Part shown: positions 1 through 64,000 of the stretch, piece after piece
Numbering within the stretch: position 1 is the stretch's first letter
How the letters are laid out: every line of letters begins with the position of its first letter
From: Candidatus Anstonellales archaeon
Lineage (GTDB): Archaea; Micrarchaeota; Micrarchaeia; Anstonellales; J096
NCBI GenBank assembly: GCA_038896535.1
Contig: JAWACY010000001.1
Location: forward strand, 262,488-326,487
Reading direction: 5' to 3'
Length of the DNA: 64,000 bases
Position numbers and translations under genes: made by a program
Notes under the pieces: generated by a model
Database searches by the model: none
Told to the model about the DNA's origin: nothing
What the model saw: only the letters and a program-made list of their open reading frames with translations

Positions 1-1366
1 TTTTATTTTTCATATACTTATCTATGAACTCTTTCTTTATTCTTTTTAATTCTTGTTCTGGTAATATTGATAATAAGTCCCAAGCAATTTCAAGTGTTTT
101 TTCAATGCCCCTATTTTCTCTACTCCCTTGGTTTATAAACCTTTTTTCAAATTCATCTCCAAACTTCAAGTATTTTTTGTCATTTTCTGTCAGTGCTTCT
201 TCTCCAACAACTGCGGCAAGAGCTCTTAAATCCCTTGCATTTGCATATGCTGCATAGAGCTGATCACTAACCTGCCTATGATCTTCTCTTGTTTTGTCTT
301 TTCCTATTCCAAGTGACATGAGCCTTGATAAACTTGGCAATGGGTCTATTGGTGGATTTATACCTTTTCTATTTAACTCTCTTGATAGCACTATTTGCCC
401 TTCAGTTATATAACCAGTTAAATCTGGTATTGGATGTGTTTTATCATCTCCTGGCATTGTTAAAATTGGAATCTGTGTTAAGCTGCCTTTTTTTCCTTTT
501 ACCCTTCCAGCAGTTTCGTAAATGGTTGATAAATCTGTATACATATAACCAGGATAGCCTCTTCTTCCAGGAACTTCATTTCTTGCAGATGCTATCTCTC
601 TTAAAGCCTCTGCATAGTTTGTCATGTCAGTTATTATTGCTAATACATGCATGTCTTCTTCAAATGCTAAATATTTAGCAACCGTTAATGCTATTCTTGG
701 GGTTATCAATCTCTCTATTGAAGGGTCATTAGCTAGGTTTAGGAACAAAACAGCCCTTTCTAATGCCCCTGTTGTTTGAAAATCTTTCATAAAGAAATGT
801 GCTTCTTCATGGGTTATGCCAATTGCAGCAAAAACAATTGCAAAAGGCTCATTTTCATCCAATACTTTTGCCTGCCTTGCTATCTGGACAGCAAGCTGGT
901 TATGCGGAAGCCCTGCACTGCTGAATATTGGCAATTTTTGTCCTCTAACAAGTGTGTTCATGCAATCTATTGTGCTTATGCCAGTTTGTATAAAATCGCT
1001 TGGCTGTTCTCTACTTGCAGGGTTTATTGGCAATCCAGAGATTGGTATTTTTTCTTTCCCTGTTGGTTTTGGCAGGCCATCTAATGGTTCTCCTATACCA
1101 GAAAATACTCTCCCAAGCATGTCAGATGAAACAGGCATTTTCATTGGTTCTGCTAAGAATCTTATTCCCGCGTTTTTGTTAAGCCCCTCAGTAGGACCAA
1201 AAACCTGTATTACTGCTATGCCTTTTGCTGTTTCTAAAACTTGTCCTTTTCTTGTTTCCCCATTTTCCATTGATATCTCTACAATTTCGTTATATCCAAC
1301 ATTATGCACATCAGAAACAAATATCAAAGGCCCAGAAATTTCATTTATTGTCCTGTATTCTTTCAT
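1..1366 (-). CDS. atpB: A-type ATP synthase subunit B (runs past window start, C-terminus missing)
   Basis: Manual translation from ATG at 1366 on minus strand gives [31 protein letters not shown]...[11 protein letters not shown], the typical AtpB N-terminus. It lies just downstream of atpA and has no stop before the window edge. Confidence 0.8.
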
Positions 1367-1378
1367 AAAATCACCACA

Positions 1379-3085
1379 TCAAAACTTCTTTACTTTTTCA
1401 AATAAAGCCTTTACTTCTTCAACTTCTTTTTCTTTCATTCTGCCAATCTCTTCTATTAAATGTGAGCTTAGAAGCGTTTTTATATCTGCCCCTGCATTTA
1501 GTGCTTCAAGCCCCTTTTTATAGAATGTTATTATAATATTTAACATTAAGAGCTGTTTTTCTGGTTCGCAATATTTATCTATTTCATGATATGCATTCTG
1601 CTGTAAAAAATCCTCTCTGATCATTTTTGCAACTGCTAATATAAGCTGTTCTTTTTCAGGCAGCGCATCAGGCCCAACAAGCTGTACAATTTCTTGTAAT
1701 TCTGCTTCTTTTTGCAATATCTCCATTGCCCTCTCTCTTAAGATTGGCATTTCTTCCCCTATGTTTTTTACTATAAATTCATTCAATGGTTCTTTGTAAA
1801 GGCTGTAACTCCTTAGCCAATTTATAGAAGGAAAATGCCTTCTCTGTGATAAAGATGCATCGAGTGCAAGGAATACTTTAACGACTCTCAATGTATTTTG
1901 GCTTACAGGCTCTGATAAATCTCCGCCAGGTGGCGATACTGCCCCAATGATTGTTATGCTGCCTTCTTTTCCAGACAGCGTTTTTACTCTCCCAGCCCTT
2001 TCATAAAATTCTGCCAGCTTTCTTGCCAAATAAGCTGGATAGCCCTCTTCTCCAGGCATTTCTTCCAGCCTGCCAGATATTTCTCTTAATGCTTCTGCCC
2101 ATCTGCTTGTGCTATCAGCCATTAAAGCAACATCATAACCCATATCTCTGTAATATTCTGCTATTGTTATGCCAGTATAAATGCTTGCCTCTCTTGCAGC
2201 AACAGGCATATTGCTTGTATTGGCTATTAAAACAGTCCTTTCCATCAATGGTTTTTTTGTTTTTGGGTCTTCTAATTCTGGAAATTCTTTTAGTACTTCT
2301 GTCATCTCATTTCCTCTTTCACCGCACCCTACATAGACAACAATATCAGCATCAGCAAATTTTGCCAAGCTTTGTTGAGTAACAGTCTTACCAGAACCAA
2401 ATGGCCCTGGAATTGCAGCAGTCCCGCCTTTTGCTATCGGAAAAAATGTATCTATAACCCTCATGCCAGTCAATAACTGCACTGTTGGTGGGTATTTTTC
2501 TAAGAATGGCCTTGCCTTTCTTACAGGCCAAGAATGCCATAATTTTATTTCTTTTTTTATCCCTTTATCATCTAATAATGCTATAACATCATCAAGGTCA
2601 AAAGGCCCTTTATTAATTTCTATGACTTTTCCTTCATAAGGGCTTAGCACTCTATGCTTTATTATCTCTGTTTCATCAACCTCCCCTATTATCTGCCCTT
2701 GTTTTACATAACTGCCTTTTTTTATTTTAATATCAACATCATATTTTTTGTTTTTTAATTTTTTTACTTCTATGCCTCTTGGAATATATACCCCAGCTTT
2801 TTCACTTATTACATCTAACGGCCTTTGTATGCCGTCATATATGTTCTTCAATATCCCAGGACCAAGTTCAACGCTTAAAGGCTCGTTTGTAGCAATAACT
2901 GGCTCGTCAGGTTTTAACCCTGTTGTGTCCTCATATACTTGTATCACTGCTTTATTGCCACTTATCTTTATCACTTCTCCTATCAATTTTTCTTCTCCAA
3001 CAAGTACAATTTCATACATAGAGCAATCTATGTCTTGTGCTATAACAACAGGACCAGAAACTTTGAAGATTCTTCCTTTTTTCAT
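1379..3085 (-). CDS. atpA: A-type ATP synthase catalytic subunit A
   Basis: 568 aa. Walker A GPFGSGKT, and the non-homologous insert region typical of A/V-type A subunits. Confidence 0.95.
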
Positions 3086-3396
3086 TTTATACTCACCCCA
3101 AGAGACCTTTTTATTAATTGATCAAGCGATTCTGCTTGGCTTATGCCTTCAAGAGATAACGATATGACAGCAGGCTTTAAGCTTTGCATTATGTGTTTTT
3201 TCGTTTTATTGCTAATATTGGAAAAAAGCTCTTCTTGTACTATTATTATTGAAGCAACATTCTTTGACATGACTTCAATCAATTTTTCTTCATTATAGGC
3301 CTCTATTGTTTCTATGCCAGTAAGCATGAATGCAGAACAAAATATGTTGTCCCCAACTGCTATTATTTTCTCTTTTTCCATTTCATGATTTGCCAT
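3082..3396 (-). CDS. atpF: A-type ATP synthase subunit F
   Basis: 104 aa small protein between C and A subunits in the conserved operon order. 4-nt overlap with atpA. Confidence 0.65.
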
Positions 3397-4455
3397 TTAA
3401 CCACCGTATAATGAATTTATTTCTTGCATTAAAATGTTTTTCTCTATATGCAAGTTTTTTGCTAACATGATTTTTCTTATTAACATGATTTCTTTTTCAA
3501 GCATAAGCAATACAAGCATTGTTTTATCAACTGAAAAACCAGCTTTTATAAACAATGCCCTTAATTTTCTCAACATCAGCATTAATGCTTTATTGTTCAT
3601 GTTTTCTATTGTATCGTTTTTTGATAGGCCATATACTTTTAATATTTTATTCATCTCATTATCATCATTCACTGCTCTTAATAATGCACTTATTTTTATA
3701 TTTCCTTCTACCATTATGTCCTTAGCCTTTATTTCTTTTCCTTCTTTTTTTGCATTTATAACTCTTATTATGTTTGCTATGTCAATATTCAATATCTCAT
3801 ATTTATATGCCATTGTATTCTTAATCTTGTTTATTGCATAATAATAAGCAACATCAAGCATTCTGAAGAAACTTTCAATATTAATATTCTTGCTCGATTC
3901 TTTTATATGCACTAATTTATTTTTTTCTATTGCATTTTCTGCTATTTTCCATACATTGCTGGAGAAGAATAACTCAAAAGGCCTGTTAGAATTTGCTATA
4001 TCATGCCAAAATTTCTTGTGTGTTTCTATATTTATTATAGGCATGTTTGAAATATCTATTTTTTCTTGCATGATCTTTTTGCCCAATACCAGCTTTGCAT
4101 TTTTGAACTCATATTTTAATAGGAATATATCTAATAATTTAGCATCATTTTTGTTTAATATTTTTCTCATTCTGGAAGCTGTTGAAGCAAATCTGTTCCA
4201 CATGCATATTTCAAGGCCAGAGGATAGGCCGTATTTATTTATTATTTCATCATTTATATAATCACCATATCTAGTTTTTTTCATAAGTTCAATCATGCCA
4301 TTTATTGTATCAACAGAAATAGCATCTATCATAAAATCTTTGCTGAGTAAATAACTTTTAATTGCCCCTGCCTTTGCATTGCTATATCCATATATTGTTG
4401 GGCCAAAAAATCTTCTTAAAACATTTTCAACAATCTCTCTTGCTGTCATAGCCAA
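3397..4455 (-). CDS. atpC: A-type ATP synthase subunit C (central stalk, V-type d homolog)
   Basis: 352 aa helical protein in the operon position between E and F. Confidence 0.65.
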   Translation of the reverse strand: MAMTAREIVENVLRRFFGPTIYGYSNAKAGAIKSYLLSKDFMIDAISVDTINGMIELMKKTRYGDYINDEIINKYGLSSGLEICMWNRFASTASRMRKILNKNDAKLLDIFLLKYEFKNAKLVLGKKIMQEKIDISNMPIINIETHKKFWHDIANSNRPFELFFSSNVWKIAENAIEKNKLVHIKESSKNINIESFFRMLDVAYYYAINKIKNTMAYKYEILNIDIANIIRVINAKKEGKEIKAKDIMVEGNIKISALLRAVNDDNEMNKILKVYGLSKNDTIENMNNKALMLMLRKLRALFIKAGFSVDKTMLVLLMLEKEIMLIRKIMLAKNLHIEKNILMQEINSLYGG

Positions 4456-5018
4456 CCCTGTAAAGTATAAAATATCCTCCTTAATTCATCCATTTTTCTT
4501 TCTATGTAATATGATAAGCTAAAGTCATACAATAATTTTCTATCTTTTGATATCGCCTTTAATCCTCTATCATTAAAATTATTGCTTATTTCAAAATTTT
4601 TCTCTTTTTTTATGAGCTTGCTGTATTCTTTTATGTATTCTTTTACTATCTCAACATCGTCTTTATTTACATAAATGATAAAATCTTCTAGCTCATCCAT
4701 AATTATTTTACATGCATTTTTTATATATTCTTCATAAGCCCTGCTTTTTATGAACTGCTCAATCGCTTCATTCAATGCCTGTTTAAAAAGCTCATCTTTT
4801 TTTATCTCTGCCTGCTTTTTTATGTCCAATTTCTTCTCTGCTTTTGCTTCATTCAATGCCTGTTTTAACTGCTCTTCATAGGCTTTTATTTTTTCTTCAT
4901 TTGCTTTTTCTAACTCTCTCTCATAATCCTCCAGCGCTTTTTTCACTTGTATTTCTGCTTCTTTTATCAATGCATCTGCTTGTTCATTTGCTTGCTTTAT
5001 TATTTCTCTATCAAGCAA
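4446..5018 (-). CDS. atpE: A-type ATP synthase subunit E
   Basis: 190 aa with K/E-rich coiled-coil N-terminus and globular C-terminus. Sits between K and C in the operon. Confidence 0.65.
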   Translation of the reverse strand: MLDREIIKQANEQADALIKEAEIQVKKALEDYERELEKANEEKIKAYEEQLKQALNEAKAEKKLDIKKQAEIKKDELFKQALNEAIEQFIKSRAYEEYIKNACKIIMDELEDFIIYVNKDDVEIVKEYIKEYSKLIKKEKNFEISNNFNDRGLKAISKDRKLLYDFSLSYYIERKMDELRRIFYTLQGWL

Positions 5019-5040
5019 ATTATCACCGTATATATAACCG

Positions 5041-5310
5041 CTATACCTTTTGTAAGAGCAGGAACGCTATTACAAAACCAAGAAGAGCAAGAACCTCTGG
5101 AAGCACCATCCAAAGCAATACTTTTCCTTCCATTTCTGGCCTCTCGCTTAACAACCCCATTGAAGAACTGCCTATTGCTGATTGGCTCCAACTAGCAGCT
5201 AATGCAGAAAGCCCCATTGCTAAACCCGCCCCTATTGCAATTAATCCAGGGGAACTTAAATTTCCTGTTGCAACTTGTTCAGCTATTTGCTCAACTGCCA
5301 TATTTTTCAC
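5041..5310 (-). CDS. atpK: A-type ATP synthase proteolipid subunit K (c subunit)
   Basis: 89 aa with two hydrophobic helices rich in G/A (GLAMGLSALAASW...). A conserved Glu in helix 2 (LPEVLALLGFVIAF). Confidence 0.8.
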   Translation of the reverse strand: MKNMAVEQIAEQVATGNLSSPGLIAIGAGLAMGLSALAASWSQSAIGSSSMGLLSERPEMEGKVLLWMVLPEVLALLGFVIAFLLLQKV

Positions 5311-7123
5311 CTCTTTTTAGCATGAATGGTTTGTATTCATAACCTCCTCCTTTGTTAAATCTTAATCCAAACTCCAATATTTGTAATCTGCCAGCCTGTA
5401 TAGTGCTTTCAAACATTGCTATGAATGCATTGAAAATATGGAGTAATAACAATATTAATAATATGAAAATATTTATTAAATTGAGCTCTGATGGCAAGCC
5501 AGTATTTATTATTTCTGCTATTATAACTCCAGCTATGCCAATTGCTGCTATTCTCAAATAGCTTGCAGGAACAGAGAAAAATGATGGCAGTTCCATTAAG
5601 CCAAATAGGCCCTCATTCAACAAAACAAGAACAACGCCAGAAACAAAAATTAAAGCAGACATTAAAACATTGCTTGTTAATGCATAAGTTATTATTGATG
5701 AAAATCCTAAAAACCAGCCAGTGCTAGCAAGCATGTGTTTTTTGTCTTTATGCATATAAGCATTTATTATTGATAGTAAGTATCCAAGCATTACATGGGA
5801 AGTGCCAAGTATTATACAAAGAAAGAGAAGGTCATTAAAATTATGTAATCTGCTTAGGCCTTGATAATATGCATTTGCTTCTTTTATTAATCCATAGGAT
5901 TTCAGTTTTTCAAGCCAGAAAACATGGCTTGAACCAAACCATTCGTCGAATATTAAGCCCCAGGCAATACCAGCAAGAGATGAAAATAGCCATATATTAC
6001 ATATATTATTAAGCATCTTGCTGCTCTTAAATAAATTTTTTATAAGCAATGCTATTATTATTGATATCAAAGAATAGCCAACATCACCTATTATCATGCC
6101 ATAAAATATTGGGAAAGTCAAAAAATAGAAGAACGCAGCATTAAATTCATCCCCCCTTGGCAATGAAGAAAAGGAATATGCTAGTTCATAATTTTTTATT
6201 GTTTTTGGCGATTTTATCAATGTTGGCGGGAAATCGCTATGGCCATGCTCCATATCAGAAATTTCTTCTATTAAAACGTTATTCTCGAATTTTGATAAAA
6301 TGTCATTTTTTAATGCTTCATAATCATTATGTGGGACCCAGCCTTCTATTATGTATATTGATTTAGTACCAGAAAAAAATCTTGAAATTTCTGCCCTGTC
6401 TTTTTCTAATAATAAAGAATAGTATAAATCCTTTATTTTTTCTTTTTCATTGTTAAGCATCTCAATCAATGTTTGTTTCTCTTTACTCAGAATTTTTATA
6501 TTAGGTCTTAGTTCTTCAATCCTTTTTTTTGGATTTTTTTCAGGCATTTTTATTGCCTGGAAATCAATGGATTGATTACTTTTTACTATAACAATGATAA
6601 ATTTACCTTTCTTCTCATAAGCCAGAGCATTTTTTAATAAGTTGTTTATTTTATCAACATTTTTATTTTCTTCAACTTTTATTACATAACAAGATAGAGA
6701 TTTTGGCATTTCATCATAGCTAAGAAGGTCTTCTATTTGAGTTAAATTATTTATTTCATTTGTCATACTTGCAATTTCCTTTTCAATTTCTTTTATTCTC
6801 TGCACAGCAAGTTTTAACTTTTCAATTTTCTCTTTTTCTTTTTCAATAATTGACAGTGCAGTTCTAATATTTATATGCTTGAATTCCTCAAATCGATTTT
6901 TAAAATTATAATAATCAGCTATTATGCTTATTTCATTAATTCCCTTTATTAAGGCATCATAAAAAGGCAAAGGGCCCTGCTTTTCAATTCCATTCTTTAC
7001 AATGCTTTTTGTTAAATGCAAAATGCCTCTTTCATGTAGAAAAGCGATTAAATCATATGCTATGCCCTTTGTGCATAATAATCTTATTTTAACCATTCTC
7101 TCTGGTCTGAGCATAAAAACCAC
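5291..7123 (-). CDS. atpI: A-type ATP synthase subunit I (stator a subunit)
   Basis: 610 aa. N-terminal soluble coiled-coil half followed by a C-terminal polytopic membrane domain. Operon position is upstream of K. Confidence 0.8.
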   Translation of the reverse strand: MVFMLRPERMVKIRLLCTKGIAYDLIAFLHERGILHLTKSIVKNGIEKQGPLPFYDALIKGINEISIIADYYNFKNRFEEFKHINIRTALSIIEKEKEKIEKLKLAVQRIKEIEKEIASMTNEINNLTQIEDLLSYDEMPKSLSCYVIKVEENKNVDKINNLLKNALAYEKKGKFIIVIVKSNQSIDFQAIKMPEKNPKKRIEELRPNIKILSKEKQTLIEMLNNEKEKIKDLYYSLLLEKDRAEISRFFSGTKSIYIIEGWVPHNDYEALKNDILSKFENNVLIEEISDMEHGHSDFPPTLIKSPKTIKNYELAYSFSSLPRGDEFNAAFFYFLTFPIFYGMIIGDVGYSLISIIIALLIKNLFKSSKMLNNICNIWLFSSLAGIAWGLIFDEWFGSSHVFWLEKLKSYGLIKEANAYYQGLSRLHNFNDLLFLCIILGTSHVMLGYLLSIINAYMHKDKKHMLASTGWFLGFSSIITYALTSNVLMSALIFVSGVVLVLLNEGLFGLMELPSFFSVPASYLRIAAIGIAGVIIAEIINTGLPSELNLINIFILLILLLLHIFNAFIAMFESTIQAGRLQILEFGLRFNKGGGYEYKPFMLKRGEKYGS

Positions 7124-7128
7124 TAAAA

Positions 7129-7503
7129 CTAATTAAAGTTGCTTATTTCTTCTATTAATGCATTAATTGCTTTTTTATTTATGCCATTTTTTGTAATCTC
7201 CCTTATTAATTTCTCCTTTTCCTGTTCACCAATTTCTGCTATTTTCCTTAATTCCTCTTCAAATTCTTTATTTTTTTCCATTTTTATTTTTTCTAATTCC
7301 TCTTTTTTCTTTTCTTCTAACAATGCCATCTTTTTTTGCATGCTGTTTTTTATTTTTTCTGCTTCTTTTTTTGCTTTTTCTATAATTATTTCAGCTTCTT
7401 CTTCAGCTTTTTTTATTGTTTCAATTTCTTTTTCTATTAAGCCATGCTCATTTTTTTCTTTGCTTTGTTTTTTTGCTACCATATTGCTATATAATAAATG
7501 CAA
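7129..7503 (-). CDS. atpH: A-type ATP synthase subunit H (peripheral stalk)
   Basis: 124 aa K/E-rich coiled-coil protein, first gene of the operon. Confidence 0.5.
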   Translation of the reverse strand: MHLLYSNMVAKKQSKEKNEHGLIEKEIETIKKAEEEAEIIIEKAKKEAEKIKNSMQKKMALLEEKKKEELEKIKMEKNKEFEEELRKIAEIGEQEKEKLIREITKNGINKKAINALIEEISNFN

Positions 7504-7598
7504 ATCTTTAAAATAATGAGTATGTAAATATGCATAATTGGATAAATAAAATGATTAAATAAAATATGATGGTAAATGAAAATATGCAGGGCGTTAAT

Positions 7599-7934
7599 AT
7601 GAAGCAAGCAGTAATAATAAATAAAGATTTGAAAATGGGGAAGGGAAAGATATGCGCACAAGTTGCGCATGCTTCATTGCAAGCTTTTTTAAATGCCAGC
7701 TTGAATGATAGGGAGATATGGCTTAATCAAGGAAGTAAAAAAATTGTATTAAAAGCAACAATGCAGGAAATGATTGATATATTAAGGAAATCAGAGCAGC
7801 TTGGTATAGCCAATGCAATAATAAGAGACGCTGGCTTAACACAAGTAAAACCAGGGAGCCTAACTGCCATTGCACTTGGCCCTGCAGAAGATGAAATAAT
7901 AGATGCATTAACATCTACATTGAAATTACTATGA
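7599..7934 (+). CDS. pth2: peptidyl-tRNA hydrolase, archaeal PTH2 type
   Basis: KQAVIINKDLKMGKGKICAQVAHASL... matches the PTH2 family core. Start is uncertain (in-frame ATGs from 7566), so the 5' end is the weakest part of this call. Confidence 0.75.
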   Translation: MKQAVIINKDLKMGKGKICAQVAHASLQAFLNASLNDREIWLNQGSKKIVLKATMQEMIDILRKSEQLGIANAIIRDAGLTQVKPGSLTAIALGPAEDEIIDALTSTLKLL

Positions 7935-8092
7935 TATTTTTATATGCTATAATATCTTGTAGGTTTAAAATAAAAGGCATAAATTTAAAATAAACAAGCA
8001 TAAAAATTAAAATAAATAGGTGACAATGCAAGTAAAACGTAAAAATGCAATTAAGACAATTAGATTAAGGAAATTATATTAGATTAAAGGAA

Positions 8093-8839
8093 TTATACCT
8101 CTTCAATAGAGAATAAATTAGCAGATTTTTCTATTTTTGATAATGCCTGTTTTAGATTATTAACCATTTTTTTTGCATCTTTATACTCTTCTGCTCTTAT
8201 TATTGCCATATACCTTGGAGCACCTATATATTTTATTTCTGCATACTTTCCAGCTTCAATGAGGGCATTTTTTATTTCCTCAACGCCATTTTTTGAGTAA
8301 GTCTCTATGTTTATAATAAGCTTTAATTCTATTAGTTTCTTTTTGTATGATTTTTTGACTAATTCTTCTATCATAGATGCAACTTTGCTATCTGTAATAA
8401 ACTCTTCTGCTATTTCTTTTCCTTCATCATATATATCAAGCATGAAGTCATGTAAATTATCATACTGCTCTAAAATAGCATTTTCTATTTCTTTTGCAGT
8501 TATTTTTGATCTGGCCTTTTTTATTGCTGTTTCTATTATTTTCCTTGCCTTTTTCGTATTTTCATAATCTTCAAATGCCTTTTTCCTCTGTTCTTCACTG
8601 ACCCTCTTTAATGATATTGTTGCTACCTTTTTATTTTTATCAACTTCTATTACAAGCGCAGCAGTTCTCATACCAACTTTTACATAATCACCTATATTTT
8701 TTACCCATTTTGATACGATCTCACTTACATGCAAAAATCCTTCATAATTTGGAAATTCCTCAAGCTCTGCTATTGCTCCATATGGCATTACGCTTTTTAT
8801 TTTTATAATGACAAGTTTTCCTATTTCTGGGTCTTGCAT
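8093..8839 (-). CDS. eif2a: translation initiation factor aIF2 alpha subunit
   Basis: N-terminal S1 domain (GKLVIIKIKSVMPYGAIAELEEF...GFLHVSEI) and the typical helical/alpha-beta C-terminus. Start is placed at the internal Met that overlaps the S27e stop (TGATG). The longer ORF-track N-terminus is out of the S1 domain. Confidence 0.8.
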   Translation of the reverse strand: MQDPEIGKLVIIKIKSVMPYGAIAELEEFPNYEGFLHVSEIVSKWVKNIGDYVKVGMRTAALVIEVDKNKKVATISLKRVSEEQRKKAFEDYENTKKARKIIETAIKKARSKITAKEIENAILEQYDNLHDFMLDIYDEGKEIAEEFITDSKVASMIEELVKKSYKKKLIELKLIINIETYSKNGVEEIKNALIEAGKYAEIKYIGAPRYMAIIRAEEYKDAKKMVNNLKQALSKIEKSANLFSIEEV

Positions 8840-9006
8840 CAATATTCCTCTAAAATTTCTCCATTTACTACATGCGCTTTTCCACCAGTCGGTTCGAGCA
8901 AAAGAGCCCCACAACCCAAGCATAGAACTTCTTTTGTTGCATGAGAAAACGATACCTGTTCATTGCCGCATTCTTTACATTTTAATTTTATAAATTTGCT
9001 TGCCAT
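8839..9006 (-). CDS. rps27e: 30S ribosomal protein S27e
   Basis: Manually translated 55 aa: [56 protein letters not shown]4 zinc ribbon, and the canonical operon position between L44e and aIF2alpha. Below the ORF-track size cutoff. Confidence 0.75.
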
Positions 9007-9010
9007 AATA

Positions 9011-9292
9011 TTACCTCTTTATTTCGAGTTTTTTCTTTGTCCTTGTTCCTATCACTCTTTCCATTTTTTTATTGCATTTATTGCATGTTAAAACTATTTT
9101 CTGCCTCTTTCCCTGTTTTTTTACTTCTTTTTTTCCTGCTCTCTTGCCTCCAAAACCTCTAAGCTTCCTTTTATGCCTTAATTCTCCTATTGCCAAGCTT
9201 CTCCTGCTTCCTTTTGAGGCTAATTTAACTTTATGCAATGTATGCTCATTGCAATATTTACAAAACGTCCTTATTTCTGCTGGATATTCCAT
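9011..9292 (-). CDS. rpl44e: 50S ribosomal protein L44e (eL42)
   Basis: 93 aa. [12 protein letters not shown]...[16 protein letters not shown]...CNKCNKK zinc-ribbon pattern of L44e. Confidence 0.85.
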
Positions 9293-9437
9293 TTTACCAC
9301 CAAAATTATTTCAAAAATTTATTCGTTAATATATTTATAAGCGAAAAATTTTTATATAAGAATTACTAATAAAAGTTAAGGTGAACAAAAATGGCAGCAA
9401 AGAAGAAAGCAAAGAAGGCAGCAAAGAGAAGATAAAT

Positions 9438-9480
9438 GTTGCCTTCTTTGAAGGCTGGAACGGGGCAATTTGTTTTTTTA
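9438..9480 (+). terminator. hairpin (GCCTTC-ttt-GAAGGC) followed by a T-tract, a putative archaeal terminator
   Basis: Perfect 6-bp stem at 9441-9455, then tttgttttttta. Lies directly after the tiny basic ORF at 9391-9435. Confidence 0.35.
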
Positions 9481-9860
9481 TTTAAGCCCCTTTTATTACC
9501 TATTTTTATTATCTATTAACGTTGTTTATAGTTTGTCATTCCTTAACTTATTTAATTAATTTCGTAATCAATTAATTTTTTTGATTAATGCATAACCAGA
9601 TAAAGCATATAATAATAAGCTCATAAAATAATAAAAAATTAGACGATAAAAAAGAGAGTGTTCAATATTTTTTATGTTGCCCATATAATATAAAACTTGA
9701 TAGGCTAAATAAATATTAACTGCCCCTGCTCAAATAATTTATGAAATAATTTAAATAATTTATGAGAATATTTACCATATATGTTATGGCAGTAATGAAA
9801 TTTTTTCTTATTTAATTTCCTTATCGCCTATTTAATTTTATTTGCATGATTTAGATTATG

Positions 9861-10682
9861 TTATTTACTGAATACGGAATAGATAAGATAGCTTATATCA
9901 TATACTGGCTGGAATGGAATAAATAATAATAATACTCCATTACCAGCCGCCCCCAAGTCTTCAAAGAAATTTCCTTCTATTTGAACATTTATTCTCTTGC
10001 TTTTGGAAATTGCTGATGGGGCATGTTTTGAATAAACATTTACTTCTATTAATTCCTTGCCCTTTGCAGGAAAAGAGAGCTCATTTACAACTTCTGATAT
10101 GCTATTTGCTGGTATGAAAACTTCCTTTCTTTTTATCTCCCTCGATGTTTTAATGTCAATTACAAATATATCTCCTGCATTCCCTTTATTTGATATTATT
10201 GTTGATAATCTTAAAGGTTGTTTAGGAGCTATTATATAATTCAATTTTTTTATTTCCATGTCCATGACATCTTTTGTTATTGTCACTGTTATATTTATCG
10301 TCTTATTACCCAAAAGCTCTGCATTGTCAAGGTCTTCTAGTTGTATTAAGAATGAATAATTGCCTTCTTTCGCATTTTCTGGGACTGTTATAAATACCTG
10401 CAATGGATTGTCAAAAATTTTTGATTGCTCTGAAGTCCAACCATCTGGTAATTTTAATGCATAAGCTTTATCATAATAGCCACCTTTGCCAAATCTCCCC
10501 CCAGTTTCAACTCTTTTATCTATTGCTATTGATAAAACTTGCCCTGGCCCAACAAAACCAGCATAATAGCTATTATCAACTTCTTGTTTTGTTGGCTCAA
10601 CTATGGTTATTGAAAATGAAATAGAAGAAAAAGCAAGAAGCACAAAAATGAAGTTTATAATAATTGTTTTATATGTTTTCAT
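9861..10682 (-). CDS. secreted/extracellular hypothetical protein, N-terminal signal anchor
   Basis: 273 aa. Hydrophobic N-terminus IINFIFVLLAFSSISFS. 4-nt overlap with the upstream S26e-like gene, so probably co-transcribed. Confidence 0.5.
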   Translation of the reverse strand: MKTYKTIIINFIFVLLAFSSISFSITIVEPTKQEVDNSYYAGFVGPGQVLSIAIDKRVETGGRFGKGGYYDKAYALKLPDGWTSEQSKIFDNPLQVFITVPENAKEGNYSFLIQLEDLDNAELLGNKTINITVTITKDVMDMEIKKLNYIIAPKQPLRLSTIISNKGNAGDIFVIDIKTSREIKRKEVFIPANSISEVVNELSFPAKGKELIEVNVYSKHAPSAISKSKRINVQIEGNFFEDLGAAGNGVLLLFIPFQPVYDISYLIYSVFSK

Positions 10683-10909
10683 TCTCTTCCTCTTTTTTTT
10701 GCTGCCATCTGTTTTTTCTTTTCAAAGACTTTTAAATGCTTGCCACAACTTATGCAGTAATATACATTTCTCCTTGTTAAATCTACTACTACCCCCTCTT
10801 GCTCTCCTAAATCAAAATTCATGCCTTTTGATATCTCAACTGCTTTATCTCTTGGCACTCTTCTATTGCACTTATAGCACATAACCAATGGCTCTTTTCC
10901 TCTTCCCAT
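10679..10909 (-). CDS. rps26e: 30S ribosomal protein S26e
   Basis: 76 aa. GRGKEPLVMCYKCNRRVPRDKAV...YYCISCGKHLKV aligns with the S26e signature (GRGHVxPIRCxNCxRCVPKDKA...HYCVSC). Confidence 0.7.
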   Translation of the reverse strand: MGRGKEPLVMCYKCNRRVPRDKAVEISKGMNFDLGEQEGVVVDLTRRNVYYCISCGKHLKVFEKKKQMAAKKRGRE

Positions 10910-10917
10910 AATATCAC

Positions 10918-11100
10918 CTATTTTAATAATATAGCATACTCGCCAGGGGTTTTTATATTTAACAGTTTTGCTATTTTACTTTTTTCAATATCTATAATTA
11001 CAACAATGCCTGAAAATTTGTCAGTTAAATCATCGCTATTGCATAATGGACATTTATCAGCATTTTTTGATATAAATTTACAGTTTCTGCATGCTTTCAT
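10918..11100 (-). CDS. spt4: transcription elongation factor Spt4 (RpoE'')
   Basis: 60 aa. CRNCKFISKNADKCPLC zinc ribbon followed by LTDKFSGIVVIIDIEKSKIAK. Immediately downstream of rpoE' with a 4-nt overlap. Confidence 0.8.
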   Translation of the reverse strand: MKACRNCKFISKNADKCPLCNSDDLTDKFSGIVVIIDIEKSKIAKLLNIKTPGEYAILLK

Positions 11101-11675
11101 TTTTTCTTAGCCCCCTTTGTTTCTTTCTTCTTAGCCTCTTTTTCTTGTTGTTTCAGCCATTCTAATTTTCCTAATCCAAGATCTCTTGAAGTCAAGCTTA
11201 TTTTAACATTGCTCAAATCCTTCATTGATACTGATGAAACCTTTGCATATATGATATCGCCCTTTTTAATTGTCTTTGTTCCATCGCTGCTTACTAGCTG
11301 TTTTGTCTTTTTATTGAACGAAAATTTTTCTTTTGATATTTGTGAAACATGCAATAAAGCTTCAAATGGGCCTATTGTTACAAAAGCACCGAAGTCAATA
11401 ACGTCTTTCACTACCCCGCATAAAACTTCATTTGGTTCAAGAGAAAATGTTAAAAGTGAATATTCTGCTTCATAATATACATTCGGGTCTCCAGGCGCAA
11501 CAAGGCCGGTATCATTGCTTTTAACATCTATTACTGATATTATATAACCAAGCTCTTTTCTTATTTTATTCTCATACTCATTTTTTATTACTTCCTTTAT
11601 TGCCTCGTCCCTATCCATTCTAAAAAGTTCTGGAGGAACTCTAAATTTTTCTTTGAGTGTAACTATATTATACAT
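11097..11675 (-). CDS. rpoE: DNA-directed RNA polymerase subunit E' (Rpo7)
   Basis: N-terminal Rpb7-like fold (VPPELF...) followed by an S1 domain (CGVVKDVIDFGAFVTIGPFEALLHVSQI). Start placed at MYNIV. Confidence 0.8.
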   Translation of the reverse strand: MYNIVTLKEKFRVPPELFRMDRDEAIKEVIKNEYENKIRKELGYIISVIDVKSNDTGLVAPGDPNVYYEAEYSLLTFSLEPNEVLCGVVKDVIDFGAFVTIGPFEALLHVSQISKEKFSFNKKTKQLVSSDGTKTIKKGDIIYAKVSSVSMKDLSNVKISLTSRDLGLGKLEWLKQQEKEAKKKETKGAKKK

Positions 11676-11724
11676 GATAACACCCAAACATTATTTATTA
11701 GCAAGATTTTAAAAAGCATTTTCT

Positions 11725-12720
11725 TTATCTTACTATATCTATTATCTGCTGAAATACTGTTATTGGGAGTGCTCCGCTTATTACTACTGCGCTATTATCT
11801 CCATCTGTTACAAGCTGGAATAAAGGCTGTCCAGTATTTGCAGCATATGCCATATTAATACTCTTTAATTGCTCTTTTTTGCTTTGGCTCAGCCCGTTTT
11901 TATTGAATATTACAAATGTTGGTGTGCCTGATGCATAAAAGCTATATGCTATTTGTGTATGCTCATTTATAACATTCAAATATTTTTTCTCATTATAGCA
12001 CTGTTTCCATTTATCTACATCAAGCCCCAAATCTGAAGCTATTTTTTCATATGTTGTATCACTTAATTGTGATTGATTACTGAAAAGAGCATCATGGTAT
12101 TGCCAAAATTTGCCCTGCTCTTTAGCGCATTCAGCAGCATTTGCTGCAGGCATTGCCTGTGCATGTATTTGCTCTAATGGCAGATGCGCATAATAGAACT
12201 TAACTAAGCCCCTATCAACATAAATCTGTTCAAATTGCTTCTCTGTCTGATCAAAAAAAGCTTTGCAAAAAGGGCATTGGAAATCACTGAATTCAATGAC
12301 TATAACGCTTGCATTATCATTTCCCTTAAATGCTGCACTTTCTATTTCCCTTATTTTATTATTTACATACCTCTCTGAGCTTGATAGATTTTTTTGTTCT
12401 TCAATCTGCTTTTTTATATCAGATAATTGCTTTATTATATCACTAACATTTTCTTCTTTTCCTGGAGTTAAGCCAATGATTTTTGTATAATTTTCATCAG
12501 TATAAATAATGAGGTCTTGTCCATTAAATGAATAAACGAGCCTTATCATATTTACTTTGCTAGCATTAACAAATGTTGGTTTTTGTACATTCTGTAATTC
12601 TGCTATTGAATTTAGCACATTTGTTATGTTATTTACTTTTTCCTGCTTTATTTCTGTTTGCGTGCATCCGGCTAAAATAACTAGTAATAAAATAGTCGAT
12701 ACAAAAAAATATTTTTGCAT
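11725..12720 (-). CDS. DsbA-family thiol:disulfide oxidoreductase, lipoprotein-like signal
   Basis: 331 aa. Thioredoxin CPFC active site in FSDFQCPFCKAFF. N-terminal signal with LAGC lipobox-like motif. Confidence 0.7.
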   Translation of the reverse strand: MQKYFFVSTILLLVILAGCTQTEIKQEKVNNITNVLNSIAELQNVQKPTFVNASKVNMIRLVYSFNGQDLIIYTDENYTKIIGLTPGKEENVSDIIKQLSDIKKQIEEQKNLSSSERYVNNKIREIESAAFKGNDNASVIVIEFSDFQCPFCKAFFDQTEKQFEQIYVDRGLVKFYYAHLPLEQIHAQAMPAANAAECAKEQGKFWQYHDALFSNQSQLSDTTYEKIASDLGLDVDKWKQCYNEKKYLNVINEHTQIAYSFYASGTPTFVIFNKNGLSQSKKEQLKSINMAYAANTGQPLFQLVTDGDNSAVVISGALPITVFQQIIDIVR

Positions 12721-12768
12721 ACAATAATTTTAGCACTATTTTTTAAATATATATGTTAAATTCAACAT

Positions 12769-13359
12769 ATGATTTCAGCTTTATTAAGAAAGACACTTAC
12801 TAATTATTTATTTTTTCCAATAGCCAAGCACATAAATATTGCTCCAAATTTAATAACGCTGCTTTCTTTGCCGTTTGCATTTTTGGCCCTTGTTTTTCTT
12901 TCCTTAAAGAACTGGTATATCGCATTATTATTCATATTTATATCAAGCATAATTGATAACATAGACGGGGCAGTGGCAAAATTGCATAATAAAAAAACAA
13001 GATTTGGCAGTTATCTTGATGGCTTTTGTGATAAAATACAGGAATTTTTTATATATTTAGGCCTCGCTCTTGCTGGTTATGTTTTTGAATCATTCGTTGC
13101 ATTTTCACTTTCATTTTTTGTCAATTTTGCAAAAATAAGGGCAGAGATGGTAAAAAGTTTAGATAATATGGACTGGCCTTCAATTGGTGAAAGAGCAGAA
13201 AGGATCATAATAATATTTTTGTCAATTGCATTAAATGCATTGATAAATGCTAATGATATTGATTTTATAAGAGTAGGCCTTTATACTGTTTCATTAATAT
13301 CATTTTTTGGTATTGTGCAAAGATTTATATTCGCAAATAAATACTTAAGCGAAAAATGA
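12769..13359 (+). CDS. CDP-alcohol phosphatidyltransferase family protein
   Basis: Motif DNIDGAVAK-x8-GSYLDGFCD fits D-x2-DG-x2-A(R/K)-x8-G-x3-D-x3-D. Polytopic membrane protein. Confidence 0.7.
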   Translation: MISALLRKTLTNYLFFPIAKHINIAPNLITLLSLPFAFLALVFLSLKNWYIALLFIFISSIIDNIDGAVAKLHNKKTRFGSYLDGFCDKIQEFFIYLGLALAGYVFESFVAFSLSFFVNFAKIRAEMVKSLDNMDWPSIGERAERIIIIFLSIALNALINANDIDFIRVGLYTVSLISFFGIVQRFIFANKYLSEK

Positions 13360-13414
13360 TATAGCAATTTTGTTATGTTAATTTATTTTTATGTTAATTT
13401 ATTTATGAATTTAT

Positions 13415-14083
13415 TTATGTTAAGAATGATTTTATAGTATATAATACATGTTCAATGCGCAGTTTTGAAAAACCAACTTTTCTATTTTTGAAATGAAAAT
13501 TAACATAGCAATAATCAAAATCTGCTTGCTTTATTATATCAAAAAGTATTTTCCATCCTTCTTTTACTATCCTTCTCTCATCTATGTTTTTTAAAATGCC
13601 TTTTCTTAATCCAAAAAATCCTGTCATGGGGTCTTTGCACATCTTTCTTTTGTTAAATAATAATGAAATATTAGCAAGCATTTTTGCTACGTATGCAATA
13701 ATTTTTCTTTTTAGAGGAAACACATTTCTATTTCCACTACATATTACTATATTACATTTATCTAATTTTTTTACTACATCCTTTATTTTATTTATGGGAT
13801 GCTGAAAATCAGCGTCAATAACAACAACATAGTCATATTTTGCTATCTTTATTCCATTCAAAATGTCCCAACTTAAATATCCCTCGCCCTTTGTTAATGT
13901 TATTTTTTTATCTTTTAAAGCAATGCCTTTTGCTATATTAAATGTTTTATCATTGCTTGCATCAACAATAACAATCTCTGCATTTCTGTATAAGCGCCTC
14001 AGTGCCTTTAATAATTTCGATATTGTTTTCTCTTCATTCTTTGTAGGCACAACTATGGAAAAATTCATATCTCTGGCTTGCAT
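13415..14083 (-). CDS. family 2 glycosyltransferase (dolichyl-phosphate sugar synthase-like)
   Basis: FSIVVPTKNEE...IVIVDASNDKT...VVVIDADFQHP, the GT2 DxD architecture. Confidence 0.75.
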   Translation of the reverse strand: MQARDMNFSIVVPTKNEEKTISKLLKALRRLYRNAEIVIVDASNDKTFNIAKGIALKDKKITLTKGEGYLSWDILNGIKIAKYDYVVVIDADFQHPINKIKDVVKKLDKCNIVICSGNRNVFPLKRKIIAYVAKMLANISLLFNKRKMCKDPMTGFFGLRKGILKNIDERRIVKEGWKILFDIIKQADFDYCYVNFHFKNRKVGFSKLRIEHVLYTIKSFLT

Positions 14084-15087
14084 ATTAACACTTCTTCAAA
14101 TCTTTTATCAATGCCTATTTTGTAATCATTGCAAATATTTAATAATAAATCTGCCAGCTCTTTTTTATCCTCTTTTTTATGATAAGCGCTCATAACAATA
14201 ATTAGCTTAAATCTCCTTATTGTTTCTTTAGCCCCTTTTAATGCCTGTTTTTCATATCCTTCAATATCCATCTTTATAAAATCAACACTTTTTATTCTAT
14301 GCCTTTTTATAAAATAATCAATCTTCAATACATTTATTTTTTGCCTTTTATTATATGAATGCTTGTTAATAAAATTAACATCTAATGAATGGCCGCCAAT
14401 GTTCAATTTATTAATATATAAATAACCACTTCCATTATTTTCTCCAACTGCAAAATTAAATGCCTTTACATTACTGGCCTTAAATAAGCCAATCATATTT
14501 TTCAAGACCATAAAGTTATTTCTTTCTGGCTCTATTGCATATATTTTTCCTTTTGGATTTAAATAAGAAGCAAAAATAGAAAAAATGCCAATATTAGCCC
14601 CACAATCAATTACAATCTTGCCATTTTTAATAAATTCCCTTGCATGATACTGATCTTTTACTACAATTTCACTAAAAAATAGCCATAAAAATGTTTTTTT
14701 ATAGGGCAATTTATTAAGCCCATTAAGTTTATCTATTTTATAATAATTATTGATTGACTTATAAAATTCATTACATTCTTTACTATCTTCTATTATGTTA
14801 AGCATTTCATTAGCTCCTAAACTTATTTCTTTTTCATACATTTTTAATTTAGATAATGCATAACCTGTTTTTACATTAATGCCATATATCATCAAATTTA
14901 TCAAATTTTTTAGTTTATCTATATTTTTATCAGCATTATGAATATTTTTATGCAATGTAGAAAATATTATTTTTATTACATTAATGTCATTAAATGCATT
15001 TTTTCTAATCTCATTAATTAGTGAGTTAAATTTTAGGGAATCCATGCAAAATAACAAAAAGGTAATATTTTTAAATATTTCCGCCAA
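14065..15087 (-). CDS. FkbM-family methyltransferase
   Basis: VIDCGANIGIFS SAM-binding motif typical of FkbM-domain MTases. Confidence 0.65.
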   Translation of the reverse strand: MAEIFKNITFLLFCMDSLKFNSLINEIRKNAFNDINVIKIIFSTLHKNIHNADKNIDKLKNLINLMIYGINVKTGYALSKLKMYEKEISLGANEMLNIIEDSKECNEFYKSINNYYKIDKLNGLNKLPYKKTFLWLFFSEIVVKDQYHAREFIKNGKIVIDCGANIGIFSIFASYLNPKGKIYAIEPERNNFMVLKNMIGLFKASNVKAFNFAVGENNGSGYLYINKLNIGGHSLDVNFINKHSYNKRQKINVLKIDYFIKRHRIKSVDFIKMDIEGYEKQALKGAKETIRRFKLIIVMSAYHKKEDKKELADLLLNICNDYKIGIDKRFEEVLICKPEI

Positions 15088-15092
15088 AATAA

Positions 15093-15449
15093 ATGAGAGG
15101 TGTTTTTATGGTTGAAAATGGCAAATATAAAATATTATCTGCCCTAGTGATAGCCATACTTTTAATCAGTGTGAATTTGGTTTTTGCTGCTGATACAACT
15201 AATGTAACTAATGCACTTGGGAGTCTTAAAACTATAATATGTGGATTTTTTGGTGCTTTAATAACAGTTGCAATAGTTTTAGCAGCAATTGCATATGCAG
15301 CAGGAAATGTAATGGGTGCTGAAGCAGGAGCAAGAGCAAAAGTATGGGCAACAAACTTAATAATGGGAGCAGCAATAGGAGTAGTTATATATATTGTCGC
15401 ACCACTTGTCTTAAGTACTTTGTCTGGTCAAAGTGCGTCTGGTTGTTAA
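15093..15449 (+). CDS. small secreted membrane protein, VirB2/TrbC (conjugative pilin)-like architecture
   Basis: 118 aa. Sec-type signal (…VNLVFA|ADTT) followed by two G/A-rich hydrophobic helices separated by a short basic loop. Confidence 0.45.
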   Translation: MRGVFMVENGKYKILSALVIAILLISVNLVFAADTTNVTNALGSLKTIICGFFGALITVAIVLAAIAYAAGNVMGAEAGARAKVWATNLIMGAAIGVVIYIVAPLVLSTLSGQSASGC

Positions 15450-15750
15450 ATTTGAAATGAAATCATTTAATAAAGCAAATGCTGCTTTATTGGCAAGCAT
15501 TTGTTTTTTTCATTATTTACTTGCAATTTTTGTTGCTGCTTTTGGACCAAAAGAATTTAGAAAAATAGCAAGTTTTGGTTTTTTATTTAATATTGTAATT
15601 AATATTGTAGTAATTCAGAATATTGTCATTTTACTTAATAACAGATTTTTAGCATTTATAATTGCTTACCTTATATTTTTACTTTGCTTCGCATGGTTTT
15701 ATTATAAAAACACCATCTTCAATGCTACTGCTTTTATAAATGTTAGTTAA
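15433..15750 (+). CDS. small membrane protein (hypothetical, about 3 TM)
   Basis: 105 aa hydrophobic ORF. Its 3' end overlaps the convergent membrane-protein gene. Confidence 0.3.
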   Translation: MRLVVKFEMKSFNKANAALLASICFFHYLLAIFVAAFGPKEFRKIASFGFLFNIVINIVVIQNIVILLNNRFLAFIIAYLIFLLCFAWFYYKNTIFNATAFINVS

Positions 15751-17109
15751 ATTTTCTTCATTCGTGATGTAACTAATACTATCATTGAAAATTTCACAGT
15801 ACTGCTTTAATAGTAATATGTCCGCACCCTGAAATGTATCCAACTGGAGGGAAGTTAAATAGTATGTTAAATCTTTAATATCTTTTTTTGGCCTTATTGG
15901 ATGGGTCATTATAACATTATATGAAAATACCGGCGTTTCCTTTAAAATTGAATAAATACATAAAATATGAGAACTATAGAAAAATACTAATTTATCGTTT
16001 GCTACTCCACTAATTATTTTGTTTGTTAAGTCATGGTTGCAATTAAAATAGGCAAGAGTTAAGTCTGGCATTGCTTTTATGTCTGGAAAAATACCTGGTA
16101 ATGTTATTATAAGTAAAAATGATAATATAAAAAGCATGGAAAAAAACGAAGCAAGCTCTTTATTATTTTTATTTTCATTGGCTATAGCAATAGCATAAAT
16201 AATAAATGGTGCAGTTATTCTTGAACTAATATAAAAAAATCCACCAACAAAAGGAATTATAAAAAATAATGAAAGTAAAAATAAATATTGTACTCTTATA
16301 ACTGAATTAGTTTTGAATAAATAGAAGAAAAGAGCAAATCCCATAACAGCGTATAGAGTAAAAAAAGGAAGCGCTAGGTTTTGAGAAAAGTTTCTCCAAC
16401 CGCCATAAATGATATCTCTATAATAATCTATATTGTCCTGGTTATATTTGCTTATGTAAATGTAATAGGCTGATATTATGAATAGTAAGAATGCGCATAA
16501 TATTGAATAATAAATATTTTTTGTTTCTTTTTTTTCAAATGATTCTATTGCCCTTATGCCATAATAAAGAAAGCCAATCAAAGGATGTGTAACATAAAAT
16601 ATAGGAACTGAGATTATAGCATTTATGAAATTAAAATCAAGCGCCAAAAAAAGGAAAAACACTATTTGTGAAAAAGCCCATGCAGGCATATAATGAAAAG
16701 TAAAAAAACTTGCTGAAATAATGAATGAAGCAGCGTAAAAATAAAATGAATAGGCATTTCTTGATTTTAAGAATAAATAAATAGAATAAGCAAGCAATGG
16801 AACAGATATTAAAGAGAATAAAAAAACAATTGCATAAGGTTCATTTATATAAGTTGATATAAAATAAGCGAAAAGATGGAATATTGAAGCAGGGGCCAAA
16901 GGAGAAAATATAAAAATATCAGGATATCTTTTGCTTAAAAAAACAGCGGCTAAATGGTGATATGCGTCGCTATTCATGTAGTAGTTAAAATAAAATATAT
17001 AGATGAGCATTATTATAATACACAAATAAGCAAAGATTTTTGTTTTTTCCAGGTTTATTTTACTTTTTGCCATAATAAAACCCTGAAAACCAAATTTTAT
17101 AAAAAACAA
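15679..17109 (-). CDS. polytopic integral membrane protein (possible GT-C-like glycosyltransferase/polymerase)
   Basis: 476 aa, more than 10 predicted TM segments rich in F/Y. Lies within the glycosylation gene neighbourhood. Confidence 0.45.
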   Translation of the reverse strand: MFFIKFGFQGFIMAKSKINLEKTKIFAYLCIIIMLIYIFYFNYYMNSDAYHHLAAVFLSKRYPDIFIFSPLAPASIFHLFAYFISTYINEPYAIVFLFSLISVPLLAYSIYLFLKSRNAYSFYFYAASFIISASFFTFHYMPAWAFSQIVFFLFLALDFNFINAIISVPIFYVTHPLIGFLYYGIRAIESFEKKETKNIYYSILCAFLLFIISAYYIYISKYNQDNIDYYRDIIYGGWRNFSQNLALPFFTLYAVMGFALFFYLFKTNSVIRVQYLFLLSLFFIIPFVGGFFYISSRITAPFIIYAIAIANENKNNKELASFFSMLFILSFLLIITLPGIFPDIKAMPDLTLAYFNCNHDLTNKIISGVANDKLVFFYSSHILCIYSILKETPVFSYNVIMTHPIRPKKDIKDLTYYLTSLQLDTFQGADILLLKQYCEIFNDSISYITNEENLTNIYKSSSIEDGVFIIKPCEAK

Positions 17110-17112
17110 TAT

Positions 17113-18375
17113 TTAAATTTCAAAAATATTATTATTAATTAGTTCGCCACTTTTTATGCCTTTTTCTTGCAGTTCATTTATTATCTCATTTGCTCTTCCT
17201 TTTTCAGAATGGCAAAATAAAACATATTCAGCATTGGCCATGTTTATAGCATCTATAATTTGACTTTTTCCAACATGTGCTGATAAATCAATATAATGAA
17301 CAGGCAATTTAATATTAACTTCTTTTCCATCTATTTTAAGTTTACTTTGAGTTAAAAGCCTATGGCCATTGCTGCCCTCAACTTGAAAACCAGTTAGTAT
17401 TATGCTAGAGTTATCATTTAATTCCTTTACATAATTAAGGACAGGCCCGCCATCCATCATGCCAGCAGTAGTTATTATAATTGATTCCCCATTTAATGCC
17501 TTTTTTCTATCTCTAGCGCTTTCAACAAAATTTATATTATCACAATATTGTGAAAATTCATCAAAATGCTTGATATATGTAGGATATTTTAAATAAATCC
17601 TTGTTATGTCTTTTCCCATGCCGTCAATGTATATTGGTACATCAGGAAAATCATTATAAATTGCCATTATAACTTCTTGAGTTCTTCCAACAGCAAAAGC
17701 AGGCAGTAAAGCTTGTCCACCCCTCTCTATTGTTTCTCTTATTTTTTCAATCAGCATGGCTTTGCTTTCATTTATATCTGGATGTTCTTTATTAGCATAT
17801 GTGCCTTCAATAATTAAAACATCACATTCTCCAAAATTTTCAAAAGGGCTTTGAAGAAAGCTTCTATAACCAATATCTCCAGAATAAACAATCCTTTTGC
17901 CATCAAGCTCTATTGATATAGATGCACTTCCTAATATATGGCCAGCATCAAAAAAGCGGAATTTAAACATTCCATGCCTTATGTAAGTTCCAAATAAAGA
18001 TGGATGCCAGTTTGATTTTGCTTTTTCAACTGCTTTATTTGTATAGTGCTCTGTTATGCCTTTTAATTTAGCAAGTTTTATGCTATCCCTCCATAAAATG
18101 TCAGCGATATCATATGTTGGTGGCGTTGCATACCATGGAATTTTTTTCCCTAATTTATATAGATTTGGCAAATAACCAACATGATCAAGATGGCCATGGC
18201 TTATTAAAAACAAGTCTATATTTTTAACATAATTAAATGGATTTTCTGGATATTGTGGTTTTTCTAATCCATGTAGTTTTATTCCATAATCTATAAGGAC
18301 ATTCCCTTCTTTGCTTTTAAATAAAAAAGCGCTCCTTCCTACTTCCCCTCCAGCTCCTAAAGGAATGATTTTCAT
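17113..18375 (-). CDS. MBL-fold beta-CASP ribonuclease (aCPSF2/RNase J-like)
   Basis: 420 aa. HGHLDHVGYLP metallo-beta-lactamase motif, and beta-CASP-type conserved Asp/His motifs further C-terminal. Confidence 0.7.
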   Translation of the reverse strand: MKIIPLGAGGEVGRSAFLFKSKEGNVLIDYGIKLHGLEKPQYPENPFNYVKNIDLFLISHGHLDHVGYLPNLYKLGKKIPWYATPPTYDIADILWRDSIKLAKLKGITEHYTNKAVEKAKSNWHPSLFGTYIRHGMFKFRFFDAGHILGSASISIELDGKRIVYSGDIGYRSFLQSPFENFGECDVLIIEGTYANKEHPDINESKAMLIEKIRETIERGGQALLPAFAVGRTQEVIMAIYNDFPDVPIYIDGMGKDITRIYLKYPTYIKHFDEFSQYCDNINFVESARDRKKALNGESIIITTAGMMDGGPVLNYVKELNDNSSIILTGFQVEGSNGHRLLTQSKLKIDGKEVNIKLPVHYIDLSAHVGKSQIIDAINMANAEYVLFCHSEKGRANEIINELQEKGIKSGELINNNIFEI

Positions 18376-18489
18376 TTAAAGCTCTCCTACCCTTCTCTTT
18401 AATTTTCTTTTAAGCCTTTTCCTTTTCTTTTTTATCCATTTCCATCTCATTCTGCCCTTTTTCTTCCATTTTCTTGGTTTGTCTCCCAT
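18376..18489 (-). CDS. rpl41e: 50S ribosomal protein L41e (eL41)
   Basis: Manually translated 37 aa: [37 protein letters not shown]. Extremely basic with the KW..KKR.RRLKRK pattern of eL41. Stop abuts the next gene start (TAAATG). Below the ORF-track cutoff. Confidence 0.7.
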
Positions 18490-18498
18490 AATATCAAC

Positions 18499-19062
18499 TC
18501 AAAATTTTTCCAAGCTCTGTTCAAGCTGTTCTAAATCATTATGCATCTCCTTTAATGCCTTTATTAGAACATTCCTTGCACTCATCTGGCCTATTGATTC
18601 TATAAAAAATTGAAATCCATCACTGCTTTCTTTATATGCTGTTATTGATGCTTGGAATTTCATATGCTCTCTTCCTATGCCCCTCTTCAAAAATCCTTCA
18701 AGCCTTAAGCTCTGCCCTTCAGCAAGTGTTATTATCGGTATGCCTTTTATTGCAACGCCTGTTTTTTCATTATTGCATTGTAAATCTTCACTATAAACAA
18801 TCTTTGGCCCTATTGCATCTAAATAGAAACCAACGCCCTCTGCTTTTATATCAGCATCCTTTATTGGGATAAGCCCTATCCTATGAGCTATGTATTCGTC
18901 AAAAAGAGCAGTCCTGTTTTCATAAAATGTTACTTTATCAATTGCTAAAACCGGAACTCTTGACATTGCATATCTTCTTAAAGCATTTGCAAATCTAACA
19001 CTTGATTTAAGCAAGAACTCAATAGTATTTTCATTTTCATTTAATATTTTTATGTCAACCAT
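18499..19062 (-). CDS. rpoD: DNA-directed RNA polymerase subunit D (Rpo3)
   Basis: FANALRRYAMSRVPVLAIDKV...DEYIAHRIGLIPI is the Rpo3/RpoD dimerisation-domain signature. Conserved position after S11. Confidence 0.8.
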   Translation of the reverse strand: MVDIKILNENENTIEFLLKSSVRFANALRRYAMSRVPVLAIDKVTFYENRTALFDEYIAHRIGLIPIKDADIKAEGVGFYLDAIGPKIVYSEDLQCNNEKTGVAIKGIPIITLAEGQSLRLEGFLKRGIGREHMKFQASITAYKESSDGFQFFIESIGQMSARNVLIKALKEMHNDLEQLEQSLEKF

Positions 19063-19076
19063 CTTTTCACCAATTT

Positions 19077-19460
19077 TCAGACTCTCCTCCCTCTCCTGCC
19101 ACCTTTCTTTCTCATAGAGTCAGTTGGCAGAGGCGTTACATCTTCTATACGCAATATTTTTAATCCTGCCCTTGCAAGCATTCTAACAGCAGCCTGTGCT
19201 CCTTGTCCTGGCGTTCTGCTTTTATTTCCTCCTGGTGCTCTTAATTTTATTATTATTTTTTCAACCCCATGCTCTCTTAATTTTTCTGCAACCTTTGTTG
19301 CTGCTTGCATTGCAGCATAAGGTTTGCCCTCTTCCCTATCAGCATCAACAATAACCCCGCCAGAGCACCAAGCAAGAGTTTCTGCTCCACTTAAATCAGT
19401 CGCTGTTATTATAGTATTATTTTTTGATGAATATATTCTTACAACCGCTATCTTTACCAT
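19077..19460 (-). CDS. rps11: 30S ribosomal protein S11 (uS11)
   Basis: ...[29 protein letters not shown]... uS11 signature. Confidence 0.9.
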
Positions 19461-19462
19461 TT

Positions 19463-20026
19463 TTATCCCTCTTCTTCATTCTCCTCTTCTTTCTCATTCT
19501 CTACACTTTCAGCGCTTTCCTGTTCTTTTTTCACTTCTTTAAATATACTTGAAGGGTCTTTATAATAACCTATGCTATTCTCTTCATTGACACTTACTAA
19601 ATAGCCAGGGTTTTTTATTCTTTTTCCATTTATTGCTATAAATCCATGAGTTATAAGCTGTCTTGCCTGTCTTATTGTTTTTGCCATTCCTTTTCTATAA
19701 ACTAATGTTTGTAATCTCCTTTCAAGAATGCTCTTAACATTTAATGATAAAATATCATCAATGCTTGCATTTTCAGGCAAGATATTTAATCTAGCCAGTT
19801 TTTTATTTATTTTTTTTAGTGCTATTTCTTTTTCCTTTTCTTCAATTCCGAGTATTCTTCTTGCTTCTCTCCTTATTTTTCTTAATTCTGCTCTTGCTAC
19901 CCAAAGGCTTTGCATATTTTTCAATCCATATTCATTTTTCAGCTTTTTTTCTTCTATTATCCTTAATTTATCCCAAAGCTTTTTTGGCCTTTTAAATTTT
20001 TTCCTTATCCTTCTAGGATCTCCCAT
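19463..20026 (-). CDS. rps4: 30S ribosomal protein S4 (uS4)
   Basis: [21 protein letters not shown]-terminus and S4 domain. Acidic C-terminal tail. Confidence 0.9.
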
Positions 20027-20051
20027 AGTCTCACTCTATCTTATTTGTTTT

Positions 20052-20636
20052 CTATTTGCCTTGTTTTCCTTCTGCCTTTGCAGGCTGTTCCTTCTTCTTT
20101 ATAACTCCAACAGTCATGCCAGTTCTGCCCGTATTCTTTGTCCTTTGTCCTCTAACCTTTTGTCCTTTCAGATGCCTATAGCCTTGCCATGTCCTTGATT
20201 TTTTCTTTGCCTCTATGTCTTGACGCTTTGCAAAATCAAGGTCATTCATAATTACATGAATGTTATTTCCAGTTGCCATATCTTTTCTCCTATTAAGCAA
20301 AAATGCAGGCAATAATCTATCATCGATTGAATATAATATTTTATTTATTTTTTCAACTTGCTCTTCATTTAATTTATTTAATTCAATATCCTTTGGTACA
20401 TTGAGCGCATTGCTTATTATGTTTGCAACCGGCCACCTGAGGCCATGGCTTATGCCTTTTATATTAAGCAAAGCCCTGTGTAGCTTTAGCCCGCCATCTA
20501 AATCATTGCCAGCTATTCTTACTATGCCCTTTAATCTTTTTTCTAATTTTTGCTCTTGTTTCTCTTCATTTTTGCCTTTCTTCTCATGTTTGCTTTGCTT
20601 TTTTTCCTGCTTACTTTCTTTTTCTTCCTTTGCCAT
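20052..20636 (-). CDS. rps13: 30S ribosomal protein S13 (uS13) with Lys/Glu-rich N-terminal extension
   Basis: GIVRIAGNDLDGGLKLHRALLNIKGI...uS13 core. About 40 aa of K/E-rich N-terminal extension. Confidence 0.85.
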   Translation of the reverse strand: MAKEEKESKQEKKQSKHEKKGKNEEKQEQKLEKRLKGIVRIAGNDLDGGLKLHRALLNIKGISHGLRWPVANIISNALNVPKDIELNKLNEEQVEKINKILYSIDDRLLPAFLLNRRKDMATGNNIHVIMNDLDFAKRQDIEAKKKSRTWQGYRHLKGQKVRGQRTKNTGRTGMTVGVIKKKEQPAKAEGKQGK

Positions 20637-20658
20637 AATATCACATTATTTTTGCTTT

Positions 20659-20756
20659 CGCCAGGGGTGGGAATCTCGGCATATAGCTTTCGAACCCACG
20701 AGCCCTTTCAGGCACACGCTCTCCAGGCGTGCGCATTACCACTCTGCCACCCTGGC
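20659..20756 (-). tRNA. tRNA-Ser(GGA) with a putative 16-nt intron in the T-loop
   Basis: Acceptor GCCAGGG/CCCTGGC. Anticodon stem CACGC/GCGTG with loop CTGGAGA. Long variable arm. T-stem GTGGG/CCCAC enclosing TTCGAA[AGCTATATGCCGAGAT]T. Confidence 0.6.
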
Positions 20757-20849
20757 TTTTTTATTATGTTGCATAGTATTTTTAAATAATTATCCTTGAG
20801 AATAAATAAAGTATAGGAAAATTTTAAAAGGTTTCTCTTTATATTTATT

Positions 20850-20904
20850 ATAGTCTAATTCTATTACTTATCATGCTAAATAGAATTTAGAAGAGGTGGT
20901 GTAA
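20850..20904 (+). promoter_or_regulatory. putative thermosome promoter (TATA-like tttatatttatta) and SD GAGGTGGTG
   Basis: AT-rich TATA-like element about 45 nt upstream of the ATG. A strong SD-like purine tract 5 nt upstream of the start. Confidence 0.35.
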
Positions 20905-22536
20905 ATGGCACAAAGAATAAGTTCAGAACCCCTGCCAGAGAATGCACAAAGAATAATAGGCAGGGATGCAATGAGACTTAATATAGCGATTGGTTATGCA
21001 ATAGCGCAAATTGTAAAAACCACACTTGGGCCAAAAGGCATGGACAAAATGCTTGTAAGTGATATAGGGGATATAGTAATAACAAATGACGGAGCAACAA
21101 TATTGGAAGAGATGAATGTAGAGCATCCAACAGCAAAAATTATGGTTGAAATAGCAAAAACACAAGACAAGGAAGTTGGAGATGGAACAACAACAAGCGT
21201 TGTTATAGCAGGAAATTTACTAAGGAATGCCGGGAATCTTCTTGATAAGAATATACACCCAACAACAATAATAAAAGGATATGAAGCAGCAGAAGCAGAA
21301 GCAAGGAGATTGCTTGATGAATTAAGCGTTCCATTAAAGCTTGATGATACAGATGTGCTCAAAAGGATAGCGCTTGTTTCAATGGGAAGCAAAGGAATAG
21401 GGAGCAAAGCAGAAAAGGAGCACATAGTAAATCTTATAATAGAAGCAATAAAGCTTGTTGCTGAGAAGAGAAATGACAGCATAACAATAGATGTAGACAA
21501 TATAAAGCTTGAGAAGAAGGCAGGAGCAGATGTTATGTCAACAGAACTTGTTAAAGGCATAGTCATAGATAAGGAAATTGTCCATCCGGGCATGCCAAAA
21601 TATGTTAAGAATGCAAAAATAGCATTGCTCGATGCACCATTAGAGATAGAAAAAACAGAGACGGATGCAAAAATAAATATAAATGCCCCAGAACAGCTGG
21701 AGGCTTTCTTAAAACAAGAAGAGACTATGATAAGGAAGATGGTTGAAAAAATAAAAGCAAGCGGAGCAAATGTTGTATTTGTGCAGAAGGGCATTGATGA
21801 CCTTGCACAACATTATCTGGCAAAAGAAGGCATAGCTGCTATTAGAAGGGTAAAGAGGAGCGATATGGAAAAGTTGGCAAAGGCAACAGGAGCAAGGATA
21901 GTATCAACAATTGATGACCTATCAGCAAAAGACCTTGGCATTGCTGGTATTGTTGAAGAGAAAAAGCTAGGAGGAGAAGCAATGGTATTTGTTCAAGAAT
22001 GCAGAGACCCAAAGAGCGTTACAATATTTGTAAGAGGCGGGACAGAGCATGTAGTAAATGAAGTTGAGAGAGCAATAAAAGATGCAATAGGAGCTGTTTC
22101 ATCAGCATTAGAAGATGGCAGTTATGTTGTAGGGGGAGGCAGCATAGAGATGGCATTAGCAAAAAGGCTTAGAGAATTTGCAACAAAAACAGGCGGGAGA
22201 GAGCAATTAGCAATAGAAGCATTTGCAGAGGCTCTGGAAAGCATTCCAACAACACTTGCTGAAAATGGTGGGCTGGATGCAATAGATGTATTGGTTGAAT
22301 TAAGAACAAAGCATGCACAGAAAGGAAATGAAACATATGGTGTTGATGTAATAGCAGGAAAGATAGCAGATATGAAAAAACAGGGGATTTTTGAGCCAAC
22401 AAAAGTAAAAAGACAGGCAATTGCTTCAGCAACAGAGGCAGCAAGGCTAATATTAAGGATTGATGACATAATATCTGGAAAAGGAACAACAGGCAAGAAA
22501 CAAGGAAATGAAGGCGGAGAAATGCCAAGCGATTAA
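20905..22536 (+). CDS. ths: thermosome subunit (group II chaperonin)
   Basis: 543 aa. [15 protein letters not shown] and VxGGG motifs, with C-terminal GGEMP tail. SD-like GAGGTGGTG upstream. Confidence 0.95.
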
Positions 22537-22599
22537 ATGAATAGAAATTAAAATATGAATAGAAAAATAAAAAATTAAAGCTTAAATTAAATAAACCTT

Positions 22600-23109
22600 T
22601 TATTTTTTATTGTTATGGATTATTTTTTCTGTTTCATTCTCTAAATGTTTGATAACATTTTCCCTATCAAGTTTTAATGCGCTTGTTTTCCTCACTATAT
22701 CTATATATTTTTCATATTCTTCTCTAAACTGCTCTATATAAGAAAAGCCCGGATTGTTTATTTTGAATATGACTTTTGATATGCTATTGCACAAAGCAAA
22801 TGAGGATATATTTTTTTCAAAATTGTGTGGGTATATTTTGCAACTTAATGGGGCAAAATTAAAAATGCTGCATGTTTTGCCATTTAGAAATATGCATGGC
22901 CTTGATTTTATTGCTAATACATAAAGGCCCTGTTTTGTCTCTATTACTGTATTCCAATTTACTCTTATCATTTTTGGCTCATAAAGGCAGCAAAATTCTT
23001 CTGGCATTTTGCCTGTATTGTCCCTTATTCTCAACATATCAAAGCTTGTTATTGTTATCAGTGCATTTTTGCAACAAACAGCATTGCATATATCGCAAGC
23101 TAAGCCCAT
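22600..23109 (-). CDS. YkgJ-family Fe-S/zinc-chelating domain protein (CxxCxxCC)
   Basis: N-terminal CDICNAVCC motif plus additional conserved Cys residues. Confidence 0.55.
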   Translation of the reverse strand: MGLACDICNAVCCKNALITITSFDMLRIRDNTGKMPEEFCCLYEPKMIRVNWNTVIETKQGLYVLAIKSRPCIFLNGKTCSIFNFAPLSCKIYPHNFEKNISSFALCNSISKVIFKINNPGFSYIEQFREEYEKYIDIVRKTSALKLDRENVIKHLENETEKIIHNNKK

Positions 23110-23324
23110 TTTCTCTTTTTATTTATATTCCCCTCTATAAGGCCATATGCATAGTCACTAGCTCCAAAAGAACTGAAATAATCGCCTTTTTTAAAAAAAT
23201 ACTCTGCATCTTTTATATAATGCAAAGCCTTTTCTCTAATATTCTGATCCATATATAATTTATTATGTTCAAAAAAAGCCTTTGTTTTTTCTAGACTTAT
23301 TAATGCCCTTTGTCTTTCATTCAT
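23100..23324 (-). CDS. small hypothetical protein
   Basis: 74 aa ORF between dinB and the YkgJ-like gene. Overlaps both by a few nt. No recognisable motif. Confidence 0.3.
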   Translation of the reverse strand: MNERQRALISLEKTKAFFEHNKLYMDQNIREKALHYIKDAEYFFKKGDYFSSFGASDYAYGLIEGNINKKRKWA

Positions 23325-23328
23325 GCTT

Positions 23329-24372
23329 TCACCATTCTGTAATTGTTTTTTGTTTTGCTTTTATGAAATCTGAGAAGAATATGCCTGCACGCCTTATTTC
23401 GTTCTCTATTTTTATATCACCAAGCATTTCATTTATGTAGCCATTTATTATTTCTATATTCCTTGTAGGATTTATTTTTTTTGATTTCGTCATTGTTTTC
23501 ATATTTTTGTCAATAAGCATAATTGTAATATTACTTATAAGAATATCATTTTCAAGCTCGTTTATTAGTTCATTTGCCAATCTATTGATAATATTTAATA
23601 TATCATCTTTATTAATTGTATTCTGTTCTAATGTTGTTATCCTTCCTTTTTGTTTTTGTTCCTCGTTTTTAAATTTTTTTCTCATTATGCTTGGCTCATT
23701 ATCTAGAATAATGGCAGATATGTAATCGCCATATTTGTTCGGGAACATTTCCTTTATTTTTATTGGCCCAAGATCTATGAGATTCTTTATATTATTTATG
23801 CCGTTATTTTTTAAATAATCCGCCGTATTTTTACCAACTCCTGGGATCATTGTTATGTCAAAATCTGCTAAATCATTTATACTTCCAACAAACTTTAGTC
23901 CATTCGGTTTTGCTATTTTAGATGCCATCTTTGCCAGTATTCTTGTTTTGCCTATTCCTATAGTTACATCAAGACCAATGGCAGTTTTAATATGTTTTTT
24001 TATGTTAGAAGCAATATTTAATGCATAGCCATCATCAACATCGCCAAGATTGATATATGCTTCATCTATGCTAGCTATTTCAACATTGCCAAAATAAGAC
24101 AGCTCTGTCATTACTCTTTCTGATAAATTAGAATAATAAACTTTGTCTGCTTGTAGAAATACAGTGTCCTCTGTTGCAAGCCTTTTTGCTATATGCAAAG
24201 GCATGCCAGATTTTATCCCAAGCTTTCTTGCTTCATAACTGCATGAAGCTACTGCTCCGCTTTTCCCCTTTCTTGTAAACATGCAAACAACAACAGGTTT
24301 GTTTACCAAATTTTTATTTCTCAATCTCTCAGCTGATGGAAAAAACGCATCAATGTCTATATGCAAGAACAT
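23329..24372 (-). CDS. dinB: Y-family DNA polymerase IV (Dpo4/DinB)
   Basis: FLHIDIDAFFPSAE...VVVC...SCSYEARKLGIKSGMP is the Y-family palm signature. Start placed at MFLHIDID. Confidence 0.85.
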   Translation of the reverse strand: MFLHIDIDAFFPSAERLRNKNLVNKPVVVCMFTRKGKSGAVASCSYEARKLGIKSGMPLHIAKRLATEDTVFLQADKVYYSNLSERVMTELSYFGNVEIASIDEAYINLGDVDDGYALNIASNIKKHIKTAIGLDVTIGIGKTRILAKMASKIAKPNGLKFVGSINDLADFDITMIPGVGKNTADYLKNNGINNIKNLIDLGPIKIKEMFPNKYGDYISAIILDNEPSIMRKKFKNEEQKQKGRITTLEQNTINKDDILNIINRLANELINELENDILISNITIMLIDKNMKTMTKSKKINPTRNIEIINGYINEMLGDIKIENEIRRAGIFFSDFIKAKQKTITEW

Positions 24373-24447
24373 AAATATATTTTTGATAATGATTTTAAAA
24401 TGTTGCAATGGAAAATTATAAAATAGCAGCACAAAAATTGTGCTTAA

Positions 24448-24845
<398 letters not shown>

Positions 24846-24871
24846 GTTTTGTGCTATTTAGCTCTGATAAG

Positions 24872-26233
24872 TTAGGAGTTTTTTGTTTTTTTATCGAAAT
24901 ATGAAGTAAATCTTATTATATCATCTTCCCCTAAATAGCTACCAGTTTGCACCTCTATCATCTCTATTTTATCTTTAAATGGGTTTTCTATTTTATGAAT
25001 TGTTTTCTTTGGAACATAAGCACTTTGATTTTCTTTTAATATTAATGTTTTTTTGCCTATAGTAATTTTAGCCTTTCCTTTTACGATAATCCAATGTTCA
25101 GCCCTATGCATATGCTTTTGCAAAGATAAAGATTTTTTTGGCAATACTTCAATTCTTTTTACTTTATAACCTATGCCTTGATCAAGTATTGTATAACTAC
25201 CCCAAGGCCTATAAACAGTTTCTGGTTCATTGACAAGCTGTTTATTTTTTTGTTTCATCAGCTCAACAAGCTCCCTTATATTGTTTGTCTCATTTATATT
25301 TGATATTAAGATAAAATCACCAGAATTAATAACGCACAAGTTTTTAACTCCAATAAGTGCAGCAGGCTTTTTTGATATTAAAAGATTGCCATTTGCATTT
25401 ATTGTTATTGCTTCCCCTATTATAGCATTTTCTCCATTTTTGAATAGCTCATAAATACTCCGGAAATTCCCGACATCACTCCAATCAAATTTTGCTGGCA
25501 TTAGAATAGCATTTTTTGTTTTTTCTATTAATGCATAATCAACAGATATTGGGGCTATGTGCTTATACAGTTTTTCAATGTCATTCAATTGTTCTTTTTT
25601 TATCCCAGCATGTTTTATTGCTTCATTTATAAATAATGATTTTTTAAACATGAACATTCCGCTGTTCCAAAATGCCCCTCTTTTTATTAATGAACCAGCA
25701 GTTTTTTTATCTGGTTTTTCTATAAATTTTTTTATCTTGTAAAAATAGCTATTTATTTTCTCATTCTCCGGCATTATGTAGCCATATTCGCTACTAGGGT
25801 TTTTTGGTTTTATGCCAAAACAGACTATGTTGTTTTTTGCAATGCCATTTGCTTGTTTCAATTGCTCTGTTAAAGTTTTTGTATCACTTATATAATGATC
25901 AGATGGCATGACAATAACGTTCTCATTATCATCAATGTTCATCAACCCAAGCAAAATAGCGGGGAATGTGTTTTTTTGTTCTGGTTCAATGATAACGTTT
26001 GACATGTTAAAATCTTTACATATTTCATTTATCTGTGCCTTTGCTAGTAACTCTTGCTCTTTGTTTGTTATTATCAATACATTAGATTTTCTCATGAGCA
26101 TCAATGCCCTTTTCAATGTAAGCTGGAGAAGTGAAAGGCCATTAAAGAGCTTGATGAATTGCTTTGGCATTATTGTCCTGCTCAAAGGAAAAAGTCTTGT
26201 CCCGCTCCCGCCAGCCAATATTATTGAGTGCAT
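24872..26233 (-). CDS. bifunctional mannose-1-phosphate guanylyltransferase / mannose-6-phosphate isomerase (cupin C-terminus)
   Basis: ILAGGSGTRLFPLS nucleotidyltransferase N-terminus and a C-terminal cupin domain. 453 aa. Confidence 0.85.
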   Translation of the reverse strand: MHSIILAGGSGTRLFPLSRTIMPKQFIKLFNGLSLLQLTLKRALMLMRKSNVLIITNKEQELLAKAQINEICKDFNMSNVIIEPEQKNTFPAILLGLMNIDDNENVIVMPSDHYISDTKTLTEQLKQANGIAKNNIVCFGIKPKNPSSEYGYIMPENEKINSYFYKIKKFIEKPDKKTAGSLIKRGAFWNSGMFMFKKSLFINEAIKHAGIKKEQLNDIEKLYKHIAPISVDYALIEKTKNAILMPAKFDWSDVGNFRSIYELFKNGENAIIGEAITINANGNLLISKKPAALIGVKNLCVINSGDFILISNINETNNIRELVELMKQKNKQLVNEPETVYRPWGSYTILDQGIGYKVKRIEVLPKKSLSLQKHMHRAEHWIIVKGKAKITIGKKTLILKENQSAYVPKKTIHKIENPFKDKIEMIEVQTGSYLGEDDIIRFTSYFDKKTKNS

Positions 26234-26280
26234 AAAAAATTTTTAAGAAAAGATTAAAAAAGAGAATCATAAGTTTTTTT

Positions 26281-27399
26281 ATGGATGAGCTTGAAAGTGA
26301 TAAGCAGGAAAAGCAAGAAAGCCCAGAAGAACAAAGGCTTAAAAAGATAGGGCTATTGCCTGGAAGCCCAGTCTATCTAGGAGAGAAGAGTGAAGTAAAG
26401 CCAAAATTAATAGTAATATCATATGATAAAAACTCATATTATGAAAATGTTATAGATATAAGAGAAAAAAGCGCATTTGAGAATGAACTCAAAAAACTGC
26501 TTAAAAAGAAGCCATTTGTTAACTGGGTCATATTTATAGGAGTAAATAATATTGACATTCTTCAAAAATTAGGAGAATTTTTTAATTTGCATGCTTTAAC
26601 AATTGAAGACATTGCCAACACACACCAAAGGCCGAAAATTGAATCCTATGATAATTATATTTACATCGTTGGCAAAATACTTGGTTATGAATCATTTGCA
26701 GAAGATATAAATCATGAACAGATTAGCATTGTAATAAGTAAGAATACATTAATAAGCTTTCATGAAACAGAGCATCAAATTATAGAAACAATAAGACATA
26801 GAATAGAAAAAAATAGAGGAGAAATAAGAAAAAGGCATGTTGATTATTTGGCTTATTCCATATTTGATGTCATGATAGATAAATATTTCGAATTACTTGA
26901 AAAATTAAGTGAAGTAATAGAAGAACTGGAAGAAGAAGTAATAAAAAATCCAAATATAGATATAATAATAAAAGTAGAGCAGATAAAAAGAAAGATCATT
27001 ATGCTCAGGCGTATTTTATGGCCTTCAAGAGAGGTAATAAATAAATTCTCTTCCCCAGATTTTACTTTTGTTAAGAAATCAACAAGATTTTATTTAAGAG
27101 ATGTGCATGATCACATCATACAAGTGCTCGAGACAATAGAAACATATAGGGATGTATTAGCTAGCATGATCGATATTTATTTATCATCTATAAATAATAA
27201 GATAAATGAAGTAATTAAAGTGCTTACGATAATAACTACGATATTCATTCCATTAACATTTATAACAAGCGTTTATGGCATGAATTTTAAGTATATGCCA
27301 GAGTTAGAATGGCAATATGGCTATTATGCAGTTTGGGCAGTGCTATTTTTAATAGCTGTTTTTATGGTATTATTCTTTAAGAGGAAAGGTTGGTTATAA
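26281..27399 (+). CDS. corA: CorA-family Mg2+/Co2+ transporter
   Basis: C-terminal two TM helices with the YGMNF motif. Confidence 0.85.
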   Translation: MDELESDKQEKQESPEEQRLKKIGLLPGSPVYLGEKSEVKPKLIVISYDKNSYYENVIDIREKSAFENELKKLLKKKPFVNWVIFIGVNNIDILQKLGEFFNLHALTIEDIANTHQRPKIESYDNYIYIVGKILGYESFAEDINHEQISIVISKNTLISFHETEHQIIETIRHRIEKNRGEIRKRHVDYLAYSIFDVMIDKYFELLEKLSEVIEELEEEVIKNPNIDIIIKVEQIKRKIIMLRRILWPSREVINKFSSPDFTFVKKSTRFYLRDVHDHIIQVLETIETYRDVLASMIDIYLSSINNKINEVIKVLTIITTIFIPLTFITSVYGMNFKYMPELEWQYGYYAVWAVLFLIAVFMVLFFKRKGWL

Positions 27400-27426
27400 A
27401 AAAATATGGCTTTATATTATATATAA

Positions 27427-27499
27427 GCTCCTGTAGTCTAGTGGACAAGGATGCCGGACTCTCACTCCGGCGACCCGGGTTCGAATCCCGGCAGGAGCA
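27427..27499 (+). tRNA. tRNA-Glu(CTC)
   Basis: Acceptor GCTCCTG/CAGGAGC. Anticodon stem CCGGA/TCCGG with loop CTCTCAC. T-arm CCGGGTTCGAATCCCGG. Confidence 0.75.
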
Positions 27500-28012
27500 C
27501 TATTTTTCCTTTATTGATATCATGCAAGAGCCTTCTTTATATGTATTATCAACAAAAACCTCCAGTGCATTTTCATAAGATTGAGTAAGTGAACTATTGC
27601 CACCTTTTACTATTATGCTATAGCATCCTGAATCTGATATTAATTTTATACATTCATTTATAGTGGCGTTTAACTCTCTCCCATTGCATGGAAAACTTGT
27701 ACATTTATCTTGTATTATTGCTATACAGTTGTTATTTTCCAATCCATAATAATCGATTCTTTTTTTTGGAAAAGCATTCATTGCAGATTGAAAATATGAA
27801 AGAGCGCAATTTATTGAATTATCATCATTAATTCCATTTTTTTCAATCACTATGCATAAAGGCCTTTTTATGATATTTGTTTGCATTTCCTGTATTGATA
27901 TATTTTTGCCCTTATCTATCACAATGTTTTGTGCGTTCAGAAATAGCGTATGGTATATAAGAAAGATAGCAATAATAAACATAACTAGTGCAATAAGCCA
28001 TTTATTAATCAT
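27500..28012 (-). CDS. Cys-rich secreted/membrane-anchored hypothetical protein
   Basis: 170 aa. N-terminal signal anchor and at least 9 Cys in the mature part. Confidence 0.4.
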   Translation of the reverse strand: MINKWLIALVMFIIAIFLIYHTLFLNAQNIVIDKGKNISIQEMQTNIIKRPLCIVIEKNGINDDNSINCALSYFQSAMNAFPKKRIDYYGLENNNCIAIIQDKCTSFPCNGRELNATINECIKLISDSGCYSIIVKGGNSSLTQSYENALEVFVDNTYKEGSCMISIKEK

Positions 28013-28016
28013 AACA

Positions 28017-30059
28017 TCACTTTAAAGCAACCGACAAATAACATTTATTGTAATCATTTTCTGTTAAACTTGAATACAAAACTGGTTCTGCAATGAAATT
28101 ACTATAAATTGAACTTGGCTCTTTGATATCTAATATTACTGCATTAGCCTTTGTCATTGCTTGATTGCAAAGTTCCATTATTTGCTGACTTCCGTTTATT
28201 ATGCATCTGCCGTCTTTTATTTCTACTACTTTAGCATTCAATACTTTTGCAATCTCATTACCGCATGCCTTTGCTTTCTCTGATTTTATTACAACGTAAG
28301 ATGGCAGGTTTAGGTCAATTGCTTTTTTAAAATCACTTATTGACCCTTTATTAATAGCATAATCAAAAGTTAAGAAAGCCGAAACAGAGACGGAGATAAA
28401 TAATATAATTGATATTAAGAGAATAAATACAAGGAAATAAATCCTTCCGCTCCTTTCCTTCTTCTTATCAATATTTTTTATACCAGCATAAAAGCCAACA
28501 ATGGAAATCCATAATAAGAATGATGCAAATGAAAGACCAATTAATAACGCATTTGTAATTGCCAATGTTTGTAATGCCTGTGTTTTTTGCTCAGGATTAG
28601 TTGGCATTAAGGGCGATATTGGCTTATAAAGTGCCCTGAAATAATTGATGAATGCATTTGTTATAACAACATTTAATGACGTCTTCTTCTGCGAGGCAAA
28701 AGACAGTAATGTTGATGAAAAGTTTGTATACTCACTCTTAAAAATGCTTAAAGAGTCTGGGCTCATTTTCCCTGTAATGGCATTGTTCAGACTTTTTCTT
28801 TTTTCAGTTATAGTCTGCTTTAACAGGGGGTCTGAAATGTCATTTATGTATGTAATATAAAGGGCTTCTGCCCTCTTTGTTTCCTCATCAAAGGCAGCAA
28901 GCTGTTCTTCATAACTTTTTGTTTTATTTGAAATGAGATTTATGGTGTTAGTTAGATTTTTCACCATACTCTCTATATTAGTAAAATTGTTTGACTCCAA
29001 TAAACTGCTTATGTTTGTCTTTAACTCATTGACAAGTGCAATGCTTGAGCTGTAATTTTTATCATCTATTCTTGAAGTAATGCTTTTTGTCCTGTTATAG
29101 AGTGAATCCCAACCATTTAATATAGCATTAAGCTGATTGCTATATTTCAATCTCAATAACCTATTTTCTTTATTCCCAACTCTTTCATGGATTGATTGTA
29201 TAAATGAGGCCTTTATACTATCAAAATCTTTTAAAGGTTTGGATGTGTTTATTACATAAGATAATTGTTTATCTATATTATCAAATGCAGTATTATTTAT
29301 TATCAGCTCATCGCATATTCCATAACAAGTAGGACATTCGCTTATTTTTGGATTGCCATTTTCATCTCTTGGGTATCTAAATCTATTCTGTTTTAAGGCT
29401 TTAATGCTGTTGTTCATTGATTTGAGAGCATCATAAGCTTGGGCGTATGCTTGTCCTATAAGTAAAGGCTCTGTTATTGTTAATGCCTGCTTTATTGCTG
29501 AAATTTTTGAATCTATATTATAAGAATCGTTAAAGAATTCTTCTATATAAGGCATTATTGTTTTATAGTCATTGCATCCTATGGAACTTGAATATAACTG
29601 ACATACAACAACAGCATATCTTTGGTAAACAGAAGAAAAACCAGCAGGATCTTGTGGGTTTGGTAAGTTCTCTCCCAAAACCTTCCTGCATCCAAGTTCT
29701 TCATTGCCAAGCCCATCTTGCCTGCTCTTATTCAGTGCATCCAGAGAAGTTGATATAAGAGAAACAATAGAACTTAAGTTAGTTGGATAGTATTTTTGCA
29801 CATAAAAATTGTATAATACCATTTCGATTTCTTCATCCTTATCTATTACAGATTCATTCTTAACTAACAAAGCAACCTTATTGTTTATATAAATAAAAGT
29901 ATAAATGCTATTATTATAAGTAAAGTTTTCCTGCTCTATTGTTGCATTCGTTTCATTATCAAGTAAATAATCACTAACGTTAAGTGCAAAAACAACGCCA
30001 AAGTTAAGTAAAAAGATACATAATAAAAGAAAAATACCAGCGTTTTTTATCATGAACAT
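28017..30059 (-). CDS. large extracellular glycoprotein-like hypothetical protein with C-terminal TM pair
   Basis: 680 aa. Signal peptide, many N-x-S/T sequons, two TM helices near residue 500, then a Cys-containing C-terminal domain. Confidence 0.45.
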   Translation of the reverse strand: MFMIKNAGIFLLLCIFLLNFGVVFALNVSDYLLDNETNATIEQENFTYNNSIYTFIYINNKVALLVKNESVIDKDEEIEMVLYNFYVQKYYPTNLSSIVSLISTSLDALNKSRQDGLGNEELGCRKVLGENLPNPQDPAGFSSVYQRYAVVVCQLYSSSIGCNDYKTIMPYIEEFFNDSYNIDSKISAIKQALTITEPLLIGQAYAQAYDALKSMNNSIKALKQNRFRYPRDENGNPKISECPTCYGICDELIINNTAFDNIDKQLSYVINTSKPLKDFDSIKASFIQSIHERVGNKENRLLRLKYSNQLNAILNGWDSLYNRTKSITSRIDDKNYSSSIALVNELKTNISSLLESNNFTNIESMVKNLTNTINLISNKTKSYEEQLAAFDEETKRAEALYITYINDISDPLLKQTITEKRKSLNNAITGKMSPDSLSIFKSEYTNFSSTLLSFASQKKTSLNVVITNAFINYFRALYKPISPLMPTNPEQKTQALQTLAITNALLIGLSFASFLLWISIVGFYAGIKNIDKKKERSGRIYFLVFILLISIILFISVSVSAFLTFDYAINKGSISDFKKAIDLNLPSYVVIKSEKAKACGNEIAKVLNAKVVEIKDGRCIINGSQQIMELCNQAMTKANAVILDIKEPSSIYSNFIAEPVLYSSLTENDYNKCYLSVALK

Positions 30060-30101
30060 TATTTTAGTGATGTATTTAAAAATATATTTGAAAAACCATT
30101 T

Positions 30102-31370
30102 ATGCCAAGTAAAAGCTCAGACATGCAATTAGGCATAAAAAAGGATAGCATATTAAAAAATAAATTTATATCACTTGCAGTAGGTATTTTATGCATTTTA
30201 ATTGTTTATTCTATAATTCAAGCCAATTTATCTGGCATTGTGAAATTTATTTATTCTGTTTTAATATTGTATACAATTTCTCTCTATTACAAGCATGTTT
30301 ATAAACTTGAATCGATATATGGTTTTTTATTATTAAGGAGCAATAAAGGGCTTTTTTTTATTCAGAAGTTTGCTTTGAAATATGCGAATTATATTAATGT
30401 TGTATCAGATGTTTATTATGCAATGCTTTTTGGCCTATCTTTTCTTTATTTTGCGAAATGGCTTGATATTGGGAAAAGAATTATATGCTTGCTAACAGCA
30501 TTTATAATCCTCTTTTTATTGTCAATAACAGCCTTTATTGGAATTGCCTATTTTGTTAACTTTTCAGATTTCAAACCAACATTAAGCCAGCAATCAGCAC
30601 AAACAGATTTATTGCCATTCGTATTTGTTATTGGCGGCATATTTTTTGGGATGATAATTATGCTTATTGATGGTGGTTATAAGACACTAATGCTGATAAT
30701 ACAAAAAATCTCTGGTCAGCATGTCATTGTAAAAGAGGGCGTAGCATTGATATTGCCTGGCATAAACATTCCGTTGTTTGAAGGTATTTTGGCATTAGTA
30801 GTCATATTAATTGTGCACGAATTCGCCCACGCAATAGTTGCGGTTGTGCACAGAATAAAATTAAAAAATACCGGCTTTGTATTCTTTGGTTCTTTGCCAG
30901 TTGGTGCTTTTGTTGAGCTTGATGAGAAAAAACTTTTTGCTAGTCCAAACAAAGCGCAAGTAAGAGTATTATCAGCAGGCATAGGAGCAAATATTTTAAC
31001 AGCTATAATATTCACTATATTCTTTCTTATATTCCTTATCTTAACTACTTCTTATACAATGATGGGATGTTATGCAAAGGATAGCGCCCCCTATATCGTA
31101 TTAATAGATAAGGCAAATCCGTGCATAAAAGCCGGCCCATTGTCTATTATAAGAGTTTACCCAGACCAGATATTAAATTCAATATATAATTTCTTTGGGC
31201 TTGTTATTGCATTAAACGTTTTTGTTGGTCTTATGAATGCATTACCTCTTCCATTCTTTGACGGGGGCTATATAATTAAAGCGACAATAAATAATGATTT
31301 AATAAATAATGCAATTATCGCTTTAGTATTAATAGGATTCATTATCCTCATAGTGCCGGCGTTTATATAA
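30102..31370 (+). CDS. site-2 protease (M50 family) intramembrane metalloprotease
   Basis: HEFAHA (HExxH) within a TM helix. Polytopic membrane protein of 422 aa. Confidence 0.7.
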   Translation: MPSKSSDMQLGIKKDSILKNKFISLAVGILCILIVYSIIQANLSGIVKFIYSVLILYTISLYYKHVYKLESIYGFLLLRSNKGLFFIQKFALKYANYINVVSDVYYAMLFGLSFLYFAKWLDIGKRIICLLTAFIILFLLSITAFIGIAYFVNFSDFKPTLSQQSAQTDLLPFVFVIGGIFFGMIIMLIDGGYKTLMLIIQKISGQHVIVKEGVALILPGINIPLFEGILALVVILIVHEFAHAIVAVVHRIKLKNTGFVFFGSLPVGAFVELDEKKLFASPNKAQVRVLSAGIGANILTAIIFTIFFLIFLILTTSYTMMGCYAKDSAPYIVLIDKANPCIKAGPLSIIRVYPDQILNSIYNFFGLVIALNVFVGLMNALPLPFFDGGYIIKATINNDLINNAIIALVLIGFIILIVPAFI

Positions 31371-32225
31371 TTAAATTTTCTTTATTTTTGCAATGAAAAA
31401 TGCCTCACTCTCAACATGCCATGGGTATATTCTTTTTACATAATCCCTGCACATAAAGCCTTGCTCTCCTTTTTCACATTTTATTGGAAGTGAAAAATGC
31501 ATGAGCTTGGCATTGTCCCTTTTTTCAATTAAAAAATCAATGACATTTTCATTTTCTTCTGTTGTAATAGTGCATGTGCTGTAAACAAGTTCTCCATTTC
31601 TTTTCAGTGAATCAAAACATGACAATATCATTGCTTTTTGTATTTTTGACATTGTTTTTGGCAAATTTTTATTTATTTCTAATCTTTTCCAAGCATTTAT
31701 ATGACTTCCTAAAGCTGAACAAGGAGCATCTAGTAAACATTTTGTAAAATAATCCTTCCATGGCAATTTTTTTGCATCATATGAAGTTATACCAGTATTT
31801 ACTATGCCAAGTCTTGATAATGTTGATATAAGTGCTCTGTGTCTGTTTTTTCTATCATTTGCTATTATTGCCCCTTCGTTTTTCATTAGTGCAGCCATAT
31901 GACTTGTTTTACTACCCGGGGAGGCTGTTGCATCCAATATTACATCAAATTTATTTAAAGATGAAAAAGCCAGTGGAACAAGACAGGATGAAAAGCTTTG
32001 AACATGAATAAGGCCAGCTTTAAATTCAGGTAATGCTCCAGGCTTAAAAGCGTTTATTGAAAATACATCTGGCAGAGGTGTTTTTTCTAATTCTACATCT
32101 TCTAATAAGTTCAATAAGGCAGATGGGGTTATGGCTAATGTATTTACTCTTATATACTTTTTTAATGATGACAAGCATCTAATGATTGATTCTTCTAGCC
32201 CTTTTTCTAATGGTTCATAATTCAT
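31371..32225 (-). CDS. NOL1/NOP2/Sun-family RNA cytosine-C5 methyltransferase
   Basis: DATASPGSKTSH SAM-binding motif, DAPCS catalytic motif and TCT motif. Confidence 0.8.
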   Translation of the reverse strand: MNYEPLEKGLEESIIRCLSSLKKYIRVNTLAITPSALLNLLEDVELEKTPLPDVFSINAFKPGALPEFKAGLIHVQSFSSCLVPLAFSSLNKFDVILDATASPGSKTSHMAALMKNEGAIIANDRKNRHRALISTLSRLGIVNTGITSYDAKKLPWKDYFTKCLLDAPCSALGSHINAWKRLEINKNLPKTMSKIQKAMILSCFDSLKRNGELVYSTCTITTEENENVIDFLIEKRDNAKLMHFSLPIKCEKGEQGFMCRDYVKRIYPWHVESEAFFIAKIKKI

Positions 32226-32339
32226 TAAAGTATTTTTGCAGCATCTGCTTTAAAACCTATTTTTGCATGCATGCTATAGCAAAATCGTTTTGACTTGCTT
32301 TGCCCCTCCTAAATAATGCTGAATGTAATCATTAAGCAA

Positions 32340-33086
32340 TTACTGTATATAAGATGGCTTTTTTTTCCCTTCTTCCATATGCTCCCTTTGCTCTTTTATC
32401 TCTTTTTCTATTTTTTCTGTTATCTGCTTTATTTTCCTTGCTGCTTTGTCTATCTCACTGTAATCTATTTCAAATTTGAAATATTTTGACAAAATTTCAA
32501 GGACTCTTTTTGCAGCCATAGGATCAATAAATGAGCCGTGTGTTTCACCCATTATGCAAGTACCCTTTATTTTTCCTGCTAATGCTGGCAATAGACCAGC
32601 TAAACCAAGTATGGAGCCTTTTGCTTCACCATAAATAACGCCAAGTTTTGAAAAACTGTTAATATGTTCAATGTTATTCGAAGCCCCGAGAACATGTTCA
32701 TTCCTTTCTAAATTGCCGGTTGCATACCCCCCTATTGTTATTATTTCATTTATACCGACTTTTTTGCACAATTTTATTATGGCATTTGCAATTTCATATT
32801 GCCCTTCATTTGTTGGTGGTTGTATGTCACCAATAAGAAATATTAAATCTCTATCTTTAAGCCTTAAATGATAAAAGCTCAATTGCATTGGTTTTAATTT
32901 TCCCTTTTTTGTTATCATGACCTGTGCTGGCAGCTTGTCTGATATTAAACGTCCTATTTTTTTTGCGCCCAATTTATCTACTATGTATTTTACTGTTATT
33001 CTGCCTACAAAAGCAACACCAGGCAAACCAACAATCAGGCTCGCATTTTTTTTTATAAGCCCTTTTTTAAATAATAATTTCATCAT
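32340..33086 (-). CDS. PAC2-family (COG1938) proteasome-assembly-chaperone-like protein
   Basis: 248 aa. N-terminal IVGLPGVAFVG glycine-rich stretch typical of PAC2/PbaA-like proteins. Confidence 0.5.
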   Translation of the reverse strand: MMKLLFKKGLIKKNASLIVGLPGVAFVGRITVKYIVDKLGAKKIGRLISDKLPAQVMITKKGKLKPMQLSFYHLRLKDRDLIFLIGDIQPPTNEGQYEIANAIIKLCKKVGINEIITIGGYATGNLERNEHVLGASNNIEHINSFSKLGVIYGEAKGSILGLAGLLPALAGKIKGTCIMGETHGSFIDPMAAKRVLEILSKYFKFEIDYSEIDKAARKIKQITEKIEKEIKEQREHMEEGKKKPSYIQ

Positions 33087-33329
33087 TTTACCACAAATAA
33101 TATTTTGGGTTAAGTTTAAAAATAGGTGGCCCGGCCTTTTGTGTCTTTTTATTGCAATGCTCTAATTTAAGAGTATAAACGCCACAAACAACGCATTTTC
33201 TTATTTTTCTTTGCATAAAAAATAAATAGAAATAAAAAATTAAAATGCTTTGGTTTTAACGGCTTTGTTGATTTAGTCTGACTTTATCAACATTTTTAAA
33301 ACTTTATCAACAAATAAATTTGTGGGATT

Positions 33330-33515
33330 GTGATTAGACAAAAATATCCCGTGAATAAATTTACCTTAAAAGTAAAGATTGGGTGCGATTATTACCCAGA
33401 CTTTTATAAGAGATGCACTAATATAGCCAAAATAATAAAGGTCAGTGAAAACAGCGAGGGCAAACAGTTAATCCAGAGTGAATTAAAGAAGAAGTTTGAT
33501 ATAAAGGGGTGGTAA
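33330..33515 (+). CDS. small ORF upstream of the MTase (GTG start), possible controller or leader; doubtful
   Basis: 61 aa with a non-ATG start. Ends 2 nt before the MTase ATG. No recognisable HTH. Confidence 0.2.
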   Translation: MIRQKYPVNKFTLKVKIGCDYYPDFYKRCTNIAKIIKVSENSEGKQLIQSELKKKFDIKGW

Positions 33516-33517
33516 AA

Positions 33518-34876
33518 ATGCAAAGTGGTGAAAAATTAAACCGCAGAATCTTTGGAATGCATTTTACCCCAATAGAAATATTTAATGAGTATATATTACC
33601 ACAAATTAAAAGTGTTCTTTATAAGTATACATGGATTGATTTATTTTGTGGAGAAGGTAATTTAATTTTACCTATTTTAAATTTAATTCCTTATCAAGAT
33701 AGACGATTATTTTTTAAGGAGCACATTTTATGCTATGATATAAGCAGTGATGCAGTAAATAAAGCAATTAATACTGCTATTAATTATGGAATACCAGAAG
33801 ATTTAGCAAAGGAAAATATAAAAGTCAGAGACACATTAAAAGACTACCCTGAAATCAATAGCAAATACCCTGTATTTCATATTACAAATCCACCTTATCT
33901 TTATTTAGGTTATATAAGAAAACATAAAGAAGCTTCTAATAAATTAATATATTTTACAGGAATAAATAGAGGTTATCAGGATTTATATCAAATAGCATTA
34001 ATTAATGATTTAAGGCATGGAATAAATAATATGATTTATATAATACCCTCTAACTTTTTATTTTCTGATTCGGGGGCTAATAAGATTAGAAAGGATTTTT
34101 TAAGGCATTATAAAATTAACAGTTGTTATATTTTTGAGAAAAAAATATTTAACTATACTGGAACTAATGTTTTAATAGTAAATTTTGAAAGAACTAATTT
34201 AGTCAATAGTAAGATAGAGTTTAACGCATATAAAATAAACAGCCATATAGAAAAAAAGAAATATGTATTATATGAAATAAATAATTTTAAACCGAACAAT
34301 GAATATTATGATTATATAAAAAATAATTTTAAAAAAGACCATTTGAATGTTAAATTTTATCTTAATTATACGGAATTGGAAGAAAATAAAGGCAGTAATA
34401 AAGTCATACTTTTAAATTCAAAGAATTATAAACATGGGGTATATACAAAAGAAACCTTTTATGTTAATGATGCATTATATAAAAAAATAACCTCAAATCC
34501 TCTATTTGTTAGAACTGTGGATACAGGATCTTTAAATGGTAAGGCTGGATTATATTTAATATATGATGAATTTGGAGCAGATGGTATTTTTGTAAAAGGT
34601 CAAACTTATAGAACAAATCCCATACAGATATTCATAGAACCTGAAATTACAAAAAATGAGAGTTATAAATTAATGAAATTATTTAATAATATTTTAAATA
34701 ATTTAAGAGATAAGACAGGCAGTGATTTTATGACTACATATAGATATGCAGACAACCCAAAGTATATAAGAAAATATTTAGGTCTAAAACAGGTCAAAGA
34801 GATATTAACAACTATAAGTATTAAAGATTTGAGAAATACTCAGGAAGCAATAGAGCCGTCAAAACATTTTTATTAA
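33518..34876 (+). CDS. gamma-class N6-adenine DNA methyltransferase (M.TaqI-like), the M subunit of a type II R-M
   Basis: Motif X HFTP, motif I DLFCGEG and motif IV NPPY, in gamma-class order. SD GGGGTGG 6 nt upstream of the ATG. Confidence 0.8.
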   Translation: MQSGEKLNRRIFGMHFTPIEIFNEYILPQIKSVLYKYTWIDLFCGEGNLILPILNLIPYQDRRLFFKEHILCYDISSDAVNKAINTAINYGIPEDLAKENIKVRDTLKDYPEINSKYPVFHITNPPYLYLGYIRKHKEASNKLIYFTGINRGYQDLYQIALINDLRHGINNMIYIIPSNFLFSDSGANKIRKDFLRHYKINSCYIFEKKIFNYTGTNVLIVNFERTNLVNSKIEFNAYKINSHIEKKKYVLYEINNFKPNNEYYDYIKNNFKKDHLNVKFYLNYTELEENKGSNKVILLNSKNYKHGVYTKETFYVNDALYKKITSNPLFVRTVDTGSLNGKAGLYLIYDEFGADGIFVKGQTYRTNPIQIFIEPEITKNESYKLMKLFNNILNNLRDKTGSDFMTTYRYADNPKYIRKYLGLKQVKEILTTISIKDLRNTQEAIEPSKHFY

Positions 34877-35513
34877 CCGCCTCATTTTTTATTTTTTCTA
34901 AATATGCATTATTTACCCAAGGTATTCCATCAATTATTGCAATTGTGCCTATTTCTGAACTGTCTTTTTTGGCAATATCTAATGCGACATTTAACTGATT
35001 TGTTTGTGTGCCACCGCTATCAGTTATAAATTTTGCCTCACCAAAATAGGTTTTTCCATTTTTCTTAAATACTAAATCTAACCCTTTTTCTATATTGATT
35101 TTAAATTTTTCACTGATATAATTCTTTAAAATTCTATCACTTCCATTTAAAAATTTTAAATCATTACCATTATAATTTTTAAAATCATTAATATCAATAA
35201 AACTATTTTTATATCTTTTTTGTAACCATAACTTAAAGGAATTACTATATTGCCTACTTCCAGATTTTGGTGACCTAATTAATGTTTCTAAATCCTCAAA
35301 ATTCATTCCTAACAATATATCCCCTATAATTTTTACAACATCTAAATTATTTTTGAAAATATTATCGTATCTTAATATTGAAATATAGGGATTATCTATT
35401 GGAAATTTTTCTAAATTTAGGCATGCTTTTACTAATCCAATTGGATCTTTAGCATTGAAATAACTTTTAACATTTTCAATTTGTTCTTGATTAATGTCCC
35501 TAAAACTATTCAT
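34821..35513 (-). CDS. putative type II restriction endonuclease (PD-(D/E)xK fold)
   Basis: 230 aa, convergent with the MTase and overlapping its 3' end. Candidate catalytic motif GLDLVF...GEAKF (D-x_n-E-x-K). Confidence 0.5.
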   Translation of the reverse strand: MNSFRDINQEQIENVKSYFNAKDPIGLVKACLNLEKFPIDNPYISILRYDNIFKNNLDVVKIIGDILLGMNFEDLETLIRSPKSGSRQYSNSFKLWLQKRYKNSFIDINDFKNYNGNDLKFLNGSDRILKNYISEKFKINIEKGLDLVFKKNGKTYFGEAKFITDSGGTQTNQLNVALDIAKKDSSEIGTIAIIDGIPWVNNAYLEKIKNEAVNKNVLTALLLPEYFSNL

Positions 35514-35760
35514 ATTTATTGGATATATTTCCGTTAATTTTTTTTAAATATCCCTCATGAGATACTATATCCAGACTTTTTTGTATCCAATCAATTTTAT
35601 TCATTTTATCAATCACTTTTATAATTAAGTTTATAAATTACTTTTGCTCATGCACTAATTCACCCCTTAACTCTCTTCGCGCATTCGCTAAATTATCCAG
35701 CTTCGCTCACTATCGTGAAAGATGACACTGTGCAATCTCACTTTTTCAACAAAGTTGGTT

Positions 35761-36069
35761 TTAACCAAAGAGGCTTGCTAGGCCAGCAGCTGCTTCTTCT
35801 TCTTTCTTTTCCTCTTTTTCTGCTTTCTTCTCTTCTTTTGCCTCTGTAGCACTTGCTTGCACTGGAGCAGCAACAACTGCTGCCGTTGTTGCTTCTTTTA
35901 ACAGTTCATCTATGCTAATGCCCTTTACTGCCTCTGCCAAAACCTTTGCTTTAGCTTCATCTGCTTGTAAACCAGCAGCCTTTATAACACTCAATATTTT
36001 TTCAGCACTAACATCTTGGCCAGCGCCATATAGCAAAAGAACTGCATGTAAATATGGGTCTATTTTCAT
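35761..36069 (-). CDS. rpl12: 50S ribosomal stalk protein L12e/P1
   Basis: 102 aa. Ala-rich hinge and acidic EEKKEEEAAAGLASLFG C-terminus typical of archaeal P1. Confidence 0.85.
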   Translation of the reverse strand: MKIDPYLHAVLLLYGAGQDVSAEKILSVIKAAGLQADEAKAKVLAEAVKGISIDELLKEATTAAVVAAPVQASATEAKEEKKAEKEEKKEEEAAAGLASLFG

Positions 36070-36090
36070 TTAACCACCTTTTATTTCTTT

Positions 36091-36924
36091 TTATTGTGCC
36101 ACCCTCTTCTCAACAGCATAAGCTTCTCTTATACTCTTTATAAGCAAATCTTTTATAAATGTATCACTATAAATGTTGGCATTTACACTTGCATTTTTTG
36201 CCTGCCTAATAGCATTTATCATAATCTCTTTTATTGATATTGTACTTGGATATGATGTATTTATACTGGCATTTCTAGCTTGTCTAATGGCATGAAATAT
36301 GCCATCTGCTATCTGTTCTTTTGATATAGAAAGAACATCATTAGTGTATAAGATACCATCATAAGCAAAAGTAACATTTATCCCGACTTTAAATGGTTTT
36401 ATTCCGAGCATTTGTAATGCTTGTGCCTTCTCTTGTGTTATTACCTCGCCTTTTTTAACGACAATAGAGTCTTTTGCAACAACAATTTTTCCTTTTTCTA
36501 TTTTTACATTCAATCCAGCAGCCTTTAATTGTGATAAAGCAGGTCCAGGCTGCAAATCAGTTTCTCCTGCAGGCACAATAATATCGAACGGTGCTATATC
36601 TCCAGGTTTTGCACTGACCTCAAGCTTGTTTTCGTTAAGCCTTGTATATAAATTGTAGGGCTGAGCATCTGCCAAAATAATAGCAGCAGGGTAATTTATT
36701 TCTTCTTTAATGCCAACATTCATCAAAGCCTTTGTTATAACAGCTTTTTTTACTGCTTTCATATTGCCCTTTAGATCATGTTTAACTATGCCCCTTATTT
36801 TTTGTTGCAGAACAGCTGGCGTCTTTCTCAAGTCAAGCAGCATAAATCCTTTATAATGCTTCATCTCTTTCAATAATGCTTCAACTTCTTGCATTTTTTC
36901 TTTTATAGATTTTCTTTCTTCCAT
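36091..36924 (-). CDS. rpl10: 50S ribosomal protein L10 (P0)
   Basis: 277 aa. L10/P0 N-terminal domain. Operon position between L1 and L12. Confidence 0.85.
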   Translation of the reverse strand: MEERKSIKEKMQEVEALLKEMKHYKGFMLLDLRKTPAVLQQKIRGIVKHDLKGNMKAVKKAVITKALMNVGIKEEINYPAAIILADAQPYNLYTRLNENKLEVSAKPGDIAPFDIIVPAGETDLQPGPALSQLKAAGLNVKIEKGKIVVAKDSIVVKKGEVITQEKAQALQMLGIKPFKVGINVTFAYDGILYTNDVLSISKEQIADGIFHAIRQARNASINTSYPSTISIKEIMINAIRQAKNASVNANIYSDTFIKDLLIKSIREAYAVEKRVAQ

Positions 36925-36944
36925 ATAACCACCTTTACATAAAC

Positions 36945-37565
36945 TTACATAACTCTTACTGGTTTGCCCATTGTTAATTTTACATAAATACTTCTTATAT
37001 TACTCTGATTAATCTTCTTTTTTACTGCATCTATTACCGCATTAACATTTTCAACAAGCACATCAATGTTTTGGTTTTCTGTGCCAACAAGGCCCTGTAC
37101 TGTTGGCAAATTTTTTCCTTTTGTAGAGATTATTGTTAAATCCCCTGCTTGTTGGAGCTGCTTCTCATTTAGCAGTGGTTTTGGTGGCTTACCTCTTTGT
37201 CCTAATATTTTACCCCATATTTTAGCTATATTTCCTATTACTTTTGGCGAAGCATAGAATAATGAATGTTTTGCAAGTTTCTTAAGCTCTTTTTGATCAA
37301 TTTTTTCAGCTTCTTGCAAGGTCAGTGCTTTTATTTCAGGCATTTTTTTCTTTAATTCATAGACAACAGCATCTTCGCCCACAAAAATAACATTGTTTTT
37401 CTTACCCCTGTCTTTTAATTGTACTTCTATATTTAATCTATTCTCGGGTTTCGACATATCAAGACGCTTGAAATTAATAATGATCTCTAAGCTTTGTACA
37501 AATTTTCTTTTGCCTTTATACTCGAGAGCTTTTTCAATAGCTTCCTTTATTTTCTCATTTGTCAT
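36945..37565 (-). CDS. rpl1: 50S ribosomal protein L1 (uL1)
   Basis: 206 aa. uL1 fold signature (…FVGEDAV…GKILGQRGKPP…). Confidence 0.9.
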   Translation of the reverse strand: MTNEKIKEAIEKALEYKGKRKFVQSLEIIINFKRLDMSKPENRLNIEVQLKDRGKKNNVIFVGEDAVVYELKKKMPEIKALTLQEAEKIDQKELKKLAKHSLFYASPKVIGNIAKIWGKILGQRGKPPKPLLNEKQLQQAGDLTIISTKGKNLPTVQGLVGTENQNIDVLVENVNAVIDAVKKKINQSNIRSIYVKLTMGKPVRVM

Positions 37566-37646
37566 AATAACATCCTCCCACTAATAGTGGTATAGCGGAT
37601 TGATTAATTTATAAATAGCAATGCAATATTTTAAAAAACCAGCAGT

Positions 37647-38039
37647 TCAACTAATTTTTGAATCAATAAGCTTTGCCCTCATCTCACCAATTTTAAAAAG
37701 CAAGTAAAAACCAGTACTAACAGCAAACCAAGAGAATAGAGCAGTAAAAAATTTTCCAAATTCAGTTTTTGGCGTAATATCACCATAACCGACTGTTAAT
37801 GCAGTTGCAGTAACGAAATAAAAGGCATCAATGAATGTCATGTTTTCAAATGTTGTGTAAAACAATATTCCAATAATATAAACAAGTAAAAATAGTAATA
37901 TTGGCTTTATTAACTCCGCTCTACTTTTTAATAATAACTTACTTTTTAATAATAATTGCCTATTTAGTTGTTTTCTTACTTCCTTATTTCCTCTATTAAT
38001 GATAACGCTACTAACTTTATAACGCTTTTTTTTGTTCAT
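37647..38039 (-). CDS. minimal 2-TM potassium channel (pore-only, GYGD filter)
   Basis: 130 aa. M1-pore helix-TVGYGD-M2, with no cytoplasmic regulatory domain. Confidence 0.7.
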   Translation of the reverse strand: MNKKKRYKVSSVIINRGNKEVRKQLNRQLLLKSKLLLKSRAELIKPILLFLLVYIIGILFYTTFENMTFIDAFYFVTATALTVGYGDITPKTEFGKFFTALFSWFAVSTGFYLLFKIGEMRAKLIDSKIS

Positions 38040-38468
38040 TTAAACTACCATAACATCTATTTTTCTCTTATATGCATGCATGACTTTTGTATAATCCTGA
38101 AAATGCTCTATTAAATAAAGTTCAATCTCGTAGTTTTTGCTTTCTGTATTGGGCGAGGCATAAACTCTTATAGGCACTTCTTTTTTTGATAGAGGTTTTA
38201 TTAAGCCGAGTTTTGCTATTGCTTTTTTATTGCTTAATGTCGGATCAAAACCCAAAATGCCAGGGCTCTTTATTAATGCCTCAATGGACACAAGCTTTTC
38301 TTTATCAGACCTATTTTCTACTTTTACTATTATATCAAGTGTATTATCCTTACCTTTCACTATCCTTAAAGGCAGGAGCTTATATGTAAATGAAATATCT
38401 TCCATGTTTTTAATCAATGGATATGATTTAAAAAACTTATCTATATTTTTTATGGAAGGTGATAGCAT
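38040..38468 (-). CDS. hypothetical protein, co-transcribed with the K+ channel
   Basis: 142 aa. Stop/start abut the downstream channel gene. No recognisable motif. Confidence 0.4.
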   Translation of the reverse strand: MLSPSIKNIDKFFKSYPLIKNMEDISFTYKLLPLRIVKGKDNTLDIIVKVENRSDKEKLVSIEALIKSPGILGFDPTLSNKKAIAKLGLIKPLSKKEVPIRVYASPNTESKNYEIELYLIEHFQDYTKVMHAYKRKIDVMVV

Positions 38469-38484
38469 GCAACCATTCTATATG

Positions 38485-38613
38485 AAACCAAGAAAAGATG
38501 AAGAGGAAGAAGAAGATGAAGAAGAATGGGAAGACGAAGATGAAGAAGAATGGGAGGAAGAGGAAGAAGAAGAGGAAGAAGAAGATGAAGAAGAGTGGGA
38601 AGACGAAGAATAA
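38485..38613. repeat. GAA/GAG-rich low-complexity tract (would encode poly-Glu/Asp with periodic Trp on + strand)
   Basis: gaagaggaagaagaagatgaagaagaatgggaagacgaagatgaagaagaatgggag... period of about 33 nt. A possible micro-ORF 38467-38613. Confidence 0.6.
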
Positions 38614-38643
38614 TAAAAACTACAAAAACATGAATAATATAAG

Positions 38644-38717
38644 TGGACTCTGGGGGATTTGAACCCCCGGCCTCTCCATTGCGAATGGAGCGCTCTGCCA
38701 GTCTGAGCTAAGAGCCC
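38644..38717 (-). tRNA. tRNA-Ala(CGC)
   Basis: Acceptor GGGCTCT/AGAGTCC with the G3:U70 identity pair. Anticodon stem CTCCA/TGGAG with loop TTCGCAA. T-arm CCGGGGGTTCAAATCCCCC. Confidence 0.8.
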
Positions 38718-38924
38718 AATTTGTTTATTTTTTATCGCCAACCATTTTTATGATTTTTTTATGTATTATTGTTTTTATTATGCATTTGTTTTAAATTGTT
38801 ATTTAATTGTTTAATTTTTTATCTATCATTTAATTTTTAATTAGCATTTTTTACCTTTTTTAATGGCCTTTTAGAAGAGCGATAAGTTTATAAATGCAGA
38901 GATGAAAGATTTTAGGGTGGGCAT

Positions 38925-39260
38925 ATGAAAGAGAGAAAAATAAGGTTTATAACAAAAGAACAATTACTAGAAATCATAGAAAACAGAGAAAATGTTAAAA
39001 TTGTTGAAGTACTTTCACATGAAGAATATAAAAGGGGGCATATTCCAGGGGCTATTAATATTCCACTAACTCAGATAGAAGAAAAGGCACCTGCATTATT
39101 GAGAAAAGACGAAAAGATTGTCGTTTATTGTGCCAGTTATGAGTGCCATGCCAGTACAAATGCAGCAAAAAAATTATTGAGTATGGGCTATAAAAAAGTC
39201 TTTGATTATAAAGGAGGAAAAAGAGATTGGATGTCAGCAGGTTTGGATATTGAACAATAA
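38925..39260 (+). CDS. single-domain rhodanese-like sulfurtransferase
   Basis: 111 aa. …HIPGAINIP… and active-site loop VYCASYECHAS. Confidence 0.8.
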   Translation: MKERKIRFITKEQLLEIIENRENVKIVEVLSHEEYKRGHIPGAINIPLTQIEEKAPALLRKDEKIVVYCASYECHASTNAAKKLLSMGYKKVFDYKGGKRDWMSAGLDIEQ

Positions 39261-39271
39261 TGCAAAAGTCA

Positions 39272-40249
39272 TTACTTCCAATTTGGACATATTAAATAAA
39301 AAGATTCGAACGGCGTATAAATAAATGACAATAATTGGCTATTTGATATGACATCAATGATTACTTGTACATTTTGTGCATTTTCTTTTATTTTCTGATC
39401 TGAATCTTTTTCAAGGCTTACGATAACTTTTGCATTATCAATGTCTATCATTTTTAGCTTTATTATTTTTCCGTCATTAAATTTTATTTCTCTTTCTTTA
39501 TATCCAAGTTCTAATGATTCAAAAGGAAATAATTTAAGCACTCCAAGGCTATAAATTATTCTATTTATTGTCTTATAACGTTCATCAACGACAATAAGGT
39601 TTGCATAATCTTCTCTTAAAAAGAATAGTACATCAAATTGATCAAACCTTCTAGTAAACCACCTTGTCTTTATAATTTTTCTTATACATTGTTCGTATTT
39701 ACATATATTGTATTCATAACCATTGTTAACTGCAATGGGCGCATTGAATGTTGCAGCATAATAAAAAGCATTTCTTTTACCATAAAATACATGTATTTTT
39801 GCTGGATTTTCATATATTATGTAAAAACCTTGCTCAACTTCTTTTGTTGAGTGTATAAATACTATGTTTTTTATCCCTTCTCCAATCTTTAAATTTTCTG
39901 GCATTTTTTTATATTCATCAAGCAGAGCAGAAGCAGTATTAGTAATAATAAAATCTTTTGATACATAAAAAGCACATAGCCTTTCTTTAAGCCAGCATTC
40001 TAAAAGTTTAGAATGATCTGCCTCTGCTGTCTTTAATTTATCATCTTCCAGTTTTGATATAAAAACAGGCTCATTCGTATAAGCATCATTTAAGGGTTTT
40101 GAAATTCTTCTTTCGTATAAAGGCTTTTGCATGTGAAGAAATTTTATATTTGGCAAGCAGGAATTGAACATGGAAAAAATAAATGGCAAAGTAAGGGCCA
40201 TGTTACTTATCTTTTTTGTTTTCATGTTATGCACATTTACTATACCCAC
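39272..40249 (-). CDS. hypothetical protein (possible signal/lipoprotein N-terminus)
   Basis: 325 aa, no recognisable motif. The true start is probably the downstream Met (MKTKKISNMALTLPFIFSMFNSC). Confidence 0.35.
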   Translation of the reverse strand: MGIVNVHNMKTKKISNMALTLPFIFSMFNSCLPNIKFLHMQKPLYERRISKPLNDAYTNEPVFISKLEDDKLKTAEADHSKLLECWLKERLCAFYVSKDFIITNTASALLDEYKKMPENLKIGEGIKNIVFIHSTKEVEQGFYIIYENPAKIHVFYGKRNAFYYAATFNAPIAVNNGYEYNICKYEQCIRKIIKTRWFTRRFDQFDVLFFLREDYANLIVVDERYKTINRIIYSLGVLKLFPFESLELGYKEREIKFNDGKIIKLKMIDIDNAKVIVSLEKDSDQKIKENAQNVQVIIDVISNSQLLSFIYTPFESFYLICPNWK

Positions 40250-40904
40250 AGTCTGGGTTTAAGCACGTTTCACAGCCAGCTTCCAATTTCAATGTTTTTT
40301 GATTACATTTTGGACAGAATTTTAATAAGTCATTTTCTATTTTTTTATTTTCTTCTTGTTGCAATACAATTGTTGGTAAAGGCATTTGTTTTATCTCTTT
40401 TTCTTCCCTTCTCTTTAAAATGCCAATATCATAGAAAAATTGTTCAAGTACATCTGCTATTTCAGCATACATTGATGGAATGTATTTTCCATTTTTGTAA
40501 TAACCGCCATTTGGATCATATATACCTCTCAGCTCTTCGATTATGAATGTTGGGTCTTCGCTCCTTCTAAATATTGCTGATATTAACCTCGTAAGCATTG
40601 CATATTCAGCTGCCTTTGTTAAATCTTTGCTGTTTATGAAAATTTCAAAAGGCCTCCTTTTGCCGTTTTCATCTATGGTATAGCTCAATGATATGTATAT
40701 TGCATAATTAACAAATGATGATTTTAGCTTGTATATTTTTGCATCAAGCATATATGGCCTTTCTTCCTTTTTTGCTTTTATAACCTCTGGCGTTTTTACC
40801 TTTACTAATTCTTTAACAAAAATTTGTTCTTCATCTAGTTCTATCATAATACCACCAATATAAATGCTAACTTGCTTCTTTAAATATGCCATTTTTAATG
40901 CCAT
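40227..40904 (-). CDS. nrdJb: class II ribonucleotide reductase C-terminal module (NrdJb-like) with C-terminal Cys zinc-ribbon tail
   Basis: 225 aa ending CPKCNQKT...CETCLNPDCGYSKCA. Overlaps the upstream NrdJ ORF by 38 nt in another frame. Confidence 0.5.
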   Translation of the reverse strand: MALKMAYLKKQVSIYIGGIMIELDEEQIFVKELVKVKTPEVIKAKKEERPYMLDAKIYKLKSSFVNYAIYISLSYTIDENGKRRPFEIFINSKDLTKAAEYAMLTRLISAIFRRSEDPTFIIEELRGIYDPNGGYYKNGKYIPSMYAEIADVLEQFFYDIGILKRREEKEIKQMPLPTIVLQQEENKKIENDLLKFCPKCNQKTLKLEAGCETCLNPDCGYSKCA

Positions 40905-43377
40905 GATATAAAGTTATCAGTTTTCCAGAAGGCAAAACAAGTATTTCATCACCTTTTACTACATACTCTTTTCCATCAACATTTATCTTAAACTTTTTAT
41001 CTTTAAACTCTTGGAATTCAGTCTTTTTACCGATAGTTGATAATATTGGAAATCTGCTTCCTTCTCTATAAACTGTTATGCCTTTCAACCTCTTTTTCCA
41101 TGCTTGTATATATATTTCAGATATTGTTTCTGGTTCTATTTCCTCTGGCAGATTTACTGTTGAGCTTATGCTATGGTCAATGTATTTTTGTGCCGTGCTT
41201 TGTATTTCGACCCTCTTTATATAATCTATTGTATGGGCTGTTTTAAGCATATAAGAGGGAAGCAATTTTTTCAATTCCTCTTCTGTTGATTCTTGAGCTA
41301 CATCTCCAAGGCCTTTCATGTCTAAATAAGCTTGTACTGTTGAATGGAATATTCTAAATATTTTATTATCAGCTATGCTTTCACTTCTCCTATTATAGTA
41401 TAGAGCAAATATTGGCTCTATGCCCCCGCTTACGCCTATATAATTTTTTCCATTGTATTCAAAGCTTTTTATTGCATTGCTTATAGTGCCAGTCGGTGCT
41501 ATGCTTAATATTGCTATATTTCTAAGCCCGTATTTTTTTATTATCTTCTTTGTTTCTTCAGTAAGTGCTTGTTTGAAAAATGGGTTTTTTGAATATGCGT
41601 CATAGTTAAATATAGGACTTTGCCCCTTTTCATATGCTAATTTAGCTGAGCTTTGGTATGCTATGTTTGCAATTCTTTTCATTATTTCTTCTAATAAGTT
41701 TAATGCTTGTTCAGAATCATAAGCAATGCCCAACTCATTAAACATATCTGCAATGCCCATAACGCCTATGCCTTGCCTTCTTGTGCTTTTTGCTGCTTCT
41801 CTTTGTTTTTCAAGTGGATTTAAGTAAATGTTCCATTCTATTGCGTTATCTATTGCCCTTTGCAAAGTTTCAACAGCCCTTTCGAGTTTTTTCCAATCGA
41901 TTTTTGCTTTTTCAGAATATGGGGAGATAACAAATCTGCTTAAATTAATACTTCCGAGGTTGCATGCCCCGCCATCTTCTAAAGGCACTTCTGCGCAAGG
42001 GTTAGTGCATATTATAGGATTGCCAACATAATCACTAGGGCTATATTCTTTCATTACATCCCAGAAAATAATGCCAGGCTCTGCTGTTTTATAATTTCCT
42101 TCAATGATCATGTTCCATATTTTTCTTGCTTTGACAAGCCTTTTTATGATTCCGCATTCATTGCTAGAGAAAAATAATAGAAAGTCTCCTGCCTGTCTTA
42201 TTGCAAAATCAAATTCAAAGTTTGTCTCTATTATATAATCGCCATAAATATCTCTTTTGTATGCATCTTTTAGTTCATTTTCATTTATGCTATATCCGTA
42301 ATCAGATAAGAATTCATTGATTTCCTGTATTGTTTTTGCTTGGAATATAAGCTCATAATTGTTAATATTTTTGCTCGGCATTTTATCGCTATAATGTAAT
42401 TTACCATCCTGCTTCATATCCATGATCTTTCCTTTTTCATATTTTTTATATACCAAGTATGCATTTCCATAATTATTTTGCTCCACAACTGCATTCATGA
42501 ATTCATCAGTAATTTTTATACTAATGTTAGCAAACCTAACTTGTGTGTTCTCAACAACTATTGTTTTTATCTTTTCAAGTAAATCTTTTTGTATGTCAGT
42601 TGTCCATGATATCTGATTTATTATCTGGTTTGATACCCAATTTGGTTCATGCTTGACTTTTATGAATCTCTCTATGTCGGGATGTTTAACATGTATTGTG
42701 AGCATCAATGCCCCTCTTCTCCCGCTTTGTCCTATAAGTCCTGTTGTTAAGCTGTATAGCTCCATAAAACTTACTGCCCCAGTGCTTTTGTCAGCAGCAT
42801 TATGCACTATGCTATCAGCAGGCCTTAATGGTGTTATGTCAATGCCTATTCCGCCGCCATAGCTATAAGTCCTTGCTGCTTCATAAGCTGCTTTGTATAT
42901 GCTTTCTATATTATCCTCTTCAATTGCAGTAACAAAGCAGTTTGCCAATGTCTTTAATCTATATAGATCGCCTGCCCCGGCTATTATTCTCCCTCCAGGA
43001 AGCCACAAGCCATCAAAAAGTTCAATATAAAATCTCTCAGCCCATGCCATTGCTTTCTCCTCATCTTCAACTGCAGCAAGAAAAGCGGCTAATCTTATAA
43101 AAACGTCTTCTGGCCTCTTTTCTATGATATTTTCTTCAAGGTCTTTTAGGAAGTATTTTTTCTTATATATATTAATAGCAAGTTCATTATTTCCCAAATA
43201 ATCTGGATGAGAGGGCAGCATATTGCTCATTAATTTCTCTCTTAAATAAACATAAAGTTTTTTATACATCTCAAGGAATTTTTGTGGCACTTTATCATGG
43301 AGTTTTCCCTTATAAGAAAACATATGCTCTATTTCATCTGGCAAAATCTTTTCATTAATCTTCAATGCTTGTTCCAT
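40867..43377 (-). CDS. nrdJ: adenosylcobalamin-dependent (class II) ribonucleotide reductase catalytic chain
   Basis: 836 aa. RNR ten-stranded barrel motifs (…NCFV…, …SYGGGIGIDITPLRP…, …TNPCAEVPL…). Confidence 0.85.
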   Translation of the reverse strand: MEQALKINEKILPDEIEHMFSYKGKLHDKVPQKFLEMYKKLYVYLREKLMSNMLPSHPDYLGNNELAINIYKKKYFLKDLEENIIEKRPEDVFIRLAAFLAAVEDEEKAMAWAERFYIELFDGLWLPGGRIIAGAGDLYRLKTLANCFVTAIEEDNIESIYKAAYEAARTYSYGGGIGIDITPLRPADSIVHNAADKSTGAVSFMELYSLTTGLIGQSGRRGALMLTIHVKHPDIERFIKVKHEPNWVSNQIINQISWTTDIQKDLLEKIKTIVVENTQVRFANISIKITDEFMNAVVEQNNYGNAYLVYKKYEKGKIMDMKQDGKLHYSDKMPSKNINNYELIFQAKTIQEINEFLSDYGYSINENELKDAYKRDIYGDYIIETNFEFDFAIRQAGDFLLFFSSNECGIIKRLVKARKIWNMIIEGNYKTAEPGIIFWDVMKEYSPSDYVGNPIICTNPCAEVPLEDGGACNLGSINLSRFVISPYSEKAKIDWKKLERAVETLQRAIDNAIEWNIYLNPLEKQREAAKSTRRQGIGVMGIADMFNELGIAYDSEQALNLLEEIMKRIANIAYQSSAKLAYEKGQSPIFNYDAYSKNPFFKQALTEETKKIIKKYGLRNIAILSIAPTGTISNAIKSFEYNGKNYIGVSGGIEPIFALYYNRRSESIADNKIFRIFHSTVQAYLDMKGLGDVAQESTEEELKKLLPSYMLKTAHTIDYIKRVEIQSTAQKYIDHSISSTVNLPEEIEPETISEIYIQAWKKRLKGITVYREGSRFPILSTIGKKTEFQEFKDKKFKINVDGKEYVVKGDEILVLPSGKLITLYHGIKNGIFKEAS

Positions 43378-43470
43378 AAAACCACCAAACCATTTTATAA
43401 TTAAATAGTTAAAAATCTTTTGCTATTCTTTTGCTATTTTTTATTTTTTTTATTTTTTCTTTCATTAATA

Positions 43471-43974
43471 TCAATTTAATCTGTTTAATCTCGCTATTAT
43501 AGAGCCCTGAATTGAAAAGCCGTCATTATTGCAGTTATTTTCTATGCAAGGGCTATAATAAATTATGATTTTCATTGATACAATATCCCTTGCACTTATG
43601 TTCAATTTTCCAGTTTTTGATATTAAAAATGGGCTATCTGCTTCTATTAAACCATTATTGTTTATCTCATTATTATTTATTATTAAATAACCGCCCTCAT
43701 GGAATATTGTTATATTTGTTATATTTATCTTATGCCCAAAGTTATTAGTCAAATTTATAATAATATTTTCTTCTATGCCAGAGCCAGTCTTTTTTGCTGA
43801 TACAAAAAATCCATTGCATATAACCTGCTTTGGGAATATACACTGCTCTGGTATTGTTGGGGAAAATGATGTTGAATAAAATGCCAATATTGCGATAATA
43901 ATCACTAAAGCTGCAATTGCCCATCCATATGTCATTAAATATTCAACTGCTGCTTGGCCCATTCTTTTTTGCAT
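43471..43974 (-). CDS. archaeal type IV pilin-like protein (class III signal peptide)
   Basis: MQKRMG|QAAVEYLMTYGWAIAALVIIIAIL is a prepilin-peptidase-type signal (charged N-terminus, cleavage after G, then a hydrophobic stretch), followed by a beta-rich domain. Confidence 0.7.
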   Translation of the reverse strand: MQKRMGQAAVEYLMTYGWAIAALVIIIAILAFYSTSFSPTIPEQCIFPKQVICNGFFVSAKKTGSGIEENIIINLTNNFGHKINITNITIFHEGGYLIINNNEINNNGLIEADSPFLISKTGKLNISARDIVSMKIIIYYSPCIENNCNNDGFSIQGSIIARLNRLN

Positions 43975-44022
43975 AATGAAATATTAGCATTGTTTTTTAA
44001 TTATTTACTTACAAATAAATTA

Positions 44023-44919
44023 ATGAATGCGATCTTAATGAGATATGAAGAGCTAAGCAGGAAACAAAAAGAGGATGTTGTTGCTCTATATAATAGAAAA
44101 TGGGCTTCAAGGGAAGTATTAAAAAAAGCTCAAAGTAAAACACAAACATTTGGCGAGAAAGCATTATCTGAAATGCTAGGCATAAAATTACTTGAAAAGA
44201 ATGTGCAATATTTTGATGAGCGCTCTTTGTATTTTCCTGAAGGCCAGCTTGTTGCTGTGGAAAATGGGGAAATAAAAGCTGCTTTAACAACAATTCCATC
44301 TATACTTGATATAGCATCATTGCTTGAGAAGCAAGAAAATGCATATAATAGATTGCATGAATATGAAAATATCTATGACTTTAGGAATGATCTTAATAAA
44401 GAGAGAGTAATATATTGCATATCAATAATAGGGGAAGATGCTTATGCTAAAATGTTACTTAATGAAATAAGGAATATTGGCTTAAATATTGGTTTTTTTG
44501 TAATGCCATTTAGTGCACCAAGAAGTTTAAGATTTTATTTTGACAGAAAACCAGAAGAATGGGAAGTGAAAAAATACTTATATACAACAAGAAAAATGAA
44601 CGAGCAAGAATTTTATAAATGGCAACAAATAAAAAAAGCACTAATAGAAAAGCTTTATCATAAATTTATAAAGAAACCGGATAACATATTTTTGACTTCT
44701 GAATTTTTTAAATGGTTTTATGACTCATATGGAAAAGAGCCAACATTAAGGGATGTTATGATTTATTTTGATGAGAGACCAATTGACTTTACATTAGCTT
44801 TTCATATGATGAAAGGAGCAAATTTGTTTTATTTCAATGGCCGGCCAGTTATATTAAAAAATTCAAGGCCAGAAGATGTTATGGCGCACGGCTATAACAT
44901 GTTGCTTATATATGATTAA
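44023..44919 (+). CDS. hypothetical protein
   Basis: About 300 aa ORF. Start placed at MNAILMRYEEL, because the longer ORF-track start would overlap the divergent pilin start. No confident motif. Confidence 0.4.
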   Translation: MNAILMRYEELSRKQKEDVVALYNRKWASREVLKKAQSKTQTFGEKALSEMLGIKLLEKNVQYFDERSLYFPEGQLVAVENGEIKAALTTIPSILDIASLLEKQENAYNRLHEYENIYDFRNDLNKERVIYCISIIGEDAYAKMLLNEIRNIGLNIGFFVMPFSAPRSLRFYFDRKPEEWEVKKYLYTTRKMNEQEFYKWQQIKKALIEKLYHKFIKKPDNIFLTSEFFKWFYDSYGKEPTLRDVMIYFDERPIDFTLAFHMMKGANLFYFNGRPVILKNSRPEDVMAHGYNMLLIYD

Positions 44920-44921
44920 AA

Positions 44922-44994
44922 TGGGAGAGCCCGGATTTGAACCGGGATCACAAGCTCCCAAAGCTCGCAGGCTACCAGATTACCCCACTCTCCC
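44922..44994 (-). tRNA. tRNA-Pro(TGG)
   Basis: Acceptor GGGAGAG/CTCTCCC. Anticodon stem CGAGC/GCTTG with loop TTTGGGA. T-arm CCCGGTTCAAATCCGGG. Confidence 0.8.
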
Positions 44995-45112
44995 TTTTAC
45001 TTTTTAATTTATCAATACATTTTTTATATTATAATGCTTTTGTTTTTAATTTAATATAACTGCAATAGCATTTTCAATAACATTTTTAAAATCTACTTAT
45101 ATAAATATTAAT

Positions 45113-45826
45113 ATGAAAGACTATGAAGCGCAAAATAAATTTTATAATGAGAAAGTTCTGAGTAAATTTACTTCTTTGTTAGTGCAGCATTACAATATGG
45201 ATGAAAAAGAAGCTAGCATAAGATCTGAAAAGCTGTTTAAGTTATTTAGCGATTGGGCTGGAGCAAATTGCATTGGGCTTAGTTTTTTTATTTCAATATC
45301 ATATCACCAAAGACAAATTATAATAGCGCATTTTGTTGATGAGAAAATAAATATAAAAGAAGAAGAAAAATCAAAATTCATCCATTTTATGTTAGAATCC
45401 TTGAGCTTTTTGAACAGTAAAGAGAAATCAATGCTTAGCAATGAAGAAGTTAAAAAAGGAGGAAATAAAAATCATTTAATTGATGATGCCAAGCAATTTT
45501 ATTCTATATTGAAAACAAGATTAAGTGATGAAGAGGCAAAAGCAATAACAGATGAGTTGGAAGCTTGGACAAAAAGAATAGGCATAAAAATTGACTGGCT
45601 TGTAAGAAGGCCCATAAATGAAATAAGGACATTTATTAATGCATTTATGAATAATTCTTATCCGTTCGGCATAAAAGATGCAAGGGATAGAGAAGAATAT
45701 TATGAAGTAATAATACATGCAATAAGCAACATGAAAAAAGAATTGCTAAGTGAAGTAAATAAAGTAATAAGAACAGAAGGTAATAATGAAAAAGGAACAG
45801 TTGAAAAGGAACAGTTGAAGAGATAA
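45113..45826 (+). CDS. hypothetical protein
   Basis: 237 aa. 3' end contains short tandem duplications (EKGTVEKEQLK). Confidence 0.4.
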   Translation: MKDYEAQNKFYNEKVLSKFTSLLVQHYNMDEKEASIRSEKLFKLFSDWAGANCIGLSFFISISYHQRQIIIAHFVDEKINIKEEEKSKFIHFMLESLSFLNSKEKSMLSNEEVKKGGNKNHLIDDAKQFYSILKTRLSDEEAKAITDELEAWTKRIGIKIDWLVRRPINEIRTFINAFMNNSYPFGIKDARDREEYYEVIIHAISNMKKELLSEVNKVIRTEGNNEKGTVEKEQLKR

Positions 45827-46078
45827 AGAAATTAAAGAGATAAAGAAATTAGATATATGGGGTTAAATATATTGGTTAATATTGTTTGGCATAAAACATA
45901 GAGAGCATAAGGGCATGTTGCTATGTTGTGAGACAATTATCTGCAAAAGAGAAAATTAAATAAAAAATAAAAATGAGAATAAAAAGGGATGATAAATAAT
46001 AAAGGCAAATGAAGCCCATATTTTTATCTTTTTTTGTCTTAATCTTATCTTATCTGTTTTAATCTTATTTACTCTTAT

Positions 46079-46603
46079 TTACTCAGTAGTCTGTGTTACT
46101 GGCTTCAATGATAACTTACTTTCATAACTTTTTATTAAAGCAAATCCGGCATCAAAGTCCAGTGTGCAAAGAACCAATTTAACGTTTCCTCTGCTGGTTT
46201 CTATTACTAATGCTTGGCCAACCTTTATCTCTGTTTTCACTGGAGGTAAGCCAGACTCATTGTCATAAACAAATGCTGTTATATGCTCTTTCTTTGTTGA
46301 AAAATCTTCATTGCTCATACCAAGTTTCAATTGTGCATCATTATTGAGATTTGTTTCATAAAATCCAGGTATTTTGAATGCAACCATATTCTTTTCAGAT
46401 AAATCAACAACCTTTTCTTCTCCTTTTTGATATACAATTACAGGGCATTCGTTCTTAGCATTTTGAATATCTAACCTTGGCCCGCATGTGTAAACAAGAG
46501 CTAATAATGGCAAAAGTAAATTAAATCTCTTTCCATTATTCTCACTAGTTTTACTTTTATTATCTTGCTTAACAATATCAAAGTTTAATCTGCTTATTTT
46601 CAT
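46079..46603 (-). CDS. hypothetical secreted protein
   Basis: 174 aa with an internal hydrophobic signal-like segment LLLPLLALVYTC. Confidence 0.4.
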   Translation of the reverse strand: MKISRLNFDIVKQDNKSKTSENNGKRFNLLLPLLALVYTCGPRLDIQNAKNECPVIVYQKGEEKVVDLSEKNMVAFKIPGFYETNLNNDAQLKLGMSNEDFSTKKEHITAFVYDNESGLPPVKTEIKVGQALVIETSRGNVKLVLCTLDFDAGFALIKSYESKLSLKPVTQTTE

Positions 46604-46613
46604 TATTCCACCT

Positions 46614-48410
46614 CTATTCAGTTATTCTAGCATATAATCTTATTCTATCTATTCCTATAGCCCCATTTTGATTTGATGTGCTGAATTCAACATAATCAAC
46701 TTGTGATTGGAAAGGCAAGCCATTTGCAATGCCAGGAGTTAATAATACTTCTTCTCCAAGAACAGCGAAAACTCCTGATTTGCCTTCTGGATCTTGTCTT
46801 GTCCTTGCATCTAGTAATGCTATTCTTATTTGCTTGCCAAAAACATCAATATCTGCTGGCATAGAATCAACGCTAAACCAGACAGCAGGGCTTATCATTC
46901 CATTTCTTTCAAATGTGGCTTTAACCCATGTGTCGTTATTGTAATGTAAAACATCTTCAACCCTAACTACGATGTCTTCATATACAAATGGCTGTGATTC
47001 TGTTGCAATTGATACTGCCTTTAATTCATAAAACCTTGCTGATAAAGATGCTTGTGATGTTGTATCAACACTGTATAACATATAATCTTTTCCAAATAGC
47101 CTATAAGTAAATGCTGCTGATTTTAGCAATATATTTACTTGCTCATCTCTTTTATTTATTGCCGATATTGTATTTGTCAATGGTTGATTAAATTGTATAT
47201 CGACATAAGCAACATCAGATACAGGGCTTACTTTGACAAAGCTCAAGCTTGGAGAAAATGCATTATAATAGTAAGTATTGCCAATATACTTAGGGAACCA
47301 AGTAAATGAATTATTGTATTGCTCAATCATCATTCCAGCACTGTTTTGTAGTGTCAATGAATCTCTATTGAATATAACTCCATCATTTACACTAAGAACA
47401 GTTGCGCAATAAATGAACTCATTATAAAGTCTGGTAAAGCACTCTCTGCTGCCCTCTTCTAATCTTGAGTATGTCCTCTGCAATGTTTCTGATAAAAGTT
47501 CTAATGTTGCTGCTGAATAATATGTTGTCGATACTTCTGAAACCCTTAATGCATATGGGCTTTGTCCTATTATGTCACTAACAACATACCACCTGCCTTG
47601 ATAAACAGATTGCTGTGATAAAGGATCATAAACCTTTGTTGTTTGAGTTATTGCTGATGCTGGATCTGCAAAAGAAAGCTCTATTGCTAATGGGTTGTAT
47701 GGAGCAACAAATACTGCAAAGTATTGCCTAGTATTGCATCCATACAATGAAAAGAAATCATTTAATGGCGTTGTTTGAGAAATATCAGAGTATTTAAGTA
47801 TTGGCATGCCCCTTGGGTTTATGTCTTCAAATGTTAAATCGCATCCATCAACGTTTATGCTTGAATCCAAATTTACTGTCGTTGTATTTACTAATGAATA
47901 GCCACCAGATGAGCTTCCAGATGAACTTCCTCCTGAAGAGCTTCCTGAAGAACTGCCAGAAGAACTGCCAGAAGAGCTGCCAGAAGAGCTGCCAGATGAA
48001 GAGCTGCTAGATGAGCCACCAGATGAGCTTCCAGATGAACTTCCTGAGGAACTGCTTGAAGAACTCCCCCCTGAAGAGCTGCTAGATGCGCCTCCAGATG
48101 AGCTTGAGCTTCCGGAACCAGAAGAAGATTGGCCTGGTTGTCCATTATCAACTAATAATAATTTTTCTGCATTATTTTGTGGTTGTAATTCTTTTCTTCC
48201 ACAAGAGCTTGTAAGCGTTAGAAAACCAAGAAAAGCCCCTAAAGCTAAACCCTTAGCCCATTTTTTTATTCCATTATTTTTGCCATTTCCTTTATCATGT
48301 TTAAAAGAAGCGCTAAAGCCCCTATTTTCACTATTGCCCCTATCTTCACTATTTTCTATATTGTCACTAAATAATAAATTTGATTTATTTGTTTTATTTT
48401 TAAAAACCAT
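46614..48410 (-). CDS. large cell-surface protein with Ser/Gly-rich linker
   Basis: 598 aa. N-terminal TM anchor, about 100 aa of (S/G)n low-complexity linker, and a large beta-rich C-terminal domain. Confidence 0.5.
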   Translation of the reverse strand: MVFKNKTNKSNLLFSDNIENSEDRGNSENRGFSASFKHDKGNGKNNGIKKWAKGLALGAFLGFLTLTSSCGRKELQPQNNAEKLLLVDNGQPGQSSSGSGSSSSSGGASSSSSGGSSSSSSSGSSSGSSSGGSSSSSSSGSSSGSSSGSSSGSSSGSSSGGSSSGSSSGGYSLVNTTTVNLDSSINVDGCDLTFEDINPRGMPILKYSDISQTTPLNDFFSLYGCNTRQYFAVFVAPYNPLAIELSFADPASAITQTTKVYDPLSQQSVYQGRWYVVSDIIGQSPYALRVSEVSTTYYSAATLELLSETLQRTYSRLEEGSRECFTRLYNEFIYCATVLSVNDGVIFNRDSLTLQNSAGMMIEQYNNSFTWFPKYIGNTYYYNAFSPSLSFVKVSPVSDVAYVDIQFNQPLTNTISAINKRDEQVNILLKSAAFTYRLFGKDYMLYSVDTTSQASLSARFYELKAVSIATESQPFVYEDIVVRVEDVLHYNNDTWVKATFERNGMISPAVWFSVDSMPADIDVFGKQIRIALLDARTRQDPEGKSGVFAVLGEEVLLTPGIANGLPFQSQVDYVEFSTSNQNGAIGIDRIRLYARITE

Positions 48411-48506
48411 GTTATTATTTATGGATGGAAATATTTAAAAATGTTTGTGTTATTAAAGTTGGATTAAAAGATACCTTTTTAAAATTATCGTTATAACAAT
48501 ATTTTC

Positions 48507-50147
48507 ATGAATGGCTCAAAACTATTGTTTATCAAAACAATTTTATTAGTGATAGCAATTGTAAATATAGGGTTTAGCACAGTTATAATAAATTTTGTTC
48601 AACCAACTCCGACGAATGATAATTTAAATAATATACCAACAGTGAATGTAAGTGCAACAACAGATAACGGGGCAATAAGTGTAATAGAAGCTTATGTTAA
48701 TGATGTGCTTGTAAAGAGATGTTTGAATACAAATACATGCTATGTTTTGCCTGATGAAACTGGGGTTAATATAACAAGCACTGGTTTTATTAATTATAAA
48801 TTTACCGCCATAACAACAGCAGCAGAGAGTAAAACAATAAGCAAATCATTCTTTATAGATAAAGTGGCCCCAGATATAAAGTTTAGTTTCCCAACCCCAA
48901 ATGAAAATGCAGTAGTTAATGGGACAATAACAATAAATGCAGAAGGAAAAGACAATAGTGCGGGCACAGGCATTGCGAATGTATCCATATTTATTGATGG
49001 TAATTTATTGACTCAATGCATTAATAATGATCCTTTTGCTCCACCCTCATTAGCTTGCAATGTAACAATAAATACTGCACAATATAATGATGGTAATCAT
49101 ACAATAAATGTTATTGCATATGACGTTGTAGGTAATACTGGGACAAAAACAAGAATAATTAATTTTGATAATAATCTGCCATTTATTACATTTTCTCCAC
49201 CAACTCCATCAAATAATTCTGCATTCAGTATTGGAGCTATTTTAGTCATAAATGCAACATCAACATCACAAGATTTGAGGAGCATCGATATTTTTATAGA
49301 CAATAATCTTGTGTATTCATGCAATGCCATTATTTGCGCTTATTCTTGGAACACTACAAGTTTTGCTGCAGGGCAACACAGCTTTTATGCAAGCGCAACA
49401 GATAATTATGGAAATGTTAATAATACTGAAACTAGGTTTATAACACTTTCTCAATCAACTGGAGGAACTGGAGGAGGCGGTGGAAGCAGTGGAGGAAGCA
49501 TTGGAAGTGGAAATAATAATGGAGAGAGCGGCATAATGCTTATAGTAACAAACAAATTATGCCCAGAAAATAAGATACAATTCAAAGTAAAAGACATAAA
49601 TGGCACTAGCATAGCAAATGCTGAGATAAGAGTAACTAAAAAAGGCTCAGTAATTCCAGATACATTCCTTACAGATAATAATGGCATTGCTTATTATACA
49701 ATAAAAGAAAATGCAACATATTCAGTAAGTGTAAATGCAAATGGTTATAGCAGCAAAACCTTTGAGCTGAGCATTTCATTATGCAGTTTAGAAGAGAAAA
49801 ATGAGACAATAGGGGAATTTTTGAATGCAACAGTCAATAAAAGCATAAATGAAAGCACGAATGAGAGCAAAAATGAGAGTAAGGAAAATACATCGGAGAA
49901 TAAGCTAGAAGGAAAAAATGAAACAAATAGCAATACTAATGTTGGCATTAAAGAAAATTTATCAGAAGTCAGGAATGAAACGAACAATGAAGAGAATAAA
50001 GAAAGAATAAGCAGTAATGCTGGTAATAACATTGGCTTTAACTTTTCTGGAGTAGTAGATACAATAAAGACATTAGCATTGTTTGCAGTGCCAATTGCAG
50101 TTTTGTTTGTTGCAAGAGCTTTGTTCAGAAGGTTTATAATGCCCTGA
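48507..50147 (+). CDS. cell-surface glycoprotein-like protein with Ig-like repeats and C-terminal TM anchor
   Basis: 546 aa. Signal anchor, repeated about 100-aa segments dense in N-x-T/S sequons, a G-rich linker, N/E/S/K-rich stalk and a C-terminal TM plus RRF tail. Confidence 0.5.
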   Translation: MNGSKLLFIKTILLVIAIVNIGFSTVIINFVQPTPTNDNLNNIPTVNVSATTDNGAISVIEAYVNDVLVKRCLNTNTCYVLPDETGVNITSTGFINYKFTAITTAAESKTISKSFFIDKVAPDIKFSFPTPNENAVVNGTITINAEGKDNSAGTGIANVSIFIDGNLLTQCINNDPFAPPSLACNVTINTAQYNDGNHTINVIAYDVVGNTGTKTRIINFDNNLPFITFSPPTPSNNSAFSIGAILVINATSTSQDLRSIDIFIDNNLVYSCNAIICAYSWNTTSFAAGQHSFYASATDNYGNVNNTETRFITLSQSTGGTGGGGGSSGGSIGSGNNNGESGIMLIVTNKLCPENKIQFKVKDINGTSIANAEIRVTKKGSVIPDTFLTDNNGIAYYTIKENATYSVSVNANGYSSKTFELSISLCSLEEKNETIGEFLNATVNKSINESTNESKNESKENTSENKLEGKNETNSNTNVGIKENLSEVRNETNNEENKERISSNAGNNIGFNFSGVVDTIKTLALFAVPIAVLFVARALFRRFIMP

Positions 50148-51279
50148 CAATTTCTCTAATGTCATCAGCTCTTTTATCTAAATATGAAATACATTCTTTT
50201 ATTTTTTTATCGTGTTTTTTTGTGAACGCCCCATTATTTATAATGTTTTGATTATTTATTGATACTTGTTTTATATTCTTTTTATTTCCATTATATATTA
50301 AATTATTGTAAGGGTCATAAAATGGCACATTATTTATTGACAGTTCAAAAATGACATTAGCGTTTGCATTGCATGTAGCAGAATAAAAAAGTTCTTTTAA
50401 ATCTGGTAATGAAGCATCCCAATACCTATGTTTTTGTAATAATGCAGCAAGCTTTAATTCATTAAACATATCAAGTGCATTATTGCTAGCCACAGAATCT
50501 GTGCCTATGGCAATGTTAGCATTATATTTCTGAAATTCATGCAATGGGCATATGCCGCCAGTAGCGAGTTTTAAATTACTTGTAGGGCAATGCACAATCA
50601 ATGCCTTTTTTTCAGCAAGCAATTTTATCTCTCTTAATGTTACCCATGAAGCATGAGCCAAAACAGTATTGCTATCTATAACGCCCAAGTCAAGTAAAAA
50701 TTCAGCAGGCCTTTTTTTGAATTTTTGTAATGAATATACAAGCTCTTCTCTTGTTTCTGCTAAATGTATGTGCAATAATGTGCTATGTTCTTTTGCGATT
50801 TCATAAGCTTCTTTGATAAGCTCTTTATCTGCTTTATATATTGAATGCAATGCTATGCATGGTTTTACATGCTTATATTTTTTATTCAAAAATGTTTTTG
50901 CTTTTTTTAAGTCATTTGATAGGGCAACATCATAGCAAACATAACCATTTATCCCTACATCTTCTGCTGCTTTTGCTATTTGCTCAACATGTTTCCAATA
51001 CATATCGTTAAAAAGCACTACCCCGCTCTCTATCATTTCATAAAAACCAATTAAAGAGCTGTAATAAATGTCCCTTTCATTAAGCTGCTCTTCAATAGGC
51101 CAAACAATATTTTTAAGCCAGTCATGTAAGTTTAGGTTTTCAGCTATCCCTCTAAGCAATGTCATGGCAACATGAGTATGAGCATTATAAAAACCTGGAA
51201 ATAATAAAATTCTATCATCTTTAGCATTATTGCTTTTTCTTTTTACCCAATCCTTTTTTTCTCTTATATAGACAAGCAT
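50134..51279 (-). CDS. amidohydrolase-family deaminase (MtaD/SAH-MTA deaminase-like)
   Basis: FYNAHTHVAMTLLRG metal-binding HxH motif and conserved downstream His/Asp. 381 aa. Confidence 0.75.
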   Translation of the reverse strand: MLVYIREKKDWVKRKSNNAKDDRILLFPGFYNAHTHVAMTLLRGIAENLNLHDWLKNIVWPIEEQLNERDIYYSSLIGFYEMIESGVVLFNDMYWKHVEQIAKAAEDVGINGYVCYDVALSNDLKKAKTFLNKKYKHVKPCIALHSIYKADKELIKEAYEIAKEHSTLLHIHLAETREELVYSLQKFKKRPAEFLLDLGVIDSNTVLAHASWVTLREIKLLAEKKALIVHCPTSNLKLATGGICPLHEFQKYNANIAIGTDSVASNNALDMFNELKLAALLQKHRYWDASLPDLKELFYSATCNANANVIFELSINNVPFYDPYNNLIYNGNKKNIKQVSINNQNIINNGAFTKKHDKKIKECISYLDKRADDIREIVRAL

Positions 51280-51327
51280 AAAATAAAAAATAAAATGATT
51301 TTTTAAAATCTTCCTATAAATGCCTTT

Positions 51328-51582
51328 TTATATTTGCTCTGGTAAATCTATATCGCTGCTATTATTTGCTATAACATCTGGGCTTGGCACTTCTTCTATT
51401 GGCACTTCTTCTATTTGCTGTTGTATTGATATATTTTCAGGCAACTCTATGGCACTATTATTGTCTATAACAACTTCAGGATTTGGCAGAACTTCTTGTT
51501 GCATAGGCTTGAAAAATAGCAATGCAAACAATGCAATTAATGCCAATGCCCCTATTATAGCAATAATTAATTTCGTATCCAT
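51328..51582 (-). CDS. small membrane-anchored acidic protein with two internal repeats
   Basis: 84 aa. N-terminal TM, then repeats PEVVIDNNSAIELPE and PDVIANNSSDIDLPE. Confidence 0.35.
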   Translation of the reverse strand: MDTKLIIAIIGALALIALFALLFFKPMQQEVLPNPEVVIDNNSAIELPENISIQQQIEEVPIEEVPSPDVIANNSSDIDLPEQI

Positions 51583-51599
51583 TTGCTCACTCTTATAGC

Positions 51600-52412
51600 C
51601 TATTCATTAGATTCATTTTTCTCTTTTTCTGATTCATTTGCCTTCTCTCTTGTTTCTTTTCTTATCTCTATTATATCTTTCCTTATTTCCTTCAATTCTT
51701 TTACTATTTCATTTGGCTCTTTTTGTTCTGCTGTATTTATCACTGATTCGATCCTTGATATTATCTCTGCTTTGCCTGGAAACTCTGGTCTTGCTTGTAA
51801 TCTCTCTAAATAAAGGGCTGCAACATGTTTTAATGCAAGTCTTGCATGTATTTTTGCCCCCTCTCTTACAGCGTCTTTAACTTCGCCATAAACTGCTCTG
51901 AGCTCTTCTAAAGATGATGCTGCTTCGACTCTTGCCTTTAATGCCTCTAATTTATTTATCTCTTCTTCGCTTGCATTAACACTCTGTAATCTCTCTTCAA
52001 GCTTTGATATTGCTGTTAAAACAAGCTCCTTTGTTCTATTTAAATACATGCTGCAGTTCCCTTGTTTTTCACAAAGCCCCTTTGCTTCTTTCCATTTTTC
52101 TTTTACCTCCTCATACTTCTCTTTTGTCTCTTTTAATTTATCTATGACTCTTAAAACCTGCATGCCTTTTATGGATTTTGCCCATTCTGCCCTTACTTGG
52201 CCAGATTTTTCTATTGTTTTTGCTTGCTCGCTGATATTTTTCCCTAATGCAATATTACTTGCACTTTTGCTCTCATTCGTGCTCTTATTAACTGCCTCAT
52301 TGCTCGTTGGTGTTTTCACTACTTCATTCATGCCTGCATTTTCTGCTGCATTTGCAAAAACAAAACCAAGCAAAAGCAATGCAGCAAAAAATGAAAAAAT
52401 TGCCTTTTTCAT
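51600..52412 (-). CDS. secreted alpha-helical/coiled-coil hypothetical protein
   Basis: 270 aa. Sec signal (…FVFANA|AEN), then K/E-rich predicted helices. Confidence 0.4.
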   Translation of the reverse strand: MKKAIFSFFAALLLLGFVFANAAENAGMNEVVKTPTSNEAVNKSTNESKSASNIALGKNISEQAKTIEKSGQVRAEWAKSIKGMQVLRVIDKLKETKEKYEEVKEKWKEAKGLCEKQGNCSMYLNRTKELVLTAISKLEERLQSVNASEEEINKLEALKARVEAASSLEELRAVYGEVKDAVREGAKIHARLALKHVAALYLERLQARPEFPGKAEIISRIESVINTAEQKEPNEIVKELKEIRKDIIEIRKETREKANESEKEKNESNE

Positions 52413-52489
52413 TTTATCACCAAAATTTCAATGCTTGAAATTATATTTAAATAAATATTTTACCATAGTTTCAAAATATGAAACTGTCA

Positions 52490-53062
52490 TTAAATTATGC
52501 CCAGTTTTTTACATCTATCAATAACATTATCGCTAAGCCTTATAAGATTCATTCTTGTGCTTCTATCAACAATAATAAGCCCCTTTTTTTCTAATTTTTC
52601 AACAAGCCTAGTCATATCAACTTTATTTAAGTTTAATTCTTTTCTTAAATGAAATTGATATGCTTGGCCTTTATTTATTAAAAGCTGTCTGAAAAATTCT
52701 TTCTCTTTACCAGAAAGAAGAAACAATGCATCATCAACAACAAATTCTGCTCTTTTCTCAAAAAAATAAAAGCACAACGCAAAACCTATTATAAAACTTA
52801 ATATGGATATTGCAATAAAACCAAATATGTTATATGATTCATTTTGTTTATTTATCTCTAATAATAACTTCAAATCTTCCTTTGACAATGTATCTATAAT
52901 TTCTGGTTGAATATCAAACTTTTTTGACAATGAATCAATATAAAGGGTTGCAGTTATTACAAATAATAAAAATAGCATAATGAGCAAAAATATTGCATAT
53001 CTTTCTTTTTTTGGGATATTATTCGCCAGACTATTTATTAAATTTCTTATTTTAGATACCAT
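52490..53062 (-). CDS. membrane-anchored winged-helix (MarR/ArsR-like) putative regulator
   Basis: 190 aa. Two TM segments followed by a C-terminal wHTH-like segment (…LNLNKVDMTRLVEKLEKKGLIIV…). Confidence 0.4.
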   Translation of the reverse strand: MVSKIRNLINSLANNIPKKERYAIFLLIMLFLLFVITATLYIDSLSKKFDIQPEIIDTLSKEDLKLLLEINKQNESYNIFGFIAISILSFIIGFALCFYFFEKRAEFVVDDALFLLSGKEKEFFRQLLINKGQAYQFHLRKELNLNKVDMTRLVEKLEKKGLIIVDRSTRMNLIRLSDNVIDRCKKLGII

Positions 53063-53114
53063 AATTAAATTTATATGTTGGGTTTTTAAACCCTTCTATT
53101 ACTAAATTTATAAC

Positions 53115-53708
53115 ATGACAAAAGAACGTTTTGAAAATTCCTATTGTAGAAAAGTTATTTTGACAAGGGGCAAGGCAATTTCAATGATAAATGAGTTTTT
53201 TGTTGGATTTGACGCTCCATATAAAGCATGGATATTCTCTAAATATAAGGATTTAGAAAAAAATGCAGACCTTGAAAGCTTGAGGAATTTTTTAGCAACT
53301 ATGGAAATATTAAAAAGGCAGGGAAAGAAAAGCTTATATAATTACTTTTTAACTGGCCTTTATGTAGCTATCCCATTGGCAAAGCATGATAAAAAAATTG
53401 GCAGTGCATTTATTGAAACATTGGAAAATTGCATGAAATGTAGTGCAAACAATAATATATTGGGCATTTGCATAGAAAACTTATTGGAGAATAAAAACCT
53501 TGATCATTCAAAAAATGAACTTGCTGGCATAATAAAAGTAGCATGTGAAACATTGAGCTTCATACTTGAGCAGCAAGAAGGAAGAAGAAAAAATATGCTT
53601 GTTTTATTTTATAATATTCTAAAAAATGATGAACCGAAGCTATTATTGCAAAATATTGAAAGCATAAACATTACAGCGATGAGGAAATTAAAATCGCAAT
53701 TCATTTAA
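53115..53708 (+). CDS. hypothetical protein, divergent from the DNA MTase
   Basis: 197 aa, mostly alpha-helical by composition, several Cys. No PD-ExK motif recognised. Confidence 0.35.
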   Translation: MTKERFENSYCRKVILTRGKAISMINEFFVGFDAPYKAWIFSKYKDLEKNADLESLRNFLATMEILKRQGKKSLYNYFLTGLYVAIPLAKHDKKIGSAFIETLENCMKCSANNNILGICIENLLENKNLDHSKNELAGIIKVACETLSFILEQQEGRRKNMLVLFYNILKNDEPKLLLQNIESINITAMRKLKSQFI

Positions 53709-53826
53709 GAGAAAAAATGCAAAGATCAAATAATAAGGCAAAAGGATTTGTTGTTACTTTTATTGATAGCAGAGCAGATATTTTTGTTATATAAATTTTA
53801 ATATAAATTTTATTTGATAACAATTT

Positions 53827-54942
53827 TTATTTCATACCAGATATTAAGACTTCCCTTACATTGTGAATGTGCCAATTTATTCTAGTTTTTCTTATCTTCC
53901 CTATCGTTATTTTTATATTTTTAAACCCTAAATCAGCCATAATATTAGCTATATCATTATCTATTTCAATACTCATGTTATGAATAAGTGCATTGCTAAC
54001 ATTATAGTAAATTTTACCACCTTTTTTTAATACCCTGTAAGCTTCATTAAAGAATTCTTTTGTTGCTTTAAGATAGGCATTAACAATCATTTCCTTATGC
54101 TCACCATAACTTCCTTTACCAGATAAAAACGATGGAAAAAGGGCCTTTCTAAGCTTTTTTGATGCATACTTATCTAATGTTAAAACAGCAAGTTCAATGC
54201 TATAAATTTTTGAATAATCGACGTTGTTTATATATGGCGGGGAAGTTATTATAGTAGAAAACATGTCATTATTGAATGGCATATCTCTTGCATCGCCCAG
54301 ATATGGCTTTGCTTTATAACATATTTTTCCAAGCTTTTCCTTTTCAGCTGTTATTTTCAAATCTTTTATCATTTTCTTTGCTTGCATTCTGTAAGCTTTA
54401 TAAAAATCTGCAACATTTTTTCTTTTATCAATCTTTAATACCCCTCCATCTTTTCTTATGTATGTTATAATAGGCAGTATTGATATCAAGCATAACAGAG
54501 CAAGTGCTTTTGCCTTTTCTAAATATTCTATTGCTTTTCTTGCTCTAAAAAAAGGCCTTATATTTCTTAAAGGCATTATGTCATAGAAACTAAAAAGCTC
54601 TGAATCAACATATAGCTCATCTTTAAAATTTTTTAATTCATTTATAAAATGCTCAAATTCATCTATTTCTTCAATTTCATGTTTTGATGTTTTTGTTTTT
54701 GTAATGAAATATGACAGCTCACTTATGTCAAGGCCATAACTATCTATGCAGCGTTCATTACAAGCGAGTAATGTTGTGCCAGAGCCCATAAATGGGTCTA
54801 ACACTGGCTCTTTTATTTCTATAAAATCAAAAAGCCTTGGGGAAAAGCCCTCTTTATAATAAAACCACCTATGAACAGGCATGTTTTTTGCTTCTTCAAA
54901 AGAAAAGTATTTGCCAATTTCAAAATTATTTTCTATAAGCAT
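53827..54942 (-). CDS. N4/N6 DNA methyltransferase (PF01555-like, alpha-class motif order)
   Basis: Motif I DPFMGSGTT near the N-terminus and motif IV TSPPY about 170 aa later. Confidence 0.7.
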   Translation of the reverse strand: MLIENNFEIGKYFSFEEAKNMPVHRWFYYKEGFSPRLFDFIEIKEPVLDPFMGSGTTLLACNERCIDSYGLDISELSYFITKTKTSKHEIEEIDEFEHFINELKNFKDELYVDSELFSFYDIMPLRNIRPFFRARKAIEYLEKAKALALLCLISILPIITYIRKDGGVLKIDKRKNVADFYKAYRMQAKKMIKDLKITAEKEKLGKICYKAKPYLGDARDMPFNNDMFSTIITSPPYINNVDYSKIYSIELAVLTLDKYASKKLRKALFPSFLSGKGSYGEHKEMIVNAYLKATKEFFNEAYRVLKKGGKIYYNVSNALIHNMSIEIDNDIANIMADLGFKNIKITIGKIRKTRINWHIHNVREVLISGMK

Positions 54943-54956
54943 GCTATCACTATTTT

Positions 54957-55577
54957 TTATTCAAGCCTTACAGCAATTGTTAATCTATAAACCCTTTTTC
55001 CCTGTTTTGCAGTATGTAGTTTTCTTGATAATTTATAATTTTTTATACCAATGTTCGTTATTAAATTTAATAAAGCTTTAGAGCTTCCAACATATATGTT
55101 TATGCCCTCTTTAATTTCTTCTATTTTTGATATGAATGTATGCCTTTTAAGCATTTTTATTATCATATTCGCAAATTGCTCTTGCTTTTCCTTTTCGCCC
55201 CTTATTTGCAATATGCCCTCATAATAACTTCCCTTCTTCTTTAAACATTCATGGCATGTTACATAATTAAAATTAATGTTTATTGGCATTGTGTATTCAA
55301 AGTCCCCTTTTTCTCCTTCTATAACAATTATGGCCTCTTTGTTATTTATATCAACATATGCCTCTTTGAAATTACCTTTTATTTTTTTCGCTATCAAGCT
55401 TTCGAGCCCATTTATTGTGAGTTGCTGCCATTTGTTATTAATGAAATATTTTCCGCAATTCTTGCACTGTTTTATATCAATAGATTTTGGCATTTTTACT
55501 TCTGGGACATAACAAGAAGTGCAAAAAAGCCCAATTTCAGTTTCTTTTCCGCATTTAATACATTTTTCCATAAGCAA
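54957..55577 (-). CDS. NMD3-family ribosome biogenesis/export adaptor-like protein (short archaeal form)
   Basis: CIKCGKET...LCTSCY then CKNCGKY....W, two treble-clef Zn motifs arranged as in the NMD3 N-terminus. Confidence 0.5.
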
Positions 55578-57525
55578 GCTTCCTCAAAAGGTTATTTTTT
55601 TCTTTAGAATCTTTCAATATGATTTTTAATACATCTTTTATATTATGTGCTGCATGTACTTTTATTTTTTTCTTTAATTTCTCACTCAAATCTTTTAAGT
55701 TGCTCGCAGGTATTATAAGTTCTTTTGCACCTATTTCTATTGCTGCCTCTGCTTTAGCATTAATGCCACCAACAGGTAAAACATTGCCCCTAACATCCAG
55801 AGAACCAGTTAATGCAACATCCTGCTTTATTGGCACTTGAGTAAAAGCAGATAATACTGCAACAGCAACGCTCACACTTGCTGAATCGCCCTCTACTCCT
55901 TCATATGTTTGCAAAAATTGAACATGTATATCTTTTTTTACTATACTTGTTCCTATGTATTTTTTTATTATTGCAGAAACATTTTGCACAGCTTCTTTTG
56001 CGATTGACCCAAGTTTTCCAGTTGCTATTATTCTTCCTTCAACTTCGCTGGCTGATGGCGTTACTTCAGCAACAATTGGAAGTGCAATGCCTTTATTCGT
56101 GTTTCCAATAACAGCAAGGCCATTTGCTCTTCCTACTTCATAACCTTTTGTGTATATTACCTGATATTCCTTTTTTCTCTTTACATACTCATCAGCTATT
56201 TGTGCTTCAACTGCTTTTGCTGCGCTCCTTGCTTTTATGACATGCTCTTTTTCAACATATTTGCTGCCTTCTTTTACAGCAATGTCTCCAGCAGCTCTTA
56301 CAAGGCCCCCAAGTTCTCTTAAATTAAGGCTTAACCTTCCTTTTCTGCCTGCCATTAACCTCGCTTGTTCTATTATTTCAAGCACAGCATCTCTTGTGAA
56401 ATGCGGGATCTTGCCATCTTTTTTTACTTCCTGCGCTACAAACCTAGCAAGCTTCTCCCAGTTTTCTTTATTATCATCCATGTCTGTTTCCATAAAAACC
56501 TCATATCCATTGCCTCTTATTCTGCTTCTCAATGCCGGATGTAAAGCCCTTAAATCCATTTCATTACCAGCAGCAACAAGTATGAAATCACAAGGTGCTG
56601 GTTGCGTTTTTACTAATGCTCCAGAACTCATTTCACTCTGTCCGGTTATGCTATATTGCTTCTCTTGCATTGCTGTTAAAAGTTCTTGTTGCCAATTAAG
56701 CTTTAAAGATGCTATTTCGTCAATAAAAAGCACACCCTTATGTGCTTTATGTATTGCTCCTGCTTCAACTCTTAAATGTGCTGGCGTTCCTAGCCCACCA
56801 CTTTGCAAAGGATCATGTTTAACATCCCCCAATAATGCCCCTGCCTTTGCTCCAGTCGCATCTATGAACGGCGCTTGTTTTTTGCCAGTGTTGTCAACAA
56901 TGAGCTTTGGCTTTATTGTTTCAAATTGCATTGGCCTGGCACTGCTCAATAGAGAGTAAAATAAGTAAAGTAAGCCAAACGCAAACAACGCTGATAATAA
57001 AAACCATCTAGCATTATTATCTATGTTAAAGAAAAATAGCCCGACACCTATTAAAAAAAGCAATAATAAAATAAGTCCAGTAGGTAAGCCCTGTTTTTTA
57101 TCCTGCCTTTGTGAAGATGCTTTTATTATCCTTCTACCAAGGCCTTCCTGTAAAATGTCAGGTAATTCATCTTTTTTATGTATTAATATTTTTCCTATTT
57201 CATCTTTTGTATATGCTTGGAAAAGCTCTGGATTTTTAATTAAATATTCCCTATCTGGATATGTTTTAACGCTTTTTATGATAGGCTCATTTTCCATAAT
57301 ATTGTTTGGATATGCCAGCAAATCCTCAAGCTCTGTTTTTGGTAATAACTCTGCCATTCCTTGTGCCAGCATACTTTTTCCTGTTCCAGGAGGCCCTATT
57401 AAAAGCACATGCCTTCTTTGCTTTGCTGCTAATTTTATTATCTCAACTGCTCTTTCTTGTCCTATAACTTGATCTATTATTTTTGAGGGCACTTCTATTT
57501 CTTCTGTTGTTTTGAATTTCAGCAT
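55555..57525 (-). CDS. lonB: archaeal membrane-bound Lon protease LonB
   Basis: AAA+ Walker A GPPGTGKS interrupted by two TM helices, and a C-terminal Lon protease domain with the Ser-Lys dyad region. Confidence 0.9.
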
Positions 57526-57583
57526 ATAATAAATTTTCTATAAATTATTTTTTAAACTTACTGCATTGTACATATAAGATAAG

Positions 57584-57778
57584 GTTAGCTCCTTCTTCAC
57601 AAAGTTAATAATAGGGGCTGGATGTTTGTAAGAAGGCGCACATATAAGGGCATTGCCTTCTTACCTGGAAGATTGTAAGAAGGCATGTATATAAGCCAAT
57701 TTGCCTTCTTCCCACAGGTAATAATAGGGGCGGGATGTTTGTAAGAAGGCGCGTATAATAGGGTTAGCGCCTTCTTAC
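57584..57778. repeat. tandem array B: inverted copy of the hairpin-repeat family (three full units plus one degenerate unit)
   Basis: Units at about 57628-57664, 57675-57712 and 57741-57778 (GTAAGAAGGC...GCCTTCTTAC). The reverse complement matches the unit/spacer order of array A, including the short spacer AATCTTCCAG. Confidence 0.85.
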
Positions 57779-57799
57779 CCTCTATTTTAAAACTTTTAG

Positions 57800-58936
57800 T
57801 TGAATATTTCTGGCATGAAAGAAGTACATAAATTGACATGGGCTTTTTGGGCGTTGGAAAAAGATAAAATAATAGATATAATAATACTAATAAGGGTTTT
57901 GTCTATAAGCCTTGTTTCGATATTTTTACCAGCATATTTTTTAAAAGATTTTTCAATTGATGCATTTATCTATTATTTTGCTGGTTATGCACTTGCAGGC
58001 TTGACAGCAGTTTATTCCATTTCATATTTAGTAAAAAGCAAAATGAATGATAAAGCAATGCTTATTTCTGTTTTGTGTTTTGCTCTTGGCATGATCTTTA
58101 TGCAGCAAAAGAGTTATGCTGCAATATTTATAGCTTCATTCCTGCTTGCTGTTGCAGAAAGGGCATTTTGGATACCGTTTCATTATATATATTCACTTAC
58201 AGTTGATAAAAAAGAAAAGGCATATGCCATTATAAATAGCATTGTATATTTAGCCCCATTTTTAAGTCCTTTAATAGGGCTTTTAATAGTCGATTTTTTT
58301 GGTTTTGATTCTCTTTTCACATTTGCACTCATTTTTTATAGTTTGAATATAATATTGTATAAATTTACAAATCTAAAAATAAGAAAGAAATTTAATATAA
58401 AGCCAGTTTTAAGGTTTGATGGGCTTTATTTTGCTGATGTGTTAAAGACAAATGTCCTTGGTTTAATATGGCCTACAATGCTCTTAATATTCGGTTGGGA
58501 ATTAAAAGACATCATATTTCTTTTTTCAGTTTGTTATTTAATATCTGGTTTGATATCATTATTTAATGCACAGTATTTAAATGCAAAAATAAGAACAACG
58601 CTAAGCCCAAAGCTTGCTTTTGTGCATAGCCTATCAATATTATTAAGAGCATTTCCAGCACCTTTAATAAATGGCATATCAGCTTTGATTGGTTTTTCTG
58701 CTAATGTTATTTTTGATTCTCATTATATGGCTTACTTTTACAGCAGGGCAAAAAATAATATATCAGAAGTAATTAATAGAGAGCTTAACATTGCATTTGG
58801 TTATATATTCTTATTTTTATCTTCTTTCATATTTAGCATTTTTACATATGAAACATTTGTTTTCCTAATGTTGCTAACTGCAATTGGCTCCATGTATGTC
58901 TCAGTATTTTTCACAAAGCATGAATATAAGGAATAA
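57800..58936 (+). CDS. polytopic membrane protein (MFS-transporter-like)
   Basis: 378 aa with about 10-12 hydrophobic helices. Confidence 0.45.
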   Translation: MNISGMKEVHKLTWAFWALEKDKIIDIIILIRVLSISLVSIFLPAYFLKDFSIDAFIYYFAGYALAGLTAVYSISYLVKSKMNDKAMLISVLCFALGMIFMQQKSYAAIFIASFLLAVAERAFWIPFHYIYSLTVDKKEKAYAIINSIVYLAPFLSPLIGLLIVDFFGFDSLFTFALIFYSLNIILYKFTNLKIRKKFNIKPVLRFDGLYFADVLKTNVLGLIWPTMLLIFGWELKDIIFLFSVCYLISGLISLFNAQYLNAKIRTTLSPKLAFVHSLSILLRAFPAPLINGISALIGFSANVIFDSHYMAYFYSRAKNNISEVINRELNIAFGYIFLFLSSFIFSIFTYETFVFLMLLTAIGSMYVSVFFTKHEYKE

Positions 58937-58956
58937 TGTAAAGTATTTTTTCATTT

Positions 58957-60339
58957 TTATTTCTTTTTAATTGACGCTAAAAGAGATTTTATTTTTTTCC
59001 TTGTTTTTTCTATCTCAGCATTTAACATTTCATGCTCCTGCTCAATATCTGTTATTTTACTATTTAATTGTTCTTCTATCTGCTCAAGCTTTTCTGCGTA
59101 TGATTCAAAAGCTTTTATTGCAATCTTATTTATTTCTTTTTCATAAGCCTCTCTATACTTATTCATACTGCTCTCTAATTCAGAAACATCATTTCTGTAT
59201 TTCAATGCAATATCCTCTATCAATTTTTCTACTTTTTCTGTTTCATCTAATTTTTTCTTAAGCCTCTCTTCAAGGCCGCCCTTTTTATCCATCTGCTCAA
59301 CAATATGCCCGAGCCTTTGTTCCATTTGCTTTTTCTCATCTGCTAAACGTGAAATTGCGTCAGAGGTCTTAACCATCAAATTTGCTATTTCATCAAATTG
59401 TAATGATAATTTTGCAAGCATTCTTTCATGTTCTTTAATTGCTTTATCTATCTCTTGTATTGAATCTTTTATTGTTTTTATCTCTCCATTTACTTTTTTC
59501 ATTTCTTCAGAGAAGGAATCGAGCTCATTCTTCAGAAGCATTTTATAATCTCTAATGCCATTTTTTATTGATTCAATATTATTTGCCTGCCCTTTTATAA
59601 GATTTTGAAGCTCAGTTAAAGATAAGCGATTTTCTTTATTAGTAATCTTTTTTAGCAAATCTAATGAATGCAATGCTTCTTCTTTCAATAATGACAATTT
59701 CTTCTGCGCTTCAAGCATTGAGTCTATTACAGCATTAACTTCTGCTTCAGCTTCATTATAAATTTGTTTTGCCTTTACTTTTTCTAAATATTCTCTTTTT
59801 GCTAAAAGTTCATGTAATACTGCTTGCTGTTTCTCTATCTCCTTTATTATTTCTTTTACATGCCCTGCTTTTGCTTCCTGCTTTTCCCTAACTTTCCCTA
59901 CATTTTCTTGTTCTTTGCTTCTATATAAGCCCTTGCCATGCTTTTCTTGACTGCGTTTTATTTTCTGGCCGTTTTTTATTTCTCCAGCGATGTTAATATT
60001 GCCGTATTCTTTTTCTTGCATTTTTGTTTGTTCCTTAATCTCATTTTTTATGATTTCTTGATTTATTGCTTGCTTGGCACTTTCTTGAATTTGTTCTTCG
60101 CTTATTCTTGGCTTATCTTCTTCTTCAAAGTTATCGTGTTCAAGAAGCCATATAGCATATTTCTTGGTAAATTTATACTCTATTTTTACATACCCCTCTT
60201 CGCTTAAAATCTGAAGCCAGTAATTAACTTTTAATGGGTCCATGTTTAGATGTGCAGCAATGTCTTCAATGCTTGCCCTCTTCTCTTTTGCAATATACTT
60301 TATTAATTTATCAACATCAGTATTTATGGAAATCTCCAT
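58957..60339 (-). CDS. long coiled-coil protein with N-terminal winged-helix-like domain
   Basis: 460 aa. N-terminal about 60 aa wHTH-like (…IEDIAAHLNMDPLKVNYWLQILSEEGYVKI…), then about 350 aa of heptad-rich K/E sequence. Confidence 0.4.
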   Translation of the reverse strand: MEISINTDVDKLIKYIAKEKRASIEDIAAHLNMDPLKVNYWLQILSEEGYVKIEYKFTKKYAIWLLEHDNFEEEDKPRISEEQIQESAKQAINQEIIKNEIKEQTKMQEKEYGNINIAGEIKNGQKIKRSQEKHGKGLYRSKEQENVGKVREKQEAKAGHVKEIIKEIEKQQAVLHELLAKREYLEKVKAKQIYNEAEAEVNAVIDSMLEAQKKLSLLKEEALHSLDLLKKITNKENRLSLTELQNLIKGQANNIESIKNGIRDYKMLLKNELDSFSEEMKKVNGEIKTIKDSIQEIDKAIKEHERMLAKLSLQFDEIANLMVKTSDAISRLADEKKQMEQRLGHIVEQMDKKGGLEERLKKKLDETEKVEKLIEDIALKYRNDVSELESSMNKYREAYEKEINKIAIKAFESYAEKLEQIEEQLNSKITDIEQEHEMLNAEIEKTRKKIKSLLASIKKK

Positions 60340-60351
60340 GAAACCACCAAA

Positions 60352-60885
60352 TTAAGATGCAAATCCTATGTCTTTATCTTTTATCAATATTTTCCATGTT
60401 CCAGATAATTTTTTGCTTGCTTTTCTATATGCTTCTTGTACAACAGGAATAAATTGCTTATATGTATAAACAGAAAAAACAGGCTGCCCTTGCCTTATTA
60501 GTGCTGCTTTATGTGTTGGTTTACCAAATGCTCTTCTCATACCTTTACTTATTCTATCTGCTCCGGCGCCAGCAACCATCCTGTTTTCCCTTATAATATG
60601 ATGCGGATATGGTCTGACTCTAAAAAAGTATTTGCCGCTTGCGCCCTTCTCAAGCTGTCTAACAACAGTTTGCCTTGATGCTTCTAAGGCATTATCCCTA
60701 TGGTAATATGTCTGCTCTGCAACAAGCTCTATTAAAACTTCATAATTTTGCTTAACGCCTGTTTGGAATTGGTGTAAATGTTGATGTGGCTCTGTTTTGA
60801 CATAATTTTTACTCATGTTGCTTTTGCTTTTTCTTGTATATGGCACTTTATCAACATCTCTAAATGTTCTTGCGGGTCTTATTGG
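60352..60885 (-). CDS. rpl10e: 50S ribosomal protein L10e (uL16)
   Basis: MPIRPARTFRDVDKVPYTRKS... is the uL16/L10e signature. Start placed at MPIRP. Confidence 0.85.
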   Translation of the reverse strand, partial: PIRPARTFRDVDKVPYTRKSKSNMSKNYVKTEPHQHLHQFQTGVKQNYEVLIELVAEQTYYHRDNALEASRQTVVRQLEKGASGKYFFRVRPYPHHIIRENRMVAGAGADRISKGMRRAFGKPTHKAALIRQGQPVFSVYTYKQFIPVVQEAYRKASKKLSGTWKILIKDKDIGFAS

Positions 60886-60981
60886 CATAATTACCACCTA
60901 TAATAGATTATATATGTGAAGCATACATATTTTAAATATAACGAAACATTAACATTTCATATGAGAAGGCATTTGCACATG

Positions 60982-61491
60982 CACATGTTCAAAAAAGTAC
61001 ATAATAAAAATAAATTATTACTCTTTTTATTCATTTTTATCATTGCCCTTGTTAATGGCTGCTTAGTAAGGAAAGACCTAGTCTTAGCAAGAAATTGCAA
61101 TGCCCTTGATGGCACTGACAAGCTTGATTGCTATTATGAGAAGGCACTTTACCACACTTTTGATGGAGAATACAATGCAGCATTTCAGCAATGTCAACAG
61201 ATAAGCGCTGGTTTTGGTGGTGGCCTAACATCAATAAAACAGGTTTTCTCTGGAGTTGATGAAGCTTATTACAATAAATGCGTAACAAATATAGCAGTTG
61301 TAAGCTTAAATGATAGTTGGTGCTCCCAAACGAAATCAGGAACAATTACTGGCATATTCACTTCTATCATAGATTTACATAAAGAAGAATGTCTATCTGC
61401 TGTTAGAGAGGAAATAAGAAAAAGGTCTGGTATGGCAAGCATGAGTAATATGTGGGAATGCATTTTAAACCCCTACAGTAGGAGTTGTTGA
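60982..61491 (+). CDS. Cys-rich putative lipoprotein
   Basis: Start placed at MFKKVHNK…ALVNGC (lipobox-like). 10 Cys in the mature part. Confidence 0.35.
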   Translation, partial: HMFKKVHNKNKLLLFLFIFIIALVNGCLVRKDLVLARNCNALDGTDKLDCYYEKALYHTFDGEYNAAFQQCQQISAGFGGGLTSIKQVFSGVDEAYYNKCVTNIAVVSLNDSWCSQTKSGTITGIFTSIIDLHKEECLSAVREEIRKRSGMASMSNMWECILNPYSRSC

Positions 61492-61752
61492 AATAAGAAA
61501 AGTAATAACATAACAAACTAATAATTAAAAGCTAAGCTAATAATTAAAAACTCTTACTTGAAAATACATATATGGGACAAAAGGGACAAACTAAAAGGGA
61601 AGGGGAAAAAGAAAAGCTTGGTGTATTTGGGAGAAAAATGTAAAAAAGTTTATGATGCAAGTTCTTAATGCAAGTTTAAGGCAAAAGGCCACTTAGACTT
61701 AAAAAAGCTGATATTGGCTTACTTATAATGTTTAATTTTAATGTTTATAATT

Positions 61753-62376
61753 TTATTCTCCTTCTAATTCAAGCCTCTCAAAATATGATATTGGCACTTT
61801 AAATTCGTCATATGATTTAATTTTTCCTTCTTTTAAAAGCATCTCCCTTACAAAAAGCCAGAAAAATACTGCAAGGCTTTTTCTGCCTTTATTGTTCATT
61901 GGTATTACATAATTTATTCCATTAGCACTATTATCAGTATCAACAAGCCCTATAATAGGAATTTTCATATAACTCGCCTCTTTTATTGCTTCTCTTTCGC
62001 TTCTAGGATCGCATACTATCACAATGCTTGGCTCTCTAAATTGTTTTGCCTCAGGATTTGTGAAAGTACCAGGAATGAACCTTTTTGATACAATATCAAT
62101 CTTTGGCAAAAACTTCTGCGCTTTTTTAGCAGCATTTGTTGCATAAACCCTTGTTGCTATTATGCATATTTCTTCTTGTTTATAATTTTTTAATTCATTT
62201 ATTGCATCTCTTATCCCATTATCTATTGCTTTCATATCTATTATGTATATTCCATCTTTCCTTTTTTTGTATATGAATTTTATTGTATCTGCATTTCTTA
62301 ACTTTGTCCCTATATGAATGCCTGATTCAAGGTATTTCTCAACAGGCAATAAAAGCCCAGAAGTTTCTTCTTCCAT
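61753..62376 (-). CDS. rps2: 30S ribosomal protein S2 (uS2)
   Basis: 207 aa. uS2 core (…GIHIGTK…, …DPRSEREAIKEASYMKIPIIGLVDTD…). Confidence 0.9.
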   Translation of the reverse strand: MEEETSGLLLPVEKYLESGIHIGTKLRNADTIKFIYKKRKDGIYIIDMKAIDNGIRDAINELKNYKQEEICIIATRVYATNAAKKAQKFLPKIDIVSKRFIPGTFTNPEAKQFREPSIVIVCDPRSEREAIKEASYMKIPIIGLVDTDNSANGINYVIPMNNKGRKSLAVFFWLFVREMLLKEGKIKSYDEFKVPISYFERLELEGE

Positions 62377-62401
62377 TTTATCCCTCTTATTTTATCTTTA
62401 A

Positions 62402-62491
62402 TGGGGCCGCCGAGATTTTCAGGCTTATACCTTTTGAACTCGGATCACAGGCACCCCAAGCCTGCAGGCTTCCAGGTTACCCCACGGCCCC
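62402..62491 (-). tRNA. tRNA-Pro(GGG) with a putative 17-nt intron in the T-loop
   Basis: Acceptor GGGGCCG/CGGCCCC. Anticodon stem CAGGC/GCCTG with loop TTGGGGT. T-stem CCGAG/CTCGG enclosing TTCAAA[AGGTATAAGCCTGAAAA]T. Confidence 0.6.
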
Positions 62492-62507
62492 TTTCTCTTC
62501 TTTCTTA

Positions 62508-62705
62508 TCATTCTCTTATGTAAGGTATTATATCATCCATTAGCTCTACATGGCCTAAGAACATTCTTCTGCAACAATATCTCTTTATGCCAAGATCATC
62601 AAAAACTTGTTCTGGTTTTTCTCCAGCATTTACTTTTTCTTTATAATGCTTCCACAGATGTGCTAAAACCTTTCCACAAGAAAAACATCTTACAGGAAAT
62701 TCCAT
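62508..62705 (-). CDS. rpoN: DNA-directed RNA polymerase subunit N (Rpo10)
   Basis: 65 aa. [10 protein letters not shown]...RYCCRRM zinc-binding motif of Rpo10. Confidence 0.85.
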
Positions 62706-62722
62706 GAAACCACCTATATAAA

Positions 62723-63190
62723 TTACCTATAGCTTTTCTGGAACCTTGCCCTTGCTTTTCTGCCTTTGTATTTCTTTGGCTCAACCCTTCTCGTATCTTC
62801 AACAACAAGCGATTTATCAATGTTATAATATGTTTTAAGTAATTCATTATCATTAAGATATTCGGATATGCCAACTGCTATTGCTCTTCTTGCTGCTTGT
62901 ATTTGCCCCATTAAGCCGCCGCCCTTTGCATTAACTACAATATCTAAATTTTCTTCATTAGCTTTTGGAGCTAATATTAATGGCTCTAATAACATATGTT
63001 TCAAATACTCATTTTCAATTGCATCTGCAGAAATGCCATTAAAAATAAGCCTTGTTTTCTTGCCCTTTTTTATTCTGGCTATTGCTATAGCCCTTTTTCT
63101 CTTTCCCCTAGCTACAACAACCCTTACTTGGCCCTTTTTTTCTTTATCCTTTATATTTTTTGCCCTGACATTTTTTGTACTCCTAACCAT
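62723..63190 (-). CDS. rps9: 30S ribosomal protein S9 (uS9)
   Basis: 155 aa. uS9 fold, C-terminal …[13 protein letters not shown]. Confidence 0.9.
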
Positions 63191-63191
63191 T

Positions 63192-63602
63192 TTATCCCTT
63201 CCATCCTAAATATGAGCATAAATCTGCCATTGTTATGTAATTTTTTAATTCTTTCATTGCCTCATCTACCTTTGTGCCTTGAACATTTAAAGGATTGCCT
63301 ATATAAACCTTTAACCTCTTGAAAGCTTGCCTTCCTTTTGCTTTCTTTCTTGGCAACATTCCTCTTATAATGCGCCTTAATAAAAGGTTTGGCACTTTCG
63401 GCCATTTTGGACTTTTTTCTGGATTTTGTTTTGTTTGCAAATTCCTTCTTGTTTTATATTTTCTTATTATGTATTCCTTATTTCCAGATATTAATGCTTT
63501 TTCAGCATTTATAATTACAACCTGCTCTCCATTTAGCAATGCCTTTGCAACCTTGCTTGCAAGCCTTCCCAATACAGCATTTTCCGCATCTATTACCAGC
63601 AT
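63192..63602 (-). CDS. rpl13: 50S ribosomal protein L13 (uL13)
   Basis: MLVIDAENAVLGRLASKVAK is the uL13 N-terminal signature. Confidence 0.9.
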   Translation of the reverse strand: MLVIDAENAVLGRLASKVAKALLNGEQVVIINAEKALISGNKEYIIRKYKTRRNLQTKQNPEKSPKWPKVPNLLLRRIIRGMLPRKKAKGRQAFKRLKVYIGNPLNVQGTKVDEAMKELKNYITMADLCSYLGWKG

Positions 63603-63610
63603 GTCACCAC

Positions 63611-63952
63611 CTATACTATTATCATTACATCTTGAAAATTTTTTATCTCATTATGGGCTTGTTTTATCGATATTGCCTTTCCTCCAATGTTTTCTATCCC
63701 CTGCTTTGCTTTTTTACTATAAGAAAAAGCAGCCACAACAATCTTTTTTGTTAATGTTCCATTACCAAGCACTTTTCCTGGCACTATGACAGTTTTTCCT
63801 TCTTCTACAAATTTTTCTATCTTCTCCAAGTTAACAACGACCCTCTTTCTTCTAGGCTTTTCAATTAGCTTCAATACTGCTCTCCAAAAAGGCCTTTTAT
63901 CCTTTTTTAGAGTATTTATTGTGTCCAATAATTCAGCATTTTCAATATTCAT
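63611..63952 (-). CDS. rpl18e: 50S ribosomal protein L18e
   Basis: 113 aa. Basic N-terminus and conserved position upstream of L13 in the archaeal cluster. Confidence 0.75.
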   Translation of the reverse strand: MNIENAELLDTINTLKKDKRPFWRAVLKLIEKPRRKRVVVNLEKIEKFVEEGKTVIVPGKVLGNGTLTKKIVVAAFSYSKKAKQGIENIGGKAISIKQAHNEIKNFQDVMIIV

Positions 63953-64000
63953 TTTATCACCAATACACGCGCAGTGCGCTCGCTCCTTGTAAAAGGAACT

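Follow-up and report, generated by a model that had tools for sequence, protein, structure and literature searches.

A VirB2/TrbC-like hairpin protein family of Micrarchaeota with a conserved glycosylation module as its genomic partner

The tiny symbiotic archaeon Candidatus Anstonellales archaeon (Micrarchaeota, DPANN) encodes the small hairpin protein described here. This protein is part of a chromosomal, Micrarchaeota-wide, and previously undescribed family, whose evolutionarily conserved partner is a glycosylation module, consisting of a GT2 glycosyltransferase, a PMT-like GT-C glycosyltransferase, and often a methyltransferase, and not a secretion motor. In the best reading of the data, which is put forward tentatively, the protein is a VirB2-like subunit of the surface or membrane, stapled by a disulfide and carrying glycans. 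The whole 64-kb stretch of DNA that was analysed is called the window, and the relevant features in it are the following.

11725..12720, minus strand: DsbA-like thioredoxin-fold lipoprotein (PF13462 E=1.2e-24; PF01323 E=1.7e-18)
13415..14083, minus strand: GT2 glycosyltransferase without membrane helices (PF00535 E=2.1e-22)
14065..15087, minus strand: FkbM-family SAM methyltransferase (PF05050 E=5.2e-23; TIGR01444 E=4.9e-29)
15046..15107, no strand: putative divergent promoter region serving both the methyltransferase-GT2 and the hairpin-protein units (TATA-like and SD-like motifs)
15093..15449, plus strand: VirB2/TrbC-like small hairpin protein, 118-aa ORF, identical to NCBI QXS91_00880 (M6)
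15108..15188, plus strand: predicted Sec signal peptide MVENGKYKILSALVIAILLISVNLVFA (putative VFA|AD cleavage; helix 11-32 in the model)
15189..15242, plus strand: exposed segment at the N terminus of the mature protein, ADTTNVTNALGSLKTIIC, Thr-rich, with one N-V-T sequon, ending at conserved Cys50
15243..15416, plus strand: conserved transmembrane hairpin (TM1 51-72, loop GNVMGAEAGARAKVW 73-86, TM2 87-108)
15417..15446, plus strand: exposed C-terminal tail TLSGQSASGC, rich in Ser and Gly, with the conserved Cys118 as its last residue
15433..15750, plus strand: small conserved multi-TM protein (alternative start ATG 15457)
15679..17109, minus strand: 476-aa polytopic membrane protein (predicted to have about 12 TM helices and a C-terminal soluble domain)

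Translation of the hairpin protein likely starts at ATG 15108, giving 113 aa and the same product as NCBI protein QXS91_00880; the upstream sequence favours this start, as it shows a TATA-like box TTTTTAAATA at 15068-15077 and, nearer the ATG, the SD-like motif GAGGTG at 15097-15102. The FkbM methyltransferase probably starts with the ATG at 15045, and the region 15046..15107 is, judging by its motifs, a probable divergent promoter common to both units. The small multi-TM protein is probably co-transcribed with the hairpin protein; it is syntenic in the loci L012 and L013 with 30-39% identity, and family searches gave no match for it.

The architecture that the sequence-only reading had assigned to the ORF at 15093-15449, namely an N-terminal hydrophobic segment running to VFA|AD and two Gly/Ala-rich hydrophobic helices joined by the loop GNVMGAEAGARAKVW, was found in all its parts. 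The AlphaFold2 model based on a 98-sequence alignment (mean pLDDT 89.5) contains helices 11-32, 36-73, and 76-111; at least three hydrophobic segments are present in 199 of 208 family members, and in hhalign the signal peptide region lines up with that of VirB2, including its A-x-A|Q site. Within the family the hairpin carries the near-invariant residues Y68, G71, E77, R81, W85, and P104, and mean pairwise identity is 44% in TM1, 76% in the inter-helix loop, and 47% in TM2, while the exposed ends are variable with 22% in the N-terminal segment and 17% in the C-terminal tail. Ser and Thr together make up 20% of the N-terminal segment and 17.5% of the tail versus 11.7% of the background, and N-x-S/T sequons are not clearly enriched (0.0068 versus 0.0050 per residue). 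Cys is found in both exposed segments of 197 of the 208 members, in neither of them in 6, and in one only in 5, and the C-terminal column (Cys118) holds Cys in 91 of 98 members; according to this co-variation the exposed ends are apparently tied by a Cys50-Cys118 disulfide. The DsbA-like lipoprotein may tentatively be regarded as a possible oxidase for this pair; it was not found as a recurrent neighbour in other family loci.

Neighbouring genes were counted in 74 non-redundant loci of the hairpin family. A PMT-like GT-C gene, from a group which carries Pfam PMT/PMT_2 and matches yeast Pmt1, adjoins the family gene in 18 of 74 loci and lies at most three genes away in 21; within the same distance a GT2 gene occurs in 18 loci, a SAM methyltransferase in 9, and a TMEM260-like GT-C in 6, the usual gene order being GT2< MT< GT-C< PIL>. 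The GT2 partners are about 223-235 aa long, and for 34 of 43 no TM helix was predicted. In about two thirds of the loci GT-C is absent within three genes. The GT-C/GT2 adjacency is kept across several gene arrangements in which the proteins share only about 40% identity, and in the window's lineage it is kept despite replaced GT-C and methyltransferase types (the methyltransferase at the corresponding place in 9 related loci is a different SAM methyltransferase from the FkbM enzyme of the window), which points to selection on this linkage. The sequence-only reading had treated the glycosylation genes as mere context and thereby under-rated them. Other conserved neighbours of the family, a KaiC-like ATPase, a Roadblock-like 109-aa protein, and PmbA, look functionally unrelated.

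The genes flanking the hairpin gene in the window are those that had been named before, with FkbM (PF05050, TIGR01444) and GT2 (PF00535) confirmed by profile matches next to the small multi-TM and 476-aa polytopic proteins. The GT2, in which no TM helices were predicted, belongs to the recurrent family-linked GT2 cluster (hmmsearch E=1.2e-60) and is a likely polyprenyl-phosphate-sugar synthase. The 476-aa protein aligned over 241 colinear columns with the 39-sequence PMT-like cluster in hhalign (81.6% probability, E=1.1e-5), against 2.4% for the next-best cluster, and has the syntenic homologues P0279 and P0280; Pfam and PDB searches gave no match of its own and no direct GT-C family match, and its AlphaFold2 model (pLDDT 47) was unusable. 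This profile alignment makes it a probable divergent PMT-like GT-C glycosyltransferase.

The hairpin family comprises at least 286 clusters or representatives at 50% identity and at least 591 clusters in a further count. A motif scan of 185,579 species genomes returned 234 relatives, the best 80 of which are all labelled Micrarchaeota, Anstonellales, Bilamarchaeaceae, or "ainarchaeum"; every named family member is from Micrarchaeota, and none was found in IMG/VR viral contigs. In 34 loci the genes form tandem arrays of 2-5 copies, in which the core of the paralogues is about 90% identical and the N-terminal segment about 50%.

The relationship to VirB2/TrbC conjugative pilins is weak, appearing remote and order-specific and standing above controls. 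Pfam TrbC matched the window protein with E=8.5e-5 over profile positions 10-92 of 98, at a score of 23.1 bits which is below the gathering threshold of 27.9, and no curated family threshold was reached by this protein. TrbC matched 20, T4SS_pilin 26, and NCBIfam TrwL 10 of 98 family members, and single members matched TIGR03745, the Mbov_0395 pilin-like family, and NCBIfam CedA (marginally, E=0.0045); since Yip1, cytochrome bd subunit II, and MarP match similar member numbers at similar E-values, part of the pilin signal could reflect hydrophobic composition. In hhalign the family matched eight annotated VirB2/TrbC proteins over 84 colinear columns (76.8% probability, E=2.1e-5), compared with E 0.07-0.22 after one-sided reversal and E=0.0024 for the best of 34 column shuffles, controls which destroy the signal-peptide-plus-two-helix architecture along with the sequence and so do not separate homology from convergence. 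Structure searches with the hairpin model returned generic helical hairpins only, VirB2-type pilins not being ranked above thousands of others, and because the fold is too simple to discriminate they count neither for nor against the relationship. The VirB2/TrbC-like architecture proposed by the sequence-only reading is supported, together with a weak order-specific similarity, and a link to a T4SS is not.

A convergent resemblance to VirB2 would mean that an unrelated small membrane hairpin acts as a membrane-stabilising or channel-forming oligomer or as an envelope organiser, and that the glycosylation synteny was inherited without functional meaning. The unreached curated thresholds, the comparable matches of Yip1, cytochrome bd subunit II, and MarP, a loop about 9 residues longer than that of VirB2, and the unrelated-looking KaiC-like, Roadblock-like, and PmbA neighbours agree with it; it is nevertheless considered unlikely, since independent pilin profiles (TrbC, T4SS_pilin, TrwL, TIGR03745, Mbov_0395, and CedA) were matched, the full-length colinear hhalign match lies well above the reversed and shuffled controls, and the GT-C/GT2 adjacency persists through rearrangement and enzyme replacement, which argues for a selected linkage. 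That the protein is a genuine T4SS-type pilin, conjugative or Ced/Ted-like, whose VirB4-like ATPase and VirB6-like channel are encoded elsewhere in the genome, is judged quite improbable, despite its remote similarity to the TrbC, VirB2, TrwL, and T4SS_pilin profiles and to real VirB2, and despite the facts that the inspected window is 64 kb of a 419-kb contig and that in Thermoproteales tedC and the gene of the TedB ATPase can lie several genes apart (PMC9905601). No VirB4, VirB6, or coupling protein was found near the hairpin gene in the window or in the 74 related loci, where VirB3 neighbours were not seen either, and the earlier statement that a VirB4-like ATPase is absent nearby holds, as among window ORFs of at least 70 aa a Walker A motif occurs only in LonB and the A subunit of the A-ATPase. 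An FtsK/HerA-type ATPase lies within 10 kb in at most 1 of 74 loci (L026), in which a HerA/DUF87-type ATPase of 585 aa, weakly matching TrwB_AAD_bind, is encoded 2.4 kb upstream of two family genes; this could favour a T4SS, but the ATPase gene is placed between the two AcnX subunit genes, with AcnX-small and Hjc standing between it and the pilin-like genes, and has the appearance of an unrelated insertion. The family is also chromosomal, phylum-universal, and absent from viral contigs, unlike mobile-element pilins; type IV pili, Sec, and Tat are the secretion systems inventoried for the complete Mia14 genome, with no T4SS among them (PMC5498576), whereas VirB2-like genes of Patescibacteria lie near virB4 in 1135 of 1948 assemblies (PMC12102498). 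The Ced/Ted-type link suggested from the sequence alone was also not supported by comparison with the PDB chains of CedA1 and TedC, to which no sequence similarity was detectable. According to these data a Ced/Ted DNA-uptake role is unsupported, the window locus is most likely not a conjugation or Ced/Ted DNA-import locus, and the original fallback of a stand-alone membrane protein or an uncharacterised surface structure comes closer to the data.

The hairpin protein might instead assist the glycosylation machinery as a membrane-resident subunit without being its substrate, which is considered fairly unlikely. DPM2/DPM3, subunits of the eukaryotic dolichol-phosphate-mannose synthase, and GtrA-type flippases are small multi-helix membrane proteins that act together with a GT2 producing a polyprenyl-phosphate sugar and a GT-C consuming it. 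By analogy, the protein could anchor or stabilise the GT2 without membrane helices, as DPM2/DPM3 do for eukaryotic DPM1, which the Micrarchaeota GT2 resembles in this respect, or could form part of a polyprenyl-phosphate-sugar flippase in the role of GtrA or ArnE/F in three-component systems. The helix-free GT2 partners would need a route to the membrane, the order GT2< GT-C< PIL> is tightly and deeply conserved around a common divergent intergenic region, as would fit a complex, and the loop, the sole cytoplasm-facing part, is the most conserved one, as expected of a docking site. However, the cleavable-looking signal peptide, the co-varying extracellular Cys pair, and the hypervariable ends, in which the paralogues of the multi-copy arrays mainly differ, fit a surface product better; many arrays occur in loci without GT2 or GT-C, and Pfam and NCBIfam scans detected no similarity to the GtrA, DPM2, or DPM3 families.

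Among known systems the TrbC/VirB2 pilins (PF04956; A. tumefaciens VirB2, RP4 TrbC, and R388 TrwL) are of similar size, about 100-120 aa, and resemble the hairpin protein in having a signal peptide of Sec type, an N-terminal segment that is amphipathic, and two hydrophobic helices rich in Gly and Ala with a short charged loop between them. TrbC and VirB2 undergo head-to-tail cyclisation by a peptide bond, whereas in the Micrarchaeota family the ends are apparently joined by a disulfide, as the Cys pattern suggests. In the longer Micrarchaeota loop conservation is also far higher than elsewhere in the protein, and the family is phylum-wide and chromosomal instead of being carried on mobile elements, with a GT2 and GT-C module instead of VirB4, VirB6, VirB3, and VirB1 neighbours. 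The VirB2-like arrays of Patescibacteria/CPR (PF04956, PF18895; PMC12102498) come from likewise ultrasmall, host-dependent organisms, consist of 2-11 divergent tandem copies compared with 2-5 in Micrarchaeota, and also have no relaxase or mobile-element context, and the window protein (i-Evalue <0.001, profile coverage >50%) would be included by the rule of that study; however, the Patescibacteria pilin genes accompany a VirB4, VirB6, and VirB3 set, none of which was found near the Micrarchaeota genes, and the latter family is archaeal, with a Cys pair and a GT-C link. CedA1 and TedC are likewise archaeal, chromosomal, VirB2-like hairpin pilins, the TedC signal peptide being cleaved by signal peptidase I, but Ced/Ted loci hold a VirB6-like CedA/TedA and a VirB4-like CedB/TedB (PMC9905601), neither of which was found here.

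In the preferred reading as a stapled, glycosylated subunit, the precursor would be exported by Sec and its signal peptide removed after VFA, leaving a mature protein of about 86 aa as a two-helix membrane hairpin with both ends outside and the invariant loop G-A-E-x-x-A-R-A-x-V-W facing the cytoplasm, and the Cys50-Cys118 staple would take the role of head-to-tail cyclisation in TrbC/VirB2. P. aeruginosa TfpW or PilO, GT-C enzymes dedicated to pilin glycosylation, are encoded beside pilA, and actinobacterial O-mannosylation employs Pmt with Ppm1. These systems similarly place a substrate gene beside a polytopic GT-C which uses a GT2-made polyprenyl-phosphate sugar, with Ser/Thr-rich exposed segments as targets; the pilins concerned are, however, type IV pilins with class III signal peptides and not a VirB2-like hairpin. 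Here, as gene linkage and composition suggest, the GT2 without membrane helices would load sugar onto polyprenyl phosphate at the cytoplasmic face, the methyltransferase may modify the polyprenyl-linked sugar, and the PMT-like GT-C, probably the 476-aa protein, would transfer it outside the cell to the Ser/Thr-rich ends. Assembly would be independent of a neighbouring VirB4, VirB6, or coupling protein, and the end product would be a subunit exposed at the surface, whose packing core is conserved and whose sugar-coated tips vary, and which may form either an abundant membrane oligomer or a polymer, that is, a VirB2-type protein-lipid filament.

The window (G+C about 31%) comes from a member of Anstonellales, which belongs to class Micrarchaeia of the DPANN kingdom Nanobdellati, and it carries archaeal housekeeping genes for ribosomal proteins, RNA polymerase subunit D, thermosome, A-type ATPase, and LonB. 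The open reading frame at 15093-15449, proposed in the sequence-only reading to encode a small VirB2/TrbC-like pilin and referred to here as the hairpin gene, is present with 118 codons read directly from the sequence, and the NCBI protein QXS91_00880 is identical to its product from the sixth codon on. Because of the positions of a TATA-like box (15068-15077) and an SD-like GAGGTG (15097-15102), both read from the sequence upstream of the hairpin coding region, the ATG at 15108 is favoured as the start, which gives a protein of 113 aa. The FkbM gene on the opposite strand probably starts at 15045, and together these two starts predict a divergent control region of 62 bp. The flanking genes named in the same reading were all recovered, and the locus is composed as follows.

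13415-14083, minus strand: GT2 glycosyltransferase (PF00535, E=2e-22)
14065-15087, minus strand: FkbM methyltransferase (PF05050, E=5e-23)
15093-15449, plus strand: hairpin protein
15433-15750, plus strand: small multi-TM protein
15679-17109, minus strand: 476-aa polytopic membrane protein

The last two genes are both conserved among relatives, and their convergent 3' ends share 72 nt (15679-15750), which may represent either a mis-set stop region or a true antisense overlap.

The following elements of the hairpin protein, encoded on the plus strand, were read from the sequence.

Signal-peptide-like segment, ending VFA/AD (slash, cleavage point)
Thr-rich stretch, ADTTNVTNALGSLKTIIC
Two Gly/Ala-rich helices
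Inter-helix loop, GNVMGAEAGARAKVW
Ser/Gly tail with Cys at its end

The AlphaFold2 model, built with 98 homologues, has a pLDDT of 89.5 and predicts helices at residues 11-32, 36-73, and 76-111; potential modification sites comprise T35, T36, and T39 together with a single N-V-T.

Relatives of this protein are numerous and taxonomically confined. The exhaustive phmmer search returned 286 representatives at 50% identity (E<=0.001) and the profile search at least 591 family clusters at 90% identity, with source names that are all Micrarchaeota, Micrarchaeia, Anstonellales, Bilamarchaeaceae, or 'ainarchaeum'. When 185,579 species, one genome each, were scanned for the motif ETRARA[NST]VW, 234 relatives were confirmed, and the top 80 among them all carry the same labels. 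A scan of IMG/VR viral contigs turned up no relatives, and tblastn with the hairpin protein had no match among PLSDB plasmids. The literature searched contained no mention of Micrarchaeota and VirB2 together, and the literature on DPANN VirB4 and Micrarchaeota type IV secretion, as searched, contained no description of the family. Within that literature it is thus a so far unreported, phylum-wide, and highly conserved VirB2-like family of Micrarchaeota.

The family consensus runs in the order signal peptide, AL..LC, first transmembrane helix (TM1), YAAGQ..GAETRARA.VWA, second helix, P, variable tail, and Cys, with Y68, G71, E77, R81, W85, P104, and C118 nearly invariant and three or more hydrophobic segments in 199 of 208 members. 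Mean identity is 76% in the inter-helix loop and 44–47% in the helices, and falls to 22% in the exposed N-terminal segment and 17% in the tail. Tandem arrays of 2–5 copies occur in 34 loci, and within a locus the paralogues share about 90% identity in the core, compared with about 50% in the N-terminal segment. Ser and Thr make up 17.5–20% of the exposed segments against a background of 11.7%; N-glycosylation sequons show no clear enrichment there. Such a pattern, in which the packing core is conserved and the tips vary and can be modified, is expected of a surface-exposed polymer or oligomer subunit, and less of a housekeeping enzyme subunit.

The cysteine that directly precedes TM1 co-varies with one in the C-terminal tail, since 197 of 208 distinct members possess both, 6 possess neither, and 5 only one. 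This co-variation implies a disulfide that would join the two exposed ends, either within one subunit or between subunits. The cysteine before TM1 aligns in the hhalign comparison with the cysteine of the NNICTF motif of A. tumefaciens VirB2. The product of another window gene, 2.4 kb away from the hairpin gene (11725-12720, minus strand), has a DsbA-like thioredoxin fold and an N-terminus of lipoprotein type, and could oxidise the conserved pair; this suggestion is speculative because no DsbA-like gene recurs as a neighbour at the other loci.

The proposed likeness to VirB2-type pilins was borne out in architecture and is suggested by order-specific similarity above the controls, but is not supported by the Pfam threshold or by any match to known archaeal DNA-uptake pilins. 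The protein has the signal peptide, two hydrophobic helices, short charged loop, and length of about 100–120 aa typical of TrbC/VirB2 proteins. Pfam TrbC/VirB2 (PF04956) aligns with it over profile positions 10-92 of 98 at 23.1 bits (E=8.5e-5), below the gathering threshold of 27.9 bits, and matches 20 of 98 family members at E<0.01 (best E 1.1e-6). The T4SS_pilin profile (PF18895) scores 14.5 bits with the window protein (E=0.039), under its threshold of 26.6 bits, and matches 26 of 98 members at E<0.01 (best E 1.8e-5); NCBIfam TrwL matches 10 of 98, and isolated members match TIGR03745, the Mbov_0395 pilin-like family, and CedA. Comparably weak scores were obtained with Yip1 (21 members), cytochrome bd subunit II (18), and MarP (11), and hydrophobic composition therefore contributes to the weak pilin matches.

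When the family alignment was compared by hhalign with eight annotated VirB2/TrbC proteins of conjugative plasmids, the two aligned with 76.8% probability (E=2.1e-5), which is below the level usually taken as proof, over 84 colinear columns spanning the signal-peptide cleavage region, both helices, and the C-terminal tail, the family loop being about 9 residues longer. The similarity appears order-specific because the controls, which also destroy the shared architecture, score far worse: reversal of one partner gave E 0.07–0.22, and the best of 34 column shuffles gave 0.0024. It is compatible with remote homology or with convergence on the same architecture. Fold comparison was uninformative, Foldseek with the hairpin model returning nothing at E<=0.001. 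In PDB sequence searches the single protein and the family profile matched nothing beyond a KdpA segment (E=0.03–0.2) and TrwL, which at E=0.18 was the best pilin among all PDB chains, and no CedA1 or TedC chain was matched by the profile at E<=10.

Two other identities were considered. An archaeal type IV pilin with a class III signal peptide does not fit, as such a pilin has a short charged leader with a [KR]-[GA] prepilin-peptidase site ahead of its hydrophobic helix and the N-terminus MVENGKYKILSALV... contains no such site; what follows the hydrophobic segment here is VFA/AD, a predicted cleavage site of signal peptidase I type, and neither Pfam nor NCBIfam gave type IV pilin-family matches. 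The inovirus coat proteins Gp8 and Coat B (Pfam E=0.01–0.04) were dropped, because they are single-helix proteins and align with no more than the signal peptide and first helix.

The statement that no VirB4-like ATPase lies nearby holds, the only Walker-A ORFs of the 64-kb window being the A-ATPase A subunit and LonB. VirB4, VirB6, and VirB3 are absent from the window, and none adjoins a family gene in 74 non-redundant related loci, which were taken with up to 10 kb on each side of the family gene and comprise about 1,590 genes clustered de novo. The suggested DNA uptake of Ced/Ted type finds no counterpart here, since Ced and Ted loci hold VirB6- and VirB4-like genes (PMC9905601) and both the VirB6-like CedA/TedA and the VirB4-like CedB/TedB are missing from the window and the 74 loci. 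By contrast, 1135 of 1948 Patescibacteria assemblies have virB4 close to their VirB2-like genes (PMC12102498). For Mia14, whose genome is closed, the secretion systems listed in the literature are limited to type IV pili, Sec, and Tat (PMC5498576). Judged from the window and the 74 loci, a pilin of true T4SS or Ced/Ted type whose partners are encoded at a distance is considered distinctly improbable.

Large Walker-A/P-loop proteins of the 74 loci are RFC, Cdc48, Cdc6, ABC or RLI, and AAA_14, with one exception. In locus L026 (5797-9052) a HerA/DUF87-type ATPase of 585 aa, which weakly matches TrwB_AAD_bind, lies between the genes for the large and small subunits of AcnX, together with two paralogous proteins of about 250 aa and no known function and a divergent TrmB-family regulator just upstream. 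Because AcnX-small and Hjc stand between it and the family genes, this ATPase was judged an unrelated insertion and rejected as a pilin partner; the genes interrupting AcnX may form a small integrated element. Adjacent to the family gene in 16 of 74 loci is a KaiC-like ATPase of about 237 aa (PF06745/DUF7504), which belongs to a conserved same-strand trio directly downstream of that gene in many Micrarchaeota (L009, L011, L032, L034, L035, L037, and others); the other two members are PmbA/TldD and a protein of about 109 aa that looks like Roadblock/LC7 but has no Pfam match. The KaiC-like protein was set aside as an assembly ATPase, given this pairing and the absence of the trio from the window, and to our knowledge it has no precedent as an assembly motor. 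Near family arrays in L030 (5670-9884), L076, and L097 an intein carrying a LAGLIDADG homing-endonuclease domain splits a Cdc48/AAA+ ATPase about 1,400 aa long.

The conserved partner of the family gene is a glycosylation module, whose components occur in the 74 loci as follows.

PMT-like GT-C, about 491 aa: adjacent in 18/74 loci, within three genes in 21/74
GT2, about 229 aa: adjacent in 6/74, within three genes in 18/74
SAM methyltransferase: adjacent in 0/74, within three genes in 9/74
Second GT-C, TMEM260-like: adjacent in 1/74, within three genes in 6/74

The PMT-like neighbours carry Pfam PMT/PMT_2 and their cluster profile matches yeast Pmt1. The commonest order is GT2, methyltransferase, and GT-C on one strand with the family gene (PIL) divergent (GT2< MT< GT-C< PIL>), and the linkage recurs in varied arrangements (all on one strand in L004, GT-C between two copies in L007, divergent in L009 and L011) among family proteins only about 40% identical to each other. 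Gene order and the Ser/Thr-rich exposed ends suggest that the hairpin protein may be a glycan acceptor.

In the window the GT2 enzyme (PF00535, E=2.1e-22), of polyprenyl-phosphate glycosyltransferase type with a putative lipid substrate, is a member of the recurrent GT2 cluster found beside PMT-like genes, and the methyltransferase slot is filled by the FkbM enzyme. The 476-aa protein lies convergently on the opposite side of the hairpin gene, has about 12 TM helices, and is syntenic in close relatives. It has no direct Pfam or PDB match, and BLASTP against the PMT-like neighbours gave nothing significant; the link is seen only with the 39-sequence PMT-like profile, to which its own 3-sequence profile aligned at 81.6% (E=1.1e-5, 241 colinear columns), the next best among all gene clusters reaching 2.4%. 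On this profile match it is a probable candidate for a divergent GT-C; its AlphaFold2 model (3-sequence alignment, pLDDT 47) was unused. Another 476-aa polytopic protein stands beside two family copies in L001 (7878-9308, minus strand); what it shares with the window protein is confined to two motifs, N-x-D-A-Y after TM1 and C-N-H, and hhalign linked it to neither polytopic group.

Two further window proteins, both without Pfam match, may be glycosylated. The 598-aa protein at 46614-48410 (minus strand) has a lipobox-like LTLTSSC and, after it, about 110 residues of Ser/Gly low-complexity linker (SSSGSGSSSSSGG...); it is a candidate surface lipoprotein with heavy O-glycosylation, which would make it a further potential target of PMT-like enzymes. 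The 680-aa protein at 28017-30059 (minus strand), which combines a signal peptide with a great many N-x-S/T sequons, several Cys, and C-terminal hydrophobic segments, is a candidate N-glycosylated surface or S-layer-like protein.

Taking together the family and its architecture, the remote pilin similarity, cysteine co-variation, conservation pattern, gene linkage, and absent T4SS neighbours, all of which are observed, we lean tentatively, at somewhat less than an even chance, towards a VirB2-like hairpin that acts independently of a canonical T4SS. The protein would be exported by Sec with cleavage of its signal peptide, a disulfide would staple both exposed ends, the adjacent GT2, methyltransferase, and GT-C module would glycosylate these ends, and the product would be a membrane-embedded or possibly filament-forming surface subunit. 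The same gene linkage would also fit an accessory subunit of the glycosylation machinery, DPM2/DPM3-like or flippase-like; GT2 partners with no predicted TM helix (34 of 43) and the invariant cytoplasmic loop argue for this, but the signal peptide, Cys pair, variable tips, and arrays argue against it, and we regard it as somewhat unlikely. A convergent hairpin of unrelated function, with which the pilin similarity is also compatible, is judged unlikely. A role as S-layer stalk or anchor was rejected, the exposed parts being only about 10–20 residues long.

The nearest parallels to the family are VirB2 arrays in Patescibacteria and the pilins of Ced/Ted systems, and from both it differs in having no ATPase and channel genes nearby, in its probable Cys staple, and in its linkage to GT-C. 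As a speculation that we hold to be rather improbable, Micrarchaeota might rely on arrays of VirB2-like subunits at the host interface as Patescibacteria, the ultrasmall bacterial epibionts, do, uncoupled from VirB4/VirB6, disulfide-stapled, and glycosylated by dedicated GT2 and GT-C enzymes, in which case a protein-lipid filament or membrane conduit, with the invariant loop binding lipid head groups, could serve in attachment to the host or even in the uptake of lipids by cells unable to make membrane lipids of their own.

For the question of how DPANN archaea reach and exploit their hosts, a parallel comes from the analogous bacterial radiation, Patescibacteria, whose epibiotic growth reportedly depends on VirB2-like pilin arrays (PMC12102498). 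The family offers testable features in its predicted signal-peptide cleavage site, co-varying Cys pair, invariant loop, variable Ser/Thr-rich tips, and GT2/GT-C/methyltransferase neighbourhood, and the predictions are directly testable because cultured Micrarchaeota co-cultures exist. If a filament forms without a VirB4 motor, it would represent a new mode of assembly for this pilin class and its first glycosylated example. If the protein is instead a subunit of the glycosylation machinery, the VirB2-like hairpin would have membrane roles outside secretion, a finding relevant to the idea that ordinary membrane proteins gave rise to pilins (PMC9905601).

Follow-up and report, generated by a model that had tools for sequence, protein, structure and literature searches.

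The ribosomal stalk operon of a Micrarchaeota (Anstonellales) archaeon, with rpl1 (36945–37565), rplP0 (36091–36924) and rpl12/P1 (35761–36069) identified by Pfam on the minus strand (35761–37565), adjoins a restriction-modification (R-M) gene pair and has no L11 gene next to it, as an initial annotation had recorded. How did the pair come to lie there, and does it still restrict DNA? Both questions were addressed in the surrounding 64,000-nt stretch of DNA (the window). The reading that we favour, with a probability of about 0.75, is that a 2.5-kb mobile R-M unit inserted between rpl12 and nop10-PAC2, and that its methyltransferase gene (M) is intact while its endonuclease gene (R) has recently been silenced.

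A convergent methyltransferase and endonuclease gene pair

Pfam, sequence motifs and an AF2 model identify M (33518–34876, plus strand) as an intact gamma-class N6-adenine DNA methyltransferase of 452 aa, counted from its ATG; a GTG lies 5′ of this ATG at 33509, and the plus-strand ORF has 455 codons. The protein scores 24.9 bits with Pfam N6_Mtase (cutoff 20.4). The motifs HFTP (aa 18), DLFCGEG (aa 44) and NPPY (aa 127) do stand in the gamma-class order X-I-IV initially reported and are followed by a C-terminal TRD. In the AF2 model (pLDDT 89), the C-terminal ~200 residues form a separate beta-rich domain. Foldseek searches with this model returned CamA (3e-17), M.BseCI (7e-16) and M.TaqI (2e-12) with TM values of 0.55–0.65. 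M resembles these enzymes in motif order and in having its catalytic domain N-terminal and its TRD C-terminal (Foldseek E 1e-12 to 3e-17), but is only 12–17% identical to them. The earlier label "M.TaqI-like" is right as to the gamma class and the structural match to M.TaqI, yet CamA and M.BseCI rank above it as closer structures. At the sequence level, HsdM StySJI alone was detectable when the M profile was compared to PDB sequences (E 5.7e-4), and a single-sequence search against the PDB gave nothing useful. M has more than 1000 homologues, mostly of 452 aa, and its dN/dS of 0.13 indicates purifying selection.

R (34821–35604, minus strand) is a frameshifted gene for a PD-(D/E)xK Type II restriction endonuclease of the Tsp45I family (PF06300), according to both Pfam (138.3 bits, cutoff 25, E 4.4e-40) and PADLOC (REase_II, E 4e-27). 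Its 41 homologues all belong to PF06300. The main ORF of 230 aa (34821–35513, minus strand) begins at an internal Met and carries the expected D146...E159-A-K161. In full-length numbering, D176 and K191 are invariant, and E189 is present in most members, one subclade having T instead. R displays both the catalytic residues and the fold of PD-(D/E)xK enzymes. A single-sequence search of R against the PDB gave no sequence-level match, and NCBIfam searches with both proteins gave no matches. The closest structural kin of R are BstEII (G^GTNACC, PDB 9ibq) and the NgoMIV/AgeI/Bse634I/Cfr10I group of Type IIP/IIF PD-(D/E)xK enzymes, at only 11% identity, the model compared being that of a 79%-identical homologue and not of the window protein itself.

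The Tsp45I R-M system of Thermus sp. YS45, with a PF06300 endonuclease, is described as recognizing GTSAC (Wayne, Holden & Xu 1997, as cited in PMC3424549). Both it and the present pair are two-gene Type II systems on mobile DNA, and the endonucleases share the Pfam family (138 bits) and the D...ExK motif. However, the host is archaeal here and R is frameshifted; the PF06300 family was given as bacterial only by Steczkiewicz et al. (2012). The methylase class paired with the archaeal Tsp45I-family R also differs from that on a bacterial plasmid: on pCA639-2 a Tsp45I-family R is accompanied by a beta-class MTase (PF01555), whereas its partner here is gamma-class. Specificity is therefore not simply transferable from the family name. 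The target of M is presumably the adenine in a short palindrome, and family membership together with the structural match to BstEII (GGTNACC) would lead us to guess at a GTSAC-like recognition sequence for the pair. Restriction-site avoidance was considered as evidence of GTSAC specificity and rejected. The observed/expected ratio of GTSAC is 0.57 in site counts, but since GTWAC and GTAC are depleted to a similar extent, this value says nothing on specificity.

M and R lie tail to tail and their 3′ ends overlap by 56 nt, as the convergent arrangement described initially implies. The identical overlap is found in loci L001–L012 and L035–L038, and indeed in all cassette loci where both genes are included. 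The neighbours of the pair differ among loci (GmrSD, a resolvase, a Dam MTase, an Orc1/Cdc6-like gene), and nucleotide homology between the window and the other cassettes is confined to 33466–35729. Judged from these sequences, one two-gene module circulates among many archaeal contigs in unrelated contexts, and the Tsp45I-family cassette is widespread among DPANN and Thermoplasmata archaea. The catalogue of archaeal Type II R genes is short, with ~0.17 per DPANN genome in a REBASE survey (PMC10609329). The matches to Pfam Tsp45I and N6_Mtase and the conservation of the module support the original view of a Type II R-M gene pair. Of the properties of a functional Type II system, the conserved adjacent pair is present, but only one of the two genes is intact. 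Base composition bears out the suspicion of foreign DNA. No other 2.26-kb stretch of the window is as AT-rich as the cassette (25.0% GC against 31.6% overall), and of the 32 ORFs M and R rank lowest in GC3. The data support horizontal acquisition of the cassette DNA.

A surplus adenine in the endonuclease gene

The 230-aa ORF had been taken for the complete nuclease gene, which it is not. It covers by itself positions 29–258 of the Tsp45I model; the first ~22 codons of R (35604–35539) are in a different frame from the rest, within an N-terminal fragment ORF (35506–35604, minus strand). The coding sequence is not continuous over the whole domain (about 260 aa), owing to a single surplus A in an A8 run (35538–35545, minus strand; T8 on the plus strand). 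The frame is restored if A7 is read instead of A8. In alignments, a single-base gap falls at this run with all five homologous genes compared, and the 260-aa homologues are all without the surplus base. The N-terminal residues W6, S10, Y19, L20, L23, Y27 and P28 are at least 90% conserved. Therefore, with a surplus A after about codon 22, a full-length nuclease is not made by standard decoding, and R is probably inactive. The lesion is recent, because the dN/dS of R (0.19–0.22) is no higher than among intact homologues. The same value led us to reject the reading of R as a long-standing pseudogene. The frameshift is the sole lesion, the remaining 260 codons being open, and no further decay of R was seen.

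The identical A8 is present in a separate Logan assembly (contig L039), so that tract length is the same in the two assemblies compared. If the two come from the same reads, A7/A8 heterogeneity or a shared consensus error may lie behind this agreement. A general homopolymer assembly error was rejected: 12 of the 13 other A/T runs of at least 8 nt in the window are within long open ORFs, the last one being intergenic. Ten ORFs of adjacent same-strand pairs were also scanned; eight match distinct single families and none looks like a split half.

These observations can also be read as those of a fully or conditionally functional R-M system, in which A8 is a phase-variation tract, or in which transcription or translation (+1) slips at A8, so that the full 260-aa nuclease would be produced in part of the cells or by part of the ribosomes, or in which the true sequence is A7. 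The single lesion, the open remainder of the gene and a dN/dS equal to that of intact homologues are all compatible with this, and tRNA-Lys can re-pair perfectly on the homopolymer at the shift. R genes that are phase-variable or frameshift-inactivated in homopolymer tracts are familiar from the R-M systems of Helicobacter, Neisseria and Haemophilus. The present locus resembles these bacterial switches in the single-base length change, in the position of the poly-A near the 5′ end of R and in the intact M. It differs from them in its archaeal host, in the absence of length polymorphism between the two assemblies, which both have A8, and in the lack of conservation of the tract: five homologues all lack a homopolymer at this position, so that A8 is not a conserved switch. 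In addition, no stimulatory element is evident at the site, and to our knowledge no phase-variable R-M gene has been established in archaea. We consider a functional nuclease rather unlikely.

The contrast between an intact M under purifying selection and a broken R might alternatively mean that only M keeps the locus in place. It would then be an orphan MTase, domesticated for an epigenetic or anti-restriction function, and R would be heading for deletion. Orphan Type II MTases do predominate in archaeal R-M inventories (PMC10609329). However, R has not decayed beyond the frameshift, and M is paired with an intact R in all other loci examined, so the family is not known as an orphan one. Domestication of M is clearly unlikely on this evidence.

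The native locus and the flanks of the cassette

An empty site was located through PAC2 homologues. In locus L041 the gene order is K-channel-L1-P0-L12-nop10-PAC2, without the R-M pair; its PAC2 is 71% identical, and the intergenic DNA is devoid of the 11-mer that flanks the insert in the window (see below). Another locus, L043, has a PAC2 that is 78% identical but different neighbours, and is hence uninformative. A scan of genome contigs with P0 retrieved distant relatives only (41–43% identity), with a different downstream synteny. The left native neighbour of the insert is nop10 (33088–33216, minus strand), which encodes 42 aa directly upstream of PAC2 and matches Pfam Nop10p (E 5e-8, 33.4 bits, cutoff 27.2); an orthologous 41-aa ORF occupies the equivalent place in L041. 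Between it and the insert lies a native T-rich tract read from the sequence, GCATTTTAATTTTTTATTTCTATTTATTTTTT (33217–33249, minus strand). A similar T-rich tract comes directly after rpl12 in L041. The GCATTTTAATTTTTTATTTCTATTTATTTTTT tract would have served both as terminator of rpl12 and as promoter region of nop10 before the insert cut it off from rpl12. The sequence before insertion is predicted to have been a single TTGGTTTTAAC within CTTTGGTTTTAACCAAAG, then the T-rich tract and nop10.

The empty site also bears on L11, whose loss had been associated with the insertion. The insert adjoins the 3′ end of the operon, away from the rpl1 side. Upstream of rpl1, where rpl11 would normally stand, a K+ channel gene is found in both the window and L041, and a Mut7-C gene in two more distant Micrarchaeota loci (L013, L014). 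A tblastn search with E. coli L11 detected none in the 64 kb. Because L041 and the two more distant Micrarchaeota are also without L11 at this place, its absence is unrelated to the insertion. In the full assembly, rpl11 would be expected beside nusG/secE, as in other archaea with a detached L11.

On the left side of the cassette, a 61-aa ORF (33330–33515, plus strand) without Pfam or NCBIfam match is probably not a gene. Its 3′ end (33466–33515, plus strand) is what is left of an Orc1/Cdc6-like AAA ATPase gene, about 17 codons from the end of that gene. The terminal KQLIQSELKKKFDIKGW and stop codon of the ORF align with NKLIQSELKNRFDIKE and the stop codon of the genes that precede M in L006 and L037, which match AAA_22 and Cdc6_C. 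Nucleotide homology with the other cassettes begins at 33466 as well. The 61-aa ORF was rejected as a candidate controller protein on account of this ending and of the lack of a family match. Among the hallmarks of C-protein-controlled R-M systems, neither an HTH controller gene nor a conserved operator was found. The Orc1/Cdc6-like stub suggests that the insert derives from a larger plasmid-like element.

On the other side, a GC-richer patch (35514–35760) had been singled out as atypical and ascribed to horizontally acquired DNA or an ncRNA. Its first part (35514–35604) is R coding sequence, and 7.5% of all 121-nt windows are as GC-rich as 35640–35760 (41.3% GC), so the patch is not markedly atypical. 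The horizontal part of the proposal stands. Most of the patch is a cassette-borne 5′ flank of R (35605–35729, minus strand), recognized by its identity with other copies (84–89% in L006, L037, L026, L011 and L035), the homology stopping at 35729 or 35698. The ncRNA was rejected: Rfam searches of the patch, at the gathering threshold and at E up to 10, yielded nothing relevant, and single-sequence folds were no better than shuffles (z-scores -1.0 and -0.65). An 18-mer scan of metagenome and viral collections with the patch gave 17 loci, the only true match being L026, another cassette copy. The TATA-like TTTATAAA at 35630–35637, 26–33 nt 5′ of the R ATG, may act as a promoter. The palindrome ATGCACGAA-N19-TTCGTGCAT of related cassettes is degenerate in the window.

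A first reading of this region had overlooked the R frameshift, nop10, the Orc1/Cdc6 remnant and the flanking repeats. Three likely annotation errors are put right here: the REase call is truncated, the 61-aa ORF is spurious and nop10 is missed.

Ends of the insert and mode of entry

The insert (33261–35754, ~2.5 kb) is bordered by two copies of an 11-nt direct repeat, TTGGTTTTAAC, which boundary comparison places at 33250–33260 and 35755–35765 (plus strand) and which could be a target-site duplication or an att core. The right copy overlaps the rpl12 stop codon (35761–35763). These are the only two copies on either strand of the 64 kb, against 0.08 expected; at least two copies were obtained in 1 of 100 shuffles. 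Inside them are terminal inverted repeats (TIRs), CTTTGTTGATTTAGT on the left (33263–33277, plus strand) and ACTTTTTCAACAAAG on the right (35740–35754, plus strand). The left TIR matches the reverse complement of the right one at 12 of 15 positions, with a perfect 9-nt core CTTTGTTGA, and the pair of ends can be written CTTTGTTGA...TCAACAAAG. On the left, the end motif ACTTTATCAACA(AA) recurs twice in subterminal position (33281–33292 and 33301–33314, plus strand), and the 14-nt motif ACTTTWTCAACAAA is matched without mismatch at 33301 and 35740 only in the window. A direct repeat upstream of M had already been noticed in the initial annotation. It is present as CTTTATCAACA at 33282 and 33302, the full repeat being the 12-nt ACTTTATCAACA, but its suggested role as an operator finds no support: it lies outside the shared part of the cassette, is absent from the other copies and is not accompanied by a C protein. 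It belongs to the end-repeats of the insert. By itself the ACTTTATCAACA repeat is unremarkable, because close direct repeats of at least 11 nt are common in the window (~30, versus 2.4 in shuffles). The end motif was not found near other cassette copies in the fetched loci, no further end pair exists in the window or in these loci, and no transposase or integrase was found within the insert.

R-M units that look like transposons, with imperfect TIRs and a short duplicated target but no transposase, have been described in X. oryzae and N. gonorrhoeae (Furuta, Abe & Kobayashi 2010, PMC2853133). The present insert is similar to these units in its imperfect inverted repeats unique to the insert, its short flanking direct repeat, the existence of an empty site in a relative, here one too diverged to retain the 11-mer, and the absence of a mobility gene; other copies with these ends were not found in the window or the fetched loci. 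It differs in the length of the TIRs (26–65 nt there, about 15 nt here) and of the duplication (8 bp there, 11 bp here), in its extra subterminal motif copies, in its DPANN host and in its target, which consists of the rpl12 stop codon and terminator hairpin. One could go further and see here a non-autonomous transposable element of an undescribed type in DPANN archaea, with an 11-bp target duplication, ~15-nt TIRs and subterminal repeats, a terminator hairpin as target, an R-M cargo and A8 as its on/off switch. This would amount to a mobile, phase-variable restriction system in an archaeon, and we regard it as highly improbable.

The repeats might instead be coincidental, a foreign fragment having entered by illegitimate or microhomology-mediated recombination. 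The AT-richness of the genome and its many close direct repeats make this conceivable; moreover, the TIR is short and the end motif is like the native palindrome at the rpl12 stop codon. Nevertheless, within the 64 kb the 11-mer occurs at the two junctions only, both perfect copies of the 14-nt motif sit inside the insert ends, and a 12/15 inverted match within 0–2 nt of both repeat copies has a probability below 1e-3 by our rough estimate. Coincidence is thus very unlikely.

The resemblance of the TIR to the palindromic target (CTTTGGTT/AACCAAAG) raises another issue, since part of the end structure could stem from the target or represent a site-specific att site instead of resulting from transposition. 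A small circular plasmid-like element could have integrated site-specifically. The 11-nt repeat would then be the attB/attP identity core, a recombinase would bind at the inverted CAACAAAG/CTTTGTTG arms and at the copies of ACTTTATCAACA, and the genes for integrase and replication would have been deleted later; a circular attP junction ACTTTTTCAACAAAG-TTGGTTTTAAC-GGCTTTGTTGA is predicted. The insert does contain the stub of an Orc1/Cdc6-like replication gene that is complete, and situated ahead of M, in L006 and L037; a resolvase adjoins the cassette in L006, and the reconstructed attP (arm-N13-arm) and the palindromic target resemble recombinase core sites. However, there is no recombinase gene in or beside the insert, the target lies outside tRNA genes, and 13 nt would be a long spacer for the core of a tyrosine recombinase. 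Nor did the window or the fetched loci yield a copy with these ends that is free or integrated in another way. Such an integration is possible, if on balance doubtful.

For the mobile R-M unit that we favour, we infer the following mode of insertion. In a Micrarchaeota host, a unit spanning 33261–35754 would have entered between rpl12 and nop10-PAC2, and the 11-nt sequence that includes the rpl12 stop codon would have been either duplicated by the insertion or used as its recombination site. The ends of the unit would be the imperfect inverted repeats, with their extra subterminal copies at the left, and no transposase or integrase would have been carried along. What is left today would be a methylase next to a recently silenced nuclease. 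The stalk operon is co-directional with R. By separating the T-rich terminator from rpl12, the insert may have opened R to read-through from this strongly expressed operon on the same strand. Silencing of R was possibly favoured because the insert took the terminator from rpl12, in which case selection would have acted on R.

An event of this kind is ordinary and does not overturn current understanding, but its boundaries are unusually clear. The locus offers a base-pair-resolved case of an R-M cassette entering a streamlined genome; the entry point is a stop codon in a highly expressed ribosomal operon, and the flanking repeat keeps this stop codon of rpl12 in place. It would also illustrate how the toxic half of such a cassette is switched off after entry.

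The methyltransferase and nuclease genes

The window has a G+C content of about 31.6% and is archaeal. Assembly quality was checked on the A/V-type ATP synthase operon (subunits I, c, AC39 and F; 1379-7123), the ribosomal protein S26e gene (10679-10909) and a DinB/IMS-family polymerase gene (23329-24432), all on the minus strand and intact. Beside tRNA-Ala (38643-38717, minus strand) lies a low-complexity GAA/GAG-rich stretch (38478-38640), which would translate as poly-Glu from one strand and as poly-Ser from the opposite one; neither long ORF across it is likely to be real.

The methyltransferase gene M (33509/33518-34876, plus strand) encodes the motifs HFTP, DLFCGEG and NPPY in this order, as proposed in the initial annotation. 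Its product only just passes the threshold of Pfam N6_Mtase, and a sequence-profile search against the PDB detected HsdM as sole relative. Foldseek aligns the structural model (pLDDT 89) with CamA, M.BseCI and M.TaqI, all of the gamma class (E 3e-17 to 2e-12). Motifs, Pfam family and model matches support the assignment to the gamma-class N6-adenine methyltransferases. More than 1000 homologues were found, mostly 452 aa long, and the methylase of the cassette is intact.

A convergent 230-aa ORF (34821-35513, minus strand) shares 56 nt with the 3′ end of M and carries the D146...E159-A-K161 motif. It had been recognized as the likely cognate endonuclease; the ORF and its overlap stand, but the gene limits need correcting, the 5′ end of this gene, R, extending to 35604. 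The ORF matches PF06300 (Tsp45I Type II restriction enzyme; E 4.4e-40) at model positions 29-258 of 260 only, and is labelled REase_II by PADLOC. All 41 database homologues, 256-277 aa in length, contain PF06300. In a 35-sequence alignment, D176 and K191 (numbering of the homologue P0002; D146 and K161 in the window) are invariant; most members also have E189, for which one subclade has T. These three residues lie on adjacent strands in the AlphaFold model of P0002 (79% identical to window R; pLDDT 91). The proposed assignment as a PD-(D/E)xK nuclease is thus supported by family match, catalytic residues and model.

A frameshift in the nuclease gene

Homologues of R begin with MNKI[DN]WIQKSLDIVNG.GYLKKLTEIYPIN.NSFR. 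In the window, MNKIDWIQKSLDIVSHEGYLKK is encoded in one frame from 35604 and its continuation KKLTEIYPINMNSFR in another. DNA alignment with five homologous genes places one extra base inside a run of eight A (35538-35545; T8 on the plus strand), and once one A is removed the gene runs uninterrupted through 260 codons. A general homopolymer artefact was considered as the cause. The run is identical in the independent Logan assembly of run SRR27730028, a contig of which is 100% identical to window 24779-38585, and 12 of the 13 other A/T runs of at least 8 nt in the window lie inside long open ORFs, the remaining one being intergenic. Among ORFs scanned from adjacent same-strand pairs (n = 10), eight gave matches to different single families, and a split half was not apparent in any. 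As judged from the assemblies, such an artefact is therefore unlikely.

The displaced N-terminal segment is conserved (W6, S10, Y19, L20, L23, Y27 and P28 at ≥90%) and forms two confident helices in the P0002 model; a product begun at the internal Met would probably be defective. Comparison of R in the window with R in other cassettes gives a dN/dS of 0.19-0.22, equal to that between intact copies, so the lesion is either recent or not fully inactivating.

A 'Candidatus Anstonellales archaeon' MAG (Micrarchaeota, DPANN) encodes a protein with 100% identity to the methyltransferase. In the organism's public MAG (GCA_038896675.1), contig JAWACR010000050.1 contains an N run within M and ends inside R, at the equivalent of window 35128; from the deposited MAG, the frameshift and the connection with the ribosomal operon are thus not visible.

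Insertion of the cassette behind rpl12

M and R converge with an identical 56-nt overlap in every cassette locus having both genes. Their neighbours vary, and include GmrSD, small ORF arrays, a Dam-type methyltransferase, a resolvase, an MmeI-like enzyme and an Orc1/Cdc6-like ATPase. Nucleotide homology to the closest cassette copies (84-87%) extends over exactly 33466-35729. No other 2.26-kb stretch of the window is as AT-rich as this cassette, and the GC3 values of M and R are the lowest among 32 ORFs. The R-M pair is a mobile module, a genuine, horizontally acquired Type II cassette.

The cassettes are mosaic. Window M is nearest to that of copy L006 (dS 0.39), and window R is equidistant from those of L006, L037 and L011 (dS 0.54-0.59). 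The R genes of L037, L035 and L011 are near-identical (dS 0.07-0.13). In M, L037 and L035 have diverged (dS 0.60; L011 M, cut off at a contig end, was left out). This pattern suggests recombination between M and R.

By gene order, the empty site is found in L041, a JGI contig from a relative (PAC2 71% identical), with the order K-channel-L1-P0-L12-nop10-PAC2 and no R-M pair. The two junctions, when compared, proved to share an 11-nt direct repeat, TTGGTTTTAAC (33250-33260 and 35755-35765). The 64 kb hold no further copy (expected number 0.08), and the right one of the two spans the rpl12 stop codon. Just inside lie terminal inverted repeats matching at 12 of 15 positions (CTTTGTTGATTTAGT, 33263-33277; ACTTTTTCAACAAAG, 35740-35754). 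The repeat ACTTTATCAACA, previously suggested as an operator, is indeed present twice upstream of M, at 33281 and 33301 with a spacing of 20 nt, but represents further copies of the insert-end motif. Perfect matches to ACTTTWTCAACAAA in the window occur only at 33301 and 35740, and the motif is absent from the other cassette loci. The boundaries of the insertion are well defined.

When the outer flanks are joined (33245-33260 and 35766-35775), an 8+8 palindrome, CTTTGGTT-TT-AACCAAAG, forms across the rpl12 stop codon, and behind it comes the T-rich tract that now occupies 33217-33249. The reconstructed site looks like a hairpin and oligo-T terminator, similar to that after rpl12 in L041. Its arms are similar to the inverted ends of the insert itself, CTTTGTTGA. 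Since no T5 run lies between rpl12 and the co-directional R after insertion, transcriptional read-through into R is plausible.

In architecture the insert corresponds to bacterial units comprising an R-M pair with imperfect terminal inverted repeats, a short target duplication and an empty site, without transposase (Furuta et al. 2010, PMC2853133). A plasmid-like element that integrated site-specifically, with the 11-nt repeat as att core, is a live alternative to such a transposon-like unit.

Beyond R, rpl1, rplP0 and rpl12 lie on the minus strand. As the initial annotation had noted, rpl11 does not precede rpl1; a two-TM K+ channel gene occupies this position, and tblastn with E. coli L11 gave no convincing match in the 64 kb. 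Its proposed loss through the insertion does not hold: the insert adjoins the operon's 3′ end, L11 would be expected at the 5′ end, and in L041, which lacks the insert, rpl1 is likewise preceded by the K+ channel gene. In two other Micrarchaeota MAG loci a Mut7-C gene is found there. The detached L11 is a lineage feature, unrelated to the R-M pair.

Flanking sequences and family relationships

On the left, nop10 (H/ACA RNP; 33088-33216, minus strand) precedes PAC2, abuts its start codon and is conserved in L041; at 42 aa it is shorter than usual ORF-length cut-offs. A 61-aa plus-strand ORF upstream of M matched no family. Over its last 17 codons it aligns with the C-terminal end of an Orc1/Cdc6-like gene directly upstream of M in L006 and L037, and L035 and L036 retain a similar stub. 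The ORF is a gene remnant and was rejected as a controller.

On the right, 35514-35760 had been described as an atypical GC-richer patch downstream of rpl12, either horizontally acquired or an ncRNA. This description needs correction: 35514-35604 (minus strand) is the displaced 5′ end of R, and the G+C content of 41%, measured over 35640-35760, is equalled or exceeded by 7.5% of same-size windows. The patch is foreign. Its 35605-35729 segment (minus strand) is the upstream flank of R, which travels with R in L006, L037, L026, L011 and L035 and contains, 26-33 nt ahead of the ATG, a TATA-like TTTATAAA. An ncRNA is unsupported, the flank having no Rfam match and a predicted folding no better than shuffles. 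Several cassette copies, L006 (3560-3600), L037, L026 and L011, carry a perfect palindrome, ATGCACGAA-N19-TTCGTGCAT, some 50-90 nt ahead of the R start; its equivalent is degenerate in the window (35650-35690) and in L035. In the ancestral element it may have been a regulator-binding site.

Family membership allows GTSAC to be guessed as the recognition sequence. The target of the structural neighbour BstEII, GGTNACC, is compatible with a GTNAC-type core; the depletion of GTSAC seen in the window is non-specific.

The cassette is a new archaeal member of the Tsp45I family and of the transposon-like R-M units, both of known kinds. On Campylobacter armoricus plasmid pCA639-2 (3495-5407), a Tsp45I-family nuclease (PF06300, E 5e-78) is accompanied by a co-directional beta-class (PF01555) methyltransferase, in contrast to the convergent gamma-class enzyme of the archaeal cassettes. 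Tsp45I-family nucleases have thus exchanged their methyltransferase partners, and possibly their specificities too.

Follow-up and report, generated by a model that had tools for sequence, protein, structure and literature searches.

The interval at positions 43471-50147 of the 64,000-nucleotide stretch of Candidatus Anstonellales DNA analysed here (the window) is probably, and with moderate confidence, ordinary chromosome that carries two independent cell-surface units, namely a stand-alone pilin gene and an envelope module in which gene F faces away from the E-D operon. The features found at the locus are known kinds of archaeal envelope protein plus a lineage-restricted E-D family. Those described in an earlier reading made from the letters alone (the sequence-only reading), i.e. 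a pilin-like ORF, tRNA-Pro, an S/G linker, Ig-like repeats, a hinge and an anchor, were all recovered in place (Table 1). The rest of the window is occupied by archaeal housekeeping genes of a small genome (Micrarchaeota, DPANN), and the genes adjoining the interval, coding for RNR and an amidohydrolase according to Pfam, are of the housekeeping kind as well. The window matches a MAG of Candidatus Anstonellales at 100% identity, and the pilin, C, D, F and the products of both flanking genes are identical to NCBI proteins from this source.

Table 1. Features of the interval, with positions given in the window and residues in the encoded protein.
Feature	Position	Strand	Basis or remark
Gene A, DPANN-type archaeal type IV pilin, 167 aa	43471-43974	-	ORF, alignment, AF2
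Gene B, cytoplasmic hypothetical, 293 aa, possibly GNAT-like	44038-44919	+	ORF
tRNA-Pro(TGG)	44922-44994	-	ARAGORN; Rfam RF00005, 60.4 bits
Gene C, Lys/Glu-rich cytoplasmic hypothetical, 237 aa	45113-45826	+	ORF
Gene D, putative small exported or anchored partner of E, 174 aa	46079-46603	-	ORF, homologues
Gene E, putative surface protein, 598 aa	46614-48410	-	ORF
E, Ser/Gly low-complexity tether (residues 95-170)	47901-48128	-	sequence
E/F divergent intergenic region, 96 bp, back-to-back TATA-like boxes	48411-48506	.	read from sequence
TATA-like box, E side: TTTTAAATAT	48431-48440		-30 to -21 from E ATG
TATA-like box, F side: TTTTAAAA	48477-48484		-30 to -23 from F ATG
Gene F, type I surface glycoprotein candidate, 546 aa	48507-50147	+	ORF, Pfam, TM segments, sequons
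F, N-terminal signal/TM	residues 3-33		
F, three Big_7-type Ig-like repeats	residues about 28-118, 122-220, 225-313		one Cys pair each
F, Gly hinge	residues 317-339		
F, CarboxypepD_reg-like domain	residues about 343-425		
F, Asn/Glu/Ser sequon stalk	residues 430-512		
F, C-terminal TM segment with RR tail	residues 515-545		

The product of gene A is an archaeal type IV pilin-like protein encoded by a stand-alone gene. Its N-terminus (MQKRMGQAAVEYLMTYGWAIAALVIIIAILAFY) contains the class III signal MQKRMG/Q, a short basic leader ending in Gly with Gln at +1 and Glu at +5, after which the mature protein would start as QAAVEYLMTYGWAIAALVIIIAILAFY; the hydrophobic stretch extends over residues 8-42, and the pilin is the sole carrier of this signal motif within the window. 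In the family alignment residues G6, Q7, A9, E11, Y12, L13, M14, T15, Y16, G17, W18, A19 and I20 are invariant, the motif GQAAVEYLMTYGWAI is unchanged across 23 aligned homologues, and two Cys pairs are conserved in the beta-sandwich. The AF2 model (pLDDT 89.2) consists of a helix (residues 6-36) followed by eight strands forming this sandwich. When the model was searched with Foldseek, the Aap pilus of S. acidocaldarius (8q30) was returned at rank 2 (E 3.8e-4, probability 0.99, low TM-score), the remaining top matches being generic beta-sandwiches, and a profile search of the PDB reached 8q30 only at E 4.2. The alignment, the fold and the 8q30 match thus uphold the original identification of a genuine pilin-like protein with a class III signal.

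No match to the Pfam pilin models (Class_IIIsignal PF04021, Pilin_N PF07790) was obtained even at E up to 10, nor was there any relevant match to the NCBIfam archaeal pilin or flagellin N-terminal models. Methanococcus EppA-type pilins carry QxSxExxxL. With archaeal type IV pilins such as that of Aap, the gene A product shares the leader, Gln +1, Glu +5, a helix of ~30 residues and the beta-sandwich, and elsewhere its relatives share operons with genes for a T2SSE ATPase and a T2SSF platform protein; it differs from them in having no match to a curated model, in the block GQAAVEYLMTYGWAI, which occurs mainly in DPANN genomes, and in its position next to RNR, remote from assembly genes of any kind. 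A Pfam scan of 50 ORFs of the window revealed no prepilin peptidase, assembly ATPase or platform protein. Meanwhile, an ORF with the Walker-A motif GGTGSGKTS (a candidate ATPase) is located 3.5-5.6 kb upstream of a pilin relative in 15 of 79 loci; in the two of these that were tested T2SSE was confirmed by Pfam (E 7.5e-40 and 5.2e-38), accompanied in one by T2SSF (E 8.9e-16).

The family comprises at least 459 confirmed matches in DPANN genomes, and full-length orthologues are widespread in Micrarchaeota. Since these orthologues mostly adjoin tRNA synthetases (class I aminoacyl-tRNA synthetases, at 6 of 9 loci), the pilin is to be regarded as a core gene, and the view of it as an accessory one had to be abandoned. 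It may be proposed that the preprotein is cut by a prepilin peptidase after Gly6, that the N-terminal helix then packs into the core of a filament whose surface would be the disulfide-stabilised beta-sandwich, and that assembly would depend on an ATPase and a platform protein whose genes lie in another part of the genome.

Gene F, named "Ig-like domain-containing protein" by NCBI, appears to code for an Ig-like, sequon-enriched surface protein anchored at its C-terminus. Pfam Big_7 (PF17957) was detected in two stretches (62.9 bits against a cutoff of 24.1, E 4.4e-17), and the internal alignment, in which the repeat is seen at 27% identity (E 4.8e-8), revealed a third Ig-like repeat, in agreement with the repeated Ig-like segments reported previously. 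The Gly-rich hinge and the terminal TM segment with its basic tail were likewise confirmed. CarboxypepD_reg (PF13620) matched residues 360-420 with 28.8 bits, under the cutoff of 32.3 (E 1.6e-6). The number of N-X-S/T sequons (24, compared with 14.2 +/- 3.2 in shuffles, P=0.0045) justifies the description of the protein as sequon-dense, and it may well be glycosylated. F shares with archaeal Ig-like-domain surface glycoproteins the signal, the Big_7 repeats, the Gly hinge, the putative CarboxypepD_reg-like domain, the sequon stalk and the C-terminal TM segment. It differs from them in its divergent pairing with the E-D operon, in matching no S-layer model and in the absence of a PGF-CTERM/archaeosortase signal: the TM segment and the RR tail are there but no PGF motif, and the NCBIfam sorting-signal models were unmatched.

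The protein encoded by gene E, which like F is acidic (pI about 5), is likely to be exported or anchored by way of a flexible tether. It is composed of an N-terminal tail of ~50 aa, an h-region, a lipobox-like LTLTSSC (Cys70), the Ser/Gly tether and a beta-rich ectodomain of 428 aa. The (S/G)n linker is thus present as first reported, but its length is 76 aa (55 S, 20 G, 1 A) instead of about 100 aa; the underlying DNA consists of imperfect 12-nt and 24-nt tandem repeats, and a Logan assembly of the same population stops inside it, at 47929. Both surface proteins had been called very large and glycoprotein-like. With 64.5 kDa for E and 58.5 kDa for F they are mid-sized, and while the second epithet suits F, it fails for E on N-sequons, because only 5 are observed compared with 8.5 expected.

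The structure model of E is weak (pLDDT 58, from an alignment of three sequences), and the sole significant Foldseek match was the DUF1608 S-layer domain (E 4.6e-4, TM-score only 0.18/0.25), a domain which is structurally homologous to virus envelope proteins (PMC5744192). Models of DUF1608, TIGR01564 and TIGR01567 in Pfam and NCBIfam gave no match to E, those of DUF1608/TIGR01567 gave none to the two homologues of its ectodomain either, and 3u2g was not recovered when the E profile was run against the PDB. On this low-confidence model the ectodomain weakly resembles the DUF1608 S-layer fold. Compared with DUF1608/TIGR01567 of Methanosarcina MA0829 (3u2g/3u2h) and with SLP_Mh, E has no sequence-model match, is smaller and sequon-poor, and has a lipobox-like anchor at its N-terminus, followed by the Ser/Gly tether. 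A C-terminal TM anchor following a three-domain ectodomain with a fusion loop, as in class II fusion proteins or fusexins, was not found at the locus. Only two homologues of the E ectodomain are known, among 1.84 billion representatives, and the E/D family is extremely lineage-restricted.

F is divergent from E and D, with D starting 10 bp past the E stop codon. The TATA-like boxes of the intergenic region may act as promoters, and from this layout F, E and D may be co-expressed. The same order and orientation, including the divergent F and E, was found on the metagenome contig L083, where F is 44% (E 1e-50), E 36% (E 1e-49) and D 36% (E 9e-6) identical to the present proteins, and where the E homologue carries KKALPFFLLGALSLLSAGC plus a Ser/Gly run of its own. 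On a further contig, L084, an E homologue (22% identity, E 5e-17) is followed by a D homologue (30% identity, E 2.4e-5). This synteny is drawn from two short contigs, one with a frameshift in E and the other labelled "Bdellovibrio sp." and of 46% GC. In P0039, what is possibly the end of an Ig-like repeat is fused directly upstream of an E-like domain (local alignment score 37, equalled or exceeded in 1.4% of 1000 shuffles). Judging from the sequences compared, F, E and D seem to be a rarely found set of three genes for surface proteins anchored in the membrane, preserved in divergent sequences as the whole trio in one and as E-D in the other.

In D, an h-region precedes Cys40 (LVYTC), and Cys53 and Cys146 form a conserved pair in the alignment. 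The lipobox was sought as the pattern {DERK}(6)-[LIVMFWSTAG](2)-[LIVMFYSTAGCQ]-[AGS]-C preceded by a basic n-region and an h-region, its Cys being no more than ~35 residues from the start. E fits the pattern (FLGFLTLTSSC), but its Cys at residue 70 comes after an unusually long tail and hence outside the position rule. The E homologue of L083 has LLSAGC and the D homologue of L084 a canonical AGVAAC, whereas the strict pattern fails in D, owing to Thr at -1, and in the D homologue of L083 (LPSC). Two cytoplasmic enzymes of the window fit the pattern as well, and a canonical lipobox protein, DsbA-like with LAGC, is also encoded there. In comparison with PROSITE PS51257-type lipoproteins, basic residues, a short h-region and [LT][ST][SGA]C are common to E, the L083 E homologue and the L084 D homologue, but the Cys of E and D lies 40-70 residues from the start, past a long polar tail. 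From these signals E and D are probably lipid-modified at the Cys after the h-region.

Two cytoplasmic hypotheticals, B and C, lie with tRNA-Pro(TGG) between the pilin and the surface proteins. Gene B, divergent from the pilin, has alternative starts at 44023 and 43954 (in other assemblies it was called as 293 and 298 aa), and its product has no TM segments and no sequons. In L004, which has the closest pilin orthologue, a homologue (25% identity, E 1e-18) lies ~0.9 kb upstream of that gene and shows a sub-threshold match to Acetyltransf_CG (E 3.4e-5). The product of gene C has no TM segments either and matched nothing in the family models or the PDB.

This gene order bears on the proposal that the interval is a single surface-structure locus, in which pilin, tRNA and surface proteins would serve attachment and E and F would be pilus-associated adhesins working with the pilin. 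All three predicted exported proteins do fall within 6.7 kb. Another Micrarchaeota genome, L026, has a pilus operon closing with a pilin relative, and there the start of the ATPase gene is directly overlapped by the gene of a protein of at least 1311 aa, which combines Ig-like domains and a beta-helix with CarboxypepD_reg and a Gly run; over 144 aa its Ig region shows 30% identity to F (pairwise E 0.004). However, of 13 ATPase-bearing loci in which the ORF upstream of that gene was inspected, L026 is alone in having a large sequon-rich product there, and not one of the 79 loci has a homologue of D, E or F near the pilin relative. Moreover, the ORFs of the interval fall into no fewer than four transcription units, with both strands in use and with B, C and the tRNA between the pilin and the surface proteins. 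L083 has F, E and D together, on a contig too short to show a pilin nearby, if there is one. The single attachment locus is thus improbable. Acquisition of the region past tRNA-Pro (C, D, E and F) as a horizontal island or integrated element is very unlikely, even though the region is bordered by a tRNA gene, databases contain almost nothing of the E/D family, one distant E-D pair lies on a contig of very different GC binned with a bacterium, and no other gene of the interval reaches the GC of E (0.362). This last value is explained by the Ser/Gly codon repeats, and the interval as a whole (0.29-0.36) stays inside the range of the window (0.24-0.40, mean 0.316). No gene matched integrase, transposase or phage families, no relatives of the E ectodomain were found in viral contigs, and both flanks are housekeeping. 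As the sole other match to the tRNA in the window is a tRNA-Pro(GGG) gene near 62.4 kb, ~17 kb away, no att-like partial repeat bounds the region, and the embedded tRNA and atypical DNA lose their value as marks of an accessory region. The strain-level polymorphism that had been envisaged was not seen, other assemblies of the same population being 99.98-100% identical in DNA with identical protein fragments; their contig breaks also occur inside the housekeeping RNR gene.

As to the role of the module, E could be the main S-layer protein, with D and/or F as membrane stalk or anchor as in SlaA/SlaB-type systems. The DUF1608-like fold signal, the beta-rich ectodomain, the acidic pI (4.99) and a divergent, TATA-containing and probably strong promoter agree with this, as does the DUF1608-related TIGR01567 domain of SLP_Mh, the known Micrarchaeota S-layer protein. 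SLP_Mh, however, has a mass of about 101 kDa and heavy glycosylation, and homologues of it are encoded by 38 of the 49 Micrarchaeota genomes examined (bioRxiv 10.1101/2021.04.28.441871). E is far from this in mass and sequons, matches none of the S-layer models, and with two homologues anywhere is unlike a phylum-wide S-layer protein, so that such a role is unlikely. It is also doubtful, to the point of being improbable, that E and D are ordinary extracytoplasmic lipoproteins of metabolic function (substrate binding or hydrolysis) and F an unrelated neighbour. Lipobox-like anchors and tethers are indeed typical of archaeal and Gram-positive solute-binding proteins, and Pfam and NCBIfam gave no adhesion domain for either E or D. 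On the other hand, no transporter or enzyme domain occurs in or beside E-D, the structural matches of E include no solute-binding fold, the divergent pairing with F has been kept at 36-44% identity, and the possible fusion in P0039 joins an Ig-like repeat end to an E-like domain.

Returning to an envelope module separate from the pilin, its working can be envisaged as follows. F and the E-D operon would be transcribed from the shared intergenic region with its two TATA-like boxes. F would be exported and held in the membrane by its C-terminal helix, with the CarboxypepD_reg-like domain, the Gly hinge and three N-glycosylated Ig-like domains pointing away from the cell. Export is envisaged for E and D too, probably with lipid modification, and the tether of E may hold a DUF1608-like, S-layer-like beta-sandwich off the membrane over a span of up to about 25 nm. 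F, E and D would then most likely belong to the proteinaceous envelope of these cells or to the surface by which the lineage makes contact, and an adhesive or host-contact role is plausible.

DPANN archaea depend on physical contact with their hosts, cell-cell bridges have been observed between the two, and few of the proteins mediating this contact are known. That F and E-D represent an undescribed envelope module of a narrow DPANN group, in which a lipid-anchored E with an S-layer- or viral-envelope-like (DUF1608/class II-like) ectodomain on its long Ser/Gly tether, the small lipoprotein D and F as an Ig-domain stalk together form a host-contact or membrane-apposition surface of the symbiont, is quite improbable; if true, it would be the kind of machinery that possibly underlies such bridges. 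The content as found, consisting of known kinds of archaeal surface protein, will not surprise a specialist. Nevertheless, the idea of a pilus-adhesin island has been removed, a routine core pilin is now separated from a compact and very rare three-gene surface module, and F, E and D provide a concrete candidate for the envelope or contact proteins of Anstonellales.

The interval 43471-50147 of the window carries six protein genes (A to F) and a tRNA-Pro(TGG) between a class II-type ribonucleotide reductase (RNR) and an amidohydrolase. The sequence-only reading took it for a single surface-structure locus, and the features which that reading had observed stand, apart from the length of one Ser/Gly run and the size of two proteins. 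An NCBI 'Candidatus Anstonellales archaeon' MAG has, on a contig of 419,110 bp, proteins identical to the pilin (A), to C, D and F, and to the two flanking enzymes; they are named there 'hypothetical' or 'Ig-like domain-containing protein', and the accessions MEM4296287-MEM4296294 cover the region. Exact look-ups of E and of the thermosome gave no record. The source samples come from hot springs (SRR27730028, GCA_038891655.1, GCA_038896675.1). Elsewhere in the window, the GC content of which is ~32%, A-type ATPase subunits, thermosome, aIF2-alpha, LonB, ribosomal proteins and RNA polymerase subunits are encoded, which makes the organism an archaeon.

Features of the interval and of the remainder of the window (window positions, unless given as residues of F)
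Feature	Position	Strand	Remarks
DsbA/thioredoxin-like protein	11725-12720	-	
CDP-alcohol phosphatidyltransferase	12769-13359		
GT2 glycosyltransferase	13415-14083		
FkbM methyltransferase	14065-15087		
476-aa protein	15679-17109		~9 TM segments, no family match
ManC-type GDP-mannose enzyme	24872-26233		
680-aa and 170-aa proteins	27500-30059	-	
N6 DNA methylase	33509-34876	+	
Tsp45I-type restriction enzyme	34821-35513	-	
Class II-type RNR	40867-43377		flank of interval
A, pilin-like ORF	43471-43974	-	167 aa
B	44038-44919	+	293 aa; longer alternative starts 44023 and 43954
tRNA-Pro(TGG)	44922-44994	-	73 nt
C	45113-45826	+	237 aa
D	46079-46603	-	174 aa
E	46614-48410	-	598 aa
F	48507-50147	+	546 aa
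F, hydrophobic signal	residues 3-33		N-terminal
F, Ig-like repeats			three, ~90 residues each, Cys pair in each; Pfam Big_7 E 4.4e-17, internal repeat E 4.8e-8
F, Gly-rich hinge	residues 317-339		
F, CarboxypepD_reg-like domain			Pfam match just under threshold
F, stalk			Asn/Glu/Ser, NES/NET sequons
F, hydrophobic helix	residues 515-545		C-terminal, RR tail
Amidohydrolase	50134-51279		other flank of interval
270-aa and 84-aa proteins	51328-52412	-	
Second DNA methylase	53827-54942		
tRNA-Pro(GGG)	62402-62491	-	

The reading of A as a type IV pilin-like protein was supported. Its N-terminus (MQKRMG/QAAVEYLMTYGWAIAALVIIIAILAFY) consists of a short basic leader with Gly at -1, Gln at +1 and Glu at +5, followed by a long hydrophobic stretch, and this class III signal motif occurs only once within the window. 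The search yielded 34 homologues of ~160 aa each, in which a GQAAVEYLMTYGWAI block is near-invariant and two Cys pairs are kept; every one bearing an organism name belongs to Micrarchaeota. When one genome of each species was scanned, no fewer than 459 occurrences of the family were confirmed, and the loci listed come mostly from DPANN MAGs (Micrarchaeota, Woesearchaeota, Aenigmatarchaeota, Nanoarchaeota). The AlphaFold2 model, built from a 23-sequence alignment (pLDDT 89.2), shows a helix at residues 6-36 and then a beta-sandwich; in the Foldseek search against PDB the Aap adhesive pilus subunit of Sulfolobus acidocaldarius (8q30) ranked second (E 3.8e-4), the remaining matches being generic beta-sandwiches. 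Since none of the curated pilin models of Pfam and NCBIfam matches, the protein is classed as a divergent archaeal type IV pilin that would work like the others, and is placed outside any Pfam pilin family.

In 15 of the 79 loci around pilin relatives, a GGTGSGKTS Walker A motif marks a same-strand ORF located 3.5-5.6 kb upstream. Both of those tested with Pfam (loci L026 and L033) encode T2SSE, with an additional T2SSF gene in L026; the family is therefore used by type IV pilus machinery. No pilus ATPase, platform protein or A24 prepilin peptidase was found among the window ORFs scanned with Pfam. The full-length orthologues of the window's pilin are mostly orphan genes. Hence, the pilin is a conserved, core-like gene amid housekeeping genes, and its machinery, if present, is located elsewhere. 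In six of nine loci with a full-length orthologue the convergent neighbour is a class I aminoacyl-tRNA synthetase of ~780 aa (L004, L010, L013, L014, L030, L034; pilin at about 10001 or 4245), a conserved pairing of pilin and housekeeping synthetase. The window's own pilin adjoins the RNR, not a synthetase, and an RNR is also found near pilin relatives in L043, L071 and L078.

The genes between the pilin and D are of another kind. B and C have zero hydrophobic segments and almost zero sequons, and searches against family models, phage families and PDB gave nothing significant; a homologue of B, located ~0.9 kb upstream of the pilin in L004, the closest pilin-orthologue locus, has a sub-threshold GNAT match. 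Judged from their sequences, B and C are predicted to be cytoplasmic and outside any surface structure. The embedded tRNA had been regarded as a mark of an accessory region, a view which found no support: neither an integrase nor a partial direct repeat was detected in the region, and the composition is unremarkable. The synteny check showed no tRNA-Pro beside pilin orthologues. A second tRNA-Pro (GGG), 83% identical to the first, was missed by ARAGORN (intron mode included) and Rfam. It bears a 17-nt insertion (AGGTATAAGCCTGAAAA) in the T-loop region, upon the in silico deletion of which ARAGORN finds a canonical 73-nt tRNA-Pro(GGG); the insertion is probably a non-canonical tRNA intron. The window also holds a restriction-modification pair (33509-35513) and a further DNA methylase.

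Gene F agrees well with its earlier description as a sequon-dense, Ig-repeat protein with a Gly hinge and a TM/basic anchor, given the Big_7 match, the C-terminal helix with its RR tail and 24 N-X-S/T sequons, where its own composition would predict 14.2 +/- 3.2 (P=0.0045). The architecture is the familiar one of archaeal type I surface glycoproteins, and F is a candidate for a standard Ig-domain surface glycoprotein. No PGF-CTERM signal was found in the C-terminus as read or with NCBIfam. Comparison of F with PDB sequences, like that of B, C and D, gave noise or linker matches only, and a PHROGs scan of all six interval proteins returned nothing meaningful.

Protein E starts with a ~50-residue polar tail, followed by KKWAKGLALGAFLGFLTLTSSC with Cys70, a Ser/Gly run coded by imperfect 12- and 24-nt repeats, and a C-terminal ectodomain of 428 residues. 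The run measures 76 residues rather than about 100, and with 64.5 and 58.5 kDa E and F are not the very large proteins they were said to be; nor, judged by N-sequons, is E glycoprotein-like, as its 5 sequons, against 8.5 expected, represent no enrichment. The start codon of D lies 10 bp past the stop of E, and its layout (polar tail, h-region, then LVYTC) resembles that of E. Neither protein matches any Pfam, NCBIfam or PHROG model. The candidates of the full-length E search were dominated by the Ser/Gly run, with three matches over 1-3% of the query, and the search was rerun with the ectodomain only. Exhaustive phmmer comparison with 1.84 billion cluster representatives then left P0038 (37% identity, E 3e-45) and P0039 (23%, E 2e-10) as the only relatives. 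The sole match of the E-family profile in a 5.8-billion-protein set was a member of the query alignment, and two metagenome scans and one viral scan contained no relatives of E.

For each of the two a contig could be assigned. L083, from a JGI metagenome (Ga0137716_10074462, 2.9 kb, 32% GC), carries an F homologue (44% identity across residues 7-234) divergent from the E homologue, after which comes a D homologue (36% identity). In this E homologue the polar tail is retained, the lipobox is canonical (LLSAGC) and a separate Ser/Gly run is present; a frameshift at 1351-1417, between tether and ectodomain, breaks the gene and marks either a sequencing error or a pseudogene. L084, a 2.3-kb contig of 46% GC, was assigned to the bin 'Bdellovibrio sp.' (GCA_003694355.1), which may reflect mis-binning or transfer; there, an E-like gene precedes a D-like one, the lipobox of which reads AGVAAC. 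The end of the N-terminal fragment of P0039 weakly resembles the end of the Ig repeats of F (local alignment score 37, equalled or exceeded in 1.4% of 1000 shuffles). Since the order of all three genes is kept on L083, and that of E and D on L084, F and the E-D pair constitute a conserved module rather than a chance adjacency. The most conserved N-terminal feature of this F/E-D module is the Cys after the h-region. In the 96-bp region between E and F there are two TATA-like boxes at about 21-30 bp from the respective ATG, which would fit leaderless divergent transcription of the two genes.

The proposal of one locus thus has to be weighed against that of two. Homologues of D, E or F were found within 10 kb of none of the 79 pilin relatives, and L083 shows F-E-D as one unit. 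The evidence favours the pilin and the F/E-D module being two independent units, which lie 2 kb apart by chance. The locus L026 (617-10510 of a 1.57-Mb Micrarchaeota chromosome) contains an operon in the order protein of at least 1311 aa, T2SSE ATPase, 571-aa ORF, T2SSF and, at the end, the pilin relative. The large protein, overlapping the start of the pilus ATPase gene, possesses a beta-helix, Ig-like (Big_13) and CarboxypepD_reg domains and a Gly run; its open frame contains 95 sequons, and it is weakly similar to F. A general tie of F-type glycoproteins to pilus operons was rejected, as L026 is the only such case among 13 ATPase loci examined, the other 12 having none, and as a tblastn comparison of F with all loci gave nothing at E 0.05.

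The interval had also been called accessory and fast-evolving, and only a part of this claim survives. For E and D the term 'lineage-restricted' is justified, while 'accessory island' is not justified for the interval. Strain comparison gave no support for polymorphism: other-sample assemblies of the same population are 99.98-100% identical in DNA, with identical protein fragments. Their contig ends are scattered over the region, one of them inside the Ser/Gly repeat of E, an assembly hazard. Hypervariability was considered as the cause of such breaks and dismissed, given fragments of 100% identity and further breaks within the RNR; no population-level variability is shown.

Genes for surface proteins are dispersed over this chromosome region, beyond the flagged interval. 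The 680-aa protein combines a signal at the N-terminus with two hydrophobic segments at the C-terminus and has 20 sequons, against 9.6 expected (P=0.001). With a 170-aa N-terminally anchored protein just downstream, it is a candidate for a further surface glycoprotein pair, both members being without a family match. Directly past the amidohydrolase are encoded a secreted helical protein of 270 aa, rich in Glu and Lys, in which 8 sequons stand against 1.7 expected (8 was reached in 0 of 2000 shuffles), and a protein of 84 aa with an N-terminal anchor. The gene cluster at 12769-17109, of glycosylation or lipid type, is a possible glycan source for F. The DsbA/thioredoxin-like protein, with its canonical lipobox (MQKYFFVSTILLLVILAGC) and a hydrophobic segment at the C-terminus, shows that the archaeon encodes lipobox proteins as well as an extracytoplasmic disulfide system, in keeping with the Cys pairs conserved in the pilin, D and F.

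The model of E, built from three sequences only, is poor overall (pLDDT 58), with the last ~200 residues, all-beta, at 70-90. Foldseek gave it one significant match, to DUF1608 in the S-layer protein of Methanosarcina acetivorans (3u2g, E 4.6e-4), a pattern in agreement with the published structural homology of DUF1608 beta-sandwiches to virus envelope proteins (PMC5744192). SLP_Mh, the S-layer protein known from Micrarchaeota, carries a TIGR01567/DUF1608-related domain; this heavily glycosylated protein of ~101 kDa has homologues in 38 of the 49 Micrarchaeota genomes examined (bioRxiv 10.1101/2021.04.28.441871). As E is smaller, matches no sequence model and is almost unique, it is regarded as an S-layer-like or accessory envelope protein, not the S-layer protein itself. 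A fusogen role is not supported, since E has no C-terminal anchor; moreover, its fold matches at the single-domain level, and the likeness of DUF1608 to viral proteins was already known. It is very improbable that the F/E-D module is a DPANN-specific host-contact or membrane-apposition device on an S-layer/viral-envelope-like fold. E and D represent a rare family of tethered surface proteins of the lipobox type, and the S-layer-like fold signal in it is weak; the new point of use is the conserved F/E-D module.

Follow-up and report, generated by a model that had tools for sequence, protein, structure and literature searches.

The window, that is, the whole 64,000-nt stretch of DNA analysed here, was found to contain a 90-nt tRNA precursor gene whose T-loop is split by a 17-nt insert. 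Our interpretation of this locus is a tRNA-Pro(GGG) gene with an intron, predicted to be functional, from an archaeon of the Micrarchaeota (Candidatus Anstonellales), a reading made from sequence to which we assign a probability of roughly 0.92. The Micrarchaeota are ultrasmall archaea belonging to the DPANN group.

The tRNA-Pro(GGG) gene and its genomic neighbourhood

The precursor gene occupies 62402..62491 on the minus strand, as identified from the sequence, a covariance model and the ARAGORN call on its spliced form. An earlier sequence-only reading of this DNA had given exactly these coordinates and had left out the strand. Read on the minus strand, the gene runs GGGGCCG TG GGGT AACCTGGAA GCCT G CAGGC TTGGGGT GCCTG TGAT CCGAG TTCAAA[AGGTATAAGCCTGAAAA]T CTCGG CGGCCCC A, and that reading had also been right about the insert of 17 nt and the T-stem CCGAG/CTCGG. 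The 5' exon (62433..62491, minus), delimited by comparison with the intron-less orthologs L007, L012, L013, L014, L044 and L060, comprises tRNA positions 1-59. It includes the acceptor 5' strand (GGGGCCG), positions 8-9 (UG), the D-arm (GGGU-AACCUGGAA-GCCU), position 26 (G), the anticodon arm (CAGGC-UUGGGGU-GCCUG), the variable loop (UGAU), the 5' strand of the T-stem (CCGAG ... CUCGG) and T-loop residues U54-A59. The anticodon called by ARAGORN in the spliced sequence is GGG (62455..62457, minus), which reads CCU/CCC. The T-loop, UUCAAA[AGGUAUAAGCCUGAAAA]U, is a 7-nt UUCAAAU split by 17 nt, such that the 17-nt bulge-helix-bulge (BHB) intron AGGUAUAAGCCUGAAAA lies between T-loop positions 59 and 60 (62416..62432, minus). 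The 3' exon (62402..62415, minus) supplies U60, the T-stem 3' strand CUCGG, the acceptor 3' strand CGGCCCC and the discriminator A73. CCA is not encoded in the gene, A73 being followed by TTA.

The locus went unreported by ARAGORN on the whole window, with or without the -i option, the -i run returning four intron-less tRNAs only. Rfam likewise gave no tRNA match there, either at the gathering threshold or at E<=10 on the 301-nt region 62300-62600. Upon deletion of the 17 nt, ARAGORN called a 73-nt tRNA-Pro(ggg), the canonical cloverleaf being restored. A covariance model (R1), constructed from seven intron-less tRNA-Pro(GGG) genes located upstream of rps2 in related metagenome contigs, had its best match in the whole window at this locus (85.8 bits, E ~1e-16, model positions 1-73), and its alignment placed an insertion of 18 nt at the final position of the T-loop. 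Because the sequence comes from a MAG, the insert might be suspected to have arisen by misassembly or as a chimera. However, the same 90 nt were recovered from three public assemblies independent of one another, namely two NCBI MAGs and a Logan assembly, which indicates that the insert is no assembly artefact, and homologous introns at the same site were found in at least nine further assemblies from other samples. We regard an artefactual origin as vanishingly unlikely.

The gene forms part of a minus-strand cluster ordered rpl18e-rpl13-rps9-rpoN-[tRNA]-rps2. Upstream lies rpoN, encoding RNA polymerase subunit N (62508..62705, minus; Pfam PF01194, E 1.5e-29), with its stop codon 16 nt from the tRNA 5' end. 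Downstream lies rps2 (61753..62376, minus; Pfam PF00318, an identical protein being named by NCBI as 30S ribosomal protein S2 of a Candidatus Anstonellales archaeon), with its start codon 25 nt from the tRNA 3' end. These Pfam matches agree with the position between rpoN and rps2 that had been proposed for the tRNA. The corresponding spacers in relatives measure 3-8 nt (rpoN-tRNA) and 15-58 nt (tRNA-rps2). From the 16-nt and 25-nt spacers of the window we infer that the tRNA is probably excised from a transcript of the operon. A TATA-like ATATAATA was observed ~35-45 nt upstream of the tRNA, inside rpoN, and is uninformative in a genome of 68 % AT. The sequence-only reading had also held that the tRNA sits at the usual place of rpoK and eno. 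Both genes are absent from that cluster position in the window lineage, but the tRNA has not replaced them, as a distant relative (L080) displays the order rps9-rpoN-tRNA-Pro(GGG)-rpoK-eno-rps2. By this arrangement, tRNA-Pro(GGG) is an old neighbour of rpoN in the cluster.

The GC content of the window is 31.6 %, and its tRNAs appear as GC islands. Amongst the larger window ORFs, CCU and CCC account for 177 of 506 Pro codons (35 %), a frequency that implies the need for a GGG decoder, and a second tRNA-Pro(GGG) was not seen in the window. The tRNA-Pro(TGG) mentioned in the sequence-only reading is present at 44922-44994, but the special kinship of its 5' half to the GGG gene was not borne out; the two tRNAs (GGG spliced) are identical at 56 of 73 positions (77 %), evenly across the halves (28/36 vs 28/37). 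The decoding need bears on the alternative that the locus is a decaying tRNA pseudogene, with the T-loop insertion as the inactivating event. Its rejection by standard tRNA finders is in keeping with such decay. Set against this are the common CCU/CCC codons with no other tRNA-Pro(GGG) in the window, the retention of the position between rpoN and rps2 in lineages down to ~45 % Rps2 identity, the preservation of a splice motif in the insert, and cloverleaf helices that are all intact, with compensatory substitutions across relatives. A pseudogene is thus very improbable.

The bulge-helix-bulge motif and its predicted splicing

The T-arm and insert of tRNA-Pro(GGG) together form a strict hBHBh' motif, with both bulges and both flanking helices present. 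Helix h corresponds to the 5-bp T-stem (residues 49-53 / 61-65). The central helix H comprises the four base pairs U54-a15, U55-a14, C56-g13 and A57-u12, its exon strand being U54 U55 C56 A57 (62435..62438, minus) and its intron strand UGAA, intron nt 12-15 (62418..62421, minus). H lies between two 3-nt bulges on opposite strands, A58 A59 a1 at the 5' splice site (62432..62434, minus) and a16 a17 U60 at the 3' splice site (62415..62417, minus). The intron hairpin h' (GGU / GCC with loop AUAA; 62422..62431, minus) has only 3 bp, g2-c11, g3-c10 and u4-g9, one of which is a G-U pair.

In a 3-nt bulge, the cleavage site of archaeal splicing endonucleases follows the second nucleotide (Thompson and Daniels; Marck and Grosjean 2003). 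Applying this rule to the two bulges places the predicted cuts after the second nucleotide of each, and hence after A59 and before U60. The rule itself is prior knowledge, and its outcome here is consistent with the UUCAAAU loop of intron-less orthologs, which constitutes an internal consistency check. Owing to runs of A, sequence alone permits four placements of the insert, from 56/57 to 59/60, whereas the BHB geometry fits 59/60 only. In one close relative (L087) the 3' bulge reads acU, which leaves 59/60 as the sole solution if the UUCAAAU loop is restored.

When the 17 nt were shuffled (n=20,000), 0.025 % of shuffles reached 4/4 H pairs together with an in-register h' of 3 bp or more. Energy calculations favoured other folds. 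For the T-arm alone, the BHB fold (-8.9 kcal/mol) was less stable than one containing a 6x6 internal loop (-11.2 kcal/mol), and for the whole precursor the cloverleaf with BHB scored -35.9 kcal/mol vs an MFE of -42.4 kcal/mol; MFE folding alone yielded neither the BHB nor the cloverleaf. As the BHB is not the energy optimum, the fold rests on comparative evidence. Sub-optimal computed energies are usual for bulged motifs. The sequence-only reading had named failure to predict a splicing motif as grounds against its claim; what was found is a strict hBHBh' motif at 59/60 that covaries in relatives.

Other classes of element were considered for the insert and rejected. A self-splicing group I/II intron does not fit, as a ribozyme core needs hundreds of nucleotides where the insert has 17, and Rfam gave no match in the region at E<=10. 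An insert of this size is also too small for a C/D-box guide RNA. A relaxed BHB/BHL substrate needing a broad-specificity EndA was discarded as no bulge or flanking helix is missing.

Under the proposed splicing pathway, the precursor T-arm would lack a normal T-loop, the T-stem instead being extended by H through pairing of U54-U55-C56-A57 with the intron UGAA. EndA would recognise the BHB and cut after A59 and before U60, and an RtcB-type ligase would then join the exons into a 73-nt tRNA with the T-loop UUCAAAU. The T-loop/D-loop elbow would presumably form only after splicing, and CCA would likewise be added after it.

Pfam analysis of 48 of the 69 window ORFs, including every ORF of 130-480 aa, revealed neither an EndA nor an RtcB gene. 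Similarly, tblastn with the M. jannaschii EndA and epsilon2-type EndAs gave no match to the window or any of the fetched loci. With ARMAN-2 EndA fragments from PDB 4fz2 as the seed, which was checked against PDB 1a79 and 4fz2, a database search returned 1406 matches, showing that three-unit epsilon2-type homologs (~387 aa) are common in Micrarchaeia; among the 120 matches listed, none could be tied to Anstonellales. Since the motif is strict, a broad-specificity enzyme is not required, and the motif itself is silent on enzyme type.

Intron states and covariation in related lineages

Relatives were represented by 80 metagenome loci with Rps2 identities of 42-65 % and ten closer loci (67-90 %), in which an intron-less reference tRNA was aligned to the region upstream of rps2 with long insertions allowed. 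Most of these 90 related loci carry a syntenic tRNA-Pro(GGG) upstream of rps2, and the spliced window tRNA differs from the intron-less orthologs in this location at few positions. Three loci (L002-L004) were identical to the window and therefore provide no comparative information. A scan of genome contigs with Rps2 gave as its sole match an irrelevant Clostridia locus (L001, 24 % identity).

The sequence-only reading had proposed a comparison with the tRNA-Pro genes of related genomes, and this comparison revealed a 59/60 intron throughout the range of at least 65 % Rps2 identity. All nine distinct closer relatives (Rps2 90-65 %) carry one, with lengths of 17-32 nt. In order of decreasing Rps2 identity, the intron measures 27 nt in L085 (90 %), 24 nt in L086 (83 %), 17 nt in L087/L088 (82 %), 30 nt in L089 and 19 nt in L090 (both 71 %), 30 nt in L091/L092 (69 %), 29 nt in L093/L094 (67 %) and 32 nt in L006 (65 %). 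More distant relatives displayed a range of states. The gene is intron-less in L007, L009, L012-L014, L044 and L060, interrupted at 53/54 in L008, L010 and the L019-L040 group, and interrupted at 59/60 in L025, L059, L066, L069, L076, L084 and L061, the last with an intron of 132 nt. Two introns were present in L067 (37/38 and 59/60) and in L017, L043, L045, L049 and L051 (32/33 and 53/54). Insert length among homologs ranged from 12 to 132 nt. The most distant loci had UUAGGGR anticodon loops, matching the tRNA-Pro(AGG) with A34 described in ARMAN-4 and -5 (PMC3239211).

The BHB geometry is conserved across these introns whilst their inner sequence is not. H pairs are kept in 14 of 14 BHB-complete introns, with one U-G and one compensatory G57-C as the exceptions. 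In 13 of the 14 the 5' bulge reads AAa, and the 3' bulge is aaU, acU, ugU, uaU or agU. The h' sequences of these 14 distinct introns are mutually unrelated, yet always paired. We further assembled 19 distinct T-arms into an alignment of 30 columns anchored only by splice-site distance. Standard pairs occupied 94.3 % of cells, compared with 79.8 +/- 1.5 % in shuffled alignments (0/500 shuffles as high), and the covariation score was 0.405 vs 0.126. Sliding the partners by 1-3 columns reduced pairing to 26-52 %. Double-sided changes were evident at all three h' pairs and at three T-stem pairs, and the A57-U pair was changed to G57-C in three of the 19 trimmed-alignment sequences. Across the cloverleaf, an alignment of 48 homologs, fitted to the model and including three non-GGG tRNAs, showed 96.1 % pairing and 15 pairs with double changes.

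A structured insert that is retained would also account for the covariation of the intron hairpin, in which case the mature tRNA would keep an enlarged T-loop with a small extra hairpin. What is conserved, however, is not any hairpin but the exact geometry of an endonuclease substrate, namely a 4-bp H and opposite 3-nt bulges, and H ties up U54-A57, residues required by a functioning T-loop. Moreover, the span of insert lengths in homologs and the plain 73-nt form used by sister lineages argue against a retained element, and a 59/60 intron of ARMAN-2 is cut in vitro (PMC3239211). We consider retention of the 17 nt highly improbable, and favour its removal by splicing.

A spliced intron may nevertheless also have been selected for a further role. 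Given that the elbow cannot form earlier, it could ensure that the rpoN-tRNA-rps2 transcript is spliced before RNase P/Z act on it, or alternatively the intron could shield the tRNA 3' half from integrating elements. Persistence of the 59/60 intron at Rps2 identities of at least 65 %, even as its inner sequence turns over, is compatible with such a role, as is the tight packing of the tRNA, which across the window and related loci is separated from the adjoining protein genes by 3-16 nt and 15-58 nt. On the other hand, the same gene order occurs with no intron (L007, L012-L014, L044 and L060) or with a 53/54 intron, indicating that neither presence nor a specific position is required, and neutral persistence under a tolerant endonuclease fits the data equally well. 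We consider such a selected function, in addition to the splicing proposed above, unlikely.

The tRNA-Ser(GGA) intron and known T-loop introns

The window contains a further tRNA interrupted at the same site. The pre-tRNA-Ser(GGA) gene (98 nt; 20659..20756, minus), the spliced 82-nt form of which was called by ARAGORN, is located upstream of rps13-rps4-rps11-rpoD and carries a 16-nt intron, AGCUAUAUGCCGAGAU, at 59/60 (20673-20688, minus). Its H comprises U54-g, U55-a, C56-g and G57-c, flanked by the bulges AAa and auU. The Pro and Ser inserts thus share both position and plan, as the sequence-only reading had noted of their position, and tRNA-Ser(GGA) orthologs in relatives also carry the 59/60 intron.

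These similarities raise the idea that the two T-loop introns of the window are copies of one portable intron. As the T-loop UUCRA is universal, any intron ending in YGAR-NN would pair into the central BHB helix at 59/60, whichever tRNA it interrupted. The window Pro and Ser introns are identical at 9 of their first 11 nt, a likeness above that of any orthologous Pro intron to Ser and with P ~2e-4 under a simple constrained model applied post hoc. In contrast, the Pro and Ser introns were unlike in three relatives for which both came from the same sample or MAG (L085/L095, L090/L097 and L093/L098), arguing against general intragenomic homogenisation. Near-identical introns have reportedly been transposed at large scale in Crenarchaeota, whereas such transposition was not seen in the Pro/Ser comparison of the window lineage. 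We therefore hold a common portable origin to be doubtful, although an isolated copying event between Pro and Ser in the window lineage is conceivable. Were the introns copies, 59/60 could serve as a landing pad of general use, through copying within the genome or gene conversion from one tRNA to another.

The closest known counterpart is the pre-tRNA-Pro(GGG) of ARMAN-2 (Candidatus Micrarchaeum acidiphilum), which has introns at 53/54 and 59/60 within a strict hBHBh' motif (Fujishima et al. 2011, NAR 39:9695, PMC3239211, Fig. 1C). It shares with the window gene its isoacceptor identity, the phylum Micrarchaeota, the 59/60 T-loop intron and the strict hBHBh' motif. The ARMAN-2 gene differs in having two adjacent introns, whereas the window gene has only that at 59/60 (17 nt), and the window organism comes from another order, Anstonellales, and is AT-rich. 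The ARMAN-2 pre-tRNA-Cys(GCA) contains a 13-nt 59/60 intron that was cleaved in vitro by the epsilon2 EndA (PMC3239211, Fig. 4B), experimental proof that a 59/60 intron can serve as a substrate. It resembles the window gene in insertion site, short intron and phylum. Its motif, however, is a relaxed hBH that is one bulge short and needs a broad-specificity enzyme, while that of the window is strict and should suit any archaeal EndA type.

The canonical 37/38 intron has the same geometry, with a 5-bp stem, a 4-bp helix in which the intron pairs with loop nucleotides one to four, and 3-nt bulges whose cleavage follows the second nucleotide (Thompson and Daniels; Marck and Grosjean 2003). Residues 54-60 of the 7-nt T-loop are the counterpart of residues 32-38 in the 7-nt anticodon loop, making the window intron a T-arm analogue of the 37/38 intron. 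The canonical intron, however, is located on the anticodon arm, whereas that of the window lies on the T-arm and would block the T-loop/D-loop elbow until spliced. Non-canonical intron positions in archaeal tRNAs include 53/54, 56/57 and 59/60 (review PMC4090602). The introns of Thermoproteales/Crenarchaeota resemble those of the window and its relatives in these positions, in their positional turnover and in the failure of tRNA finders to detect them (Sugahara et al. 2007, 2008; Fujishima et al. 2010; review PMC4090602), but their hosts belong to another superphylum, where EndA is of the (alpha-beta)2 form.

In light of these systems, the window tRNA-Pro(GGG) belongs to an already described class of T-loop-intron tRNAs, of which it is an ordinary example, and current understanding of archaeal tRNA splicing is unchanged by it. 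To our knowledge, a 59/60-intron tRNA-Pro(GGG) has no specific prior description in Anstonellales. ARAGORN and the Rfam tRNA model both fail to detect two of the six window tRNA genes (Pro-GGG and Ser-GGA), so genomes of this lineage will seem to be without decoders for CCU/CCC and UCU/UCC. Gene callers in relatives extend rps2 and rps13 over the hidden tRNAs (L091, L095). Incomplete tRNA sets in DPANN have been attributed to probable undetected disrupted genes (Kaneta et al. 2018, PMC5829648). Within one phylum, a single orthologous tRNA at a fixed genomic position presents a clean series for studying intron gain, loss and turnover, with states of no intron, 59/60, 53/54, 37/38 with 59/60, and 32/33 with 53/54.

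Intron position and anticodon in the syntenic tRNA-Pro

The tRNA-Pro(GGG) found upstream of rps2 in other Micrarchaeota-like lineages carries introns elsewhere than at 59/60, or two introns. Among the metagenome and MAG loci of relatives (L-numbers), a 53/54 intron was present in L008, L010 and L019-L040, introns at both 32/33 and 53/54 in L017, L043, L045, L049 and L051, and introns at 37/38 and 59/60 in L067; L032 was also among the loci with other-position or double introns. Some syntenic tRNA-Pro genes displayed very long T-arm inserts of about 82-141 nt (L061 2268-2473, L019 81-295, L015 282-469 and L023 271-425). Across the phylum, the intron site in tRNA-Pro(GGG) is subject to turnover.

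The syntenic tRNA-Pro of the most distant loci displayed the anticodon loop UUAGGGR. Its anticodon is thus read as AGG, whose A34 is rarely seen among archaea. This loop was identified upstream of rps2 in L052-L057, L059, L066, L068, L069, L076 and L081, as well as in L063 (243-317), in agreement with published work on ARMAN-4 and -5, which describes a tRNA-Pro(AGG) there (PMC3239211).

A second 59/60 intron and its genomic context

In the window, tRNA-Ser(GGA) (20659-20756, minus strand) contains a 16-nt bulge-helix-bulge intron at 59/60 (20673-20688), and was called by neither ARAGORN nor Rfam. The orthologous tRNA-Ser genes of L095-L100, all from relatives, are likewise interrupted at 59/60, by introns of 15-30 nt. 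The first 11 nt of the Pro intron (62416-62432; AGGTATAAGCC) and the Ser intron (AGCTATATGCC) are identical at nine positions; the window Pro intron is nearer to the window Ser intron than the orthologous Pro introns are. This likeness did not recur in three relatives for which both loci could be matched.

In this genome the conserved archaeal cluster falls into two parts, which lie about 41 kb apart. One, rps13-rps4-rps11-rpoD (18499-20636), lies immediately downstream of tRNA-Ser(GGA); the other comprises rpl18e-rpl13-rps9-rpoN-tRNA-rps2 (61753-63952), with neither rpoK nor eno in the rpoN-rps2 interval. The order rpoN-tRNA-rpoK-eno-rps2 is retained in L080; in L065 the tRNA is missing and the order is rpoN-eno-rps2.

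Between the two parts, a protein with an N6 DNA methylase domain, encoded on the plus strand at 33509-34876, and a restriction enzyme of the Tsp45I family, encoded on the minus strand at 34821-35513, likely constitute a type II restriction-modification pair (33509-35513), and a second DNA methylase is present at 53827-54942. A GC-rich tandem repeat (47930-48140), which would encode PEEL/PDEL acidic repeats if read on the plus strand, sits within a long minus-strand ORF (46614-48410).

Gene calls and splicing endonuclease

Public gene calls in two relatives had N-termini stretched over intron-containing tRNAs that had gone undetected: Rps2 in L091 (1501-2310; tRNA 1503-1605) was 269 aa versus about 207 expected, and Rps13 in L095 (801-1460; tRNA 781-878) was 219 aa versus about 190. 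In the window, spurious plus-strand ORFs at 62283-62543 and 62401-62523 overlap the tRNA.

A database search seeded with ARMAN-2 EndA fragments returned 1406 matches at E<=1e-5 to the three-unit, epsilon2-type splicing endonuclease (homologs of about 385-390 aa). Among the matches listed, labels were mostly Micrarchaeota or Micrarchaeia, with a few Marsarchaeota or Nitrososphaerota. The 2018 literature cited this enzyme for two genera; the number of homologs and their labels therefore indicate a far wider distribution.
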